Of a stretch of 64,000 bases of DNA, positions 1-64,000 are shown in pieces. The translations under genes were made by a program, and so were the position numbers. The first letter of the stretch is position 1. Each line of letters opens with the position of its first letter. The notes below the pieces were generated by a model, which ran no database searches, had not been told where the DNA came from, and was given only the letters and a program-made list of their open reading frames with translations. The DNA comes from an uncultured Gammaproteobacteria bacterium (GTDB lineage: Bacteria; Pseudomonadota; Gammaproteobacteria; UBA9214): NCBI GenBank assembly GCA_963748215.1, contig CAVVHS010000002.1, positions 96,001 through 160,000 on the forward strand, written 5' to 3'.

Positions 1-169
1 CAGGGTGCAGGAAGAACGAAGCTGCGTTATCACAAACCATCTAACTCCCCCCTCGCTACTGGAGCCATCGTTTACGCAGCGCCAGACAAAGCCACCATCC
101 AGCCTAAACAATTGCGCGTTTACAACAATACTCAGCAGCGGTCCTTTCAAGCCTCATTCCTGACATGCA

Positions 170-229
170 ACATAACGTTAAAGCTCAGGCGCGCCGCTTT
201 TTGGCGTCGACTGAAGCGCTTTGTTAGGC
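170..229 (-). mobile_element. attC site (cassette 2)
   Basis: Minus strand reads GCCTAAC-aaagcgcttcagtcgacgccaaaaagcggcgcgcctgagctttaac-GTTATGT: RYYYAAC...GTTRRRY with an imperfect internal palindrome. Confidence 0.9.
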
Positions 230-348
230 GTGAATTCAATAGCTGCCCATAGAATAAGCCCAGAATATCGATAGTTGTGATAGATATCAGGTTGGTAGCG
301 CAGGTTTCTATAAAGGGGTAGCGTCACATTTTATTCTTTTATTTAGAA

Positions 349-627
349 TTAATTATTCTCTGAGCCCGGTTTTTTATCACCAAAGGGATCATCAACTATT
401 AAATCATAAATAGAGGGTGCATAGGTTAAAACTGCACCTTGAGTTATACCAAGGTTCTGAAATGCATCATGAAGCTGTACTAAAAGTGATGCGTTTTTAG
501 GCTCTTGCTTTATTGCTTCCAATATTGAGATGAAAGATTTAATGCCCTCTTCTTTAACGTTTGTATTTAACATATGAATTGCTTCTTCAATTCTTGCAAC
601 ATCTACATTGTCTGTAATATTTTTCAT
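349..627 (-). CDS. Integron cassette 2 hypothetical protein (92 aa)
   Basis: AT-rich ORF between core site GTTAGGC (705-699) and matching inverse core GCCTAAC (229-223). Confidence 0.75.
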   Translation of the reverse strand: MKNITDNVDVARIEEAIHMLNTNVKEEGIKSFISILEAIKQEPKNASLLVQLHDAFQNLGITQGAVLTYAPSIYDLIVDDPFGDKKPGSENN

Positions 628-698
628 ATATCTTTTTATCCGTTTTTAAACTGTGTTCCGACCTCAGTTTTCACTTACTGAATGTGTACATCTATATT

Positions 699-761
699 GC
701 CTAACGGTTGAAGCCAGCCGCGCCTGCGAAGCAGGCGTCGGACTGGGCTGATTTGTTATAT
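699..761 (-). mobile_element. attC site (cassette 1)
   Basis: Minus strand ATATAAC-aaatcagcccagtccgacgcctgcttcgcaggcgcggctggcttcaacc-GTTAGGC. The cassette ORF stop TAA lies inside the inverse core site. Confidence 0.92.
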
Positions 762-1157
762 GCCATTGTAATTACTCTGATAGTACCCGTTGCCATCATT
801 GCCAAGAATAATTGTGATTGTTCGAGTGTCTACCGGAGGGCATAAATATTTCTTACCTCGGTCGTTTTCAGCAATCTTTTCACATTCAGATTCAACAGAT
901 TTCACGTCGCCTACTGTGTATCTGAATGATGCCCACACTTCATTAGTATCAATGTTGTGACGTTCTTCTATCTGAGATGCTGAGCTTGGCAAATACCCAG
1001 GAAGCCAACCTGCATCAACAAGGCCAGATGCTTCCATTTCTGCAATTGAGGGAAAACTGGATTTCGGATTCTCTATATACTCCATGTACCTAACACCTCC
1101 CAACACTACTCCAAGCAGCGCAAGAGCAAGGATCACCGATTTAACGAGGTGTTTCAT
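756..1157 (-). CDS. Integron cassette 1 exported/membrane-anchored hypothetical protein
   Basis: N-terminal hydrophobic segment (VILALALLGVVLGGV); first ORF after attI. Confidence 0.8.
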   Translation of the reverse strand: MKHLVKSVILALALLGVVLGGVRYMEYIENPKSSFPSIAEMEASGLVDAGWLPGYLPSSASQIEERHNIDTNEVWASFRYTVGDVKSVESECEKIAENDRGKKYLCPPVDTRTITIILGNDGNGYYQSNYNGI

Positions 1158-1160
1158 GGC

Positions 1161-1200
1161 ATATAACTACCATTGGGCGAACCATTAACTGTAGTAAAGA
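1161..1200 (-). mobile_element. attI recombination site (core GTTATAT at 1167-1161; upstream limit approximate)
   Basis: Core GTTATAT is the exact complement of the cassette-1 inverse core ATATAAC; lies between the array and the divergent intI. Confidence 0.75.
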
Positions 1201-1384
1201 CGAAAGTCGATTCGCGTAACGTGTATTCGTCCTACTTTATTATCAGGCTGTTGAGGTTCCGATATGTACTTTAGGCGGATTTAAAATTTCATGAAATACG
1301 CAAATCCAGGTTCGCATTCTTCCTACAGAATATCCTGATTATCTGAATTACTCTGTTTGCGCCATTTTTTACGCGGACAGATCC

Positions 1385-2347
1385 TTGAAAAAGCCAAGAC
1401 TACTGGATCAGGTGCGTTTGTCTATAAGACGAAAGCATTACAGTCATCGGACCGAGCAGTCCTATATCTACTGGATTCGTTACTACATTCGTTTCAACAA
1501 GCTGCGTCATCCTAGCGAGATGCGTGAGCCCGAAGTCAGGCATTTTCTCGATCACCTGGCCGTGAACCGCAAGGTCTCGGCTTCCACCCAGAATCAGGCG
1601 CTGTGCGCCATCCTGTATTTATATCGCGAAGTCCTGGGCAAGCCACTCGGTATGATAGAGGGTGTCACGCGCGCCCGCCATTCGAAGTACCTGCCGGTGG
1701 TCCTGACCCGCCACGAGGTGGCGGCCGTTCTCGGTCAGATGGAAGGTGTGTGCCATTTGGTGGCCTCGCTGATCTATGGCACCGGCATGCGTGTCACTGA
1801 AGCGGTGACGCTTCGCATTACTGATATCGACTTCGATTACGCACAGATCACCGTGCGCAGTGGCAAGGGTGACAAGGACCGGGTAACTATGCTGCCAGAA
1901 AGCCTGCGTCACCCGCTCTGGGAACACCTGGCAACGGTCCGCGCCATGCATAACGGCGACCTGGACAATGGCTACGGTTACACCTGGCTGCCTTATGCAC
2001 TGGACAGGAAATATCCCAACGCGGAACGTGAGTGAATCTGGCAATACGCGTTCCCGTCGACCTGCATTTCGCCCGACCGCAGTGACGGTGTCCTGCGGCG
2101 CTTTCACATGTCACCACGCACGCTGCAAAAGGCCATGCGCGAGGCCGTCCGGCGTGCCGGGATCAGCAAGCGAGCCGGCCCGCACACCCTGCGGCACACT
2201 TTCGCTACGCACCTGATCGAGGATGGCTACGACATCCGTACCGTACAGGAACTGCTCGGCCACAAGAATGTACGCACCACGCAGATCTACACCCACGTGC
2301 TGAACCGCGGCGGTCGTAGGGTGCGCAGCCCGCTGGATGGGAGCTAA
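1385..2347 (+). pseudogene. intI: Integron integrase with in-frame TGA at 2033-2035
   Basis: ORFs 1385-2035 and 2108-2347 share one frame: YPNAERE*IWQYAFP, where IntI has W. Tyrosine-recombinase motifs GMRVTE, GKGDKDR, HTLRH, LGH, TQIYTH and the IntI-specific insertion are present. Confidence 0.92.
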
Positions 2348-2406
2348 TCCGCAAACAAGGCGTATTAGATACGTTGTAATATACATATTATATACATTTA
2401 CTGTAT

Positions 2407-2680
2407 ATGGACGTTCGCGTGGACCCGGTCAAGGCGGCCGCCAATCGTCACAAGCATGGTGTCAGTTTTGCGGATGCCGAGGCTGTGCTGTTCGACCCTA
2501 TGGCATAGTCGCTGGAAGATCATAATGCACTGGGCGAGCAGCGTTTTATCAGCCTGGGCACGGGCGCAACCGGCGAATTGCTGGTCGTGGTCTATACCTG
2601 GCGTAACGACCATGTTCGACTGATTTCGGCGCGCAGTGCCACCAGGACGGAACAAATCACGTATGAAAAAGGAATATCAC
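2407..2680 (+). pseudogene. brnT: BrnT-family toxin with internal TAG (2506-2508)
   Basis: Manual translation MDVRVDPVKAAANRHKHGVSFADAEAVLFDPMA*SLED...EQRFISLG...LLVVVYTWRNDHVRLISARSAT is a typical BrnT; not in the ORF track. Confidence 0.85.
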
Positions 2681-2914
2681 TTCAGCAAGGCACGCCGTGG
2701 TGCCGTGGCATCCGGCAAGGGCAAGACACGCATTACCATATACCTGGATGACGACGTGCTGGCCGCATTTCGCACCCTGGCCGAGAAATCCGGGCGCGGC
2801 TACCAGACGATAATCAACGAAGCACTCGGCGAATACCTCGCCAACGCGCCGCGCCCGGTCGATGCCGCGACCTTGCGGCGTATCCTGCGCGAGGAGCTGA
2901 AAAAGTTCTCCTGA
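2663..2914 (+). CDS. brnA: BrnA-family antitoxin
   Basis: MKKEYHFSKARRG...KTRITIYLDDDVLAAFR...GYQTIINEAL; overlaps the brnT 3' end. Confidence 0.88.
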   Translation: MKKEYHFSKARRGAVASGKGKTRITIYLDDDVLAAFRTLAEKSGRGYQTIINEALGEYLANAPRPVDAATLRRILREELKKFS

Positions 2915-2924
2915 AAGGCCCCGG

Positions 2925-3791
2925 TCAGGGATTCGCGAACAGTCCGCGTTTTTCGCGGAACAGCGCGGAGATGTCCTCGTCACCGAAACCGGCCTGCATC
3001 AGGCGGCGGTAGTGAATCAGCGTCATCTCGACCACCGGCATGGCCACGCCGAGCTCGGCCGCCATCGCCTTGCAGATGGCCAGGTCCTTGTGATGCAGCG
3101 CGACGCGAAAGCCGGGTTCGAATTTACCCTTGCTCATGCTAGGGCCGCGATGGGACAGGAACCAGTTGCCGGCCGCGCCGCTGCCGACCACCTCGATGAC
3201 CTTGTCGAGCGGCAGCCCGAGCGCCTCGGCAAAGGCCAGTGCCTCGGTCACCGCCTGATTGATGCCGGCGGCCATCACCTGGTTGACCGCCTTGGTGGCC
3301 TGCCCGGCCCCGACCGGGCCCATGTGTTCGACACGCCCGGCGATGCTGTCCAGCGCCGGGCGAATGCGCTCCAGGACGTGTTCGTCGCCGCCGACCATCA
3401 TGGCCAGCGTGCCGTTGCGGGCGCCCTCGATACCGCCGGAGACCGGGGCGTCGAGAAAGGCCGCCACGGAATGCAGCGTGGCGGCGGCCTGCTGCGCGGT
3501 CGCGCGGCTGACAGTGGAGGTATCGAGCACCACGGCATTGTCCTGCAGGCCCGGCTGCAATGCCGCGATCACTTCCAGCAGGTCGGCATCGGCCGACACC
3601 GACAGGATGACCAGCTCGCAGGTTCGCGCGAGTTCAGCCGGGGACCCGGCAACATGCACACCGGTATCGGCTTGCAGTTGCGCGGCCTTGTCCGCGCTGC
3701 GGTTCCAGATCGAAACGAGGTAGCCGGCCGCGTGCAGGTTGCGCGCCATCGGCGCACCCATGGCCCCGAGGCCGATGATACCGGTTTTCAT
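2925..3791 (-). CDS. NAD(P)-dependent beta-hydroxyacid dehydrogenase (3-hydroxyisobutyrate/tartronate semialdehyde reductase family)
   Basis: GIIGLGAMGAPMA, FLDAPVSGG, GAGQATKAVNQ, HHKDL motifs. Confidence 0.9.
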   Translation of the reverse strand: MKTGIIGLGAMGAPMARNLHAAGYLVSIWNRSADKAAQLQADTGVHVAGSPAELARTCELVILSVSADADLLEVIAALQPGLQDNAVVLDTSTVSRATAQQAAATLHSVAAFLDAPVSGGIEGARNGTLAMMVGGDEHVLERIRPALDSIAGRVEHMGPVGAGQATKAVNQVMAAGINQAVTEALAFAEALGLPLDKVIEVVGSGAAGNWFLSHRGPSMSKGKFEPGFRVALHHKDLAICKAMAAELGVAMPVVEMTLIHYRRLMQAGFGDEDISALFREKRGLFANP

Positions 3792-3821
3792 GGAATATCC
3801 TCCTTTGCAATCCAAATGGAG

Positions 3822-4110
3822 TAGTCAGCGGATTTTAAGTCCCGTCAGGCGGAGCCGAGCACCGCAGTCATCTTGAGAAACAGCGAGCCGCCGTGTCGAG
3901 CTGGATTTGCTAGCCGGAAGGCGCGGCAAATCCTGCGAGTTCGGTGAGCGCTCAAGATGACGAGAAGCGCAGGTCAAGGCTGCGAAGCGGCCTTGTATAT
4001 TCAGGTGTCTTGGCAACCAAGTCTCCGGGTCCGCCATTCTTTCGGGTACTTTTCTTTGGTGGAGCAAAGAAAAGTAACTCGCCCGACAGGGCGAAACCCG
4101 ATGTTGAGGC
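3822..4110. repeat. Structured palindromic intergenic element (MITE-like)
   Basis: Nested inverted repeats GTCATCTTGAG/CTCAAGATGAC (3867-3961), GGATTTGC/GCAAATCC (3903-3933), TACTTTTCTTTG/CAAAGAAAAGTA (4047-4076). Confidence 0.6.
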
Positions 4111-4179
4111 GCTCACAAGCCAGCAATTCGCGCAGGCCTGCGCTCCTGCCACAATAAGCCAGCCATCGGGTACGAACCG

Positions 4180-6057
4180 CTACTCGTCTTCCATGTAGGT
4201 GGTGCCGGTGAGTCCGCCTTCCAGCGCCTGCAGGTACATGGCACGTTCCGGGCCCTTGAGGCCTGCCGCGTTGAGTTTTTCGCGGTAGCGCGCCATCAGG
4301 CGCTTGGGCTCGAACTCCACGTATCGCAGCAGCTCATCCACGCTGTCGGCATGGCGCGGATCGACCAGCGAGTAGCCGCCGGCGCTGTCGAACTCGACGT
4401 TGATCGCGTCGGTGTCGCCGAACAGGTTGTGCATGTCACCGAGGATTTCCTGGTAGGCGCCGAGCAGGAAAAAGCCGAGCAGGTAGGTCTCGTCATCACG
4501 CACCGCGTGTAGCGGCAGGGTCGACTCGACGCCATTGCCATCGACATACATCCCGATTTGCCCGTCGGAATCGCAGGTCAGGTCATGCAGGATGGCACGC
4601 CGCGACGGTGCCTCGTCTAGCCGCTGCAGGGGCACGATGGGAAAGATCTGGTCGATCCCCCACACATCAGGCATGGACTGGAACACCGACAGGTTGCAGA
4701 AGTACTTGTCGGCGAGGCGCCGGTTGATGTCATCGAGTTCAGGCGGCGGCAGGTCCTGCAACTCCAGGAAACCCTGTACCTTGCGGCACAGGGCGTAATA
4801 CAGCGATTCGCCGTGCGCGCGCTGCTGCAGGCCGGCGCGGCCGACCAGGTACAGGCCGCGCAGCTCGGCGAGATGCCCGCCCGCCAGCAGGTAGCTGTCG
4901 AGTGCACTGTCCGCCGTGCACTGCGCCAGTGACTCGCGCAGCGCCAGCACCGGAGCGATATCGGAACTTGAGCCGGCGTCTTCCTCACTCAGCACCTGCT
5001 CGGTGTCGAGCACATTGGTGATCAGCACGGCGTGGTGCGCGGTCAGCGCGCGGCCGGATTCGGACATCAGGTCGGGTGCCGGCAGGTCATGCGCTTGCGT
5101 GATTTCGCTGAAGATGTCGATCACGGTCTGCGCGTAGCGGTCCACGTCGTAGTTCATGGAGCATTCACTCATCGAGCGCGTGCCTTCGTAGTCGATGCCC
5201 AGCCCGCCGCCGACATCGACCGTGGTCACCGGTACACCGGCGTTGCGCAGCTCCACCCAGGTGCGGGCAACTTCCATGAGCGCATCGCGGAACACCTCGA
5301 TACTGGTGATCTGCGATCCGGGATGACAGTGCAGCAGCGTCAATCGGTCGAGCATGCCCGCGTCCCGCAGACGCTCCATCAGCGCCAGCGCGCCGGCCGC
5401 GGTGAAGCCGAATTTGGAACGGTCGCCACCGGTGTTCTGCCAGTTGCCGGAGGTCACCGTGGACAACCGTACACGCAGGCCGAGCTCCGGCTGCATGCGC
5501 ATCGACGCTGCCGTGGCGATGATCAGCTCCAGTTCCGACAGCTTCTCGATGACCAGCACGGTAGGGTGGCCAAGGCGCTGCGCGATCAGTGCGAGACGTA
5601 TGTACTCGGCGTCCTTGTAGCCGTTGCAGATGATGGTGCCGCCGGCAGGCAGGCTGCCGATCACCGCCATCAGCTCGGGCTTGCTGCCGCACTCCAGGCC
5701 GATGCGCGCGCCGCCGTGCGCGACCAGCGCTTCGACCACGTGTCGCTGCTGGTTGACCTTGATCGGGTAGATGGCGGTGTAGTTCGCCGGGTAGCCAGTA
5801 AGCTGCATGGCGGTGGTGAAGGCGCCGTGCAGGCGGTCCACGCGATTGCGGAGGATATCGGTGAAACGCACCAGCACCGGCAGGGTAAGGCCGTCCTCAT
5901 GCAGGCGGTCGACCAGGCCATGCAGGTCGATGGCCGGCGCATCGGTGTGCGCGCCCGGCCGTGCCAGCAGGTGGCCATTGTCACCGACATCGAAATAGCC
6001 GGCGCTCCAGCCGGGGATGTTGTACTGCCTGCGGGCGTCATCGGGTGTCCAGTCCAT
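4180..6057 (-). CDS. speA: Biosynthetic arginine decarboxylase
   Basis: YPIKVNQQ (PLP lysine), GLECGSKPEL, DVGGGLGIDY, DLTCDSDG, GAYQEILGDMHNLFGDT. Confidence 0.96.
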   Translation of the reverse strand: MDWTPDDARRQYNIPGWSAGYFDVGDNGHLLARPGAHTDAPAIDLHGLVDRLHEDGLTLPVLVRFTDILRNRVDRLHGAFTTAMQLTGYPANYTAIYPIKVNQQRHVVEALVAHGGARIGLECGSKPELMAVIGSLPAGGTIICNGYKDAEYIRLALIAQRLGHPTVLVIEKLSELELIIATAASMRMQPELGLRVRLSTVTSGNWQNTGGDRSKFGFTAAGALALMERLRDAGMLDRLTLLHCHPGSQITSIEVFRDALMEVARTWVELRNAGVPVTTVDVGGGLGIDYEGTRSMSECSMNYDVDRYAQTVIDIFSEITQAHDLPAPDLMSESGRALTAHHAVLITNVLDTEQVLSEEDAGSSSDIAPVLALRESLAQCTADSALDSYLLAGGHLAELRGLYLVGRAGLQQRAHGESLYYALCRKVQGFLELQDLPPPELDDINRRLADKYFCNLSVFQSMPDVWGIDQIFPIVPLQRLDEAPSRRAILHDLTCDSDGQIGMYVDGNGVESTLPLHAVRDDETYLLGFFLLGAYQEILGDMHNLFGDTDAINVEFDSAGGYSLVDPRHADSVDELLRYVEFEPKRLMARYREKLNAAGLKGPERAMYLQALEGGLTGTTYMEDE

Positions 6058-6198
6058 GACAGGCACGATAATGACAGCGGGCGGTAATAGCAATGGGTTG
6101 GCCCGCACGACAGGGTCATCACCTCGCATAAGCGACCCGCTACGCGATCGTGCCTATCACGCATGAGATGCGCTCCTGCGAGACTTTATTTGCCAGAT

Positions 6199-6511
6199 CC
6201 CATTGATCCCGCCCCGCCCGATCTTGTATTGGCTGCACGCCTATCCGCCTGATCGAGTTGTAGGGTGCGTTTCACGCACCGAAAACGGTGCACAGAGAGC
6301 ACCCTACGGCTGGTGCCAATGACCAGGGCATCTGACGCCCCATTGATCCCACCCCGCCCGATCTTGTATTGGCTGTACGCCTATCCGCCTGATCGAGTGG
6401 TAGGGTGCGTTTCACGCACCGAAAACGGTGCACAGAGTGCACCCTACGGCTGGCGCCAATGACCAGGGCATCTGACGCCCCATTGATCCCACCCCGCCCG
6501 ATCTTGTATTG
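6199..6511 (+). repeat. 140-bp tandem repeat (about 2.2 units) containing REP family 2 doublets
   Basis: cattgatccc recurs at 6201, 6341 and 6481; each full unit has GTAGGGTGCGTTTCACGCACC...GGTGCACAGAG(A/T)GCACCCTAC. Confidence 0.9.
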
Positions 6512-6546
6512 TCTGCCACCCGACCTGCCAGACCGAGGACGCAGCC

Positions 6547-7398
6547 GTGACAGACAAAGACCAGTGGTTTACCGAGATCTACGAAATCGGCGGCTCCGCC
6601 TTCGGCGTGAAAATCCGCGAGCGGCTGCACAACGAGCAGACCGAATACCAGCACATCGAGATCTACGCGACAGAAAAGTTCGGCAACCTGATGGTCATCG
6701 ACGGCTGCTACATGCTCACCGCACGCGAGAACTTCATCTATCACGAGATGATGTCTCACCCGGTACTGTTCACCCACCCGTCGCCGGAACGCGTGGTGAT
6801 CATCGGTGGTGGTGACTGCGGGACGCTGCGCGAGGTGCTGAAGCACGGCCGCGTCACCCATGCGCTGCAGGTCGAGATCGACGAGCGCGTCACGCGCCTG
6901 GCCGAGGAGTTCTTTCCGGAGCTGTGCGTGGCGAACGAAGATCCGCGCGCAGACTTCCTGTTCGGCGACGGCATCCGCTGGATGAAGGAAAGCACGCCCG
7001 GCACCGTCGACATCGTGATCGTCGACAGCACCGATCCGGTCGGACCGGCGCTGGGACTGTTCACCGAGGATTTCTACCGCGACTGCCACCGCGCGCTGGG
7101 CGACAACGGCATCCTCATCCAGCAGAGCGAGTCACCTCTATATAACATGGACATCATCAACCCGATGCACAAGGCGATGCGCGCAGCCGGCTTCGTCGAT
7201 GTGCAGACGCTGTTCTTCCCGCAGCCGTGCTATCCCTCAGGCTGGTGGAGCGCCACCATGGGCAGCAAGCAGCCGATGGCCGGACACTTCCGCGAAAAGG
7301 ATGCCGCCGGCAAGAGCTTCGAAACACACTACTACAACGCCGCCATCCACAAGGCCGCGCTGACCCCGCCGGAGTTTTTCAGGCAGGCGCTGGAGTAG
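6547..7398 (+). CDS. speE: Polyamine aminopropyltransferase (spermidine synthase)
   Basis: IYHEMMSHP, IIGGGDCGTLREV, VEID, IVDSTDPVGP; divergent from speA. Confidence 0.96.
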   Translation: MTDKDQWFTEIYEIGGSAFGVKIRERLHNEQTEYQHIEIYATEKFGNLMVIDGCYMLTARENFIYHEMMSHPVLFTHPSPERVVIIGGGDCGTLREVLKHGRVTHALQVEIDERVTRLAEEFFPELCVANEDPRADFLFGDGIRWMKESTPGTVDIVIVDSTDPVGPALGLFTEDFYRDCHRALGDNGILIQQSESPLYNMDIINPMHKAMRAAGFVDVQTLFFPQPCYPSGWWSATMGSKQPMAGHFREKDAAGKSFETHYYNAAIHKAALTPPEFFRQALE

Positions 7399-7399
7399 A

Positions 7400-7825
7400 C
7401 ATCACGTGAGACGTGAAAAGTGAAAAGTGAAAAGTGAAAAGAATAATGGCCACGGAATCCACGGAAGAGCACGGAAAAATAACAATGCAGACGTAGGGTG
7501 CGTTTTACGCACCACAACGGCTTAAAGGGAAAGAGAAGACCATGCGCGCACATTCAGGATTATCCCTTCAAGACGCAGGATGTGCGGGAACGGCCATGAG
7601 ATGCGCTCCTACAACAATAGCTACCCGTTCATGCGCGACTCGCATTTTGGAAACAACCACATCCATTATTTTCTTGTTGTTCTGTGGATTCCGTGGCCAT
7701 TATCTTTCGCACCCGTAATTCACGTTTCACCTTTCACGTCCCACCCAATGGTGCACAGAGTGCACCCTACATTTTTCCGTGTTCTTCCGTGGATTCCGTG
7801 GCCAGACTTCATTTTCATTTCACGT
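7400..7825. repeat. Composite repeat cluster (GTGAAAA heptamers, CACGGAA-type inverted repeats, REP families 1 and 2)
   Basis: (GTGAAAA)x4 at 7413-7440; GCCACGGAATCCACGGAAGAGCACGGAAAAAT at 7449-7480 with inverted copy at 7771-7802; REP2 halves near 7492 and 7750; REP1 near 7596-7611. Confidence 0.8.
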
Positions 7826-7904
7826 ATTACCATTCAAGTGGATAGTGACGTCGGGTGCGCTCATGCACCGGGGTGGCACACAAGCCACCCACTGAAGGCT
7901 TCCC

Positions 7905-8351
7905 TCAGTTACACCAGCGCTTGACGTTTTCGCGCGCCTGCTCGAGCGACTGTTCACGCGCATCGTCCGGCAGGTACACACGCTTTCCTGATTCATCGAG
8001 GGAATATACGCGGCCGGCGCGCTCCATGTTGCGCAGGTAATCACGCGCATAGTTGCAGCGTTTTTGCCGCTGCTCGCGCTCGGCCTTTTCCTCTTCGGCC
8101 TGAAGCTGCTTTTGCTGACGCTCGTCACGCATGGCATCGAGCAGGCGTTGCGTCTTGTCCATGCGCACATCGGGTGCTGCCGCACCGGCCCCGGACGCGG
8201 ATCCGTCGATCTTGCGCAGGCTGTGGGCACGGCTGTCACACGGTGAGTCGCGGTATTGCACGCCGCCATCGGGACCGGTGCACTTGTAGACCTCGGCCGA
8301 TGCCACAGATCCAAACAGCAGCATCGCAAGCATGGGGATTAACCTGGTCAC
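7905..8351 (-). CDS. DUF4124-type secreted protein
   Basis: Signal peptide, then AEVYKCTGPDGGVQYRDSPC, a coiled-coil region and C-terminal WC. Confidence 0.8.
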   Translation of the reverse strand: MTRLIPMLAMLLFGSVASAEVYKCTGPDGGVQYRDSPCDSRAHSLRKIDGSASGAGAAAPDVRMDKTQRLLDAMRDERQQKQLQAEEEKAEREQRQKRCNYARDYLRNMERAGRVYSLDESGKRVYLPDDAREQSLEQARENVKRWCN

Positions 8352-8482
8352 GGTGAGTACCTCATTGTTGAATAATCCGGTTCGTACATGCCTGCGTTCC
8401 CACCCCATTGTTGCACATACGAGAGCGGGCCCCGTCCGCAATCATTTTAAACAACCTCTCGCACGCAAGATGCGCTCCTGCC

Positions 8483-9274
8483 TCATGTCCCCCGCAACCG
8501 GTCCAGGCACAGGCGCTGGCGGGAATCGAACAGGTGACGCGCGCCGATGGTGACCGCGGCCAGCGTACCCAGGCCGGTGCCGGTGGTGATGAGGAACATG
8601 ATCAGGATCTGGTATTTCACCGCTTCAACCGGCGCCGCACCGGCCAGGATCTGGCCGGTCATCATGCCCGGCAGGCTGACCACGCCGGCGGCTGCCATGG
8701 CATTGATGATAGGGATCATGCCGCTGCGGATGGCCTTGCTGCGATACTCCGAGATCGCCGTGTCCCAGCCTTCGCCGAGCATGAGACGCGCCTCGATAAT
8801 GTTGCGCTGCTCCCAGGCCGCCTGCGTCAACCGGTCCATGGCAATTGCGATGCCGTTCATGGTGTTGCCGAGCAGCATGCCCAGCAGCGGGATGGCGTAT
8901 TGCGGCGCATACCAGGGTTCGTCGCCGAGGATCACTATCAGTGCGAAAATGGCAATGGCAAAGGAGGACAGGAACATAGAGATGGTGCCGACGGCATAGC
9001 CCCACCAGCCACGAAAGCGGCGCTCCTGGCGCATCATAACCTCGCGCCCGGCGATCAGCAGCATGAACAGCGACAGCAGCGCCACCCAGCCCGGGTGCGA
9101 ACTGGCGAACAGCGCCTTGAGAACCAGTCCGATCAATGTCAGCTGCACCGCGGTCCGGGTCGCCGCGATGACAAGCTGCCCGCCGATACCGGTGCGCAGG
9201 CGAATCGACAGCAGCGCCAGCAGCAGTACCAGCACGGCGGCAATCGCGAGATCGTAAGTGTCGAGTGTGATCAT
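8483..9274 (-). CDS. fetB: ABC transporter permease, UPF0014/YbbM (FetB) family
   Basis: RTAVQLTLIG, YAIPLLGMLLGNTMN, GVVSLPGMMTGQILAG, AVKYQI. Confidence 0.88.
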   Translation of the reverse strand: MITLDTYDLAIAAVLVLLLALLSIRLRTGIGGQLVIAATRTAVQLTLIGLVLKALFASSHPGWVALLSLFMLLIAGREVMMRQERRFRGWWGYAVGTISMFLSSFAIAIFALIVILGDEPWYAPQYAIPLLGMLLGNTMNGIAIAMDRLTQAAWEQRNIIEARLMLGEGWDTAISEYRSKAIRSGMIPIINAMAAAGVVSLPGMMTGQILAGAAPVEAVKYQILIMFLITTGTGLGTLAAVTIGARHLFDSRQRLCLDRLRGT

Positions 9275-9894
9275 TGCCGTGCTTCCATGGCCAGCTCCTC
9301 GAGTCTGCCGTCCCTGAGCTCGACGTGGCGGTTCGCCACGCGCGCAACCTGGGTGCGGTCGTGGCTGACCCAGATCACCGCGGCGTCGTGCGTTTTCATA
9401 TAGTCGTCGATCACCGCCTCGACACGGCGCGTGTTCTCGGCATCCAGGTTCGCGGTGGGTTCATCCAGCAACAGTACGCGCGGCCGGTTCGCGAGCAGGC
9501 GCAATAGCGCCAGACGCTGCCGCTCGCCGCTGGACAGGCGCGACACCGCCTGCTCCAGTACCGCCGCGGCAAGACCCAGCTCTGACAGTAAAACTGGCAT
9601 GCCGTTGACGAAATGGTCATGTGCACGCGGCAGCCACCAGCTGCTTTCCGGCGGCAGCAGGCCGGCCTGGCGACGCCATTGCTCGGGTGGAATGTCCTCT
9701 GCTCGCACCCCATCCAGCCACAATTCGCCGCCATGCGGATCGATGTCGGCAATGGCGCGCAACAATTGCGACTTGCCGCTACCCGATTCTCCGGTGATGC
9801 ACAGGCAATCCCCGGCTGCCAGCGACAGCGACACGGGACCGAGCATCGGCCGGGACAGGTCCTTGATTTGCAGCAGGGGCAGTGTTTTACTCAT
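9271..9894 (-). CDS. fetA: ABC transporter ATP-binding subunit (YbbL/FetA-like)
   Basis: GESGSGKS, LSSGERQR, LLLDEPT, WVSHD; translationally coupled to fetB. Confidence 0.85.
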   Translation of the reverse strand: MSKTLPLLQIKDLSRPMLGPVSLSLAAGDCLCITGESGSGKSQLLRAIADIDPHGGELWLDGVRAEDIPPEQWRRQAGLLPPESSWWLPRAHDHFVNGMPVLLSELGLAAAVLEQAVSRLSSGERQRLALLRLLANRPRVLLLDEPTANLDAENTRRVEAVIDDYMKTHDAAVIWVSHDRTQVARVANRHVELRDGRLEELAMEARQ

Positions 9895-9901
9895 TGCGCA
9901 C

Positions 9902-9982
9902 GGGGGACAGACCCCGTTGTTTCGATGAAATTGCCATGCCGGGCCACCCGGAGACAATACACGAAAACGGGGTCTGTCCCCT
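9902..9982. repeat. GGGGACAGACCCC-type inverted repeat pair (repeat family 3)
   Basis: GGGGACAGACCCCGTT...AACGGGGTCTGTCCCC; related copies at 18101-18118, 18191-18210 and about 44162-44175. Confidence 0.65.
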
Positions 9983-10009
9983 TACCTTGAGAACAATCCA
10001 GAGGCCATT

Positions 10010-10246
10010 ATGTCAGAACCGACCATCGCACAAAAAGCGCCCTATGCACAGGAACTCGAACCCGGCACCTACTGGTGGTGCGCCTGCGGCAAATCGAAGC
10101 AGCAGCCGTTCTGCGACGGCTCGCACAAGGGCAGCGATTTCCAGCCCGTGAAATTCGAAATCACCGAAAAGAGAAAAGCCTGGCTGTGCGGCTGCAAGCA
10201 CAGCAGCGACATGCCGTTCTGCGACGGTACTCATAAAAGCCTGTAG
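10010..10246 (+). CDS. CDGSH iron-sulfur protein with two CDGSH motifs (MiNT/CISD3-like)
   Basis: WCACGKSKQQPFCDGSH and LCGCKHSSDMPFCDGTH. Confidence 0.93.
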   Translation: MSEPTIAQKAPYAQELEPGTYWWCACGKSKQQPFCDGSHKGSDFQPVKFEITEKRKAWLCGCKHSSDMPFCDGTHKSL

Positions 10247-10466
10247 GAGCCGATCCCATCCGCGATCTATTTCAAACACCGCATCGCGCATGAGATGCGC
10301 TCCTACACCCAATCAATGCTCCTGCAGGAGCGGGCCGCGTCCGCGATCGTTTCAAACACCGCATCGCGCATGAGATGCGCTCCTACACCCAATCAATGCT
10401 CCTGCAGGAGCGGACCGCGTCCGCGATCATTTCAAACATCGCATCGCGCATGAGATGCGCTCCTGC
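10241..10466. repeat. Three tandem REPINs (REP family 1), 80-bp period
   Basis: GYAGGAGC...CCGCGAT spacer ATCGCGCATGAGATGCGCTCCTRC; ttcaaaca recurs at 10271, 10351 and 10431. Confidence 0.92.
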
Positions 10467-10611
10467 AAAAATTCCCTGAATTTATATTTCCGTGTTCTTC
10501 CGTGGATTCCGTGGCCATTATCTATCGCACATGGGATGTGCATCTGCTGGTCGTCTGTGGCGCTTCTTTGTTTGCGCCCTGGCGCCTCTGCGCGAAATAT
10601 TTCCACGAATT

Positions 10612-10637
10612 AAAAAAGGGCGCCGCAGCGCCCTTTT
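10612..10637 (-). terminator. Intrinsic terminator after amtB
   Basis: AAAAAAGGGCGC-cgca-GCGCCCTTTT hairpin with A/T tails. Confidence 0.75.
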
Positions 10638-10659
10638 CCGTTGCGCATAACCGAACGCG

Positions 10660-11961
10660 TTACAGGTTATACCCCACCTCGTCGTGCAGCACGATGTCGA
10701 GGCCTTCGGTCTCCTGGTCGCTGGTGACTCGCAGGCCGATGACGGCATCGATCAGCTTGAGAATGATCCAGGACAAAATGGCGCAGTAGACGAAGGTCGC
10801 GACGACGCCGACGAACTGCACCCAGACCTGGCCGCCGATGGTCATGCCCTCGGCGAGACCGGCGCCGCCCAGCATGCCGACAAACACGCCGGCCAGCAGC
10901 GTGCCGAGAATACCGCCGACACCGTGCACCGGGAACACGTCGAGCGAGTCATCGACTTTCAGCACCTGCTTGAGGTAGCTGGTGCACGTGTAGCAGATCA
11001 CGCCGGCGCTGGTGCCGATGATCAGCGCACCGATCGGGCCGACGAAACCGGACGCCGGCGTGATGGTGCCCAGCCCCGCCACCATGCCGGTGACGATACC
11101 GAGCACGCTCGGCTTGCCGTGCCGCATCCATTCCATCGTCATCCACGCCAGCGAGCCGGCGGCGGCACTGATGTGCGTGACCAGCATCGCCATGCCGGCA
11201 TCGCCGTTCGCTGCCAGCGCGCTGCCGGCATTGAAACCGAACCAGCCCACCCAGAGCATGGCCGCACCGATCACGGTCATGGTCATGTTGTGCGGCGGCA
11301 TTGCCACCGTAGCGAAGCCCTTGCGCGGCCCCAGCACCAGCGCCGCCACCAGCGCGGCGACGCCGGCGTTGACATGCACCACGGTACCGCCGGCGAAATC
11401 CAGCAGACCCATGTCCTGCAACCAGCCGCCGCCCCATACCCAGTGCGTGACCGGCGCATACACCAGCACCAGCCACAGCGCCGAGAACCACAGCATGGCG
11501 GAAAACTTCATGCGCTCGGCAAAGGCGCCGACGATCAGCGCCGGCGTGATGATGGCGAAGGTCAGCTGGAACATGGAGAACACGCTCTCCGGGATGGTGC
11601 CGATCAGGCTGTCGCGCCCGACGTTGGCCAGCAGCAACTGGTCGAAGCCGCCGATCCAGCGATTCATGGCTCCACCGTCGCCGAATGCCAGTCCGTAGAC
11701 GAACACCAGCCACAGGATGGACACCAGGCAGGTAATGGCAAAGCACTGCATCAGCACCGACAGCACGTTCTTGCTGCGCACCAGGCCGCCGTAGAACAGC
11801 GCCAGGCCCGGTATGGTCATGAACAGCACCAGCGCCGTCGAGGTCAGTATCCAGGCGGTGTCCGCCCCGTTCAGTTCGTCCGCCAGGGCGGCCGCCGGAA
11901 ACAGCCCGGCGACGGCGAGTGGCAGGAGTGTCTTGTACCGCGTCAGGGCAGCAAGGCTCAT
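10660..11961 (-). CDS. amtB: Ammonium transporter
   Basis: PGLALFYGG, DFAGGTVVH, WVGWFGFNAGS, DDSLDVFPVHG (twin His). Confidence 0.97.
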   Translation of the reverse strand: MSLAALTRYKTLLPLAVAGLFPAAALADELNGADTAWILTSTALVLFMTIPGLALFYGGLVRSKNVLSVLMQCFAITCLVSILWLVFVYGLAFGDGGAMNRWIGGFDQLLLANVGRDSLIGTIPESVFSMFQLTFAIITPALIVGAFAERMKFSAMLWFSALWLVLVYAPVTHWVWGGGWLQDMGLLDFAGGTVVHVNAGVAALVAALVLGPRKGFATVAMPPHNMTMTVIGAAMLWVGWFGFNAGSALAANGDAGMAMLVTHISAAAGSLAWMTMEWMRHGKPSVLGIVTGMVAGLGTITPASGFVGPIGALIIGTSAGVICYTCTSYLKQVLKVDDSLDVFPVHGVGGILGTLLAGVFVGMLGGAGLAEGMTIGGQVWVQFVGVVATFVYCAILSWIILKLIDAVIGLRVTSDQETEGLDIVLHDEVGYNL

Positions 11962-11991
11962 GTCGAATCCCCCCGTTTTTTCTGGATTGTT

Positions 11992-12417
<426 letters not shown>

Positions 12418-12443
12418 TCATCTGCCCATCCCCAATCGATGTT

Positions 12444-12509
12444 CCTGCAGGAGCGGATCCCATCCGCGATCTTTTTAAATTCCCCATCGCGCATGAGATG
12501 CGCTCCTAC
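12444..12509. repeat. REPIN (REP family 1)
   Basis: GCAGGAGCGGATCCCATCCGCGAT...ATCGCGCATGAGATGCGCTCCTAC. Confidence 0.88.
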
Positions 12510-12536
12510 CCCCAGGGGAAAACACGGTTCACAGGC

Positions 12537-12563
12537 AAAAAAAACGGGCGCCGAAGCGCCCGT
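12537..12563 (-). terminator. Intrinsic terminator after the second amt
   Basis: ACGGGCGC-ttcg-GCGCCCGT followed by a T-run on the minus strand. Confidence 0.8.
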
Positions 12564-12580
12564 CAAGGTGGGCAGGTAAA

Positions 12581-13850
12581 CTACTTGCCGGAGCCCTTTG
12601 CACCCACGAACTCGGGGTAGGCCTCGAGACCGCATTCGCCGAGATCGACGCCTTCGTACTCTTCCTCTTCGCTGACGCGGATGCCGATCACCATCTTGAT
12701 GATGCCCCAGACGATCAGGCTGGTCACGAAGGTCCAGGCGAAGATCACGCCAAGACCGGTGAGCTGCGCCACCAGCGTCGCGTCCGGATTGGTGAAGGTG
12801 ACCGCGATCAGGCCCCACATGCCGACCACACCGTGCACCGAGATGGCACCGACCGGGTCGTCGATCTTGATGCTTGTCCAGACCGAGGATCGAGAACACC
12901 ACGAGCACACCGCCCACGGCACCGATGATGGTGGCCAGCAACGGGGTCGGGGTCAGCGGTTCGGCGGTGATCGCCACCAGGCCGGCCAGTGCGCCGTTCA
13001 GCGCCATGGTCAGGTCGGTCTTGCCGAACAGCAGGCGGGCAACCACCATCGCGGCGATCACACCACCGGCAGCCGCCATATTGGTGTTGACGAACACCAG
13101 CGCCACGGCGTTGGCCTCGTCGACGTTGGAGACCTTCAGCTCGGAACCGCCGTTGAAGCCGAACCAGCCCATCCACAGGATGAACGTGCCCAGTGTCGCC
13201 AGCGGCATGTTGGCGCCCGGGATCGGGTTGATGGTGCCGTCAGCCCGGTACTTGCCCTTGCGTGCACCGAGCAGCAGGACACCGGCCAGCGCCGCGGTTG
13301 CACCACACAGGTGCACGACACCGGAACCGGCGAAGTCCAGGAAGCCCAGGGCATCCAGGACCGCCGCCGCCCCACTTCCAGTAACCCTGCATCGGGTAGA
13401 TGAAGCCGGTCATGACCACGGCGAACAACAGGAACGCCCACAGCTTCATGCGCTCGGCAACGGCACCGGAGACGATCGACATGGCGGTTGCCACGAACAC
13501 GACCTGGAAGAAGAAGTCGGACAAGGCTGGAGTAGTAGGTCATCACCACCGCTTGCCAGCACGGCTTCGGCCGTATTGTCGGTACTACCCAGGATGCCGC
13601 CGATTCCCGGCCACCAGGGGCTGACCGCCGCATCGCCCGGATACATGATGTTGTAGCCATACAGCATGTACATGATGCAGGCGACGGCAAACAGGGAGAT
13701 GTTCTTGGTCAGGATTTCGGCGGTGTTTTTCGCACGCACCAGGCCGGCCTCGAGCATCGAAAAACCCGCAGCCATCCACATTACGAGCACGCCGGATACC
13801 AGGAAGTAAAAGGTATCGAGCGCATAACTCAGTTCGGTTATTGCTTCCAC
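12581..13850 (-). CDS. amt: Second ammonium transporter (AmtB2/AmtY-like), split by about four +1 insertions (probable sequencing errors)
   Basis: Fragments join into MEAITELSYALDTFYFL...SDFFFQVVFVATAMSIVSGAVAER...DFAGSGVVH...WFGFNGGS...DDPVGAISVHG; 1270 nt minus 4 nt gives 422 codons. Confidence 0.85.
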
Positions 13851-13873
13851 GATTCAGTCCTCCGTCGGCCGGA

Positions 13874-14219
<346 letters not shown>

Positions 14220-14240
14220 CTACTCCTTATGAAGACCTTT

Positions 14241-14268
14241 AAAAACGGCCTGCCCGAAGGCAGGCCGT
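14241..14268 (-). terminator. Terminator-like hairpin between the porin gene and glnK2
   Basis: ACGGCCTGCC-ttcg-GGCAGGCCGT followed by a short T-run on the minus strand. Confidence 0.65.
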
Positions 14269-14279
14269 AGCCACGTCGG

Positions 14280-15014
14280 TTAAAGAGACTTGGAGACGCT
14301 TAAGACGATGCGTGAATCGGCCAGGTCGCCGAACATGTTCACATCATCACCGTCGCTGTCCACATAGGTCAGGCCCAGGTCCACACCGGCCACCGACTTG
14401 GTCAGGCCGATACTCCAGTCCGTGTAGCTGTCCGGCAGACCGGACACACCGGGAGGAGCGCTGGGGCTGACATCGTAGGCATCACCGAAGTTGTGACCGA
14501 CATGCGCAGATAAGCCGATCTCGTACCAGGGCAGGGTCATCTCGTAACCGGCCGCCAGGTACCAGGCGCTCTCCGTTGAACCGATAAAGGCCAGCTCATC
14601 GGAGTAGTTCAGGGACACGGTAAAACCGGCCATGCTGCCACTGACATAGAGTTCGGTCGTATCAACATCGAAGCCGGACTGATCTCCACCGGGATACACA
14701 TAACGCAGAATGCCGAGGTCATAACCGATGCCGTTGGCCATTTCACCGGCATAGCCTGCGTAAATATCCAGCTCGATCTGCGGATCGCGTGCGCCGCCGA
14801 AGAAGGTGGAATCGACATTGGACGCCCAGGTGCCGACATAGAGGCCGCTTTCATGGGCATAATCGAACCCGCCCTGGATGGCAATCTGCTCGTCCGTCTG
14901 GGACACACCGCGGAAGGCATAATCAGACACAAGGGCGACATTGCCGCTGATTTCTGCCAGTGCTCCGGTCGAAGCGGCCAGCAGCGCGGAGGCAATCAAG
15001 GTTTTCTTCATCAT
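14280..15014 (-). CDS. TorF-family putative porin (TIGR02001-like)
   Basis: Signal peptide, SGNVALVSDYAFRGVSQT, AIQGGFDY, YVGTWASNV, ELDIYAGY; typical position upstream of glnK-amtB. Confidence 0.88.
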   Translation of the reverse strand: MMKKTLIASALLAASTGALAEISGNVALVSDYAFRGVSQTDEQIAIQGGFDYAHESGLYVGTWASNVDSTFFGGARDPQIELDIYAGYAGEMANGIGYDLGILRYVYPGGDQSGFDVDTTELYVSGSMAGFTVSLNYSDELAFIGSTESAWYLAAGYEMTLPWYEIGLSAHVGHNFGDAYDVSPSAPPGVSGLPDSYTDWSIGLTKSVAGVDLGLTYVDSDGDDVNMFGDLADSRIVLSVSKSL

Positions 15015-15103
15015 TTCATCTCTCCTAAAAGTTGTGGTTAGCACTGTGCAATGACTGAACCACTTCAACTCAACTGTGAATAAGGGAAATTCAGCTTGTG
15101 TTC

Positions 15104-15231
15104 AGCAGGAACCGTGCCAGATCGCACATTATTTTATATATCAATACTTTATCCGGTTATTGAGGAATATCAGGGGGCGATAAAAGAGCATGCGGTGCAC
15201 GCTTTTTGTGCATGCGCCCTATATTGGTGCG
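15104..15231 (-). promoter_or_regulatory. sigma54 promoter with IHF site and two NtrC-like boxes
   Basis: TGGCACGGTTCCTGCT (15119-15104); TATCAATACTTTA fits IHF WATCAANNNNTTR (15139-15151); TGCAC-N7-GTGCA (15196-15212) and CGCCCTATATTGGTGCG (15215-15231). Confidence 0.8.
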
Positions 15232-15291
15232 CCTTGATGGCCAGTCGGCAGGTTATGGACGGGACAGCGGACGTTCGACTAAGGTAGGCGC

Positions 15292-15537
15292 ATGCTCAAT
15301 ACCAAATTCATCGACGACCTGGCGCGCCAGATCAGCAACAGCATCCCCGCCGGCGTGAAGGGCCTGCAGCAGGACGTGGAGAAGAATGTGCGCACCCTCC
15401 TGCAGGGCGCGTTCGCCCGCCTCGACCTGGTTACCCGCGAGGAATTCGACGTGCAGGCGAAGGTACTCCTGCGCACGCGCGAGAAACTGGAAGCCCTGGA
15501 ACGACTGGTCGCGGAGCTGGAAAAGAACAACCGCTAG
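15292..15537 (+). CDS. ubiK: Ubiquinone biosynthesis accessory factor UbiK (YqiC)
   Basis: LDLVTREEFDVQAKVLLRTREKLEALE; conserved synteny between glnK and comM. Confidence 0.92.
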   Translation: MLNTKFIDDLARQISNSIPAGVKGLQQDVEKNVRTLLQGAFARLDLVTREEFDVQAKVLLRTREKLEALERLVAELEKNNR

Positions 15538-15822
15538 GAGCGGATCCCATCCGCGATAAACATTCCCACCGGACCCTGTAGGAGCGGATCTCATCTGCGA
15601 TGTGTTATTCGACGTGTGCATGAAAAAATATCGCGCTTGAGAAGCGCTCCTACAAAACCGGTTCACCCGGCAGGCGCGTACCCCATCCACAATAAATATT
15701 TCAACCCAACCCTGTAAGAGCGGATCCCATCCGCGACAAACATTCCTCCCAACCCTGTAGGAGCGGATCCCATCCGCGACAAACATTCCTCACAACCCGG
15801 CAGGAGCGGATCCCAGCCGCGA
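15533..15822. repeat. REP family 1 cluster downstream of RAYT
   Basis: At least six GTAGGAGCGGATC(C/T)CATCCGCGA-like units. Confidence 0.9.
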
Positions 15823-15829
15823 AACATCA

Positions 15830-16294
15830 CTACAACCATGCCGCATCCCACAGGGGATAATCACCGACACGCCTTGCCAGGCCTGCTCGCAATGGATTGG
15901 CAATGATGTACCTGGCTGCTTCAATGATGGCCGCCTCACCGTGCAGGGCATGATCATGAAAACCACGCTGCCAAACAGGATGGCCACGCCGTGCAATAAG
16001 GTCATTCACCTTCCGAGCTGAATTCAGCTTGAGGTTTCCCACGAGACTTGACAATGATGCAGCGTTTTCAAGTGAAAACAGCCAGTGCAGATGGTCGGGC
16101 ATGACAACAAATGCCATTGTCTTTGAACAACCGAATGCATCGGAACGTATCATTTCCCTGACCAGAATTCGCCCGGCCGCCAATACCCTGAAATATGGAT
16201 ATCTTTGATGTGTTACCGCGGTAATCAGATAAATCTGCCCATCAAGGGATAGACGGCCCTTTCTTAAATTGCAGCCATGTGCTTGCGTAGACAT
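15830..16294 (-). mobile_element. REP-associated tyrosine transposase (RAYT, Y1 HUH)
   Basis: LRKGR...YLITAVT, VVMPDHLHW (HUH), WQRGFHDH, RYIIANPLRAGL; REPs on both sides; lower GC than neighbours. Confidence 0.93.
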
Positions 16295-16312
16295 GAATGG
16301 ATGAATAACAGA

Positions 16313-16420
16313 TATCGCGCTTGAGAAGCGCTCCTACAAAACCGGTTCACCTGTAGGAGCGGAGCGCATCTGCGATAAATATCCCTACCCAACCTTGTAG
16401 GAGCGGATCTCATCCGCGAT
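16313..16420. repeat. REP family 1 cluster upstream of RAYT
   Basis: ATCGCGCTTGAGAAGCGCTCCTAC, GTAGGAGCGGAGCGCATCTGCGA, GTAGGAGCGGATCTCATCCGCGA. Confidence 0.88.
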
Positions 16421-16511
16421 ATGCATTCGCTGACAACGATCACCGGGATGGACTACTGCATTCAGACATCGGCATCACCCACACTGTCGGCTTGCCAGCA
16501 AGGATGCCACC

Positions 16512-18011
16512 ATGTCCCTCGCCATCGTCTACAGCCGCGCCCGGCTTGGCATGGATGCTCCGCTGGTCACCGTGGAAGTGCACTTGTCGAACGGACTGCC
16601 GTCGCTGTCCATCGTCGGACTGCCGGAAACCGCGGTCAAGGAAAGCAAGGACCGGGTGCGTGGCGCCCTGCTCAATACCTGCTTCGAATTTCCCGCGCGT
16701 CGCATCACTATCAACCTGGCACCGGCCGACCTGCCCAAGGAAGGCGGGCGTTTCGACCTGCCGATCGCACTGGGCATCCTGGCTGCGTCCGGCCAGATAC
16801 CCAGGGATGAACTGGACCAGTACGAATTCGCCGGTGAGCTGGCCCTGTCCGGCGAACTGCGCCCGGTACAGGGCGTCCTGCCGATGACGCTACAGACACA
16901 GCGCGCACAGCGCACTTTGCTGGTGCCGCAGGACAATGCAGCGGAAGCCGCGCTGGTCAGGGATGTGCGTGTGCTCGCGGCGGATCACCTGTTGCAGGTC
17001 ACGGCCCACTTCACCCGCATGCAGCGCATCGAAGCCGAGCCGGCCACCGCCGTGAATTCCGCTGCAGAAGATGTACCCGATCTCTCCGACGTGCGCGGCC
17101 AGGCGCATGCGCGACGCGCGCTGGAGATCGCAGCCAGCGGTGGGCACAGCCTGCTGATGCTCGGCCCGCCCGGCACCGGCAAATCCCTGCTGGCAAGCCG
17201 CCTGCCTGGCATCCTGCCGGAGCTGACCGAGACCGAGGCGCTGGAAACGGCCGCCCTGCGCTCCATATGTGGCCTGCCTGTCGATCCGATGCGCTGGCGG
17301 TTACGGCCGTTTCGCACCCCTCACCACACGGCATCGGCCGTGGCACTGGTCGGCGGCGGCTCCAGCCCGCGCCCGGGCGAGATTTCGCTCGCGCATCACG
17401 GCGTACTGTTTCTGGACGAACTGCCCGAATACGATCGGCGTGTGCTTGAGGTATTGCGCGAACCCCTGGAGTCCGGGCAGATCACGATCTCGCGCGCGGC
17501 GCTGCAGGCGGATTTCCCGGCCCGTTTTCAGCTGATTGCCGCCATGAACCCGTGTCACTGCGGCTACCTCGGCGACGCCTCCGGCAAATGCAGATGCACG
17601 ATGGAGCAGATACAACGCTACCGCAACCGGATTTCCGGCCCGTTGCTGGACCGCATCGACATGCACGTGGAAGTGCCTCGCCTGCCGTTTGAACACATGC
17701 ATGGCAAGAAGGGGGAAGGCAGTAATGTTGTACGTGAACGCGTCACGAGAACGCGTGATGTTCAATTGCAACGCAACGGCACGCTGAACAGCCAGCTCAC
17801 CAGCAATCAGATGGATGAAGTTTGCGCGTTATCGAAAGCCGATCGACTGCTGCTGCAACAGGCGATGGAGAAGCTCCAGCTCTCCGCTCGCGCCTACCAC
17901 CGAATTCTCAAACTGGCGCGCACGATTGCAGATATGGATGGAGGTGCGGCGATAGTGACATCGCATCTGGGCGAAGCCATCAATTACAGGAGACTGGACA
18001 GGTCTCTCTAA
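16512..18011 (+). CDS. comM: YifB/ComM Mg-chelatase-like AAA+ ATPase
   Basis: IVGLPETAVKESKDRV, NLAPADLPKEGGRFDLPIA, GPPGTGKS, GVLFLDE, ISGPLLDRID. Confidence 0.95.
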   Translation: MSLAIVYSRARLGMDAPLVTVEVHLSNGLPSLSIVGLPETAVKESKDRVRGALLNTCFEFPARRITINLAPADLPKEGGRFDLPIALGILAASGQIPRDELDQYEFAGELALSGELRPVQGVLPMTLQTQRAQRTLLVPQDNAAEAALVRDVRVLAADHLLQVTAHFTRMQRIEAEPATAVNSAAEDVPDLSDVRGQAHARRALEIAASGGHSLLMLGPPGTGKSLLASRLPGILPELTETEALETAALRSICGLPVDPMRWRLRPFRTPHHTASAVALVGGGSSPRPGEISLAHHGVLFLDELPEYDRRVLEVLREPLESGQITISRAALQADFPARFQLIAAMNPCHCGYLGDASGKCRCTMEQIQRYRNRISGPLLDRIDMHVEVPRLPFEHMHGKKGEGSNVVRERVTRTRDVQLQRNGTLNSQLTSNQMDEVCALSKADRLLLQQAMEKLQLSARAYHRILKLARTIADMDGGAAIVTSHLGEAINYRRLDRSL

Positions 18012-18240
18012 AGGGAACTGACGCTCAGGAAATTAACAGTTTCGGAGTGAATTTTATTTTGTCTGTCGTGGTTATCAAAGGTTGGGGCATTGACGAATCA
18101 AATGACTCTGACCTCTTTGATTCAGTCCTGCGCTCTAACACTGGAAGCCGATCTCCGGCAGCTAAAGAAGGAGCATGAGTTGTAATCATAAAACGTGTCT
18201 GTCCCCGTTTACTCTCATTATTTTCTCTGACGTCTTATTA

Positions 18241-18765
18241 CTACTTCCAAGCCTCCAGACTTTGCTAGCAATGACGCTGTATAATTCAACTTTACTAGTA
18301 TCAGGCTCGAGCACGGTAAGCATCAGCAGTATATTCGCTCTGCATAAGAGATGGAAGTATGCTCTGATTGCTCTCGCGTGTAAATAAATGTCGGGATTCG
18401 TTATCACTGGTACGGATCAGCACCTGAAGCGAGTTTTGATTTCTCGCAAATACAACCTCACCCCTAACGTCTGCAATTCGAGCAAAATTGTAGGATTGAC
18501 TGATCGCTTCTCGATGATGGCTCGATCTTTTTCTACAACACTGATTTCAATCCCTGTCACGAAGCTCGCCTCCGGAAGATTCGCAATCCGGTACGACTTT
18601 GTTCCTGACTGACTCAGATCAATCACCCCAAGATTGAGCACGTAACGATCGGTTGCCGCACTTATCCCTTTATCAATCAGCTCTCCATCTCTCCGAATAT
18701 TCAGACACTTTATAACATCCAGCAAGCAATAAAGAGGACATTACTATAAATAATAATGATCTCAT
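18241..18765 (-). CDS. Putative Rhs immunity lipoprotein, broken by several indels
   Basis: Manual reading gives MRSLLFIVMSSLLLAG-C (lipobox) YKVSEYS/GDGELIDKGISAATDRY...; probable end KSGGWK* at 18241; AT-rich and directly after the Rhs tip. Confidence 0.65.
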
Positions 18766-18791
18766 GATCAGGCTCATTTCGTAGCATTTCT

Positions 18792-21700
18792 TCACCGAAT
18801 GTGACTCCTCCGACCATGTCGATTTAACCCTGGTGGTTTAGGTGGTTGACCACTGACCCCAGGAGCACCTCTTACACCAAGATGGAACTCCGCCATTACA
18901 GCATGACCGCGCCAACGTGCCTGCATAGGATTACTATTGGTCCCGAGACTAGCCATAGGAACCTACAGGAAAAGAGTTATGAGCTTTTTTTAGGCATTCG
19001 TTCTGATCGCTACACTTAATTGTCGGACAATCAAAGCAATCGCCTCCTGTATCTCGTGGATCATTCGTGCGCGGTACACCACGCCCATTCTGCGGATAGA
19101 GACCGTACACTGTTCCATCATCCGCAATGATGTAACAGTGTCGTTGCCTAAAACCGTGTCCACGACCACCAACTCCTGCTATAGAATCAAGATATCTGCA
19201 ACATAGTTTTGCAAGGCCAGTCGGATCAGTCCACCTTAATGGATTAAGCTCTACGTAAGCATAGGTATTTAAACCACCATCCAACCCAATCGGATCACTC
19301 GTAATATACCGCCCTGTCTCCGGATCATAATACCTGAAGTAATTGTAATGCAGACCCGTCTCGGCATCGTAGTACTGACCCGGAAAGCGAACATTCAACT
19401 CCACTGTATTCACGCTCACCGTTGCATCACCAAAGGGATCATACGTCGCCCGCCACACCACGCTGCCAGCCTCGTCTGTCATCACTTGCGGGGTGCCCAG
19501 GTGGTCGGTGTGCACGTAATAGAGTTGCCCCTGCGCGACCGCGGCGTCGGCCCTGTCGATCAGCCCGTCCCAGGCCGTCAGCAAGGTCTTGCCGAGCGCA
19601 TTGTCGATAACAGACTGCCATGCCAGGCCCAGCAGGGTCCGTGACAGGATTACCAGATCACCGGCATTCAGCTGACCGTCCTGGTTCATGTCACCGGCCG
19701 TAAACTCGGCCGGTGTTGGCGTCCGGCTTCCCAGCACCATCTGCATCAACAGCAGGTAGTCGCTGACAGTGATCTGCCCATCGACATCGATGTCCCCCGG
19801 CACGGACACGCTGCCGGGATCGCCCGGATCCGAACCATTGGCCACCTCGGCCCCGTCACTCACCCCGTCGCCGTCCGTATCCGGGTTGTTGATCAGCGTG
19901 CCGTACAGCAGCAGCTCGTCGCGGTTACCCAGGCCGTCACCGTCATCATCCGGGCTGACGGGATTACTGCCCAGGGCGGCCTCGTCCCGGTTGGTCTGGC
20001 CGTCCTGGTTGGTATCCGGGAGGTAGATCGCCAGCAGCTGCCCGTTGAGGTAGAGATACTCCACCAGCACCGTGCCCGCCTGATCGGTCTCGGCCAGCAA
20101 TGCGCCGTCGGTGCCATACAGAAAGGACTCTCCGCTGCCGTCCGGCCGTGCCTTGGCCACACGCTGTCCCAGGCCGTTGTAGGCGAAGCTCGCTACCAGG
20201 CTGCCATTGTCGGCGGCATCGGCCAGGCGCTGATGGGCCGTATAGGCATAGCTCCAGTTGCCTTTGGCAAGGGTATTGCCGGCAATGCTCGTCACGACAT
20301 CGGCACTGCCGAGCTGGTCGAGGCGGTTGCTGGCCGGTTCATAGTTGAGCAATACCGGACTGCCTTCGTCGCCAAGGAGACGGTTGCCGTTCTTATCGTA
20401 GTCATAGTTCCAGCCGCCACCAAAGGGACCGCTGGCGGTATCCAGCCGGTTGAGCGGATCGTAGCCGAAGCTGCTGGCACTGCCCAGGCTGTCATCGCGC
20501 TGGATCAGGTTGCCGTTATGGTCATAGAGCGGATAACTCAGTGCCAGGGCTCCGGGTACGCTCTGGGCCGTCAGCCGGTAGGCGCTATCCCAGGTCTGTG
20601 TCAGGCTCTTGCCGTTGCCGTAGGTTAGTGACGCGACCCCGCCATACGGCACATAACCGATGGCGCCGGCCAGGCTCTGTGTCTGGCCGTTGACGGTAAG
20701 GTCGACGCCATCGACCTGACCTGCTGCATCGTAGTGATAGGTCACGACGGTACCGGACGGATAGGTGACGGTCTTGAGCCGGTTGGTGGCATCATGGGTG
20801 TAGCTCACCCCCTGGTGGGTTGTGACGTTGCCAAAGCCATCGTAGCGATAGAAGACCGCGGCGCTGCCGGTCGTGACGCGGCACAGCCGGCCGCTGCCGT
20901 TCGGGCAGCTGTCATAGCTGTACGTGACATCCTCCTGCGGACCGGGTGTCGTGACGCCAGTCAGTCGGTTCAGGGCATCGTAGCTGTAGCTGTGCGTAAT
21001 GGCCTCGGGCGTACCGCTCGCCGTGGTCTTGCTCAGTACGTTGCCGGCGTCATCGTAGCTGTAGGTGGTGGTCCCGGTATCCGGGCTGGTGGTCGCGAGC
21101 AGGTTGCCCAGGTCATCGTACTGGTAGGCAGTGGTGCCGTTATTGGGATCGGTAACCGTAGTCAGCCGGTCGTCAACGTCATAGCCGTATTGCGTCGAGG
21201 CATTCGCCGTGGACGGATCGGTCCCGCCCAGGTCCTGGGTTGATGTGAGCAGACGCTTGAGGGCATCGTAGCTGTAGTCGGTGATACTGCCGTTGCCGTC
21301 GGTGGCTTTGTCCAGGCTGCCGTCCGGCGCATAATCCGCATCCACCCGTTCAAGCGGGCTGGCCGGGTTGTTGCCTGACTGGCTGAGATCCAGACGGTTG
21401 TAGGCATCGAAGGTTTGCGTCAATGCCTTGTACAAAGTACCGCTACTGTCACGGGTCTGCTCGGCTACCCGGTTGCCCTCGGTATCGAGACTGTAGTCGA
21501 TGTAGTTACCTATTCCATCAGTCACACGCACCAGGCGGCGTGCGGGATCATAGCCAAAGGTCACCGTCGTGGCCGCCGGCGTACCATGTGCCGTTGTAAT
21601 ACTCTGCACCTCACCCGTGGCCAGGTAGGTCCAGCGGGTCACCTGTACCGCCGACGCACTGCGCTTGGTCAGGGTTTCCAGCCTATCGTTGCCGGGGTAA

Positions 21701-23699
21701 TAGGTGTAATTCAGGCTTAGCCCGTTGGGGCGATCCTCGCTGGCCACCTTGCCGGTGGCCGTGTACTGGATGTTGCGGCGGATCAGGATACCTAAGGCAT
21801 CCTCGATCTCCTTCAGTCGCGCGCGGTTATTGCCCTCCAGGGGATCATCCGGGTAATAGCGGAAGTTGGTAATATCACTGACATCCGTTCCTGGACCGTC
21901 GATCCGGGTGAGCTGGTGCAGGGGTCCGTTGTATTGCCAGGTTGTGGTACGGGAGACCACCGTGCTGTCCGGCTTGAAACCGGCCACGGTTTCCGCGATA
22001 CGGTTGCCGAAGTTATCGTAGCTGTAGGTCGTGATCTTGTTCGCGCCGGCATGGACCGACGGCTCGGTCATCGTGGCAATCCGGCTGAAATAGCGCGGGA
22101 TCGTAGGTGTAGTCGGTACGGCGTTCCTCCGGCGTCCCCTTGGCCTCTATCTTGAATCCTGGATTGCCGTTGGCATCGTAGTTGCCGTACTCCGTTGGTG
22201 ACACCGTTTTCGGTTCTCGTGAGCAGGTTGTTGTTGGCCGGATCGTAGCTGTAGCTGGTATTTCCTGAACCGCAGGTAGCGCAACCTGGCCCGTTTATGC
22301 CTGTTACCAGTGCTACATCAATCTGTGTATTTATCGAATAATTACTCTGAATGTTCTTGCTGTTAGTCAATGTCCTGGCGTTATTAACATCGTCATAGGC
22401 AATATCGACACGATCAGCGCCGCCTGCGTGGTAACTGGCCCTGACTCTTCGGTCTGCATAATATTCGTAAGTTGCATAACGTACTTCTCGTGTACCATCC
22501 CAGTCAGAAATCCCGGTAAGGTGACCGGGTAAATCCGCAGCGCTTTCAATCAGTGATGATTCATTATAGTGATAACGACGATACGGGTTATTCAAATAGC
22601 CATCCGAACTCCCGTCCGGGTAATACACATACTCCAGGTTGTAATTGGCATCGTAGGTATATGTCCAGACATTGCCAGCATGATCGGTAATGGTCTCGAT
22701 ATGATTATCCGGTGTATAGGTGAACGCGATGGACTCGCCGATTGAATTGGCAACCGCCAGCAGCCTGTCCGGATTGGAAGGATCCTGGTAGTCAAGCGAC
22801 GTTGTCACACCATCGATCGATGCAATACTTAGCAGACGCCCGGTAAAATGATAGGTCTCGACGGAATCATCTTCCCTGGTAATTTCGAATGTATCATTTG
22901 ACTCTACAAGCCTGATTCTGGAGTCACTTTCACCGAACCACGACTGATTCGCCGTGCTGTAGTTCCATTGCTCTCCCCTGCCATCAGCATCCCTGACTAT
23001 CAGTTTGAACGCACTCAACTCGAGCTGTTTATGCCAGGTCGATGACCACCCGTTACCCAGGCCACTATCGTCGATACTCTGGCTGTTATAGAAACGTTCA
23101 AAATGCAGACTTGAGAAATCGCCCGGCAAATCAATATCTCTGTGAACCTTGTTGCCCGTTGCGACATTGACAGGGTTGCCGGCCATGGAATTACCTGCAC
23201 AGGCCATACCGCGGTTCTTGTCTTCATTCCACGGCACGGCAGGAAGCTCGCATACAAGTTGCGCATTATCGTCTGTGCCGGGAATACTGCCGTCGGGACA
23301 TGCATTGAATCTGTCATAGGTAACCCTGAAGTAGGTGTCAGCTGTCCGCCAACCGTTCTGTGGATTTTGCTGATCAAAATATCGGTATCTAAAGCAGGTG
23401 CCGGGTGCAGTACACTGGCTTCCGGTTAATAGCGTTTCGAACTCGTACGTGATCTGGCAACTCGTCGAGGGCGGTGGATAGGGGGTATTCGCGCACCCTA
23501 TAAAACAGCGCTCGACTTTAAAATCGAACAGCTTGTTAAATGCATCGGCAAAACTTGAGCCATACTGCCTGACAGAGTTGCCATACGAGCAAGGCCACGG
23601 TGGGTCCCGCGCTATCCAGACAGGGACGCTGGGAAACGTGTGACTTGCAAACAAGGCCAGCAGCAGAGCCGCACTGACAGTTACATTTCTTTTTCTCAT
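18792..23699 (-). CDS. Rhs/YD-repeat polymorphic toxin with signal peptide, DUF6531-like domain, dockerin insert and variable C-terminus (frameshifts near 22200, 22090 and 18950-18880)
   Basis: GNPVNVATGNK...LHFERFYNS...LGNGWS; many YD repeats; core YYVHTDHLGTP...RFPGQYYDAETGLHYNYFRYYDPETGRYITSDPIGLDGGLNTYAYVELNPLRWTDPTGL. Confidence 0.88.
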
Positions 23700-23946
23700 C
23701 CAAAGACCCAATCCATGCTCATATCCCGTACTGCATGCCGGCTTCCCGACAGGCAACACGCGAAGGGCCCAATGCCGTTGCGTGCTTCTACAGCACTCAG
23801 CCTTCCCATCGGTTTCGCATCACGCGGATAATTAACAATCCCCGCCAGCTATTCTTGCGCCGGGCAACATGGCAGTTCAGCCAGAGACATGCGCCGCCGG
23901 TTGTAGGTAAACAGGGTTTTCTGGCGCAGGACATGCGCGGGGATTG

Positions 23947-24873
23947 CTATTCAGCAGGCACCTTGAGAGTTTCGTCCCAGTACGGCGCATCACCGTAGCG
24001 GCTGGCAAGAAACTCGATGAACACCTGCACACGCCGCGGCACCAGGCGCCCCGGCGGGGTTACGGCATGGATGCCGGTTGCGGGCTGCTCGAAGTCCGGG
24101 AGGATGCGTTGCAGTTTGCCTTCGTTGATATAGCGGGCAAGGATGAAGGTCGGACCGGTGGTGATGCCGATCCCGGCCGCGGCGGCACAGGCCAGCGCCT
24201 CGCCGTTGTTGGCGCGCATGCGCAGCTGCGGCTGAGCGTGCAGCGGGCGGCCATCCGGCGTTGCGTATTGCCACTGCCGCCGGTAACTCATGTTGCTGTA
24301 CTGCAGGCCGACGTGGTGTTGCAGGTCGTCCGGGTGTTGCGGCTCCCCGAAACGCTCGAGGTAGGCGCGGCTGGCGCAGGTCACCGTGCGCGAGGTGCCG
24401 ATACGGCGCGCGATCAGCGTGGAATCCGTTAGCTCGCCGATCCGCACTGCGAGGTCGAAGCCCTCCTCGACCAGGTTGATGCTGCGGTCGTTCAGGTCCA
24501 GGTTGAGTTCGATGGCGGGGTAGGTGTCGAGAAATTCCGTCAGTGCGTCGGACAGGTGCGCGAGGCCGAAGCTCAGTGGCGCGGCCAGCTTGAGTGCCCC
24601 GCGCAGATCGGTGACCTCGGCCGTCACGCCCTGCTCCGCGTCCTCGAGATCGGCCAGGATCTGCACCGCGCGCTGGTAGAAATTGCGGCCGGCGTCGGTC
24701 AGCGTCAGGCGCCGCGTGGTGCGGTGCAGCAGGCGGCTGCCGAGGCGCTGCTCCAGCTGACTGACGCGCCGGCTGATGACCGACTTCGCGACCCCGAGGC
24801 GCTCGCCTGCGGCGCTGAAGGTGCCCGCCTCGATCACGGCAACCAGGGCTTGGATATCGGCAAAGCGATCCAT
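23947..24873 (-). CDS. LysR-family regulator (CrgA-like)
   Basis: GTFSAAG...LEQRLGSRLLHRTTRRLTLT; LVEEGFDLAVRIG. Confidence 0.95.
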   Translation of the reverse strand: MDRFADIQALVAVIEAGTFSAAGERLGVAKSVISRRVSQLEQRLGSRLLHRTTRRLTLTDAGRNFYQRAVQILADLEDAEQGVTAEVTDLRGALKLAAPLSFGLAHLSDALTEFLDTYPAIELNLDLNDRSINLVEEGFDLAVRIGELTDSTLIARRIGTSRTVTCASRAYLERFGEPQHPDDLQHHVGLQYSNMSYRRQWQYATPDGRPLHAQPQLRMRANNGEALACAAAAGIGITTGPTFILARYINEGKLQRILPDFEQPATGIHAVTPPGRLVPRRVQVFIEFLASRYGDAPYWDETLKVPAE

Positions 24874-24994
24874 ATTGTTGCTGATAATAGAACAGTAATT
24901 TCTATATATCGATATTTATTAATCTTTTTGCAACGACCATGCTGGTATCACACGGGCGTAGACCGTCTCCGGCCCGACAAGCGAGGAACACAGC

Positions 24995-25411
24995 ATGAAT
25001 ACATCCACCACCGCAGCCGCCACGCAACTCACGGGCCGGCTGCTCCTGTCGGTCATTTTCATCATGGCCGGCATCACCAAGATCGGCGCCTTTGTAGGCA
25101 CCCAGGGCTACATGGAAAGCATGGGCGTACCCGGCGCCCTGTTACCACTGGTCATTGCACTCGAAATCGGCGGCGGACTTACCCTCCTGCTCGGCTGGCA
25201 GACCCGCATCGGCGCCTTCCTGCTGGCGGGCTTCTGCCTGTTGAGCGGGTTGCTTTTTCACGCCGACTTCGGCGACCCGATGCAGTCGATCCTGTTCATG
25301 AAGAACCTGGCCATTGCCGGCGGCCTGCTGACGCTGCTCGCCAATGGCGCCGGCGCCTGGTCGGTCGATGCCTGGCAGCAGCGCCCGGCCGGAGGATTGC
25401 ACCATGCCTGA
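24995..25411 (+). CDS. DoxX-family membrane protein
   Basis: GRLLLSVIFIMAGITK, EIGGGL, FMKNLAIAGGLL. Confidence 0.9.
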   Translation: MNTSTTAAATQLTGRLLLSVIFIMAGITKIGAFVGTQGYMESMGVPGALLPLVIALEIGGGLTLLLGWQTRIGAFLLAGFCLLSGLLFHADFGDPMQSILFMKNLAIAGGLLTLLANGAGAWSVDAWQQRPAGGLHHA

Positions 25412-26033
25412 TCAGGGCAGCTTCAATATTCTGCGCATCGACGCCAGTGCGCGGCGTGACCATTCGATCACGCGCCAGCTGGGTGACACGGTGACGCAGC
25501 GATTGCTGCGGGAACACCCGCAGGCCACGATCACCTTGCGCGATCTCGCCGAGCCCGTCGGCTTCATCGATGCCGACTGGGTCCAGGCCAACCTGACGGA
25601 CCCGGCGGCGCGCGATGCGCGGCAGCGTGACGCCCTCGGCACGTCCGACCGCCTGGTACGGGAACTGGATGCGGCCGATGTCATCGTGCTGACCACGCCG
25701 GTCTATAATTTCTCTGTACCGGCGTCGCTCAAGGCCTGGATTGACATGGTCTGTCGCGCACGCCTGAGTTTCCGCTACACGGAACATGGCCCGGCGGGCC
25801 TGCTGCGTGACCGGCCGGTCTACGTGGTAATGGCGTCCGGCGGCATGGCGTTCGGTGGCCCGGCCGATTTTGCCAGCGGCTACCTGCGTCATATCTTCGC
25901 CTTCATCGGCATCCATGACGTGCGGATGGTGCAGGCGGAACGCACCGGCAGCGATGCCGACTCCAGCACGCGAGCCGCGCTCGACATGCTGGCACACTGG
26001 TTACCCGGCCGGGCAATACCGGCCATAGCGTAA
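25404..26033 (+). CDS. azoR: FMN-dependent NADH-azoreductase
   Basis: ILRIDASAR, PVYNFSVPASLKAWID, FRYTEHGPAGLL, YLRHIFAFIG. Confidence 0.88.
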   Translation: MPDQGSFNILRIDASARRDHSITRQLGDTVTQRLLREHPQATITLRDLAEPVGFIDADWVQANLTDPAARDARQRDALGTSDRLVRELDAADVIVLTTPVYNFSVPASLKAWIDMVCRARLSFRYTEHGPAGLLRDRPVYVVMASGGMAFGGPADFASGYLRHIFAFIGIHDVRMVQAERTGSDADSSTRAALDMLAHWLPGRAIPAIA

Positions 26034-26047
26034 GCGAGGAGTTTTAC

Positions 26048-26923
26048 ATGACTGCAATCACCGACACTGCAACCCGCACGGCACGGCACGTCACGCGCGT
26101 CGTCAAGGGCATGCCGGCCACCGACGGCGCGGGCGTGGAACTCACGCGCGTCATCGGTCAGCCGGCGTTGCCCATGATCGATCCCTTCCTGCTGCTGGAC
26201 GCCTTCCGCTCCGACCGGCCCGAGGACTACATCGCCGGCTTTCCGCCGCATCCGCATCGCGGCTTCGAGACGGTCACCTACCTGCTCGACGGGCGCATGC
26301 GGCATCGCGACAATGCCGGCCATGAGGGCGTCATCGAGCCCGGCGGCATCCAGTGGATGACCGCCGGTCGCGGTATCGTGCACTCGGAAATGCCGGAGCA
26401 GGAAAACGGCCTGCTGGAAGGTTTCCAGCTCTGGGTGAATCTGCCGGCCGCGCACAAGATGGACGCGCCGGGCTACCAGGAATACCCTGCCGACCGCATC
26501 CCTGAAGAGTCGCGCGACGGCGGCATCACGGTGCGCGTGATCACCGGCACCACGTCACTGGGCACCCAAGGACCGGTGGTGCAACCGCTCACCGCACCGC
26601 TTTACCTGGATGTCACGCTGCCGGCCGGCGGCACGTTCACGGAATGCATGCCGACTCAGCACAACGCCTTCGTCTACGTCATCAACGGCCCGCTCACGGC
26701 CAGTGACCCGGACGGCTATGCCGTCACGCTTTCGCGTGACGACCTTGGCATCCTCGCGCATGGCGACAGCGTGACGCTGCTGGCGGCGGATAGCGATGCA
26801 CGCTTCCTGCTGGTGGCCGGCCGGCCGCTCAACGAGCCGGTCGCCCGCGGCGGACCGTTCGTGATGAATACCCGCTCCGAGGTACAGCAGGCGTTCGACG
26901 ATTACCAGCAAGGGACGTTCTGA
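26048..26923 (+). CDS. Pirin-family protein
   Basis: DPFLLLD, GFPPHPHRGFETVT, QWMTAGRGIVHSEMP, FQLWVNLP, GPFVMNT. Confidence 0.95.
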   Translation: MTAITDTATRTARHVTRVVKGMPATDGAGVELTRVIGQPALPMIDPFLLLDAFRSDRPEDYIAGFPPHPHRGFETVTYLLDGRMRHRDNAGHEGVIEPGGIQWMTAGRGIVHSEMPEQENGLLEGFQLWVNLPAAHKMDAPGYQEYPADRIPEESRDGGITVRVITGTTSLGTQGPVVQPLTAPLYLDVTLPAGGTFTECMPTQHNAFVYVINGPLTASDPDGYAVTLSRDDLGILAHGDSVTLLAADSDARFLLVAGRPLNEPVARGGPFVMNTRSEVQQAFDDYQQGTF

Positions 26924-26953
26924 GTACCGGCCAGGGCAGGCCGCCGATCCGGA

Positions 26954-27088
26954 TCAGAGCGGGACGCGCAGTATGTCGCCGGCCCGGATCATGTCCGGGC
27001 TGGTGAGGTGCGGGTTAGTCTTGTAGATGCGCGGGTAGTTACAGACGCGCACGGCGATCGCCCACAGCGAGTCACCGTGACTGACATG
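26954..27088 (-). pseudogene. LysM-domain gene fragment
   Basis: HVSHGDSLWAIAVRVCNYPRIYKTNPHLTSPDMIRAGDILRVPL*; no start codon, with an in-frame stop four codons upstream. Confidence 0.7.
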
Positions 27089-27139
27089 CCTAGAATCAGG
27101 TCAGGGCATTCCTGGCGTAAAATAACGCAGTTATCGGGA

Positions 27140-28897
27140 TCAGGACGGCCTCACGGCAACGGCGGAGTCTGGCAGGAAAAATACATTATCGATTTCAAAA
27201 TCCGAACGCCATGCGGTTTCCGACGGATGGCCGAAGAAGTAGCCCTGCCCGAGTGTGAAACCGGCCTGGCGTACGGATTCCAGGGTATCCTCATCCTCGA
27301 TACCCTCTGCGATGAGGCGATGGCCGATCTCGCTTATCATTGCGACCAGGTGTTCGACAATGCGGCGCTGCGAGTCATCACCGAGACTCCTGATCAGGCT
27401 GATATCGAACTTCACCGTATCTACCGGCATGGTTGCGAGGTAGCGGAACGACGAATAACCGCTGCCGAAATCATCGAGCGCAATCTCGAAACCCTGGCCC
27501 CGCAGCTGTGACAGATTCTCGCTGGCAATCGCAACCTGGGTTATCAGCGACGTCTCGGTAACCTCCAGCACGATGCGATAATCGGTCAACATCGGCCGGA
27601 ATGGCGCAATCCATTCCGATAGATTCTTGTTGACGATGGTCGGACCGGACAGGTTGATAGCTACACCACTGCCTCGCTGCACCCTGCCTGAACGCAGGTC
27701 TTCCAGAACACGCTTCAGCACGGCCTGGTCAAGATCGACCTCCAGATGACGTGCCTCCACCAGCGGGAAGATAACTGCAGGCATGATCAATTCGTTATTG
27801 TGTCGTATCCGCACCAGCGCTTCATAATAGAGCGCCTGCCCGCTATTGAGATCCACGACAGGCTGGTAAAGCATGACAAGGCCGGTACCGAGCGTAATTG
27901 CCTCGTACACAGCAGTGTTGACGCGGCTGGAAAATATGCCTTCATAGTTTTTTGCCATATCATCGCGAAAGACCGATATGTTCGCATTGCCGGGCCGCTT
28001 GGCATTGTGCATGGCTATATCCGCACACCATTGCAGCGATGCCAGCGAATCCGGGTCATCGAATCTCGCACCCGCAATGCCCACGCTCACCTTGACGGGC
28101 TCATGCACACCCAGCACGGTGAAATCTTCCGTGCCGATCTCCCCCAGGCAACGTTCGGCAAAACGCAATGCACCGGGCTCGTCGATTTCCAGCATGATCA
28201 CTGCGAATTCGTCCCCGCCCACACGGAACAAATGCTCTCCGCGACGCAGCACCCCGCTTATGCGGCTGGCAATCAGCTTGAGTATTTCGTCACCGGTCTG
28301 GTGACCATAAGTGTCGTTAAAGGCCTTGAAATGATTGACGTCGAACAGTGCGAAACACACGCTGATACGCCGTTCACTGAGTACACCTGGCAATTCACGC
28401 AGGTACTCATCAAACGCCCCGCGGTTTCTGGCCCCGGTAAGTACATCGTGATTGATCAGCGTGCGCAGTTCCTTGCTGGCCTTTTCCAGGCTTCGGCGCG
28501 CCTCCATGTGGCTGCTGTGGTATTCATCCAGCGATGCGCGGATGTTGGTTGCCTCCGCGACCGGCAACACGCACGCCAGCCTATTCAGGGCAGTTTGATC
28601 GCCGCCACGAATGAGACGACTGATGTGCATCGATATGGACCGCAGCGGCTGGGCGGCGAGCAGCTTCAGGGTGGCAAACAACAAGAGGAGCACCAGACCG
28701 AACAGGATACCGAGGCTGCGTAATGCCGCGCGCTGCAGGCTCTCCATCCCTTCACCTGTCGGCACGAATCGCAGGCGTTCCAGTTCGCCGAAGACATGGT
28801 AGCCATACAGGGCAAAAGCGGCTGTGACCAGCACGGCCACGACTGCCCCGTAAAACAGGATCGACCTGGCCCTGGCCTTTTCGGGCATGGCAGCCAC
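27140..28897 (-). CDS. Membrane-anchored GGDEF-EAL protein
   Basis: Two TM segments, RVGGDEF, YYEALVR, IALDDFGSGYSS. Confidence 0.92.
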   Translation of the reverse strand: MAAMPEKARARSILFYGAVVAVLVTAAFALYGYHVFGELERLRFVPTGEGMESLQRAALRSLGILFGLVLLLLFATLKLLAAQPLRSISMHISRLIRGGDQTALNRLACVLPVAEATNIRASLDEYHSSHMEARRSLEKASKELRTLINHDVLTGARNRGAFDEYLRELPGVLSERRISVCFALFDVNHFKAFNDTYGHQTGDEILKLIASRISGVLRRGEHLFRVGGDEFAVIMLEIDEPGALRFAERCLGEIGTEDFTVLGVHEPVKVSVGIAGARFDDPDSLASLQWCADIAMHNAKRPGNANISVFRDDMAKNYEGIFSSRVNTAVYEAITLGTGLVMLYQPVVDLNSGQALYYEALVRIRHNNELIMPAVIFPLVEARHLEVDLDQAVLKRVLEDLRSGRVQRGSGVAINLSGPTIVNKNLSEWIAPFRPMLTDYRIVLEVTETSLITQVAIASENLSQLRGQGFEIALDDFGSGYSSFRYLATMPVDTVKFDISLIRSLGDDSQRRIVEHLVAMISEIGHRLIAEGIEDEDTLESVRQAGFTLGQGYFFGHPSETAWRSDFEIDNVFFLPDSAVAVRPS

Positions 28898-29240
28898 TAC
28901 CGCCCCCCCGACCGCACAGCAGAATCAGCCCCGGTTCCCGCCCGGTGCACGATCCCGGCGCGTATGCAGCACGTCGCGCGGCATGCTCCCGCGCCTTGGA
29001 ACGGGTCTGAAATGGAAATGAAAAAACCGATCATCGAACCGCCTTCCCTGGTCAGTCTTGATGAGTCATAAATCCGATACGCCGGTAGCGGCCATGGCAT
29101 CAATTACTTTAGAAATATCGGTCAGTTGCGTCCGATGACCGGCCGGCGTTCGACCGGTCCCGCGGCTAAAGCTTTTCCTGTTCCAGCCGCACTAGCGTGT
29201 GTTGCCCTGCAGAAAAACGCGTTCCGAACAGGATTCCAGC

Positions 29241-31697
29241 TTGCGCCTTCAAAACAAGATTCTGTTGCTGCTTGTCCCGCTGATAGTCCTGCCGCTGCTC
29301 GTGCTCGGCTGGTCTGCCTATGCGCTGCTCATGGAAGACGCGCGTGACCGCACCCAGCACCAGGTCACCACGCTGCTGGAACAGATCAGGTTCCATACCG
29401 AATCACTTCTGCAAACCGCGCGCGCGAATGCCAGCCTGTTCGCCAGTGCCGACCCCGTAACACAGTACATCCTCACACCACCCGATGAACCGAAAAAGCC
29501 CAGGCTCAAAAACGAGGTGCTGGATCTGCTGTTCAATTACCAGCTGGCCTACCCGGAATATTACGAGATACGGATTCTTTCAAGCGATGGCCAGGAAGAG
29601 CTGCGCTCCGTTATCGGCAATGTCGAAAACCTGTCTACCGATGAATCATCGACCGCCTATTTCAGGGGCACCAGTAATAAACCGGGCGTCATATACACGT
29701 CATTCTTCAACAATCCGGACAATAACAAGCCGGCATTGCTGACCAGCAAACCACTGACGGTTATCAGAAACAGCAGGGATGCGGAAAGCCACGTCGAGGT
29801 ACACGGTTACCTCATGCTGACCGTCGATCTCGGCATCATGGGCAGGCTGGCCCAGAGCGAAAAGGTCGGACAAAGCGGCCATGTGTTTTTCACCGACAGC
29901 AGGGGAAATATCCTGTTTCATCCAAAGGCTTCCGAAATCGGAAAACAGCTGCCTCCGGAGCTGTTCCTCAACATCAGCAAGGCGGCCGACAGGTTCACGC
30001 CGTTTGATTACAGCCATGATGGTGACATTTCCCATTACCAGGGGATCAAGCTGCATAACTGGTTGTATGCATTCGCCGTTTACGGTGAAGACGAATTCAT
30101 TGGCAAGAGCGTCAGCCTTGGCAGGCTGGTCACCATCATCACCTGTCTCGCCATCATCATCACTATCGCTTTCCTGCTCGGCATACTCAGGTCACTGCTC
30201 ATAAAGCCCATTCAGCAACTCAGTATTGCGGCACGCGAGATGGGCCATGGACAGGTGCTGGTACCGATCAATGTCGAATCCGATGACGAAATCGGTGACC
30301 TGGCAAACACGTTCAGGGAGATGGGAGAGAATCTCAATCACTACCACGAGCAGGTGCGCTACGTCGCCTACCATGACAGCCTGACCGGGCTGCCCAACCG
30401 GCTCATGTTCAAGGATTACCTGACACGCGCAACAGCAGAGGCACGCCGCAACTCCCAGGAACTCACCATCCTGTTCCTCGACCTGGATAACTTCAAGCGC
30501 ATCAATGACACGCTGGGGCACCAGGCCGGGGACAATCTGCTGGAAGCCTTCTCGGACCGGCTGTCAGGCTGCCTGCGCCAGACCGATGTCATTGCTCACT
30601 CGTCCCACGACACGTCAACCAGCGTAATGGCGCGACTCGCAGGCGACGAATTCATCATTCTGCTGCCCAGAACCACCGGCTCATCCCAGGCACAAAAAGT
30701 CGCTACCCGCGTCCTCGACTCCCTCAAGACGCCATTCAACATCGACAAGCAGGAATTGCATATCAGCTCCAGCATCGGCATCGCCCTGTACCCCGAAGAC
30801 GGGCAGAACGCGGATGACCTGATCAAGAACGCCGACATCGCCATGTATCATGCCAAGAAAGCGGGACGCAACAATTACCAGTTCTACTCCAGGAAGATGA
30901 ACGAGCGAGCATTGCTCAAGCTCAGGATCGAAAGCCGACTGCGCCATGCGGTGGAAAACAATGAACTGGAGATTCATTATCAGCCACAGGTCAGCCTGTC
31001 CACCGGCGTGATCACCGGGGCCGAGTCGCTGATCCGCTGGCGCGACGGCGAATCCGACATGATCCCGCCCGACGTATTTATCCCGATCGCGGAAGAATAC
31101 GGCCTGATCATTCCGATCAGCGAATGGCTGATCCACGAAGCCTGCCGCCAGGCCCAGGAATGGCTGGAAATGTACAACAACCCGATCACCATCGCGCTCA
31201 ATATATCTGCCATACATCTGAACGGGCGCGAACTCTCCAACCTGATATCGAAGACGCTGGATGCCACCGGCTACGATCCGCGCCTGCTGGAACTGGAACT
31301 TACGGAAACCAGCATTCTGAATGACCCCGAGCTCGCCATCGATACCCTCGGACAACTGCAGGCAATGGGGGTGCAGACCTCGCTGGACGATTTCGGTACG
31401 GGCTATTCCTCGCTCAATTACCTGATGCGCCTGCCCCTGAACAAGCTGAAGATCGATCGCAGTTTCATCCAGAATCTTGACAAGGATACGCGCGGCAAGG
31501 CCATCGTCTCCGCAATCATCGCGATGGCGCACAGTCTGGACCTGGAAGTCATCGCCGAGGGTATCGAGGAGGTCGGGCACCTCGAGTTGTTACGCAAGAT
31601 GCAGTGCGACATCGTGCAGGGTTATTACATCGCCCGCCCCATGCCTCCCCTGGAATTCGAAAAGATACTTGCGACCAGTATCAAGCTCATTGCCTGA
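29241..31697 (+). CDS. Cache/HAMP-GGDEF-EAL signalling protein
   Basis: TM-periplasmic-TM-HAMP, HDSLTGLPNR, RLAGDEF, ESLIRW, DDFGTGYSSL; TTG start chosen at 29241. Confidence 0.9.
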   Translation: MRLQNKILLLLVPLIVLPLLVLGWSAYALLMEDARDRTQHQVTTLLEQIRFHTESLLQTARANASLFASADPVTQYILTPPDEPKKPRLKNEVLDLLFNYQLAYPEYYEIRILSSDGQEELRSVIGNVENLSTDESSTAYFRGTSNKPGVIYTSFFNNPDNNKPALLTSKPLTVIRNSRDAESHVEVHGYLMLTVDLGIMGRLAQSEKVGQSGHVFFTDSRGNILFHPKASEIGKQLPPELFLNISKAADRFTPFDYSHDGDISHYQGIKLHNWLYAFAVYGEDEFIGKSVSLGRLVTIITCLAIIITIAFLLGILRSLLIKPIQQLSIAAREMGHGQVLVPINVESDDEIGDLANTFREMGENLNHYHEQVRYVAYHDSLTGLPNRLMFKDYLTRATAEARRNSQELTILFLDLDNFKRINDTLGHQAGDNLLEAFSDRLSGCLRQTDVIAHSSHDTSTSVMARLAGDEFIILLPRTTGSSQAQKVATRVLDSLKTPFNIDKQELHISSSIGIALYPEDGQNADDLIKNADIAMYHAKKAGRNNYQFYSRKMNERALLKLRIESRLRHAVENNELEIHYQPQVSLSTGVITGAESLIRWRDGESDMIPPDVFIPIAEEYGLIIPISEWLIHEACRQAQEWLEMYNNPITIALNISAIHLNGRELSNLISKTLDATGYDPRLLELELTETSILNDPELAIDTLGQLQAMGVQTSLDDFGTGYSSLNYLMRLPLNKLKIDRSFIQNLDKDTRGKAIVSAIIAMAHSLDLEVIAEGIEEVGHLELLRKMQCDIVQGYYIARPMPPLEFEKILATSIKLIA

Positions 31698-31839
31698 CAC
31701 GGGCCATGACACGCATGCGTCACGCAAACGCCCGTTGACATCAGGCAGCCACGGATTCCACGTGGGCCGCACACCTGATTGCCAGGGCAAGCCCGACACC
31801 CGGCCAGAATCACGCCGCCGACATGCAGTTGCCGAGTAT

Positions 31840-33555
31840 TCATGAGCGTGACAGCAGCATAAGCCACAGCACATTCAGCAGAAACAGCAACAGCGCAATC
31901 CCCTTCCAAACCAGTAACGGATTACGATCGATTAGCGGCTCCATGCTGCGCGTGACAAACTCGGGGTTCGGATGCGACAGGTCATGTATGAATTCCGACG
32001 ATACCGCGTATCGACGGCCGCGCTCGATTGCCACGGCCTTCTGCAGCGCCCGATCGAACCAGAGCGGAACTTCCGGGTTGATCTGCGATGCCGACCTGTA
32101 ACGCGCCCGGCGCAACCGGCGAAGCGTGAGTTCGTCTTTGCCATAGGGTAGCTGGCCTGTGACCAGCTCGTAGGCAACCACGCCTAGCGAATAGATGTCG
32201 GAGATATTGTCACCCCGCAGGCCCTGCAGATATTCCGGCGCCGTATAGTTGCGCGTACCCAACAGATTATCACGTGCCAATGGCGTGGTGATCTCCTCGA
32301 TACCGGCAATGCGCGTGGACCCGAAATCGATGATTTTCACGGTGCCGTAGCGATCGATCATGATGTTCTCGGGCTTGAGGTCCTGATGCACCATCTCAAG
32401 ACGGTGAAATGCGCGCAGTCCGGCGGCAATCTGCTGAACGATCTCGCGCACATCCTCGAGGGCCGGTTGCGGGTTATCGTTCATCCACTGGCGCAGCGTC
32501 CAGCCATCGATGAATTCGGAAACATAATACAGGCACTGGCGCCGGCCATGCGGCTCGAACACCTTGAGAACGTGCTGGTTGCGTATGCGCCGACCGGCCC
32601 ATTCCTCATGCAGGAAACCGTCGATGTATTCGGCATCGTCACTATAGTTAACCGACGGCGTCTTCAGGATGACCTTGCGATCGGTTTGTCCATCAACGGC
32701 CAGATACACCTGCGTGCGATTGCTGGCATGCAGCTCGCGCACGACCTTGTACCCATCCAGCACCATGCCAGGCTCCAGCGCCGGTGGAAAAAGCAGTTCG
32801 GAGAATTTCTGATAAAATTCGTTCTCATCAAGATCGGGTAACTGGTCGATATGCAACACCTGGCAAGTTACGTTGTCATGACTGCCATTGGCCAGCGCCT
32901 GCTCCGCGATGCGACGGGCCTTTGTATCCGGATCGCTGTGTCGATCGTAGATGAAAGCGGCCAGCGCCGTGTCATCCAGGTAGTCATGCACACCGTCCGT
33001 GGTGAGCAGGTAGATATCATCCTGTTCTACCGGCAGCGCACGATAATCGATTTCCATGTGCAGTTCGATGCCCATGGCACGACTCAAGACATTCTTGTCC
33101 GAGCCGAGACGGACGCGGTGATCACGCGTAAGACATTCCAGGCTACCCCTGCGCATGCGGTAGATACGCGTGTCTCCGACATGGAACAGGTGCACAGTGG
33201 CCGACTTGATAACCAACACGCTTAGCGTGGTAACCATGGCCTGCGTGGATTCGTATTCACGGTGGCCCTGCCCGTACAGCCAGCGATTGAGTGCGGTAAG
33301 TACCTTGGCTCCCGCCGTCTCGGTGCTCCACGATTCCGGCGTGGTGAAATAGTCAGCGAGAAAGCCGGTTACACAGGCCTCGGATGCCAGCTTGCCGGCC
33401 TCGCTGCTGCTCACGCCATCGGCGATGACCGCGGCAACACCCTTGGTCCTGAGCAACGCAGCATCCGGCATACGGATCCCGCAGCTGTCGTCGTTGCTAT
33501 CCTTGTTGCCGGCAGTACTGTATTGACCGCAGGTTATTTTCAGGGCGGATGACAT
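31840..33555 (-). CDS. Bifunctional PP2C phosphatase / Ser-Thr kinase with C-terminal TM helix
   Basis: IADGVSS, LTTDGVH, GSHDNVT (PP2C); HQDLKPEN, IIDFGS, YTAPE (kinase). Confidence 0.9.
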   Translation of the reverse strand: MSSALKITCGQYSTAGNKDSNDDSCGIRMPDAALLRTKGVAAVIADGVSSSEAGKLASEACVTGFLADYFTTPESWSTETAGAKVLTALNRWLYGQGHREYESTQAMVTTLSVLVIKSATVHLFHVGDTRIYRMRRGSLECLTRDHRVRLGSDKNVLSRAMGIELHMEIDYRALPVEQDDIYLLTTDGVHDYLDDTALAAFIYDRHSDPDTKARRIAEQALANGSHDNVTCQVLHIDQLPDLDENEFYQKFSELLFPPALEPGMVLDGYKVVRELHASNRTQVYLAVDGQTDRKVILKTPSVNYSDDAEYIDGFLHEEWAGRRIRNQHVLKVFEPHGRRQCLYYVSEFIDGWTLRQWMNDNPQPALEDVREIVQQIAAGLRAFHRLEMVHQDLKPENIMIDRYGTVKIIDFGSTRIAGIEEITTPLARDNLLGTRNYTAPEYLQGLRGDNISDIYSLGVVAYELVTGQLPYGKDELTLRRLRRARYRSASQINPEVPLWFDRALQKAVAIERGRRYAVSSEFIHDLSHPNPEFVTRSMEPLIDRNPLLVWKGIALLLFLLNVLWLMLLSRS

Positions 33556-33734
33556 GTTTATAACCGTGATACGTGACTGGTTAAACCTTATACTGGTTTA
33601 TCGGCTTCCGATCCCGAGCAGAACCAGGGCCGGATCCTGTATTCCCGAAGGATACAGCGATCGGGCCCTGTGCATGTATCACCTTTGGCGTTTTACATAG
33701 GGTCTGATGCCTTTCCGGACACGGCGGCAGGCCC

Positions 33735-35204
33735 CTAGGTCACCTCGATCATCTGCACCGTCCCGTCGGGCAACACTTCTGCCATATGTCCCTGCGGCTC
33801 ATCCAGAAACAGCGCCACGGCCGCCAGCGTCACCACGGCGGCAGCGGCGATCACCATGAAGAACACCTGCGGAGACACAAACGAAAGCACGGTCAGGAAG
33901 CTCACGGCTCCGACGTTGCCATAGGCACCGGCCATACCCGCCACCTGACCGGTGAGGCGGCGCTTCACCAGTGGCACCATGGCGAACACCGCGCCCTCAC
34001 CTGACTGTACGAAAAAGGAGCAGACCATGGTCATGGCGACAGCGAGCATAACCGGCCAGCTGGAATCGATCTGGCTCATGAACAGGTACCCGGCCGCCAG
34101 TCCCGTCAGGAGTACCAGCAGGGTCTTCTTGCGTCCGAAACGGTCACTGATCAGACCACCACCGGGACGCGCGACCAGGTTCATGAAGGCGTAGCCGGAG
34201 GCGAGCAGGCCGGCCTGCACCAGCGACAATTCGAAGGTGTCCTTGAAAAACAGCGGCAGCATCGAGACCACGGCCAGTTCCGAGCCGAATGTCACCAGGT
34301 AGGCGAGGTCCAGTATGGCGACCTGCTTGAACTTGTAGCGTTCGAATTCGGGAACCTCGCCGGTAAACACATGCCGGTTGACCTGATAGATGCGCACGGT
34401 CTGAAAGATATACAGACCGACCAGTACCGCATAGCTCAGGTTGGTCGCACCGGCATCGAGTAATTTCAGGTTGGCCGGCCCAAGCTTCCAGGCCAGCACG
34501 GCCAGCGCGGCATACAACGGAATGTTCATGACCAGATAGAGAAAGAAATCACCGCGGCTGGTCACTTCCATGCCGCCGTTCTTCTTCGGCTTGAAATAAG
34601 TCGAACCCTTGGGGGTATCGCTCACCGAGAAGAAATAGACTGCCGAGTACACCAGCGTCAGCACGCCGGTGAGGGCGATAGCATGGCGCCAGCCATCTTC
34701 ACCACCCAGCCACAATGCCAGTGTCGGCAGGCTGAGTGCCGCCGCAGCCGAGCCAAAGTTGCCCCAGCCACCATAGACGCCCTCGGCGACACCCACCTGC
34801 CGAGCCGGAAACCATTCGCCGATCATGCGGATGCCGATCACGAATCCCGCCCCGACGAAGCCCAGCAGGAAGCGCATCAACGCCAGACGCTCAAAGGTGT
34901 CCGCGAATGCAAATCCGAAACACAGGAAACTGGAAACGAACAGCAAGAGCGAATAGATACGACGCGGCCCGAAGGCGTCCACCAGCATGCCGATAATGAT
35001 GCGCGCCGGGATGGTCAATGCCACGTTGAGGATCAGCAGCATTTTCACCTGCTGGTCAGACAGCCCGAAGGCGTCGCGAATCGACGCCATCACGGGAGCG
35101 TGGTTGAACCACACGAAGAAGGACAGGAAAAACGCGAACCAGGTCAGATGCAGGATCTGATATTTCCCGGAAAACGATAACAGCTTGAGCCTGGACTCCG
35201 ACAT
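33735..35204 (-). CDS. narK: NarK/NasA-type MFS nitrate/nitrite transporter
   Basis: [52 protein letters not shown]. Confidence 0.93.
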
Positions 35205-35260
35205 AAATACTCCTTTACGGTGATGCATCCGACGCCGGATGCCATGTTCAGGAGAGTTAG

Positions 35261-35276
35261 AGCAAGGAGCATGCCA
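35261..35276 (-). promoter_or_regulatory. sigma54 promoter of narK
   Basis: TGGCATGCTCCTTGCT matches TGGCAC-N5-TTGCW; NtrC-like GCACCA-GCC-TGGTGC at 35473-35489. Confidence 0.82.
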
Positions 35277-35843
35277 GCTCCACCGACACAACAGTATGGC
35301 GCGCTGATGCGTTCGCCGGCCAGTAACGTTGTTTACTGGATTTCATTGTTTGTATCTGCACTTAAGTCAATTGAACAGGGCGTGGAGTCGCGCTTGTCGT
35401 GCCGCCGAACAAGTGCATCATTGCAAGCACGTGGCGGTGATCTGCCTGCAGGCAGTGCATGAAATACATATTGGCACCAGCCTGGTGCGGCCATATCAAG
35501 ACACTAGACCGGCCTGACAAGGGCAGAATACTTTGTTTGTGCAGGCAGGCTTCGGCAGGGGCACGCGCACACAGACGGTTCGTAGGCGCAATCGTGATCG
35601 TGTCGGCAACCATCGCGCCGTCAGCATTGCCGGGCCGCCGTCATACCTGCCACATCCTCAGGAGCTTTACCGCCAGTGCCGGCGCTTGTGATCCCGACTT
35701 CGAAGCCTCCTGTGCGCAGGTATAACGCAACGCGTGAACACTGTGCATCAAACCGGTGCCAGCCTGCCTTCCCGCCTGTCGCACGACCGATGCAAAGCGA
35801 ATGGCGTAAATGCAGCATATTAAAGGTGCATATTACTGGCCGG

Positions 35844-35975
35844 TGCGCCAACTTGGTGCAAAAAGTGGCGATGTTACACCCGGCCGCCAGTCCGGGCCGC
35901 ACCAAAATAGCAAATTTGATTCAGGGGCTTACAGATTTTCACCGGACAAACCACCGCGCTGGTACGGACCTTGCA
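35844..35975 (+). promoter_or_regulatory. NtrC-like box and sigma54 promoter of the nirB operon
   Basis: TGCGCCAACTTGGTGCA (35844-35860); TGGTACGGACCTTGCA (35960-35975). Confidence 0.8.
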
Positions 35976-36017
35976 AATTTCCCGCTAATGCATCGGTAAC
36001 AAGCACAGGAAACGGCT

Positions 36018-38450
36018 ATGAAGGAAAAACTCGTCCTGGTAGGCAACGGCATGGCCGGCGTACGTACCCTCGAGGAACTGCTCAAGCTCGCACCGGAACG
36101 TTATGACATCACGGTGTTCGGCGCCGAGCCATACGGCAACTACAACCGGATCATGCTGTCACCCGTGCTGGCCGGCGAGAAAACCATCGATGACATCATG
36201 CTCAACGACGAGCAATGGTATATCGATAATGGTATCAGCCTGCACAAGGGCAAGACCGTTACCCGCATCGACAGGCTGCGGCGCCAGGTGATCGCCGATG
36301 ACAGTACCACGGCACACTATGACCGCCTGCTGCTGGCGACCGGCTCCAACCCGTTCATCATCCCGGTACAGGGACACGACAAGGACGGGGTGATTGCCTT
36401 CCGCGACATCCACGATGTCGACACCATGCTGGCGGCTTCGCGCGACTACAGGAAGGCCGTGGTAATCGGTGGCGGCCTGCTCGGACTGGAAGCCGCCAAC
36501 GGCCTGATGAAACAGGGCATGGAGGTGACCGTCGTGCACCTGCTCGACTCGCTGATGGAACGCCAGCTCGACAAGCCGGCGTCGGGGCTGCTCAAGCGCT
36601 CGCTGGAACAGCGCGGCATGACCTTTTTAATGGAAGCCCAGACCAGCGAGATCCTCGGCAACGGCCGCGTCCGCGGCGTGCGTTTCAAGGATGGCAGCGA
36701 AGTCGAGGCCGACCTGGTGGTAATGGGTGTCGGCATCGTGCCGAATGCCGCCCTGGCGAAGAGTGCCGGCCTGTACTGCGAGCGCGGCATCGTGGTGAAC
36801 GACGTCATGCAGACGTACGACCCGCGCATCTACGCGGTCGGCGAATGCGCTCAGCATCGCGGCATCGCCTACGGCCTGGTCGCGCCACTGTTCGAGCAGG
36901 GCAAGGTTGCGGCCAACCAGCTCGCCGGCCTTGGCTATTCCCATTACAAGGGCTCGGTCACCTCGACCAAGCTCAAGGTCACCGGCATCGACCTGTTCTC
37001 GGCCGGCGAGTTCAACGAATCCGAGGGCGACGAGGTACTGGTATTGCAGGACGATGCCGCCGGCAACTACAAGAAACTGGTCATCCGCGACAACCGGGTC
37101 AAGGGTGCGGTGCTGTACGGCGATACCATCGACGGCAGCTGGTACTTTCAGCTGATGCGTGAGGGCACTGGCATCGCGGATTTTCGCAAGACCCTGCTGT
37201 TCGGCCAGCACGACCTGGGTGACGCCGGCCACGGCGACGAGACGCGTGTCATGTCGCTGCCCGACTCGGCAGAGATCTGCGGCTGCAACGGCGTGTGCAA
37301 GGGCGATATCGTCAAGGCCATCAGCAAGCAGGGCCTGTTCACGCTGGATGATGTCCGCGCCCACACCAAGGCCTCCAGTTCCTGCGGTTCCTGCACCGGC
37401 CTGGTAGAGGCGCTGCTCGCCAGCACGGTGGGCGAAGGCTACGATGCCTCGCTCAACAGGAAACCGATGTGCAAGTGCACCCAGTACAGCCACGACGAGG
37501 TGATCGCTGCCATCAAGCAAAACGAACTGAAGGCCATGCCTGCGGTACGCAATTTCCTGGAGTGGAAGAACCCGGACGGTTGCGCCGCCTGCCGCCCGGC
37601 ACTCAATTACTACCTGCTGGCCTACTGGCCCGGCGAATACCGGGACGATGCGCAGTCGCGCTTCATCAACGAGCGCGCGCACGGCAACATCCAGAAGGAC
37701 GGCACCTACTCGGTGGTGCCGCGCATGTTCGGCGGGCTGTGCAAGCCGGACGAGCTGCGCGCCATCGCCGATGCCTGTGACAAGTACCAGGTACCGGAGG
37801 TCAAGGTCACCGGCGGCCAGCGTATCGACATGTTCGGCGTGAAAAAGGAAGACCTGCCGCTGATGTGGAAGGACCTGTCCGAGGCCGGCCTGGTCTCGGG
37901 TCATGCCTATGCCAAGGCGTTGCGCACGGTGAAGACCTGTGCCGGCAAGACCTGGTGTCGATTCGGTACCCAGGACTCGACCGGGCTTGGCGTGCAGCTG
38001 GAGCAGATGACCTGGGGCTCGTGGATGCCGCATAAATACAAGATGGCGGTGTCGGGCTGTCCGCGCAACTGTGCCGAGGCCACCATCAAGGACTTCGGCG
38101 TGGTGTGCGTCGACTCCGGTTACGAATTGCACATCGGCGGCAACGGTGGCATCAAGGTGCGCATCACCGACCTGCTCACCAAGGTCGAGACCGAGGAACA
38201 GGTGAAGGAATACTGCGGCGCGTTTACCCAGCTGTACCGCGAGGAAGCTCACTACCTGGAACGCACCGCCCCCTGGGTTGAACGTGTCAGCCTGAGCTAT
38301 ATCAAGGGCAGGATCCTGGAAGACGCGGAAGACCGCAAGGCACTGTACGAGCGATTCCTGTATTCACAGCAGTTCTCGCAGACCGACCCCTGGAAGGAAC
38401 GCGCCGACGGTTTCGCAGCACACGAGTTCACGCCCCTGAAGATCGCGTAA
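36018..38450 (+). CDS. nirB: Assimilatory NAD(P)H nitrite reductase large subunit
   Basis: VGNGMAG, GGGLLGLEAA, ICGCNGVCKG, HGNIQKDGTYSVVPR, VKTCAG, SGCPRNCAE. Confidence 0.97.
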   Translation: MKEKLVLVGNGMAGVRTLEELLKLAPERYDITVFGAEPYGNYNRIMLSPVLAGEKTIDDIMLNDEQWYIDNGISLHKGKTVTRIDRLRRQVIADDSTTAHYDRLLLATGSNPFIIPVQGHDKDGVIAFRDIHDVDTMLAASRDYRKAVVIGGGLLGLEAANGLMKQGMEVTVVHLLDSLMERQLDKPASGLLKRSLEQRGMTFLMEAQTSEILGNGRVRGVRFKDGSEVEADLVVMGVGIVPNAALAKSAGLYCERGIVVNDVMQTYDPRIYAVGECAQHRGIAYGLVAPLFEQGKVAANQLAGLGYSHYKGSVTSTKLKVTGIDLFSAGEFNESEGDEVLVLQDDAAGNYKKLVIRDNRVKGAVLYGDTIDGSWYFQLMREGTGIADFRKTLLFGQHDLGDAGHGDETRVMSLPDSAEICGCNGVCKGDIVKAISKQGLFTLDDVRAHTKASSSCGSCTGLVEALLASTVGEGYDASLNRKPMCKCTQYSHDEVIAAIKQNELKAMPAVRNFLEWKNPDGCAACRPALNYYLLAYWPGEYRDDAQSRFINERAHGNIQKDGTYSVVPRMFGGLCKPDELRAIADACDKYQVPEVKVTGGQRIDMFGVKKEDLPLMWKDLSEAGLVSGHAYAKALRTVKTCAGKTWCRFGTQDSTGLGVQLEQMTWGSWMPHKYKMAVSGCPRNCAEATIKDFGVVCVDSGYELHIGGNGGIKVRITDLLTKVETEEQVKEYCGAFTQLYREEAHYLERTAPWVERVSLSYIKGRILEDAEDRKALYERFLYSQQFSQTDPWKERADGFAAHEFTPLKIA

Positions 38451-38485
38451 CAAACCCATTGCCACAGAGATACGGAGCCATAGAG

Positions 38486-38659
38486 ATGAAGATTAAAATT
38501 GACGTCAACCTTGAACTGGGCTTGCAGGAATACGGTCTGCAACAAGCCGAAAAATCGATTCCGGAAAGCGTACGCCGCCCTGATTGGATGGAAATAACGG
38601 AATACGAAGCACCTGCACAAGCTGCATTCAGGACGTATTCAAAAAAGGCGTTACATTGA
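38486..38659 (+). other. 57-codon ORF between CACAGAG-type inverted repeats
   Basis: GCCACAGAG (38461) ... CTCTGTGGC (38681-38689) bracket a lower-GC insert between nirB and nirD. Confidence 0.4.
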
Positions 38660-38711
38660 TTTCCCTGTGTACTCCATGCCCTCTGTGGCGAATCCTGTGA
38701 AAGGTAGCACC

Positions 38712-39041
38712 ATGACCAACTGGACTGAAATCGCAAAGCTGGAAGACATCCCGCGACTCGGCGCACGTGTGCTGAAAACCGACACCATCAACATCGCGCT
38801 GTTTCGTACCGCGCTGGATGAAGTGTTCGCCATCAGGGACGAGTGCCCGCACCGCGGGGGACCGCTGTCGCAGGGCATCGTGCATGGCACCTCGGTGAGC
38901 TGCCCGCTGCACAACTGGAAGATCGATCTGGCCAGCGGTCAGGCGCTGGGTCCGGATGAAGGCTGCACCAATACCTTTGCCACCCGGGTCGAGAATGGCC
39001 GGGTTTACCTGGCGCTGAAAGCCGACGAGGTCGCCGCGTGA
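38712..39041 (+). CDS. nirD: Nitrite reductase small (Rieske) subunit
   Basis: CPHRGGPLSQG...CPLHNW. Confidence 0.94.
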   Translation: MTNWTEIAKLEDIPRLGARVLKTDTINIALFRTALDEVFAIRDECPHRGGPLSQGIVHGTSVSCPLHNWKIDLASGQALGPDEGCTNTFATRVENGRVYLALKADEVAA

Positions 39042-39062
39042 GCGTGCTGCTAGAAATAGCCT

Positions 39063-39127
39063 GTAGGAGCGGATCTCATCCGCGACTCTGTTAACCATTC
39101 TCAACCGCGCATGAGATGCGCTCCTAC
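39063..39127. repeat. REPIN (REP family 1)
   Basis: GTAGGAGCGGATCTCATCCGCG...CGCGCATGAGATGCGCTCCTAC. Confidence 0.9.
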
Positions 39128-39144
39128 GCGTAACAGGAAATCCC

Positions 39145-41331
39145 ATGCTATTCGGTCGCAACAAGAAGAACCCGGTAAAAATCGCCGACAAGGGTGTCAT
39201 GGAATGGCGATATGCCACCTGCGGCTATTGCTCCACCGGCTGCTCGATCGAGGTGGGACTGGATGCCGACGGTGAACCGGTCGCCTCGCGCGGCGTTGCA
39301 GATGCCGACGTAAATCGCGGCAAGCTGTGCATCAAGGGCATCTTCGAACACGAACTGTTCCGCAAGACCGCCGGGCGCGGCGACCGGCCGCTGATCCGCG
39401 ACAAGCGCTGGGAAGCCTTCACCGAAACAAGCTGGGACGTTGCGCTGGATAAAACAACCGACGAGATCAAGCGTATCCAGCAGATGTACGGACGCGACGC
39501 ATTTTCCATCGTCTCCACCGGCCAGATCATGACCGAGGAGTTCTACACGCTGGGCAAGCTGGCGCGCGGCGTCATCGGCACCAACAACTACGACGGCAAC
39601 ACCACGCTGTGCATGTCATCGGCAGTATCCGGCTACAAGCGCTCGTTCGGGTCCGACGGCCCGCCCGGCTGCTACGACGATTTCGAGCACACCGACTGCC
39701 TGCTGGCGTTCGGTTCCAACCTGCCGGAACAGCACCCGATCATCTACTGGCGCCTGCAGCAGGTGCGCGAGCAGCGGAAATTCCCGATTATCGTGGTCGA
39801 TCCGCGCGTGACCATGTTCGCGCAGTTTGCCGACATTCACCTGCCCGTGGCGCCCGGCACCGACCTGGTGCTGCTCAACGCGCTGGCGCACGTGATCCTC
39901 GAGGAAGGACTGGAGGATCGCGGCTATATCGAGGCACACACGCAGGACTTTGATGAATTCGCCGCTCTGGTGCAGGATTACGACCCGGTCATGGCCTCCG
40001 GCATCTGCGGCATCGATGCAGACACCATCCGCAATGTCGCGCGCGTATACGGCAAGGCCAGTGCCGCCATGACCATCTGGACCATGGGCATCAACCAGAG
40101 CACGCATGGCTCCGACGGCGTGGTGGCGATCAACAACCTGAATCTCATCACGGGCAACATCGGCAAGCCCGGCGGCAGCTCGCTGTCCATCACCGGCCAG
40201 TGCAACGCCATGGGCACGCGCGAGTGGTCGTCCTGCTCCGGACTGCCCGGCTACCGTGCGCTGGAAAAGGAGCAGGATCGCGCGGAAATTGCGCAGTTCT
40301 GGGGCATCGATCCCGGGTTCTTTCCGAAACAGCGCGGCATGTTCATGACCGACATCCTGCCGGCCATCGAGACCGGCCAGATCAAGGGCCTGTGGCTGAT
40401 CGCCACCAACCCGATGACATCGATGGCGAACACCGCGCGCATCCGCAAGACACTCGAGAAGCTGGAATTCCTGGTGGTGCAGGACGCCTACCGCGATGTC
40501 GAAACCAACGAGTACAGCCACGTGTTCCTGCCGGCCGCGGTGTGGGCGGAAAAGGAGGGCTGCTTCACCAACACCGAGCGGCGCGTGAACCTGATCCGCA
40601 ATGTCTGCAAGCCGCACGGAGACTCTAAGACCGACCTGTGGATCTTCAACGAGACGGCCAGGCGTTTCGAACAGGGCCGTAAAATGCGCTTCCCGGAAAC
40701 CGCCGAGGGCGTATTCGACGAACTCAGGATACTGTCGAAGGGACGCATGCTCGACTACTCCGGCATGAGCTACGACAGGATCGAGGCCAGCCGCGGCATC
40801 CAGTGGCCCTGCAACGAAGAGACTGCACCGGAAGGCTCGCAGCGCCTGTACATCGACGGTGTCTTCCAGACCGCCAGCGGCCGGGCAAACCTGATCGCGC
40901 TGCCGTTCTTCGACGACAACGAGCGTCCCGACGCCGAATACCCGTTCTGGCTCAATTCAGGGCGCGTGGTGGAGCACTTCCACACCCGCACCCGCACCGG
41001 CAAGGTAAGCAACGCCAACAAGTTCAGCCCGACCCCGTACATGGAGATGAACCCGGATGCAGCCGCGGAACTCGGCATCACGCACGGCACGTATGCGCGC
41101 CTGACCTCGCGCCGCGGCGATGCCGTTGTGCTGGTGCAATGTACCCAGCGCGTGCCGCGCGATATGGTGTTCATCCCCTTCCATTACCACGAATGCGTGA
41201 ACCGCCTGTCGCTGGGGCTGCTCGATCCGCACTCGCGCCAGCCCGCCTACAAGCAATGTGCCGTACGCATCGAATCGGCCTGTGACCAGGCGGCCGCCGG
41301 CGAGCGCAATCGCGCCGCGAGGGCGTTCTGA
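39145..41331 (+). CDS. NasA/NarB-like Mo-bis-MGD nitrate reductase catalytic subunit
   Basis: TCGYCSTGC...LCIKG [4Fe-4S]; DGNTTLCMSSAV (Mo-Cys); TGQCNAMG; GCFTNTERR; FHTRTRTG; no Tat signal and no C-terminal BFD-like domain. Confidence 0.88.
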   Translation: MLFGRNKKNPVKIADKGVMEWRYATCGYCSTGCSIEVGLDADGEPVASRGVADADVNRGKLCIKGIFEHELFRKTAGRGDRPLIRDKRWEAFTETSWDVALDKTTDEIKRIQQMYGRDAFSIVSTGQIMTEEFYTLGKLARGVIGTNNYDGNTTLCMSSAVSGYKRSFGSDGPPGCYDDFEHTDCLLAFGSNLPEQHPIIYWRLQQVREQRKFPIIVVDPRVTMFAQFADIHLPVAPGTDLVLLNALAHVILEEGLEDRGYIEAHTQDFDEFAALVQDYDPVMASGICGIDADTIRNVARVYGKASAAMTIWTMGINQSTHGSDGVVAINNLNLITGNIGKPGGSSLSITGQCNAMGTREWSSCSGLPGYRALEKEQDRAEIAQFWGIDPGFFPKQRGMFMTDILPAIETGQIKGLWLIATNPMTSMANTARIRKTLEKLEFLVVQDAYRDVETNEYSHVFLPAAVWAEKEGCFTNTERRVNLIRNVCKPHGDSKTDLWIFNETARRFEQGRKMRFPETAEGVFDELRILSKGRMLDYSGMSYDRIEASRGIQWPCNEETAPEGSQRLYIDGVFQTASGRANLIALPFFDDNERPDAEYPFWLNSGRVVEHFHTRTRTGKVSNANKFSPTPYMEMNPDAAAELGITHGTYARLTSRRGDAVVLVQCTQRVPRDMVFIPFHYHECVNRLSLGLLDPHSRQPAYKQCAVRIESACDQAAAGERNRAARAF

Positions 41332-41349
41332 TGGCTGTCACACGCTTTC

Positions 41350-41414
41350 CTGCAGGAGCGCATCTCATGCGCGATGTATTGATAACACCTGTCGCGGATG
41401 AGATCCGCTCCTAC
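41350..41414. repeat. REPIN (REP family 1)
   Basis: GCAGGAGCGCATCTCATGCGCGA...TCGCGGATGAGATCCGCTCCTAC. Confidence 0.88.
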
Positions 41415-41439
41415 AAAAACATATCTCTTTTGTACAACC

Positions 41440-43278
41440 ATGTTTGAGCCGCGCCCGAAAGAACAGCCCTATGCCTTCGTGCCGCAGGCCGCGCACCCGG
41501 AGACGAATTGCTATGGCACGCCGATCGAGACCGTGCCGGAAGGTCATGATCTGCGCGGGCAGTCGCTCAACATCAACGGCGATGACAGCGTGCCGGACAA
41601 CCCGGACCGCTACAAGCAGCACGGCTTCTATTTCAATGCCGACAACTGCATCTCCTGCCATGCCTGCGAGGCGGCCTGCTCGGAGAAGAACGACTTGCCC
41701 GCGCACATTGCATTCCGCTCGGTCGGCTACGTGGAGGGTGGCAACTATCCTGCGTACCAGCGACTCAACATCTCCATGGCATGCAATCACTGCGACGACC
41801 CGGTGTGCCTGAAGGGCTGCCCGACGCGCGCCTACACCAAGTTTGCCGAGTACGGCGCAGTGCTGCAGGACCCGGACATCTGTTTCGGCTGCGGCTACTG
41901 CACCTGGGTATGTCCCTACAACGCGCCGCAGCTGGACACCCGGGCCGGCCATGTCTCCAAGTGCAACATGTGCGTGGACCGGCTCGAGGTCGGCCTGAAA
42001 CCGGCCTGTGCAGCGGCCTGTCTCGCCGGCGCGCTGGATTTCGGCATCATGGAAACGAAACCGGAACACCGCGACCAGCTGGAGACCAGCATCCCCGGTT
42101 TTCCGTCACCGGGCATCACGCATCCGAATATCCGCTTCCAGCAGACGCGCAGCCTGCCGCGCGCGATGACGCGCCCGGACAGCATGCCGATTCGCTATGA
42201 GCGCAGTGGCAAGCAGGGCGAGTCCTACCTGCCGCAGGTGGATGAAACCCGGCGTACACGCGCCTGGAACCTGAAAAATCTCGGCACACGCGAAAATCCG
42301 CTTGTCGTCTTCACCCTCGTGTCACAGGCGGTGATCGGCGCCTTCATCGTGCTGTTTCTCGGCCCGCGGTTTGGCCTGCAGACGCTCTCGATGCAGGACC
42401 ACCCGGTGGCCATGCCACTCATACTGTTCGGCCTGATCGGCATGCAGACCCTGGCACTGGTGCTGTCCACCCTGCACCTGGGCCGTCCGCACCGTTTCTA
42501 TCGCGCCTTCAACAACCTGCGTTACTCTCCGGTGAGCCGTGAGGTGGCGGGGATCGCGGTGTTCTATAACTTCCTCGGCGCCTATACCCTGCTGAGCGCC
42601 CTGCCCATGCTGTTCGGCTGGCTGCCGGACGGGTTGCTGGCCGCGCTGGTGCAAGTCAGCGGCTGGGGCGCGGTGCTTTCCGGCCTTGCAGCACTGTATT
42701 TCATGCACCGGATCTACCGCATCGCGGCACGTCCATTCTGGAATCACTGGCAGGTGCTGACCTCGTTCTACGGCAGCATGCTGACGCTTGGTTCGATGCT
42801 GATCGTGGCGGTGTATGCCGGCGTTCAGCACTACAACGGCCTGGCCTGGCAGGAGACAGCGGCACGGCTGGCTATCGTCATGCTGGCCGGGCTGGCGCTG
42901 GAGGCCATCGGCCTGTTTTACCATGCGCGTGACCTGCGTGCAGGCAGCGGCGAGGGCCAGGCCTCGCATTTCGAGCAGACTACCCGCTTCGGGTACACCT
43001 ACCTCGCGCGTAACAGTGGCATCGGTCTCGCCATGGCGCTGTTGCTGGCACTGGCGGTGACGGCCCCGGGTGGCGTACCTGGCCTGCTGGCCTGGCTGAT
43101 CACGACCGCCATCATCGCCGCGACGGCTGTCGTCGGCCGTACCCTGTTCTACGCGCTGGTCATTCCCACCACCATGCCGGGTGCGTTTTTCTGGCGCAAC
43201 AAGGGGTTCGAACAGCATGCCCGTGAAACCGGTCTGGCTGAATTGCCGCAGGTCGGCGTGCTGCCGGACTGCCATTGA
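41440..43278 (+). CDS. Fused DmsB-like four-cluster ferredoxin and DmsC/YnfH-like membrane anchor
   Basis: CISCHACEAAC, CNHCDDPVCLKGCP, CFGCGYCTWVCP, CNMC...PACAAAC; then PLVVFTLVSQAVIG, STLHLGRPHRFYRAFNNLRYSPVSRE, about 8 TM helices, VVGRTLFY. Confidence 0.9.
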   Translation: MFEPRPKEQPYAFVPQAAHPETNCYGTPIETVPEGHDLRGQSLNINGDDSVPDNPDRYKQHGFYFNADNCISCHACEAACSEKNDLPAHIAFRSVGYVEGGNYPAYQRLNISMACNHCDDPVCLKGCPTRAYTKFAEYGAVLQDPDICFGCGYCTWVCPYNAPQLDTRAGHVSKCNMCVDRLEVGLKPACAAACLAGALDFGIMETKPEHRDQLETSIPGFPSPGITHPNIRFQQTRSLPRAMTRPDSMPIRYERSGKQGESYLPQVDETRRTRAWNLKNLGTRENPLVVFTLVSQAVIGAFIVLFLGPRFGLQTLSMQDHPVAMPLILFGLIGMQTLALVLSTLHLGRPHRFYRAFNNLRYSPVSREVAGIAVFYNFLGAYTLLSALPMLFGWLPDGLLAALVQVSGWGAVLSGLAALYFMHRIYRIAARPFWNHWQVLTSFYGSMLTLGSMLIVAVYAGVQHYNGLAWQETAARLAIVMLAGLALEAIGLFYHARDLRAGSGEGQASHFEQTTRFGYTYLARNSGIGLAMALLLALAVTAPGGVPGLLAWLITTAIIAATAVVGRTLFYALVIPTTMPGAFFWRNKGFEQHARETGLAELPQVGVLPDCH

Positions 43279-43432
43279 ATATGACCGGCTCGAAATACCT
43301 GGATAATCTGGTCACGGCCCATGTGCGACCCTGCAGGTACGTCCTATTGTAGTCAGGAGCGGGTGCTGTCCGCGAACGGTTGCGGCCACATTTGTTCGCG
43401 CATGCCTGCGCTCCTGCAGCTATATTAATCGC

Positions 43433-43801
43433 ATGCACGCAACCACCCCTAAACGCCTCGCCGATATCCGCGACGATTTTGAGCGCGGTGTGTTTCTTGC
43501 GCTGTACAACTCACGCCGGCAACGGCTGCTCCGTGCCATAGCAGCGCTGATCCTCGGCATCAAGCACACCCTGCGCGGCATCCTGTTCAGCTGGCCACTG
43601 TACCTGTTGCCGCTGGCCGCATGGATATTGCAGGCGCGTTACCTGCCACTGATCGTGGTGCTGTTGCTGCCCGGCGTAGTGATTTCCGGATTCATTCTCC
43701 GGCGCGGCGTGCGTGAGGACTACGCGCGACTGGTGGATGGCTGCATACTACGACCGGGTTACCCCGGCCGCATACTCTTTCCGGGTAATTTCAGTACATG
43801 A
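43433..43801 (+). CDS. Small membrane protein of unknown function
   Basis: ATG ORF with two hydrophobic segments; ATGA-coupled to the next gene. Confidence 0.6.
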   Translation: MHATTPKRLADIRDDFERGVFLALYNSRRQRLLRAIAALILGIKHTLRGILFSWPLYLLPLAAWILQARYLPLIVVLLLPGVVISGFILRRGVREDYARLVDGCILRPGYPGRILFPGNFST

Positions 43802-43955
43802 AAAATAACCTGCCGGTACTGGGTTTTGCCGCATTCAGTGGAACGGGCAAGACCACCCTGCTGAAACAACTGATCCCGCTACTCGCGCAGCGGGGCATAC
43901 GTGTCGGCGTCATCAAGCATGCACACCACAATTTCGACATCGACACGCCCGGCGA
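43798..43955 (+). pseudogene. mobB: mobB 5' fragment
   Basis: PVLGFAAFSGTGKTTLL...VGVIKHAHHNFDIDTPG, after which homology stops. Confidence 0.8.
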
Positions 43956-43994
43956 CGCGCGGGCACGCAGTGAAAAGGCGCCAATGGCGCCGGT

Positions 43995-44135
43995 CATCTT
44001 CAGCCGGCGAATGACACTGGCCTCACCCGGGCCGGGTGAGGCCAGCACACCGATATCCGCCGTCGTCAGTCGTTTCCCGGCCAACAGCACCTGCTGGCCA
44101 GTGGTGACATCCTCACCGGCTGCACGCGCGTTCTG
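43995..44135 (-). pseudogene. moeA: Internal moeA fragment in inverted orientation
   Basis: QNARAAGEDVTTGQQVLLAGKRLTTADIGVLAS...SVIRRLKM matches the MoeA NIR..GED...RL...DIGLLAS segment. Confidence 0.7.
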
Positions 44136-44186
44136 CCGTCATCGATGACCGCTGCCAATGTAAAGGGTCAGATACCGAGTAGGCTC

Positions 44187-45596
<1,410 letters not shown>

Positions 45597-45712
45597 TCAT
45601 TCACGCAGTGACACCGGCCGGATGATTCCGTATATCACAAATTGCCGACAGCGCAATTAAAATACGTCAATATAGACCAACAAAACGTGACGCCCACAGG
45701 AGTTTCAACATC

Positions 45713-46012
45713 ATGGATATGGTCAATCAGATCGGGTCGCTGGCCGGCATGCTGACGACCATAGCCTTCATTCCCCAGGTCGTCAGAACCTGGAAAACCG
45801 GCTCGGCGCAGGATATTTCCCTGCTCACATACCTGTTTTTCACCTGCGGCGTGCTGCTGTGGCTGGTCTACGGGTTCATGTTGCACGCACTGCCGGTCAT
45901 TGCCGCCAACGGCGTCACCCTGACCCTGTCGACATCCATCCTCGGCCTGAAGATCAGGGACATGCTGGCCCGGCAGCGGCGGCTGCGGGCCGCAGATCAG
46001 CGCACGTTGTAA
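45713..46012 (+). CDS. SemiSWEET / PQ-loop transporter
   Basis: AGMLTTIAFIPQV...DISL...LWLVYG...PVIAAN. Confidence 0.88.
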   Translation: MDMVNQIGSLAGMLTTIAFIPQVVRTWKTGSAQDISLLTYLFFTCGVLLWLVYGFMLHALPVIAANGVTLTLSTSILGLKIRDMLARQRRLRAADQRTL

Positions 46013-46097
46013 TGGCGCTGACCTGCCGGACTGCCACCCTGGCAACAATTCTGGTGTAGATTACCCGCCTGGCTTGGCTGACTTTGGAGACATCGCC

Positions 46098-47183
46098 GTG
46101 TACCCGATCCAACGCCTGGAAATGATGGCAGCCATCACCCTGCTGTCCCTGCTGGTCATCGGCACCGTACTGGTTCTGAGACCGTTCATCATTTCGCTGA
46201 TCCTGGCCGCGGTGCTGGCCTACGCCTCTTGGCCGGTCTATGAATGGCTGCTGGCCCGGCTGCGCAACCGTCCCGGTGCGGCGGCACTGGTCATGACCCT
46301 GCTGTTGCTGCTGACGCTGGTCACCCCGTTCGCGGTGATGGGCGTCAGCCTGGCGGACAATGCAGTGGAACTGCTGCGTCTGCTGCGCGAGGCGCTGAAC
46401 CGGCCGCTGCCGGCGCCCCCGGACTGGCTGCAGAATGTGCCGCTGGCCGGCGGCTACCTGCACGGCAAGTGGCTGGCGATGATGCAACACGAGGAAGGCA
46501 CGCTCCTGCTTCAGTTCCGCGAGCAACTGCAACAACTGCCATTGCGCAGCTGGGCCATCGATGCCGGCACCGCGCTGGTGAATGGCGTGGTACTGATCAG
46601 TTTCAGCGTACTGATCTGTTTCTTCTTCTACCGCGACGGTCCCGCCATCACCACGCGCATGCAGGCCGTCATGGAACGCCTGACCGGGCACCGTGCGCGC
46701 AACCTGATCGAGGTTACCGCCGGTACCGTGTCGCGGGTGGTCAACGGCATACTGGGCACCTCGCTGGCACAATCGGTGCTCGCACTGATCGGGTTCTGGA
46801 TCGCCGGCGTACCCGGCGCCATGCTGCTCGGCCTGCTTACCTTCTTCCTGTCCATACTGCCGATGGGGCCGCCGCTGGTGTGGATTCCCGCCACGGCGTG
46901 GCTGTACTTTCAGGGAGACGTCGGCATGGCCATCTTCCTCGGCACGTGGGGCCTGCTGCTGATCAGCAGCATAGACAATTTCGTCAAGCCGTTCCTCATC
47001 AGCCGCGGCGGTTCGCTGCCGCTGCTGCTGGTATTCATGGGCGTGCTCGGAGGGTTACTCGCATTCGGATTCATCGGCGTATTCCTGGGCCCGGTGATAC
47101 TCGCCGTGGCCTACGCGTTGCTGACCGAGTGGATCAACCCGACGCAGAACGCCGCCACGCAAAACGAAATGACTGACAGCTGA
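46098..47183 (+). CDS. AI-2E family transporter
   Basis: FFFYRDG, IDNFVKP, GVLGGLLAFGFIGVFLGP. Confidence 0.9.
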   Translation: MYPIQRLEMMAAITLLSLLVIGTVLVLRPFIISLILAAVLAYASWPVYEWLLARLRNRPGAAALVMTLLLLLTLVTPFAVMGVSLADNAVELLRLLREALNRPLPAPPDWLQNVPLAGGYLHGKWLAMMQHEEGTLLLQFREQLQQLPLRSWAIDAGTALVNGVVLISFSVLICFFFYRDGPAITTRMQAVMERLTGHRARNLIEVTAGTVSRVVNGILGTSLAQSVLALIGFWIAGVPGAMLLGLLTFFLSILPMGPPLVWIPATAWLYFQGDVGMAIFLGTWGLLLISSIDNFVKPFLISRGGSLPLLLVFMGVLGGLLAFGFIGVFLGPVILAVAYALLTEWINPTQNAATQNEMTDS

Positions 47184-47231
47184 CAGCGCATCGCGTACGC
47201 GACACCCGGACATGATGCCGGGAGGATGTTG

Positions 47232-47570
47232 CTAGTTTGCCTGGTGGCAACGGCTGCAGCGTTTCGCGGGACCGCCGGGCCTGCCTGCCTTTTTCAGGTC
47301 CAGATGACAACCGAGACAATGGTCATGAAATGCATCAGGGCTGTTGCGCGGCATGCGTGAACCCGCCATATGGCAGGAACGACAGGCGCGTTTGATGCGA
47401 ATGCCGGGCGATGTGTGGTGACACGTTACGCACTCGATGTCCTCATGCCTGTGATGCGAAAACCGAACGTTACCCGGTGCGGACTCGATCAACACCGTAT
47501 CGGGCGGCACTGCCGGCACACCGGCCGCGCAACACACCAGACAGGCCAGCAGCAATATCCGCGCATTCAT
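47232..47570 (-). CDS. Tetraheme cytochrome c3-family protein
   Basis: Signal peptide; FSHHRH, CVTCHH, CRSCH, AFHDHCLGCH, CSRCH. Confidence 0.85.
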   Translation of the reverse strand: MNARILLLACLVCCAAGVPAVPPDTVLIESAPGNVRFSHHRHEDIECVTCHHTSPGIRIKRACRSCHMAGSRMPRNSPDAFHDHCLGCHLDLKKAGRPGGPAKRCSRCHQAN

Positions 47571-47666
47571 GAATTCTGAAACCATGCGAACAGCAGCGAC
47601 AGGACTGTCAGCAGCATTCCGATCGCAAGTGCCAGGATTCGTGCCAGCCAGATACGCATACTGTTA

Positions 47667-49005
47667 TTACGCCATGTCGAAAAGTTCGGTGTGGATGTGC
47701 CGCAGGGGCACGTTCATGACAGCAAGACTGCGTTCGACGCTGTCGGTCATCGGTTTCGGCCCGCACAGGAAATATTCCAGTTCGCGACAGTTGTCGGGCA
47801 GGTGGCGCTGCAGCATGTCACGGGTGAGGTAGCCACGCTCTCCGGTCCAGTCCGGCGGCGGTTCCCTGAGCATGATAACCAGGTTCATCTTGCAGGCGTT
47901 TCTGTAACGCCAGCAATTCCTCCCGGGCCGTCAAGCGCTCCAGGCTCCGGTAGGCATAGAACAGCCATACCGGCCGTCGGTCACCTCGGTCCGCCAGCGT
48001 CCGCAACATGCTCAGAATCGGTGCGATGCCGACCCCGCCCGCCACGAACACGTGACCCGGCGCATGCGGATAGCGGTCGCATGAGAATGCACCGAACGGC
48101 CCGTCCAGATAGACACACTCGCCCGGCACGGCCGTGTCGATACGCGATGTGAAATCACCCAGCCGCTTGATGGTGAATTTCAGTCGCTGCGGTTGCAGCG
48201 CACTGGAGGCAACGGAAAATGGATGCTCGCGCATGGCCAGCGGCAAATGCCAGAGATTCAGCCAGACGAACTGGCCCGGCATGAACGTCAGTCCGGAATG
48301 CCCTTCCGGCGCCACCGTCAGTGTCCAGGCATCGCCGCGCTCCGCCTTGACGTCCACCACGCGGTATCGGCGGCGCATGATGAGCAGCGGTCTGACCAGG
48401 CGCACGTACAGCAGCAGGAGGAAAACACCGACTGACATGGTCAGCCACAATTCGCGCTTGAAAGGCGCCTCGACGTAGTAGTTGACGCCGGCAACGTGGA
48501 CCATGGCCAGGCCGACAGCAAGTACGGCCAGCACGGCATGCAGGAAGCGCCACAGGTCATAGTGCAGATGCAGCGCCTTGCGCCACAGCGAGGTCACCAT
48601 CAGTAACATCATCGCGATCAGCGCCACGTTGCCGGCCAGCATGTGCCAGGGCGCATCGGGCTTGAGATATTCGATCAGCAGCGGCTCCACGCCGACCAGG
48701 ATGAGCGGATGGGCCAGCAGCAGTACAAATGCGACCAGCGCGATCCAGCGATGAAAGTAGTAAATGATATCGATGCCGAAGGCATGCGTGAACCATTTGA
48801 TACGCGCGGTCAGCAGAAACATGGTGAACATGATCGCCAGTGCCGAAAAACCGAGCGCAACCGCGAAATCCCAGTTGAATGTCGTGCCTGGCGGCACTTC
48901 GCCGACCAGCAGAATGCCCGGCGGCAACAGGACCAGCAGTAGGTACAGGCTGATCCACAGCAGACCGCGCAGCGTGTAACCGGGCCTGGCTACCACGCCA
49001 CTCAC
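47667..49005 (-). CDS. Ferric-reductase-like TM domain plus FNR-type oxidoreductase (+1 insertion near 47890)
   Basis: YYFHRW...AHP, WRFLH...MVH heme His pairs; FMPGQF, EHPFS, DGPFG, AGGVGIAP; continues in the 47667-47888 frame as FLCGPKPM...HTELFDMA. Confidence 0.85.
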
Positions 49006-49124
49006 GCAGAATCAGCTTCGACCGGGAACCCGGGATGACAGTGCCGCATCACGACATCATACACCTGCCGCCGGGCAGGTGCGTTCGCCCGGCAAGCGCT
49101 GCTTATGCAGCGGATGCGTCGCAG

Positions 49125-49610
49125 TCAACCGTACACGTCGTCACGATGATTGATGAAATCGAGGTAATCGATGTAATGGCTGCCGTCGCAGGAAAAGACC
49201 AGCCCTACCATGCCGTTGATGATATTCAGTGAACCCGAGCGCAGGTAGATGGCATCGTCCTTGTGACGCAGGACACGGATGATGTCCAGCACCACGCGGA
49301 TCCTGTCCGGCGGCACGCTGGCGTTAAGCGGGTACAGGGTATGCAGAAAACCCTTGTGAAAACCCGGCGCGAGAAATTCCTCCTTGATATACACCTGGTA
49401 ATTATACGGGTCGGTCATCGACCACAGTGTCACCTGGCCGCTGGAGAAGTGAATCTTGGCGTGGAAGATACCGCGTTCGCGCAACAGCACTTCCACGGTA
49501 TCGATGACGGCATCGAGCTGATCGTCGAATTCGTTGTTGACCCGGGACTGGCTGAACAGGAACTGCCGAATCGACGGATCGCCTCTAATCTGTAGCCAGC
49601 GTTTCAGCAT
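49125..49610 (-). CDS. Hypothetical protein
   Basis: 161-aa ATG ORF with GGAGGG RBS and host-like codon usage. Confidence 0.7.
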   Translation of the reverse strand: MLKRWLQIRGDPSIRQFLFSQSRVNNEFDDQLDAVIDTVEVLLRERGIFHAKIHFSSGQVTLWSMTDPYNYQVYIKEEFLAPGFHKGFLHTLYPLNASVPPDRIRVVLDIIRVLRHKDDAIYLRSGSLNIINGMVGLVFSCDGSHYIDYLDFINHRDDVYG

Positions 49611-49772
49611 GCACCCCTCCCTGCTGCAGGTAACCTATGGGTTATTTGCAAGAATTGAGCCAGGCATAACACAACTGGTTTTACAGGGATTTTCCCGGAA
49701 ACCCGGCGATTTTCTGCACACATCGGGGGCGGGGCGCACTGACTGTGTGCGTCTCAGGCGCCTACTGCCGCA

Positions 49773-51221
49773 CTAGCTGTCCGTGGTTCGACTCCTGACC
49801 TTGCCGATGTGGATGGCGCGGTTGTCGACGGCAAGCGCCGCCTCGTGCAGTGCTTCGGACAGGGTCGGATGGGCAAACACCGTGCGCGCGATATCCTCGC
49901 TGCTGGCATCGAACTCCATGGCGATCACGGCCTGGCCGATCAGCTCGGAGGCCTGCGCACCCAGGATATGCACACCCAGCACGCGATCACTGGCCGCATC
50001 GCTCAGCACCTTCACCATACCATCGGTGGACTGTATGGCCCGCGCACGCCCGCTCGCGGCAAACGGAAAGATACCGCTGCGAAATGCAACACCGGCATGC
50101 CGTAGCGCTTCCTCGGTCTGGCCCACCCAGGCGATTTCCGGGTGGGTATAGATCACCGAAGGAATCGTGGCGTAATTCACCTCGCTGTGCTGCCCGGCAA
50201 TACGTTCCGCCACGGCAACACCTTCTTCCGAACCCTTGTGCGCCAGCATGGGTCCGCGCACGGCATCACCGACCGCGTAAACACCGGGCAGATTGGTCTC
50301 ACAGTTGTCATCCACGTGGATAAAACCGCGCTCGTCGAGCAACAGGTCGGCTGCAGGCGTCGCCAGCTCCTCGGTACACGGACGCCTGCCCACCGCCACG
50401 ATCAGGCGATCGACGTCGAGCAGGTGCGCACCCGTACCGTCCTGGTACTGAATCTCGATGCCGCTGCCGGTCACCTGTGTCGCCTTGACCAGCGCCCCCA
50501 GGCGGATATCCAGGCCCTGCCTGCCATAGAGTTTCAGCGCGGCAGACGCGATCTGCCGGTCGGCCATGGCGAGGAACAGGTCCTGCGCCTCGAGCAGCGT
50601 CACTTCGGCACCGAGACGGCGCCAGACGCTGCCGAGTTCCAGGCCAATGACGCCGGCACCGATAATGCCGAGCCGTCGCGGCACGGTGTCCCAGTCCAGC
50701 GCACCCGCGGAATCGACGATGGTCTTGCCCTGCAGAGGTGCCGCATCCAGCGTCGTCGGTCGCGAGCCGGTGGCCAGGATCACGTACCGGCCGCTCAAGG
50801 TCTGCTGCTCGCCGGCGTGCAAGGCGATGCTGACCTGACACCCGGGCAACAGCTGGCCACGGCCGGGAATCCAGGTGATTTGGCTGGCCTTGAACAATGC
50901 AGCGATGCCACCGGTCAGGTCCCGCACGATCGTGTTCTTCTTGGCGATCATGGCCGGCACCTCGAGTGTCAGTCCGTTCACGCCGATGCCGTGCCGGGGG
51001 GCATGATGCAGCATGCTGTCATACAGCTCGGAACTTTCCAGCAGGGCCTTGGACGGGATACAGCCGGCATTCAGGCAGGTACCACCCAGCACGGGCTTGC
51101 CATCCGGGTCCAGCCAGTCGTCGACACAGGCGGTATGCAGGCCGAGCTGGGCACAGCGCAACGCGGCGACGTAGCCGGCAGGTCCGGCACCGATCACGAT
51201 GACATCGTAACTATCACTCAT
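49773..51221 (-). CDS. lpdA: Dihydrolipoamide dehydrogenase
   Basis: GAGPAGY, GGTCLNAGCIPSK, GAGVIGLE, HPTLSE. Confidence 0.96.
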   Translation of the reverse strand: MSDSYDVIVIGAGPAGYVAALRCAQLGLHTACVDDWLDPDGKPVLGGTCLNAGCIPSKALLESSELYDSMLHHAPRHGIGVNGLTLEVPAMIAKKNTIVRDLTGGIAALFKASQITWIPGRGQLLPGCQVSIALHAGEQQTLSGRYVILATGSRPTTLDAAPLQGKTIVDSAGALDWDTVPRRLGIIGAGVIGLELGSVWRRLGAEVTLLEAQDLFLAMADRQIASAALKLYGRQGLDIRLGALVKATQVTGSGIEIQYQDGTGAHLLDVDRLIVAVGRRPCTEELATPAADLLLDERGFIHVDDNCETNLPGVYAVGDAVRGPMLAHKGSEEGVAVAERIAGQHSEVNYATIPSVIYTHPEIAWVGQTEEALRHAGVAFRSGIFPFAASGRARAIQSTDGMVKVLSDAASDRVLGVHILGAQASELIGQAVIAMEFDASSEDIARTVFAHPTLSEALHEAALAVDNRAIHIGKVRSRTTDS

Positions 51222-51313
51222 ATCAGGCCGCCGTTCATGTCACACCAACCTTCGCAGAGCATGCCTGCCTCCGTGGCGATTTCTTCCCGAGTATAGAACA
51301 CTGCTACAGGCCG

Positions 51314-52582
51314 CTAGATATCCAGCAGCATGGCTGCCGGGTCTTCCAGCAACTCGACAATGGTCTTGAGGAAGGTGACGGCACTCTTGCCGTCGACCAG
51401 GCGGTGATCGTAGGTCAGTGCCAGGTACATGACCGGTCGCACCACCACCTCGCCGTTCACCGCCACCGGCCGATCCTGGATCCGGTGCATACCCAGGATC
51501 GCGCTTTGCGGCGGATTCAGGATCGGCGTGGACAGCATGGAGCCGAACACGCCGCCATTGGTGATCGTGAAAGTACCGCCGCTTATGTCCTCGATCGCCA
51601 GCTTGCCCTCGCGCGCGCGCGTGGAAAAGGCCAGGATTTCGGACTCGATTTCCGCAAGGCTCATGTACTCGGCGTTGCGCAGGATCGGGACTACCAGGCC
51701 GCGGTCGGTGCTGATGGCCACGCCGATATCGCAAAAGCCGTGGTAGACGATATCGTCACCGTCAATGGACGCATTGATGTCCGGGTGACGCTTGAGCGCC
51801 TCGGCCGCAGCGCGCACGAAGAACGACATGTAACCCAGTCGTACACCATGCACCTTTTCAAAGGCATCGCGATGCCGGTCGCGCAGGGTCCTGACCGGCT
51901 CCATGTTGACCTCGTTGAAGGTCGTCAGCATGGCCGTGGTCTGCGCGGCCTGCAGCAGGCGCTCAGCAATACGTGCCCGCAGGCGTGACATCGGCACACG
52001 TTTTTGCGGGCGGTCTTCCTCGATCAGCGGCAGGTCAGGGGTACCGGGTTGCTCCCTGGCAACGGGTTGCTCCCCGGTAACGGGTTGCTCCCTGGTAACC
52101 GGTGCGTTGGCCGGCGCCTGCTTTTCGATATGCACCAGCACGTCGCCCTTGGTGATGCGGCCGCCCTTGCCCGTGCCGTAGATATGCCGGGGATCCAGAT
52201 CATGATCGGCGACCAGCTTGCGTACCGACGGACTGAGCGCGGCATCTGCCTGCACCGGCCCGGAATTATTGGCCTGTGCCGCGGCGGCGCCTTTCGGTCC
52301 AGGTGCGGGCGTCGCGGCAACACCGGCCGCGGACTGGCCGGCACCATCGGGCCTGATGACGGCGATCAGCTGGTCGGCCACGACCGTGGCGCCATCCTCG
52401 ATGAGGATGCTCTCCAGCACACCGTCTTCGGGTGCCGGCACCTCGAGTACAACCTTGTCGGTTTCGATATCGACCAGCGCCTCGTCACGCCGGATGGTAT
52501 CGCCGGCCTGCTTGTGCCAGCAGGCGACCACGCCGTCGCTGACTGATTCCGGGAGGGCGGGCACCCTGACTTCAGTCGCCAT
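51314..52582 (-). CDS. sucB: 2-oxoglutarate dehydrogenase E2
   Basis: [10 protein letters not shown] lipoyl domain, [19 protein letters not shown]. Confidence 0.96.
52045..52098. repeat. 18-bp x3 tandem repeat in the sucB linker
   Basis: CGGGTTGCTCCCYGGYAA x3, encoding [18 protein letters not shown]. Confidence 0.85.
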
Positions 52583-52644
52583 GTCGCATCGGTTCCTGTT
52601 GTTGGTGGTTGCGTGTCATCGCAGGCGGCAAACAGGCATGATCT

Positions 52645-55479
52645 TCAAACATCCAGGCCCAGTGCCTGCACCACCAGCTGCTCCTGTTGCTGCACGTGCA
52701 CGCTGGTATAACCCACTGCCGGCGCAGAGAGTGCAGCGCGGCCAGTATAGATAAGTTTGTTTTCAGCGCCAATCACTTCCTCGAACTTGTGGCGCGCTGC
52801 GTACCAGGCGCCCTGGTTCTGCGGTTCTTCCTGGCACCACACGTATTCGCGCACATTCGGACAACTGGCCAGCTCCTCGCGCAGCAGGCGCCAGGGAAAC
52901 GGGTACAACTGTTCGATGCGCAGCAAGCCCACGTGATCGAGCTGCGTGGCGCGCCTGCGCTCCAGCAGGTCGTAATAGACACGCCCGCTGCACATGACGA
53001 GGCGAGTGATGACCGACTTGTCGGTCGTATCTGTTTCACCGATCACCGGCTGGAACCGGCCCGCGGCGAGTTCGTCCAGCGTGGATGTGGCAAGCTTGTG
53101 ACGCAGCAGGCTCTTGGGCGCCATGACCACCAGTGGACGACGCAGTGGACGAATCATCTGCCGGCGCAGCATGTGGAACATCTGTGCCGGCGTTGTCGGG
53201 TTGCACACCTGGATATTATGATCGACACACAGCTGCAGAAAACGTTCCAGCCGCGCGGATGAATGTTCCGGGCCCTGCCCTTCGTAGCCATGTGGCAGCA
53301 ACAGGGTCAGGCCGCACAGCCTCCCCCATTTAGCCTCCCCGGAGGCGATAAACTGGTCGATCACCACCTGCGCGACATTGGCGAAGTCGCCATACTGCGC
53401 CTCCCAGATGGTCAGCGTTTCCGGCTCGGTGGTCGCATACCCGTACTCGAATGCAAGCACCGCTTCCTCGGAAAGCATCGAGTCGAAGATCAGGAAATGC
53501 GGCTGCCCGTCGGCGATGTTTTTCAACGGCACCCAGATGTCGTTTTGCTTCTGGTTGTGCAGTACCGCGTGGCGATGGAAGAACGTACCACGCTCGCTGT
53601 CCTGCCCGGATATACGTATCGGGAAACCGTCGTGCAACAGGCTCGCAAAGGCCAGTGATTCGGCAAAACCCCAGTCGGCCGGCAAGGCGCCGGCCGCCAT
53701 CTTGCGCCGGTCCTCCATGATCCTGGCAACACGCGGGTGCAACTCGAAGCCGATCGGCAGCTGTTGCAGGCGTTCTGCCAGTTCGACCAGCACCTGCTTG
53801 CTGCACCGGGTATCGCAGGGCTGGTCCCAGGTATGGCCGAGATAGGATTTCCATTTCACCGCAACCGCCGCGTCGACCGGCTGGCCAAGCATGACGGCCG
53901 GCGTCACGCTCTGGCCGGCATCGAGCAGCGTTCGATACTGCAACGCCATTGCATCGGCGGCATCCGCGCTTATCACCTGGCTTGTCGCCAGCTTCTCCGC
54001 GTACAGCGTGCGCGTGCTCTGCAGATTACGTATATCGCGGTACATGGTCGGCTGGGTGGCCGCCGGTTCATCGGCCTCGTTGTGGCCATGGCGGCGGTAA
54101 CAGACCAGGTCGATCACGACATCCTTTTTGAAGGTCATGCGATAGTCGAGCGCGACCTGGGTAACGAACAGCACCGCCTCCGGGTCATCGCCGTTGACGT
54201 GGAAGATCGGCGCATTGACCATCTTGGCGACATCGGTGCAGTACAGGGTCGATCGCGCATCCTTGACCTGGCTGGTGGTAAAACCGATCTGGTTGTTCAC
54301 CACGATATGCACGGTGCCATGTGTCGTAAAGCCTCGCAGCCCGGACATGTTGAACGTCTCCATCACCACGCCCTGTCCGGCGAAGGCCGAGTCTCCGTGA
54401 ATGACTACCGGCAGGATGCGCTCGCCCTCATCGTCCCGGTAGCGCTGCTGGCGCGCCCGAACCGAACCCTGCACGACCGGCGAAACAATCTCCAGGTGCG
54501 ACGGGTTGAACGCCAGCGCCAGGTGCACCTGGCCGCCGGCGGTGGTTATGTTCGAGGAAAATCCCTGGTGGTATTTGACGTCGCCGGAAGTCAGCTCCTT
54601 GCTGTGCTGGTCCTCGAATTCTGAGAACAGCATCGAGGGCAACTTGCCAAGAATATTCACCAGCATGTTGAGACGGCCACGGTGCGACATTCCCATGACG
54701 ATTTCCTTGATGCCCTGCGCGCCGGCACGGTCGATCAATTCACCCATCAGGGGTATCAGGCTCTCGCCGCCTTCCAGCGAAAAACGTTTTTGCCCGACGT
54801 ATTTCGAATGCAGGTAACGCTCGATACCTTCTGCCGCGGTCAGGCGCTGCAGCAACCATACCTGCTTGTCGACGGCGATCCCCGGGTGCGACTGTACGCT
54901 TTCGAGACGCTGCTGGATCCAGCGTTTTTCCTCCGTCACTGACATGTGCATGTATTCCGCACCGATGGTCTCGCAGTAGGTGCGGTTGAGTGCAACAAGG
55001 ATGTTATCCAGCGTCGCCTTCTCCGGACCGACCAGCGAACCGGTGCGGAACACGGTATTGAGATCCTCATCGGAAAGTTCGTGATAGCGCAGGTCAAGCT
55101 CGCTCACAGGCACCGCACCGTTTTGCTGCAACGGGTCGGTACGCGCGTACTGATGACCGCGAAAGCGATAGGCATTGATCAGCTGCAGCACGCGCACCTG
55201 TTTGCGCTCGAACTCGAGGCGTGTCTCGGTGACGCGTGCGATGCGGTGGCCGCGCAGGTGGCCGGTCAGTTTCGAGAATTCGTCGCGAAGCTCGGAATGA
55301 AAGACATCATCGACGGCCTTGCCGTTGACCTGCGGCAGCTGTTGAAACCAGGCATGCCAGCGCTCATCGACCGAGTCCGGATCCCGCTGCCAGCTCTCGT
55401 AGAGTGACTCGAGCCAGGAACCGTTGGTACCATCGAGCAGCGAGGACTGTTGCAGCGCAAGCATGCGTGAGTTGCTCAT
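52645..55479 (-). CDS. sucA: 2-oxoglutarate dehydrogenase E1
   Basis: KRFSLEG, GDVKYHQG, HGDSAFAGQG, RRHGHNE, GPEHSSARLERFLQ. Confidence 0.97.
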   Translation of the reverse strand: MSNSRMLALQQSSLLDGTNGSWLESLYESWQRDPDSVDERWHAWFQQLPQVNGKAVDDVFHSELRDEFSKLTGHLRGHRIARVTETRLEFERKQVRVLQLINAYRFRGHQYARTDPLQQNGAVPVSELDLRYHELSDEDLNTVFRTGSLVGPEKATLDNILVALNRTYCETIGAEYMHMSVTEEKRWIQQRLESVQSHPGIAVDKQVWLLQRLTAAEGIERYLHSKYVGQKRFSLEGGESLIPLMGELIDRAGAQGIKEIVMGMSHRGRLNMLVNILGKLPSMLFSEFEDQHSKELTSGDVKYHQGFSSNITTAGGQVHLALAFNPSHLEIVSPVVQGSVRARQQRYRDDEGERILPVVIHGDSAFAGQGVVMETFNMSGLRGFTTHGTVHIVVNNQIGFTTSQVKDARSTLYCTDVAKMVNAPIFHVNGDDPEAVLFVTQVALDYRMTFKKDVVIDLVCYRRHGHNEADEPAATQPTMYRDIRNLQSTRTLYAEKLATSQVISADAADAMALQYRTLLDAGQSVTPAVMLGQPVDAAVAVKWKSYLGHTWDQPCDTRCSKQVLVELAERLQQLPIGFELHPRVARIMEDRRKMAAGALPADWGFAESLAFASLLHDGFPIRISGQDSERGTFFHRHAVLHNQKQNDIWVPLKNIADGQPHFLIFDSMLSEEAVLAFEYGYATTEPETLTIWEAQYGDFANVAQVVIDQFIASGEAKWGRLCGLTLLLPHGYEGQGPEHSSARLERFLQLCVDHNIQVCNPTTPAQMFHMLRRQMIRPLRRPLVVMAPKSLLRHKLATSTLDELAAGRFQPVIGETDTTDKSVITRLVMCSGRVYYDLLERRRATQLDHVGLLRIEQLYPFPWRLLREELASCPNVREYVWCQEEPQNQGAWYAARHKFEEVIGAENKLIYTGRAALSAPAVGYTSVHVQQQEQLVVQALGLDV

Positions 55480-55679
55480 TGTTCAATGACTCCGGCTGTC
55501 CTGTGTAGCATTGCAGCGAGTATAGGGGACCGATACTTATATAGACGATATCGTTGTCCTTAAGTTTTACTTTAGACCGCGTCTGCGGGCCTTTGTTAGC
55601 CGGCGCCGGTATCCAGTGGCCGGTAACCGGCTGTCAGGTCGCAACGCCGCACCCCCCTCGTGACCGTAATTACGGACAT

Positions 55680-55895
55680 ACCAGCAGGTAGAAGGTGAGA
55701 TCGCGCAGCTATCGAGAGACTGGCCTGGGCCATGTACGAGAGCGGCCATACCTACGATGTACAGGGAAGTACGAGTGTCACGAGAGGACACGACTGCAGG
55801 GAGGAGGTGAGACCGTTTTTACGGGCATAGCCCGGGTCGAGAGGCTGGCCTGGGCCATGCAGGAGGTAGAGCAACGCAGGAGCAGTTGCCGAGGA
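55680..55895 (+). repeat. Interspersed repeat family 5 (AGGTGAGA...CTGGCCTGGGCCATG)
   Basis: CTGGCCTGGGCCATG at 55720, 55845 and 57106; tail AGGAGGTAGAG(C/T)AACGCA(G/T)GAGC(A/G)GTT(G/A)CCGAGG is shared by 55861-55894 and 57122-57156. Confidence 0.75.
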
Positions 55896-55920
55896 AGCCC
55901 GAAGCGGCCGCCCAGTAGGC

Positions 55921-55949
55921 AAAAAAAGGGCTGCACAAGGCAGCCCTTT
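55921..55949 (-). terminator. Intrinsic terminator after the cytochrome c5 gene
   Basis: AAAGGGCTGC-acaag-GCAGCCCTTT-type hairpin with T7 on the minus strand. Confidence 0.78.
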
Positions 55950-55972
55950 GAGTTCAGGGGACAGTGATTCTC

Positions 55973-56473
55973 TTACTGGCTTTTGCTGACCATGTACTCG
56001 ACGGCAGCCTGGAGCTCGGCATCGGAACAGGCCATGCAGAGTCCCTTTGGTGGCATCGCGTTCAGGCCCTTGGTGACACTGGTCATCAGGGATGGCATCC
56101 CTTTGGCGATACGCGGCGCCCAGGTGGCGGCATCGCCCAGTTTCGGGGCCCCGGCCGCACCGGTGGCGTGGCAGGCCATGCAGCTGCCATTGTAGACCTG
56201 CTCGCCTGATTTCGGTTCCGCGGCAACCGGCGCGGCACTGGCCATTGCCGTTCCAGCAGGCGTGGCAGTAGTCCCGGCCGGAGCTGAAGCCGATTTACTC
56301 CCCACGTTAACCTGCCCGACCGGCGTGATGTTCTCAATCACGACCTCATCCGGCTTGTATTCAGCCACTTCGCTGGTCAGGTTGCTGGCGATCATGACCA
56401 GAATGATCGCGAGGACCGCGAGTGCGCCCATGATGGTGAAGAATGTGGTGTAAAACTGTTTATCCTGACTCAA
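55973..56473 (-). CDS. Membrane-anchored cytochrome c5
   Basis: N-terminal TM; CMACHATGAAGAP, W.PRIAKG, AMPPKGLCMACS. Confidence 0.92.
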   Translation of the reverse strand: MSQDKQFYTTFFTIMGALAVLAIILVMIASNLTSEVAEYKPDEVVIENITPVGQVNVGSKSASAPAGTTATPAGTAMASAAPVAAEPKSGEQVYNGSCMACHATGAAGAPKLGDAATWAPRIAKGMPSLMTSVTKGLNAMPPKGLCMACSDAELQAAVEYMVSKSQ

Positions 56474-56688
56474 GGTAATCTCCTGAATGATTTGCAGTGG
56501 TGCGTTATGGCGACGGATGGATTGGGCCCCGGCTGCCAGGTTGGGCGGATTATACTGAAAAGGGCGGGCTCATGAAATTACCGGCCAACTCCGCCGTAGA
56601 CCCGCCAGTTGGCAGGCGGTATCCTTGCCAGCTTATCTGTGGCAATCCGAGCCGGTTAGCATCGATCGCCGGGGAGAGACAGCAAAAA

Positions 56689-56765
56689 GCGCCCGTAGCT
56701 CAGTTGGATAGAGTGTCGGTTTCCGAAACCGAAGGTCACAGGTTCGATTCCTGTCGGGCGCGCCA
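56689..56765 (+). tRNA. tRNA-Arg(CCG)
   Basis: GCGCCCG acceptor stem, TAGCTCAGTTGGATAGAG D arm, TCGGT-TTCCGAA-ACCGA anticodon arm, GGTTCGATTCC T arm, CCA end. Confidence 0.95.
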
Positions 56766-57275
56766 TTTACAGTTTCAGTTCCGCACCGGAAGGTGCGGGA
56801 CTGTTCCGGTTCGACCGGCAGGAAGCGAACCTGTGAAACAGGTTCGACCAGCCACCGGAAGGTGGCGCAGAACGTCGTCGCGTAGCGACGGCGGCCCCGC
56901 AGGGGTGAGGGCCAGCGGCCCGAATATTCCTGTCGGGCGCGCCATTTACAGTTTCAGTTCCATATCGGAAGGTGCGGGACTATTCCGGTTCGGCCGGCAG
57001 GAAGCGAACCTGTGAAACAGGTTCGACCAGCCACCGGAAGGTGGCGCACGACTGCAGGGAAGCACGACTACACGGAGAAGGTGAGACCGGGTACCGGACG
57101 GAAGGCTGGCCTGGGCCATGTAGGAGGTAGAGTAACGCATGGAGCGGTTACCGAGGAGTTAGGGCACCAAAAGTAGGCGCCTTAGGCGATGCAGGGAGCC
57201 ATTGCCGGGAACGTCGCCGCACAGCGGCGGCGGCCCCGCAGGGGCGAGACGGTAATCCCCTGCAGGGACACCCAA
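56747..57275 (+). repeat. tRNA-linked tandem repeat (179-bp unit starting with the tRNA 3' 19 nt)
   Basis: ATTCCTGTCGGGCGCGCCA at 56747 and 56926; unit 2 is interrupted at about 57048-57208 and resumes with GAACGTCG...GGCCCCGCAGGGG. Confidence 0.85.
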
Positions 57276-57297
57276 TATCAGCGAGACAGGCACCGCC

Positions 57298-57846
57298 ATG
57301 AACCTAGACAGAGTACCGTCCGGCGATAACGTGCCAGACAATGTCAATGTCATCATCGAAATACCGTCCCACAGCGACCCGGTAAAATACGAGGTCGACA
57401 AGAAAACCGGCGCCATGTTCGTCGACCGTTTCATGGATACCGCCATGCACTATCCGTGCAACTATGGCTATATTCCGCATACCCTGTCCGAGGATGGCGA
57501 CCCGGTCGACGTGCTGGTGGTGACACCGGTGCCACTGATCAGCGGTGCGGTAATCCAGTGCCGCCCGATCAGCATCCTGCGCATGTCCGATGAAGCCGGG
57601 CCGGATGCCAAGATCCTCGCCCTACCGGTGGACCGGCTGTCTACCCACTACCGCCATATCGACTCGCTCGACGAACTCCCGCCGGAGCTGCCCGCGTCGA
57701 TCGCGCACTTTTTCGAGCACTACAAGGACCTGGAGCCGAACAAGTGGGTCAAGATCGAGGGATGGGACGGGCTGGATGCCGCCCGAGAGGAAATCCTGGC
57801 AAGCATACAGCGTTTCAAGGATGCCCCGGTCAAGCCGCACTTCTAG
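57298..57846 (+). CDS. ppa: Inorganic pyrophosphatase
   Basis: [33 protein letters not shown]. Confidence 0.97.
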
Positions 57847-57895
57847 ATAGGAGCTTAATCCTCTGATTTTATTGACTTTATATTTTATGGTCTAA

Positions 57896-57931
57896 ATATA
57901 CGCTTGACCATATATATGTTCAAGCGTATAT
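57896..57931. promoter_or_regulatory. Probable ArsR operator
   Basis: 36-bp palindrome ATATACGCTTGAcCATAT-ATATGtTCAAGCGTATAT with one mismatch, 7 bp before arsR. Confidence 0.8.
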
Positions 57932-57938
57932 CTACGGC

Positions 57939-58292
57939 ATGCCCATCACGCCGGAAACCCTGTTCCAGATGCTGTCGGATGCCACGCGCCTGCGGGTGCT
58001 GCTACTGCTGGCCGCCGAACAGGAGTTGTGCGTCTGCGAGCTCACCCATGCGCTGAACCAGTCGCAACCGAAGGTCTCGCGCCACCTGGCACACCTGCGC
58101 GACAGCGGGCTGCTGCTGGCACGCCGCGAGGGTCAGTGGATGTATTACCGCATCGACCCGTCATTGCCCGACTGGGCACACAGCATCCTGCACCATACCC
58201 TGCTCGGCAACGCGAGCAGCGCACCGTTTCGCGCTGACCGCGCCACCCTCAAAGACATGCCCAACCGCCCGGGCGCGGCCTGCTGCGCCTGA
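57939..58292 (+). CDS. arsR: Arsenic-responsive repressor
   Basis: ELCVCEL, SQPKVSRHLA, C-terminal CC. Confidence 0.93.
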   Translation: MPITPETLFQMLSDATRLRVLLLLAAEQELCVCELTHALNQSQPKVSRHLAHLRDSGLLLARREGQWMYYRIDPSLPDWAHSILHHTLLGNASSAPFRADRATLKDMPNRPGAACCA

Positions 58293-58313
58293 GCACAAGC
58301 AAGGAGAACCATC

Positions 58314-58742
58314 ATGTCCCGTATGCATATCCATATCGCCGTCACCGACCTGGCGCAGAACATCCGCTTCTATTCCACCCTGTTCGGCACGGCACCCACG
58401 GTCAGCAAACCCGACTATGCCAAGTGGGAGCTGGCCGACCCGGCCGTGAACTTCGCCATCTCCGACCGTGGCGGCGCAGCCGGCCTCGACCATGTCGGTA
58501 TCCAGACCGACGACGAGGCCGAACTGGCCGCCATCCGCGCACGCCTGCAACAGGCCGGCATCGCCGGCCACAGCCAGGATGCAACTGCCTGCTGCTACGC
58601 CCGCTCCGACAAGTACTGGACACAGGATCCGCAGGGTATCGCCTGGGAGACCTTCCGTACCCTGGAGACCATACCGACCTTCAGCAACTCACCGGTCGAC
58701 GGAACCAGCTGTGTCCCGGTCGCCGGCTCGAGCTGCTGCTAA
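58314..58742 (+). CDS. arsI: ArsI/CadI VOC metalloenzyme
   Basis: RMHIHIAV, DYAKW, LDHVGIQ, CCYARSDKYW..DP.GIAWETF. Confidence 0.88.
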   Translation: MSRMHIHIAVTDLAQNIRFYSTLFGTAPTVSKPDYAKWELADPAVNFAISDRGGAAGLDHVGIQTDDEAELAAIRARLQQAGIAGHSQDATACCYARSDKYWTQDPQGIAWETFRTLETIPTFSNSPVDGTSCVPVAGSSCC

Positions 58743-58747
58743 GCGCC

Positions 58748-59155
58748 ATGAATATCCTGTTCCTGTGTACCGGCAACTCGTGCCGTTCGCAGATGGCGGA
58801 AGGCTGGGCACGGCACTTCGCCGGCGACCGTCATATCATCCAGTCGGCCGGGCTCGAGGCGCATGGTAAAAACCCGCGCGCCATTGCCGTCATGCGCGAG
58901 GCCGGTGTCGATATCTCAGGCCAGGAATCCACCCCGGTGACGGACGCGATGCTGGCCGCGGCCGATATCGTGGTGACAGTATGCGGCCATGCCGACGAGC
59001 AGTGCCCTGTCATACCGGCAGGCGTAAAAAAGATTCACTGGCCCTTGAGCGATCCGGCCAAGGCCGCTGGCAGTGACGACATCGTCATGGAGGTGTTTCG
59101 CGCCAGCCGTGACGACATCCGGCAGCGGGTAATGACCCTGCTGGCAACGCTTTAG
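58748..59155 (+). CDS. arsC: Thioredoxin-type arsenate reductase
   Basis: LCTGNSCRSQMAEG, TVCGHADEQCP, HWPLSDP. Confidence 0.93.
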   Translation: MNILFLCTGNSCRSQMAEGWARHFAGDRHIIQSAGLEAHGKNPRAIAVMREAGVDISGQESTPVTDAMLAAADIVVTVCGHADEQCPVIPAGVKKIHWPLSDPAKAAGSDDIVMEVFRASRDDIRQRVMTLLATL

Positions 59156-59162
59156 CCTCGCC

Positions 59163-60197
59163 ATGAGTTTTTTCGAGCGTTACCTGAGCCTGTGGGTGCT
59201 GCTGTGTATCGTGGTCGGCATCATCCTGGGGCATGCATTCCCCGACATGTTCAGTGCTATCGGCGGCCTGGAGATCGCGCGCGTGAACATGCCGGTGGCC
59301 GTGCTGGTATGGCTGATGATCCTGCCGATGCTGCTCAAGATCGACTTTCATGCCCTCCACGAGGTCCGCCATCACATGCGCGGAATCGGTGTCACGCTGT
59401 TCGTCAACTGGGCCGTCAAGCCGTTCTCGATGGCATTGCTGGGCTGGTTGTTCATCCGCGTGCTGTTCGCCGGCTGGCTGCCCGCGGAGCAGATCGACAG
59501 CTATATTGCCGGTCTGATCCTGCTGGCCGCCGCACCCTGCACCGCCATGGTGTTTGTCTGGAGCAACCTGACCAACGGTCACCCGGGTTTCACACTGTCC
59601 CAGGTGGCGCTCAACGATGTCATCATGGTCTTCGCGTTCGCGCCCATCGTCGCGCTACTGCTGGGCATGGCCTCGATCACGGTCCCGTGGGACACCCTGG
59701 TCCTGTCGGTCGTGCTCTACATCGTGATTCCGGTAATCTTCGCCAGTGCATGGCGGCACTGGCTGCTGGCACGTCCGCAGGGCGTCGCAAGACTCGCCCG
59801 GCTGCTGCATGTCCTGCAGCCGCTATCCATCACGGCACTGTTGCTGACGCTGGTGCTGCTGTTCGGCTTCCAGGGCCGGCAGATTCTCGACCAGCCGCTG
59901 GTCATCGTGCTGCTCGCGATCCCGATCACCCTGCAGGTGTATTTCAATTCAGGACTGGCCTACCTGCTGAGCCGCCGACTCGGCGTGGCGCATAATGTGG
60001 CCGCACCCGCCGCCCTGATCGGCGCCAGCAATTTCTTCGAGCTGGCCGTGGCCACCGCCATCAGCCTGTATGGCATCGGCTCCGGCGCGGCACTCGCCAC
60101 CGTAGTCGGCGTGCTGGTCGAGGTGCCGGTCATGCTGTCCGTGGTCGCCATCGCCAACGCGACTCGCGGCTGGTACGAACAGACAGGCAACACCTGA
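59163..60197 (+). CDS. acr3: Acr3 arsenite efflux permease
   Basis: FERYLSLWV, AAPCTAMVFVW, ASNFFELAVA, VLVEVPVML. Confidence 0.95.
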   Translation: MSFFERYLSLWVLLCIVVGIILGHAFPDMFSAIGGLEIARVNMPVAVLVWLMILPMLLKIDFHALHEVRHHMRGIGVTLFVNWAVKPFSMALLGWLFIRVLFAGWLPAEQIDSYIAGLILLAAAPCTAMVFVWSNLTNGHPGFTLSQVALNDVIMVFAFAPIVALLLGMASITVPWDTLVLSVVLYIVIPVIFASAWRHWLLARPQGVARLARLLHVLQPLSITALLLTLVLLFGFQGRQILDQPLVIVLLAIPITLQVYFNSGLAYLLSRRLGVAHNVAAPAALIGASNFFELAVATAISLYGIGSGAALATVVGVLVEVPVMLSVVAIANATRGWYEQTGNT

Positions 60198-60332
60198 TGC
60201 ACGCCGCTGCCGGCAGCACCGGCAAGCCGGTTGCAATGCATAATATTTCAACCGGGGCTAAAAATTACTCGCCGCCTCATGTTACGCTGCGAGGCTCGTG
60301 ACAAGCCGATAAAAGCAAAGGACTAATCTGCC

Positions 60333-61064
60333 TTGGAACAGCTGCGCCGTTTTCTCGACTCGGTGTTATCCAGCATCCGTGACCTGCTCCCCATCGTGCT
60401 GGTGGTCACGTTCTTCCAGGCCGTTGTCATACAGCAACCGCTACCGGAATTCGGCCGCATACTGGCCGGCGGCCTGATGGTGGTGCTCGGGCTGGCGTTT
60501 TTCCTTCGCGGCCTGGAACAGGGGCTGTTCCCGATCGGCGAGTCGATCGCCTATGCCTTTGCGCGCAAGGCCAACCTCCCCTGGCTGCTCGTGTTTGCGT
60601 TTGCACTGGGGTTCGGCACCACCATCGCGGAACCTGCACTGACCGCGGTAGCTGCCGAGGCGGCACAGATCGCGGCGGATGGCGGCGTCATATTAAATCA
60701 GCAGGCGTCCCTTGAGCGCTATGCTATGGGCCTGCGCATCACCGTGGCACTGTCGGTCGGGATTGCCATACTGGTCGGCGTGTACCGCATCGTGCGCGGC
60801 TGGCCGATCCAGTATTTCATCATCGGCGGTTATATCGGCGTGGTTATCATGACCGCATTCGCACCCCCCGAGATAATCGGCATCGCCTATGATTCCGGCG
60901 GCGTCACCACGTCCACCGTCACGGTACCGCTGGTCACGGCGCTCGGCGTCGGGCTCGCGCAGAGTATTCGCGGCCGCAATCCCATGATCGACGGTTTCGG
61001 CCTGATCGCCTTTGCCTCGCTGACACCGATCATCTTCGTCATGGCTTACGGAATGATCATTTGA
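60333..61064 (+). CDS. DUF1538 membrane protein
   Basis: [40 protein letters not shown]. Confidence 0.88.
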
Positions 61065-61858
61065 TGGACATATTGCAGGATTTTTACAGGACCGGACTCT
61101 CAACAATCACCGACGTGCTGCCGATCGCCGCAATCGTCTTTGGCTTCCAGGTGCTGGTGCTGCGCCAGCGGGTTCCCAATCTCAAGAGCGTGCTGATCGG
61201 ATTTGTCTACGTCCTCATCGGCCTGACCCTGTTTCTGGTCGGCCTGCAGGAGGCCCTGTTTCCGATCGGTCGGACCATGGCCAGACAACTGACTGATCCT
61301 GCCTTTCTCAGCGCGGCAACCGGTAAATTACCGGAGTTGCGGCATTGGCAGGATTATTACTGGATCTACCTGTTCGCAGCCGCCATCGGCTTTTCCACCA
61401 CCATCGCCGAGCCCGCGCTGATCGCCGTCGCCATCAAGGCGCAACAGGTATCGGCCGGCGCCATCCGTGTGTGGGGGCTGCGCATCGCCGTCGCGATTGG
61501 CGTGGCCGCCGGCATCACCCTGGGCGCCTTCCGCATTGTCACGGGCACCCCGCTGCACTATTACATCATCGCCGGTTATATCATCGTGATCTTCCAGACC
61601 CTGTATGCGCCGCGCATGATTATCGCGCTGGCCTACGACTCGGGCGGCGTGACCACCTCGACGGTGACCGTCCCGCTGGTTGCCGCACTCGGACTCGGAC
61701 TGGCCAGCACCATTCCCGGCCGCAGCCCCCTGCTGGACGGCTTCGGTCTGATCGCATTCGCCAGCCTGTTCCCGATCATGTCGGTCATGGGTTATGCCCA
61801 GCTCAGTGAATGGTGGTCGAGGCGATCCGCACGCAAGGATCAGTCCGGAGAACAATGA
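61064..61858 (+). CDS. DUF1538 membrane protein (paralogue)
   Basis: Same motifs as the upstream paralogue; overlapping stop/start. Confidence 0.88.
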   Translation: MDILQDFYRTGLSTITDVLPIAAIVFGFQVLVLRQRVPNLKSVLIGFVYVLIGLTLFLVGLQEALFPIGRTMARQLTDPAFLSAATGKLPELRHWQDYYWIYLFAAAIGFSTTIAEPALIAVAIKAQQVSAGAIRVWGLRIAVAIGVAAGITLGAFRIVTGTPLHYYIIAGYIIVIFQTLYAPRMIIALAYDSGGVTTSTVTVPLVAALGLGLASTIPGRSPLLDGFGLIAFASLFPIMSVMGYAQLSEWWSRRSARKDQSGEQ

Positions 61859-61902
61859 ACCTGTATTCGGAACAGGACATACTGCAAACGAGGTAAGCAA
61901 GC

Positions 61903-62253
61903 ATGCATTTCAAACTGATTATTGCACTGGTCGAGGACGGCAAGACCGCCGTGGTCATGGATGCTGCGCGCAAGGCCGGTGCGACCGGCGCCAGCGTACT
62001 CAGCCAGGTACGCGGCGAAGGCATAGAGCAGGCCAAGACCTTCTTCGGACTGAGCCTGGAAACGCAGCGCGACATGCTAATGTTCCTGGTCGAGGAACAT
62101 ATGAGTCGTGAGATCCTGGAAAAGATTGCCGAGATCGGTGATTTTGAGGCCCATCCCGGCACCGGTATCGCCTTTCAGCTCGATGTCGAGGACGCCGTCG
62201 GTGTCAACCGTCAGGTTATCAAGTTGCATAAAGCGGTGGAGGACAAGCTATGA
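61903..62253 (+). CDS. PII-like protein
   Basis: KLIIALV, AARKAGATGAS, RGEG, PGTGIAFQLDVEDAVG. Confidence 0.85.
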   Translation: MHFKLIIALVEDGKTAVVMDAARKAGATGASVLSQVRGEGIEQAKTFFGLSLETQRDMLMFLVEEHMSREILEKIAEIGDFEAHPGTGIAFQLDVEDAVGVNRQVIKLHKAVEDKL

Positions 62254-62666
62254 GTGAACAGGAACAGGAACAGGAACAGGAACCGGTACGCGTCAGGGAT
62301 GTCATGACCAGTCATTTCCAGCTGGTCGATGGCCTGATGATGGTCGAAGAGGCACTGGGAATGATGAAAGAGAACGACTCGCGGGTACTGATCGTCGACA
62401 AACGCCATACCAATGATGAATTCGGCATCGTGCTGCTGTCAGACGTTGCACGCGAAGTGCTCTCCGCCAATCGCTCACCCGAGCGTGTCAACGTCTACGA
62501 AGTCATGTCCAAGCCGGTGGTCAGTGTCAATCCCGATATGGATATACGCTATTGTGCGCGCCTGTTTCACCGGCTCGGGTTTTCCTACGCACCTGTCATC
62601 GATGGCAACAGTGTGCTGGGTATCGTGGGCTACGCCGACCTGGTGCTGAGCGGGCTAGTCAAGTAA
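62250..62666 (+). CDS. CBS-pair protein
   Basis: VRDVMT...GIV...YEVMSKPVVSV...APV...LGIV; N-terminal (GAACAG)4 repeat. Confidence 0.88.
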   Translation: MSEQEQEQEQEPVRVRDVMTSHFQLVDGLMMVEEALGMMKENDSRVLIVDKRHTNDEFGIVLLSDVAREVLSANRSPERVNVYEVMSKPVVSVNPDMDIRYCARLFHRLGFSYAPVIDGNSVLGIVGYADLVLSGLVK

Positions 62667-63236
62667 CGTCAGCACCTGCTGGATGGCTTTTTTCAACGTA
62701 GCGCGCGGGAACTGCGCCTTGCCCATCACATTCATGCCGGCCATGACGGTGGCGATGGTGGTTGCGGTAGCCGCCGCATCCACACCGGCGGGCAGCTCAC
62801 CGCGCTTTCTGGCTCGCGTAATGCGTTGCTGCAATCCCTGCCGGAGTTCCTGCATCGACTGCTCCAGCGATGCGCGCGATGCCGCGTCGTGCTGGCCGCT
62901 TTCCAGCACCGACAGAACCACCAGGCAACCGCCGGGATACTGTTCATCGTAATTGACGTCAAGCGCCGCGTTAAGCAGGCGTGATATACCCTCGCGAATG
63001 TCCGGCACACTGTCCATGGCAGTAAACAGCGATGCCATGACGGATTCCTTGTAGCAGGCGAGCACCCGCTCGAACAGCGCGCGCTTGTTGCCGAAGGCGT
63101 TGTAGAGACTGGTGCGCCCCAGCCCTGTCGCCTGTTCCAGGTCCAGGATGGATGTCCCCTCGTAGCCCTTTTCCCAGAATACCAGCATCGCAGCCAGCAG
63201 CACCTGTCGTTCATCGAATTGTTTCGTTCTTGCCAT
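62655..63236 (-). CDS. TetR/AcrR regulator (ComR/NemR-like)
   Basis: MARTKQFD...FWEKGYEGTS...SLYNAFGNKRALF; GCLVV. Confidence 0.92.
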   Translation of the reverse strand: MARTKQFDERQVLLAAMLVFWEKGYEGTSILDLEQATGLGRTSLYNAFGNKRALFERVLACYKESVMASLFTAMDSVPDIREGISRLLNAALDVNYDEQYPGGCLVVLSVLESGQHDAASRASLEQSMQELRQGLQQRITRARKRGELPAGVDAAATATTIATVMAGMNVMGKAQFPRATLKKAIQQVLTLLD

Positions 63237-63268
63237 GCGCGTACCAATATCACTATCTGCAAAAATAC

Positions 63269-63341
63269 TATACCAAACAGTACAAAATTACTTGACAGCA
63301 TTAGAATTATTGCATATACACATATTGTACTGTTCGTTACA
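63269..63341. promoter_or_regulatory. Two TetR-type operators flanking a sigma70 promoter for tusA
   Basis: TATACCAAACAGTACA (63269-63284) and TGTACTGTTCGTTACA (63326-63341); TTGACA-N17-TATACA (63292-63320). Confidence 0.65.
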
Positions 63342-63361
63342 TTTACACTCTGGAGGCCATT

Positions 63362-63592
63362 ATGAACGTTGCCACAGAAAAACTCGATGCCCGCGGACTC
63401 AACTGCCCGCTACCCATCCTGCGCACACGCAAGGCGTTGAACTCGCTTGCCAGCGGCGCGCTACTGGAAGTCGTTACCACCGACCCGGGCGCCGTCAAGG
63501 ACATGAGCGCGTTCTGCTCGCAAACCGGCAATCGTCTGGTTTCGAGCACGGAAGCGGACAATAGCTTCATCTTCCTGATCGAGAAGGCCTGA
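63362..63592 (+). CDS. tusA: Sulfur carrier TusA
   Basis: LDARGLNCPLPILR, TTDPGA..D...FC..TG. Confidence 0.94.
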   Translation: MNVATEKLDARGLNCPLPILRTRKALNSLASGALLEVVTTDPGAVKDMSAFCSQTGNRLVSSTEADNSFIFLIEKA

Positions 63593-63632
63593 ACCCGCCC
63601 GGACTGCCGCAAACACACAGGAGAACATACTC

Positions 63633-64000
63633 ATGTCAACGACTGCCGAGACTGTAAGAGATAGCGCGATGCTGGATGCGTGGCTTGACAAGAAACTGGA
63701 CGAACTGTTGCCGAAAAAGCTGGAAGAGATCGACGCCTCCCGCACCCCGTCCATGGCCATCATCGCCACCAAGGGCACACTCGACTGGGCCTACCCGCCC
63801 TTCATCCTCGCCTCCACCGCCGCGGCGCTGGGCTGGGACGTCACCATCTTCTTCACCTTCTACGGCCTGCTGCTGCTGAAGAAGGATCTCACTGCGCAGG
63901 TCAGCCCGCTGGGCAACCCGGCCATGCCGATGAAGATGCCGTTCGGACCGAAGTGGTTCCAGAACTTCTCCTGGCCCATGCCCAACCTGCTCATGGCCGG
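63633..64000 (+). CDS. dsrE2: DsrE2-like sulfurtransferase (runs off the window)
   Basis: Manual translation IIATKGTLDWAYPPFILASTAAALGWDVTIFFTFYGL; directly after tusA. Confidence 0.88.
   Translation, partial: MSTTAETVRDSAMLDAWLDKKLDELLPKKLEEIDASRTPSMAIIATKGTLDWAYPPFILASTAAALGWDVTIFFTFYGLLLLKKDLTAQVSPLGNPAMPMKMPFGPKWFQNFSWPMPNLLMA

What the first reader, a model, noticed from the sequence alone, without database searches (positions are those of the whole stretch)
39145..43278. Candidate quinol-fed, membrane-anchored assimilatory nitrate reductase (NasA-like plus fused DmsB-DmsC subunit)
Seen: in a sigma54/NtrC-type nirBD operon, divergent from narK, the Mo-enzyme (728 aa, Cys ligand in TTLCMSSAV) has no Tat signal and no C-terminal BFD-like [2Fe-2S] extension. 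No NADH diaphorase gene follows. The next gene instead fuses a four-cluster DmsB-type ferredoxin to a DmsC/YnfH-type anchor of about 8 TM helices. Known: assimilatory Nas enzymes are soluble and use NADH or ferredoxin, while DmsBC modules draw electrons from quinol for respiratory enzymes. Inference: a cytoplasm-facing hybrid that assimilates nitrate using the quinol pool. This would spare a lithotroph reverse electron transport, and sqr (a quinol producer) lies about 0.9 kb downstream. I know of no biochemical description of this architecture.
Basis: partly seen in the sequence, partly recalled or inferred. Interest (0 to 1): 0.8.

Follow-up and report, generated by a model that had tools for sequence, protein, structure and literature searches.

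The report
Membrane-anchored quinol-fed assimilatory nitrate reductase
A nitrate-assimilation operon pairs its cytoplasmic nitrate reductase with one protein that fuses an iron-sulfur wire to a quinol-binding membrane anchor, which suggests that this sulfur-oxidising bacterium and hundreds of other species reduce nitrate for growth with electrons from the membrane quinone pool instead of NADH or ferredoxin.

Summary
nirB, nirD, nasA and the fusion gene run in one direction behind a sigma54-type promoter, divergent from narK. NasA (728 aa) has the nitrate-reductase Cys-Met motif, no signal peptide and no C-terminal 2Fe-2S domain. The fusion (probable start 41440, 612 aa) joins a 16-Cys, four-cluster DmsB-like domain to an 8-helix DmsC-type anchor. 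Its K+R bias (21 vs 2) puts the Fe-S domain and the invariant DmsC quinol-site His/Glu in the cytoplasm. The pair is strictly linked: 74 of 74 related loci with room upstream. In a 400-genome sample the same 7 genomes hold both, and no other NasA exceeds 41% identity. A complex model docks the Fe-S domain on NasA's 4Fe-4S cluster (0.88; best control 0.00; may reflect solved relatives). Best reading (about 0.6): a cytoplasm-facing ubiquinol:nitrate oxidoreductase feeding nitrite to NADH-NirBD. There is no biochemistry. NADH via NirB and Rieske-type NirD remains a rival. In one branch the pair stands apart from nirBD. sqr linkage is not conserved (0 of 80). Eight targeted literature searches found no description. 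This scan flagged the same module in 8 other genomes.

The parts
33735..35291 (-). NarK-family nitrate/nitrite MFS transporter gene, divergent from the operon (the start codon may lie downstream of the listed TTG)
   Evidence: TIGR00886, 343 bits, cut-off 311.7. Found next to relatives of the operon in 14 of 80 loci.
35474..35488 (.). NtrC-like palindrome GCACCAGCCTGGTGC in the narK-nirB intergenic region
   Evidence: Read; pattern match. The consensus is recalled, not tested. The same pattern occurs in 3 of 27 related nirB upstream regions.
35960..35975 (+). Sigma54-type -24/-12 promoter element TGGTACGGACCTTGCA, 43 nt upstream of nirB
   Evidence: The same strict pattern lies within 600 nt upstream of nirB in 12 of 27 related loci.
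36018..38450 (+). nirB, NAD(P)H nitrite reductase large subunit (FAD/NAD domain, BFD 2Fe-2S, sirohaem/4Fe-4S domain)
   Evidence: TIGR02374, 947 bits, cut-off 578; Pfam domains.
38667..39041 (+). nirD/nasG-like small subunit with all four Rieske ligands (C60, H62, C79, H82 of the listed ORF); probable start at Met16 (38712)
   Evidence: TIGR02378, 98.8 bits, cut-off 74.65; ligands read directly.
39145..41331 (+). Short cytoplasmic Nas-type Mo-bisMGD nitrate reductase: FS0 ligands C26, C29, C33, C62; Mo ligand C156 followed by M157
41440..43278 (+). Fusion protein (612 aa from Met15 of the ORF that opens at 41398): N-terminal 58-aa arm, four-cluster DmsB-like domain, about 80-aa linker, 8-TM DmsC-type anchor, conserved C-terminal tail
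41617..42084 (+). Four-[4Fe-4S] ferredoxin domain of the fusion (residues 60-215 in the 612-aa numbering); all 16 Cys invariant
   Evidence: A1 invariant columns C70, 73, 76, 80, 115, 118, 123, 127, 148, 151, 154, 158, 175, 178, 190, 194. TIGR02951 dmsB, 158 bits, below the 214 cut-off.
42295..43155 (+). DmsC-type 8-helix anchor (residues 286-572), N-in/C-in, with invariant His346 and Glu368 at the cytoplasmic ends of TM2/TM3
   Evidence: PF04976, 76 bits; K+R bias and H/E conservation; helices with pLDDT mostly above 90; NrfD/PsrC-like fold hits.
43433..43801 (+). Small 2-TM protein of no known family; possibly accessory
   Evidence: No Pfam or NCBIfam hit; Atlas hits all below 0.9; homologue downstream of the fusion in 21 of 80 loci.
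43798..44148 (+). Short MobB-like gene (MGD cofactor synthesis adaptor), consistent with maturation of a bis-MGD enzyme
   Evidence: PF03205, 70.7 bits; it matches only profile positions 1-64 of 133. Present in 11 of 80 loci.

Best explanation
NasA and the fusion protein form a two-polypeptide, membrane-bound, cytoplasm-facing quinol:nitrate oxidoreductase. It performs the first step of nitrate assimilation.

Proposed electron path:

1. Quinol, here most likely ubiquinol, is oxidised at a DmsC-type site (His346/Glu368) on the cytoplasmic face of the 8-helix anchor.
2. Electrons pass along the four [4Fe-4S] clusters of the fused DmsB-like domain.
3. They reach the N-terminal [4Fe-4S] cluster of NasA, then the Mo-bisMGD centre (Cys156), where nitrate imported by NarK is reduced to nitrite.
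4. NADH-dependent NirBD reduces the nitrite to ammonium.

Quinol oxidation and nitrate reduction are on the same side of the membrane and the anchor has no haem family signature. The step should therefore be non-electrogenic. It saves NAD(P)H or ferredoxin for 2 of the 8 electrons.

The operon is under nitrogen control (sigma54/NtrC-type promoter).

**Shown by computation:** gene order, domain content, cluster and site residues, topology bias, strict co-occurrence, a docked model.

**Inferred:** the substrate, the quinol donor, the direction of electron flow, the physiological role.
For: **Architecture and residues**
- Domains and motifs.
- All 16 cluster Cys, His346 and Glu368 are invariant in 44 fusion sequences. 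The His and Glu are invariant in 75 of 75 when aligned to E. coli DmsC H65/E87.
- FS0 Cys and the C156-M157 pair are invariant in 44 NasA sequences.

**Topology**
- K+R on the Fe-S side (pre-TM1, loops 2-3, 4-5, 6-7, tail) averages 21.0 (minimum 17). The opposite loops average 0.6 (maximum 3), n=75. The window itself gives 21 vs 2.
- No signal peptide on either protein.

**Partnership**
- nasA lies directly upstream on the same strand in 74 of 74 loci with more than 700 nt upstream.
- In an even 400-genome Pseudomonadota sample the full-length fusion occurs in 7 genomes. Exactly those 7 hold an adjacent 63-74%-identical short NasA.
- The other 107 genomes with a NasA-like hit reach at most 41% identity, mostly with longer open frames.
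- Fusion-linked NasAs form one clade (SH-aLRT 100, 18 of 18 rows).
- Complex model of NasA 19-728 with fusion 1-275: ipSAE 0.88 in 3 of 3 runs, best of 3 controls 0.00. The mark was reached by 116 of 157 solved complexes and 2 of 215 mismatched pairs. Runs agree in at least 99% of contacts; partner pLDDT is 84-85. The interface joins NasA 47-67 (around C62) to fusion 69-82 and 193-197 (first-cluster ligands).

**Nitrate type**
- CM(S/A)SAV-GYKR, as in classical Nas. FDH-type rows have C-H.
- The best PDB relative is NapA, 437 bits.

**Assimilatory setting**
- nirBD-narK context.
- Sigma54 element here and upstream of nirB in 12 of 27 relatives.
- nirB (at least 55% identity) lies within 8 kb in 23 of 44 fully flanked loci, and within 8.3 kb in 5 of 5 sampled genomes.
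- The own genome (95% complete) has no NarG over cut-off and no NapA hit at E<=1e-150.

**Quinone**
- UbiA and UbiG score over cut-off. No MenD over cut-off and no MqnA were found.

**Energetics**
- A nitrate/nitrite potential of 433 mV is quoted in PMC10100899 (passage). The ubiquinone potential of about +100 mV is recalled.
Against: - There are no biochemical or expression data.
- P0001 is below every curated NCBIfam cut-off. Its top model is Fdh-alpha (575 vs 666); NasC scores 517 vs 1100.
- In the tree the clade is not nested in classical Nas. It sits in an unresolved polytomy with Nas, NapA and FDH-like rows.
- The same operon encodes NirB (FAD/NADH) and a NirD with full Rieske ligands. 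An NADH route like Paracoccus NasB-NasG-NasC (recalled) is therefore not excluded.
- In 15 of 44 fully flanked loci no nirB lies within 8 kb. In 4 of 5 such genomes examined a classical long NasA sits beside nirB elsewhere. The module may thus have another role there.
- The AlphaFold2 model of the whole fusion gave pLDDT below 50 for residues 41-239, the Fe-S domain. The geometry between cluster FS4 and the quinol site is therefore not modelled.
- The complex pass may reflect memory of solved FdnGH, PsrAB or NarGH complexes.
- E. coli DmsC itself shows no K+R bias in my count (5 vs 5). 'Inverted relative to DmsC' therefore rests on recalled topology experiments.
- UbiH was not found at E<=1e-20.
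Confidence: 0.6

Rival explanations
1. The enzyme has the same chemistry (cytoplasmic quinol:nitrate oxidoreductase), but its main role is not assimilation. It would act as a non-energy-conserving electron sink or redox valve for an over-reduced quinone pool, for example during sulfide or hydrocarbon oxidation at low oxygen. Alternatively it would be the first step of nitrate ammonification. NirBD would then act mainly to remove nitrite.
For: - The pair is an autonomous two-gene unit in a whole branch: no nirB within 8 kb in 15 of 44 fully flanked loci.
- Neighbours in L064, L073 and L077 are unrelated genes.
- 4 of 5 such genomes also hold a classical NasA next to nirB, so the two types are not simply redundant.
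- 10 of 80 loci hold a second NasA-like gene nearby; L074 has an 890-aa ORF directly after the fusion.
- An FNR-like box lies upstream of nasA in L058.
Against: - In this window the genes sit in a nirBD operon behind a sigma54/NtrC-type promoter, next to narK.
- This is the only nitrate-reductase-type gene found in the genome.
- Stand-alone loci also carry a sigma54-like -24/-12 element: 10 of 18, against 38 of 3600 shuffles. FNR-like boxes occur in only 1 of 20.
- A same-side quinol site would conserve no energy.
Confidence: 0.18
2. NasA receives its electrons from NADH through NirB and the Rieske-type NirD, as proposed for Paracoccus NasB-NasG-NasC. The fusion protein would be accessory. It could be a membrane tether, a second conditional donor, or a route that passes surplus electrons back to the quinone pool.
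For: - nirB, nirD and nasA are adjacent here and in many relatives.
- NirD keeps all four Rieske ligands.
- NirB has the FAD/NAD domains.
- The Paracoccus model is recalled, not read here.
Against: - This NasA clade co-occurs strictly with the fusion (74 of 74; 7 of 7 vs 0 of 107), and also where nirBD is far away.
- The clade lacks the C-terminal extension that most of the other NasA hits carry (open frames mostly about 830-1500 aa, with a few near 700-725 aa).
- The fusion docks in the canonical electron-entry position at FS0 (with the caveat about memory of solved complexes).
- The quinol-site residues would not need to stay invariant in a mere tether.
Confidence: 0.12
3. The Mo subunit acts on another substrate (formate, chlorate, selenate, another oxyanion), and the gene context is misleading.
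For: - The top NCBIfam model is formate dehydrogenase alpha, 575 bits.
- FDH-type enzymes are the next PDB hits.
- The clade branches separately from classical Nas.
Against: - The Cys-Met-(Ala/Ser)-Ser-Ala-Val motif is shared with Nas and NapA rows. FDH-type rows in the same alignment have Cys-His.
- The gene sits between nirD and the fusion in a narK-nirBD cluster.
- The score is below the Fdh-alpha cut-off of 666.
Confidence: 0.04

Closest known systems
Classical assimilatory nitrate reductases (NasA/NasC of proteobacteria and Bacillus, NarB of cyanobacteria)
   Same: - Cytoplasmic Mo-bisMGD enzyme with an N-terminal [4Fe-4S] cluster.
- Cys-Met active-site motif followed by GYK.
- Encoded with nirBD and a nitrate transporter under nitrogen control.
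- About 70 kDa, the short form, like NarB and B. subtilis NasC (sizes from a PMC7331816 passage).
   Different: - The partner is a membrane-anchored four-cluster protein, not an NADH diaphorase, ferredoxin or flavodoxin.
- It forms a separate clade: at most 41% identity to other proteobacterial NasA, SH-aLRT 100.
- It scores below the curated NasC and NasA cut-offs.
- PMC7331816 states that no member of the Nas/Aio/Nap clade is associated with the canonical four-cluster or membrane anchor subunits (passage).
DmsABC, the E. coli menaquinol:DMSO oxidoreductase (complex iron-sulfur molybdoenzyme type)
   Same: - Four-cluster DmsB-type protein; the best NCBIfam model is TIGR02951.
- DmsC-family 8-helix haem-less anchor, PF04976.
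- DmsC His65 and Glu87 are conserved.
- The catalytic-subunit FS0 docks on the first cluster of the Fe-S subunit.
   Different: - B and C are fused into one chain.
- There is no Tat signal, and the module faces the cytoplasm. DmsAB is exported to the periplasm (recalled).
- The catalytic subunit comes from the Nas/Nap/Fdh clade, not the DmsA clade: dmsA_ynfE scores 126 bits vs 778.
- The donor is probably ubiquinol rather than menaquinol.
SoeABC sulfite:quinone oxidoreductase (Allochromatium vinosum, Ruegeria pomeroyi)
   Same: A membrane-bound Mo/Fe-S/anchor complex that works on the cytoplasmic side (PMC6335251 passages). It is the best precedent for a cytoplasm-facing enzyme of this build.
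   Different: - Three separate subunits.
- The anchor is NrfD/PsrC-like; here Pfam assigns DmsC.
- The Mo subunit belongs to a different clade, bSreA/SoeA (PMC10100899 passage).
- Electrons flow from substrate to quinone, the opposite direction.
- I had no SoeABC sequence to compare.
NarGHI respiratory nitrate reductase
   Same: Membrane-bound, quinol-oxidising, with the nitrate site in the cytoplasm and electrons passing through a four-cluster subunit. From recall (I did not read the source), in M. tuberculosis NarGHI also serves assimilation.
   Different: - NarG is an Asp-ligated type II enzyme. No narG model appears among the 25 best of 27 NCBIfam hits listed for P0001.
- NarI is a dihaem cytochrome b that oxidises quinol at the outer face and makes the reaction electrogenic (recalled).
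- The anchor here is of the haem-less DmsC family, with its site residues on the inner face.

Membership tests
Assimilatory nitrate reductase catalytic subunit (NasA/NasC/NarB) | Fe4S4 + Molybdopterin + Molydop_binding domain order with four FS0 cysteines | tested here: met
   Pfam hits at 19-67, 80-505 and 601-706. C26, C29, C33 and C62 are invariant in 44 sequences.
Assimilatory nitrate reductase catalytic subunit (NasA/NasC/NarB) | Mo-ligand Cys followed by Met in the LCM(A/S)S motif (not Cys/Sec-His as in formate dehydrogenases) | tested here: met
   TTLCMSSAVSGYKR. The 14 classical Nas rows have SRLCM(A/S)S, 5 NapA rows have ARHCMASAV, and 3 FDH-type rows have C-H. The residue aligns with the NapA Mo-ligand Cys. 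The ligand role is recalled.
Assimilatory nitrate reductase catalytic subunit (NasA/NasC/NarB) | Cytoplasmic location: no Tat or Sec signal | tested here: met
   No hydrophobic N-terminal segment (maximum hydropathy 0.90). 'RR' occurs in the first 45 residues in 4 of 44 rows, but without an h-region.
Assimilatory nitrate reductase catalytic subunit (NasA/NasC/NarB) | Score over the curated NCBIfam cut-off for NasC (NF047855) or NasA (NF041323) | tested here: not met
   517.5 vs 1100, and 484.4 vs 1000.
Assimilatory nitrate reductase catalytic subunit (NasA/NasC/NarB) | Groups with characterised or classical Nas sequences in a tree | tested here: inconclusive
   Its own clade (SH-aLRT 100) sits in a polytomy with classical Nas, NapA and FDH-like rows. 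No named NarB or NasC reference was available.
Assimilatory nitrate reductase catalytic subunit (NasA/NasC/NarB) | Encoded with nitrite reductase and nitrate transporter genes under nitrogen control | tested here: met
   Met in the window. Across relatives it is only partly met: 23 of 44 fully flanked loci.
Assimilatory nitrate reductase catalytic subunit (NasA/NasC/NarB) | Nitrate reductase activity needed for growth on nitrate | not testable with these tools
   Needs enzyme assays and mutants.
DmsABC-type complex iron-sulfur molybdoenzyme | Four-cluster Fe-S subunit with 16 cysteines in four groups | tested here: met
   Read; all 16 invariant. TIGR02951 scores 158 bits, below its 214 cut-off.
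DmsABC-type complex iron-sulfur molybdoenzyme | DmsC/YnfH-family anchor with the quinol-site His and Glu | tested here: met
   PF04976, 76 bits vs 22.3. H65 and E87 equivalents are invariant, 75 of 75. The residue roles are recalled.
DmsABC-type complex iron-sulfur molybdoenzyme | DmsA-clade catalytic subunit with a Tat signal; Fe-S and Mo subunits on the periplasmic side; B and C as separate chains | tested here: not met
   dmsA_ynfE scores 126 bits vs 777.7. No signal peptide. K+R bias is 21 vs 0.6. B and C form one ORF.
SoeABC-type cytoplasm-facing molybdoenzyme | Cytoplasmic orientation of the Mo and Fe-S parts on a haem-less anchor | tested here: met
   The anchor fold is nearest to ActC of alternative complex III (E 2.4e-5 to 3.8e-4) and to PsrC (rank 10, target TM-score 0.62).
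SoeABC-type cytoplasm-facing molybdoenzyme | SoeA-clade Mo subunit and NrfD/PsrC-family SoeC anchor | not tested
   No SoeABC sequence was at hand. Pfam assigns the anchor to DmsC (PF04976); no NrfD hit was listed.
NarGHI respiratory nitrate reductase | NarG-type catalytic subunit and NarI dihaem cytochrome b anchor | tested here: not met
   TIGR01580 is not among the 25 best of 27 NCBIfam hits listed for P0001. The anchor is of the DmsC family. The own genome has no NarG over cut-off.

The most novel reading that the evidence does not exclude
This is a third, so far undescribed class of assimilatory nitrate reductase system, fed by quinol, beside the NADH- and ferredoxin/flavodoxin-dependent classes.

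- It arose when a Nas-type catalytic subunit captured a DmsBC electron-transfer/anchor module.
- That module was fused into one chain and turned over in the membrane, so that its quinol site and clusters face the cytoplasm.
- It switched from menaquinol to ubiquinol.
- It is present in at least 627 species-level genomes of sulfur-, iron- and ammonia-oxidiser lineages and of marine heterotrophs.

It would link nitrate assimilation directly to the respiratory quinone pool.
Probability: 0.55. Interest if true: 0.8.

Novelty: new variant of a known kind. Interest (0 to 1): 0.7.

Why it matters
- **Electron donor.** Assimilatory nitrate reductases are taught as soluble enzymes fed by NAD(P)H, ferredoxin or flavodoxin. 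A broad phylogeny of the enzyme family states that the Nas/Nap/Aio clade has no four-cluster or membrane-anchor partners (PMC7331816, passage). A quinol-fed, membrane-bound form would change that picture.
- It would change the budget of nitrate assimilation in chemolithoautotrophs, which must make NADH by reverse electron flow.
- **Annotation.** The partner is currently named 'DMSO reductase iron-sulfur/anchor subunit', which hides it from nitrogen-cycle surveys.
- **Redox coupling.** Nitrate use would become coupled to the redox state of the respiratory chain.
- **Membrane-protein evolution.** It offers a clean natural case of topology inversion of an 8-helix quinol-binding anchor by fusion and charge redistribution.
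- **Testability.** Related genes occur in named genera (Ketobacter, Amphritea, Motiliproteus, Thiohalobacter; record titles).

Tried and rejected
- **Whole-fusion fold.** The AlphaFold2 model has mean pLDDT 62. The anchor is confident, but the Fe-S domain (41-239) is below 50. I could not read the geometry between the last cluster and the quinol site.
- **Complex job.** The single job went to NasA plus the Fe-S domain. NasA with NirD (the rival) could not be run.
- **Expression.** No RNA holder was listed for window 38600-43300.
- **First tree.** It contained two rows taken from a wrong frame (L097, L112). It was rebuilt with the frames given by the searches. Only the quick method (SH-aLRT, LG+G4) was run, with no bootstraps.
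- **E. coli DmsC control.** The K+R count was 5 vs 5, so it is uninformative.
- **sqr linkage.** No sqr homologue was found in any of 80 related loci. I rejected it as part of the system.
- **Strict scans upstream of nasA in 20 nirB-unlinked loci.** Sigma54 matched in 2 and an FNR-like box in 1. A relaxed sigma54 pattern matched 10 of 18.
- **RNA leader structure in stand-alone loci.** 4 predicted pairs, 0 with covariation. The conserved GCAC-N7-GTGC looks like a DNA site instead.
- **Rfam.** Five loci gave only a tRNA.
- **Terminator scan, 35200-44400.** 6 sites found vs 6.6 expected, none in the + strand gaps of the operon.
- **orf122.** No family; Atlas hits 0.86 or lower.
- **UbiH.** Not found at E<=1e-20, although UbiA and UbiG are present.
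- **Literature.** Of nine searches, eight looked for a prior description and found no description of a Nas-type enzyme with a DmsB/DmsC partner. The ninth looked for mycobacterial NarGHJI. The PMC7816997 passages did not contain the M. tuberculosis NarGHI assimilation statement, so that point stays recalled.
- **Not read.** No supplements were read. Subscription journals are outside the library.

Full report
**What is there**

The region holds a co-directional row of genes on the + strand:
- nirB, 36018-38450 (TIGR02374, 947 bits)
- nirD, 38667-39041 (TIGR02378, 98.8 bits)
- a 728-aa molybdoenzyme, 39145-41331
- a 626-codon ORF, 41398-43278

A NarK-family transporter gene (33735-35291) is transcribed divergently. 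The gaps between the four genes are 103-261 nt. A simple terminator scan found nothing in those gaps on the + strand: 6 sites in 9.2 kb against 6.6 expected, and the + strand sites near the operon lie inside ORFs.

Forty-three nucleotides before nirB lies TGGTACGGACCTTGCA (35960-35975), a good match to the recalled sigma54 -24/-12 consensus. At 35474-35488 lies GCACCAGCCTGGTGC, which matches the recalled NtrC site. The same strict sigma54 pattern lies upstream of nirB in 12 of 27 related loci.

**The molybdoenzyme**

Pfam finds only the Fe4S4, Molybdopterin and Molydop_binding domains, ending at residue 706. There is no BFD-like 2Fe-2S extension. The N-terminus (MLFGRNKKNPVK...) has no twin-arginine motif and no hydrophobic stretch. 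Over 44 orthologues the highest 15-residue hydropathy in the first 60 residues is 0.90.

- The best solved relative is D. desulfuricans NapA (437 bits). Its Mo-ligand Cys in CMASAV aligns to Cys156 in CMSSAV.
- All NCBIfam scores are below cut-off: Fdh-alpha 575 vs 666, NasC 517 vs 1100, haloarchaeal NasA 484 vs 1000, NapA 427 vs 904.
- I built a 41-row tree (quick IQ-TREE, LG+G4, SH-aLRT only). A first version with two wrong-frame rows was corrected.
  - The 18 fusion-linked NasA rows form one clade (support 100, stem 0.85).
  - It is separate from 14 classical proteobacterial Nas rows (99) and 5 NapA rows (100).
  - A further group of 3 rows (the genome's own FDH alpha plus two sampled genes) carries Cys-His.
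  - The four groups meet in an unresolved polytomy.
- The active-site stretch is TTLCM(S/A)SAVSGYKR in the fusion-linked clade, SRLCM(S/A)S.V.GYK in classical Nas, ARHCMASAV in NapA and ARLCH in the FDH-type rows.

The enzyme therefore has the nitrate-reductase signature, but it is a distinct deep branch.

**The fusion protein**

The 120 best database relatives are 596-636 aa, and nearly all align from the window's residue 15, so the start is probably 41440. Sources name them 'DMSO reductase iron-sulfur subunit' or 'DmsC/YnfH family anchor subunit'.

- After a 58-residue arm come four complete cysteine groups of the DmsB type. All 16 Cys are invariant in 44 sequences. TIGR02951 dmsB is the best model (158 bits, below its 214 cut-off). 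The best solved relatives are FdnH and PsrB.
- An 80-residue linker leads to eight helices. These match the whole DmsC profile (PF04976, 76 bits) and are modelled with high confidence.
- Foldseek places the membrane part nearest the quinol-binding NrfD-like subunit ActC of alternative complex III (E 2.4e-5 to 3.8e-4) and PsrC (rank 10, target TM-score 0.62).

**Topology and quinol site**

I aligned 75 family members (the window plus 74 loci) with E. coli DmsC.

- Lys+Arg on the segments continuous with the Fe-S domain (pre-TM1, loops 2-3, 4-5, 6-7, C-tail) averages 21.0 (minimum 17).
- The other four loops average 0.6 (maximum 3). The window has 21 vs 2.
- With no signal peptide on either protein, the Fe-S domain, both termini and the even loops are cytoplasmic.
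- E. coli DmsC gave 5 vs 5. The statement that the anchor is inverted relative to DmsC therefore rests on recalled experiments: DmsC termini periplasmic, DmsAB Tat-exported.
- DmsC His65 and Glu87, recalled as menaquinol-site residues, are invariant in 75 of 75 (His346 and Glu368 in the 612-aa numbering). They sit at the cytoplasmic ends of TM2 and TM3, in the Arg-rich loop 2-3.

**Is the fusion NasA's partner?**

- A NasA of more than 60% identity lies directly upstream on the same strand in 74 of the 74 loci that have more than 700 nt upstream. The other 6 begin too close to a contig end.
- In an even sample of 400 Pseudomonadota genomes, the full-length fusion (E<=1e-195) is in 7.
  - A further 125 genomes matched at E<=1e-20, mostly through the Fe-S part alone. 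A few matched through adjacent split dmsB/dmsC-like genes read through a stop.
- The same 7 genomes hold an adjacent NasA of 63-74% identity with a 732-769-aa open frame.
- The remaining 107 genomes with a hit at E<=1e-120 reach at most 41% identity. Their open frames are mostly about 830-1500 aa, with a few near 700-725 aa.
- A complex model of NasA 19-728 with fusion residues 1-275 scored ipSAE 0.88 in all three runs, against 0.00 for the best of three controls.
  - That mark was reached by 116 of 157 solved complexes and 2 of 215 mismatched pairs.
  - The runs agree in at least 99% of contacts, and partner pLDDT is 84-85.
  - The interface joins the NasA segment around the fourth FS0 ligand (47-67) to the first-cluster ligands of the Fe-S domain (69-82, 193-197). 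The N-terminal arm (5-12) also touches NasA.
  - Because FdnGH, PsrAB and NarGH complexes are solved, this pass may show likeness rather than binding.

**Physiological setting**

- The window's genome (9 contigs, 95% complete) has Dsr genes (DsrO 331 bits), a Tat-type DmsA-like enzyme with a TorD-like chaperone, and an FdnGHI-like formate dehydrogenase. It has no NarG over cut-off (best 44 bits) and no NapA hit at E<=1e-150. The gene studied is thus its only nitrate-reductase-type gene found.
- UbiA (346 bits) and UbiG (278 bits) score over cut-off. MenD (best 66 vs 244) and MqnA were not found, and neither was UbiH at 1e-20. Ubiquinol is therefore the likely donor.
- With nitrate/nitrite at 433 mV (PMC10100899 passage) and ubiquinone near +100 mV (recalled), the reaction is downhill.
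- Nitrite would then go to NirBD, so quinol would supply 2 of the 8 electrons.

**Results that cut against a simple assimilatory reading**

1. NirD here keeps all four Rieske ligands (C60, H62, C79, H82) and NirB has FAD/NAD domains. An NADH route of the Paracoccus NasB-NasG-NasC kind (recalled) is possible.
2. Of 44 loci with a full 8-kb upstream flank, 23 have nirB of at least 55% identity, 6 have only a distant nirB-like gene, and 15 have none within 8 kb.
   - In three of those 15 loci (L064, L073, L077) the neighbours are unrelated genes.
   - The five genomes behind L064, L070, L073, L077 and L078 all have nirB elsewhere. In 4 of the 5 a classical long NasA lies next to it. One genome (L077) has only the fusion-linked type.
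   - In the phylum sample, by contrast, nirB lies within 8.3 kb of the pair in 5 of 5 genomes tested.
3. The stand-alone loci nevertheless share a sigma54-like -24/-12 element, often with TTGT at -12. It occurs in 10 of 18, against 38 of 3600 shuffles, mostly 157-200 nt before nasA. Only 1 of 20 has an FNR-like box.
4. sqr is not linked in any of 80 loci.

**Literature**

Of nine full-text searches, eight looked for a prior description. They found no paper describing a Nas-type enzyme with a DmsB/DmsC-type partner. The ninth looked for mycobacterial NarGHJI.

- Passages of PMC10100899 list Nas enzymes as cytoplasmic without such partners.
- A passage of PMC10734462 notes nasA co-located with nirBD in iron oxidisers but does not mention the fusion.
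- Passages of PMC6335251 describe SoeABC as a cytoplasm-side Mo/Fe-S/NrfD-like complex, the closest precedent in build.
- I read no supplements, and subscription journals are outside the library.

**Earlier notes of this scan**

A look-up by sequence returned eight earlier reports on other genomes with the same reading. I treated them as leads. The topology, co-occurrence and site-residue claims were re-tested here and hold. The nearby classical NasA noted in one of them was also seen here (L074). SoeABC as closest precedent was checked only against paper passages.

**Verdict**

The most likely explanation (about 0.6) is a cytoplasm-facing, membrane-anchored ubiquinol:nitrate oxidoreductase serving assimilation in this organism. 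It is a new variant within the complex iron-sulfur molybdoenzymes: a Nas-type catalytic subunit on a fused, inverted DmsBC module. It is widespread and, as far as my searches reach, undescribed. The donor, substrate and role remain inferences until membranes are assayed.

Noticed in passing
window 31840-33555 (-): A gene fusing a PP2C phosphatase domain to a Ser/Thr protein kinase domain lies next to narK. A homologue is present in 17 of 80 related loci, usually beside narK. This suggests phospho-regulation of nitrate uptake or assimilation.
   Followed up: partly
window 43433-43801 (+) and 43798-44148 (+): A small 2-TM protein of no known family is conserved downstream of the fusion in 21 of 80 loci. 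A short MobB-like gene (11 of 80) overlaps its end by 4 nt. The MobB-like ORF covers only the first half of the Pfam profile (1-64 of 133) and may be truncated.
   Followed up: partly
L061, L066, L070, L071, L075, L077, L080: about 157-200 nt upstream of nasA: Stand-alone nasA-fusion loci share a sigma54-like -24/-12 element, often with TTGT at -12. It is followed by a long leader with conserved GCAC-N7-GTGC palindromes. RNAalifold found 4 pairs and no covariation, so these look like DNA sites placed unusually downstream of the promoter.
   Followed up: partly
L074 2015-4687 (+); also L042, L032, L035, L040: Some genomes carry a second, classical NasA-like gene (35-40% identity; an 890-aa ORF in L074) directly after or near the fusion gene, so both nitrate reductase types sit in one cluster.
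   Followed up: partly
G000 contig C6 61-67 kb (L089): The same genome has a DmsA-like enzyme (856 aa), a 221-aa DmsB-like protein that is 47% identical to the fusion's Fe-S domain, a TorD-like chaperone and a 356-aa polyferredoxin-like protein. Among the ORFs of 150 aa or more that I listed, no DmsC-type anchor gene lies beside them. It is a possible relative of the module that was captured.
   Followed up: partly
window 38667-39041 (+): NirD keeps all four Rieske [2Fe-2S] ligands (C60, H62, C79, H82). It resembles the NasG type rather than a cluster-less NirD; the distinction is recalled.
   Followed up: no
window 29199-31697 (+): A dCache-HAMP-GGDEF-EAL signalling protein is encoded just beyond the kinase gene.
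   Followed up: no
window 35262-35276 (-): A second sigma54-like match (TGGCATGCTCCTTGC) lies on the narK strand, inside the listed narK ORF near its TTG start. The real narK start may therefore be further downstream and narK may also be sigma54-dependent.
   Followed up: no
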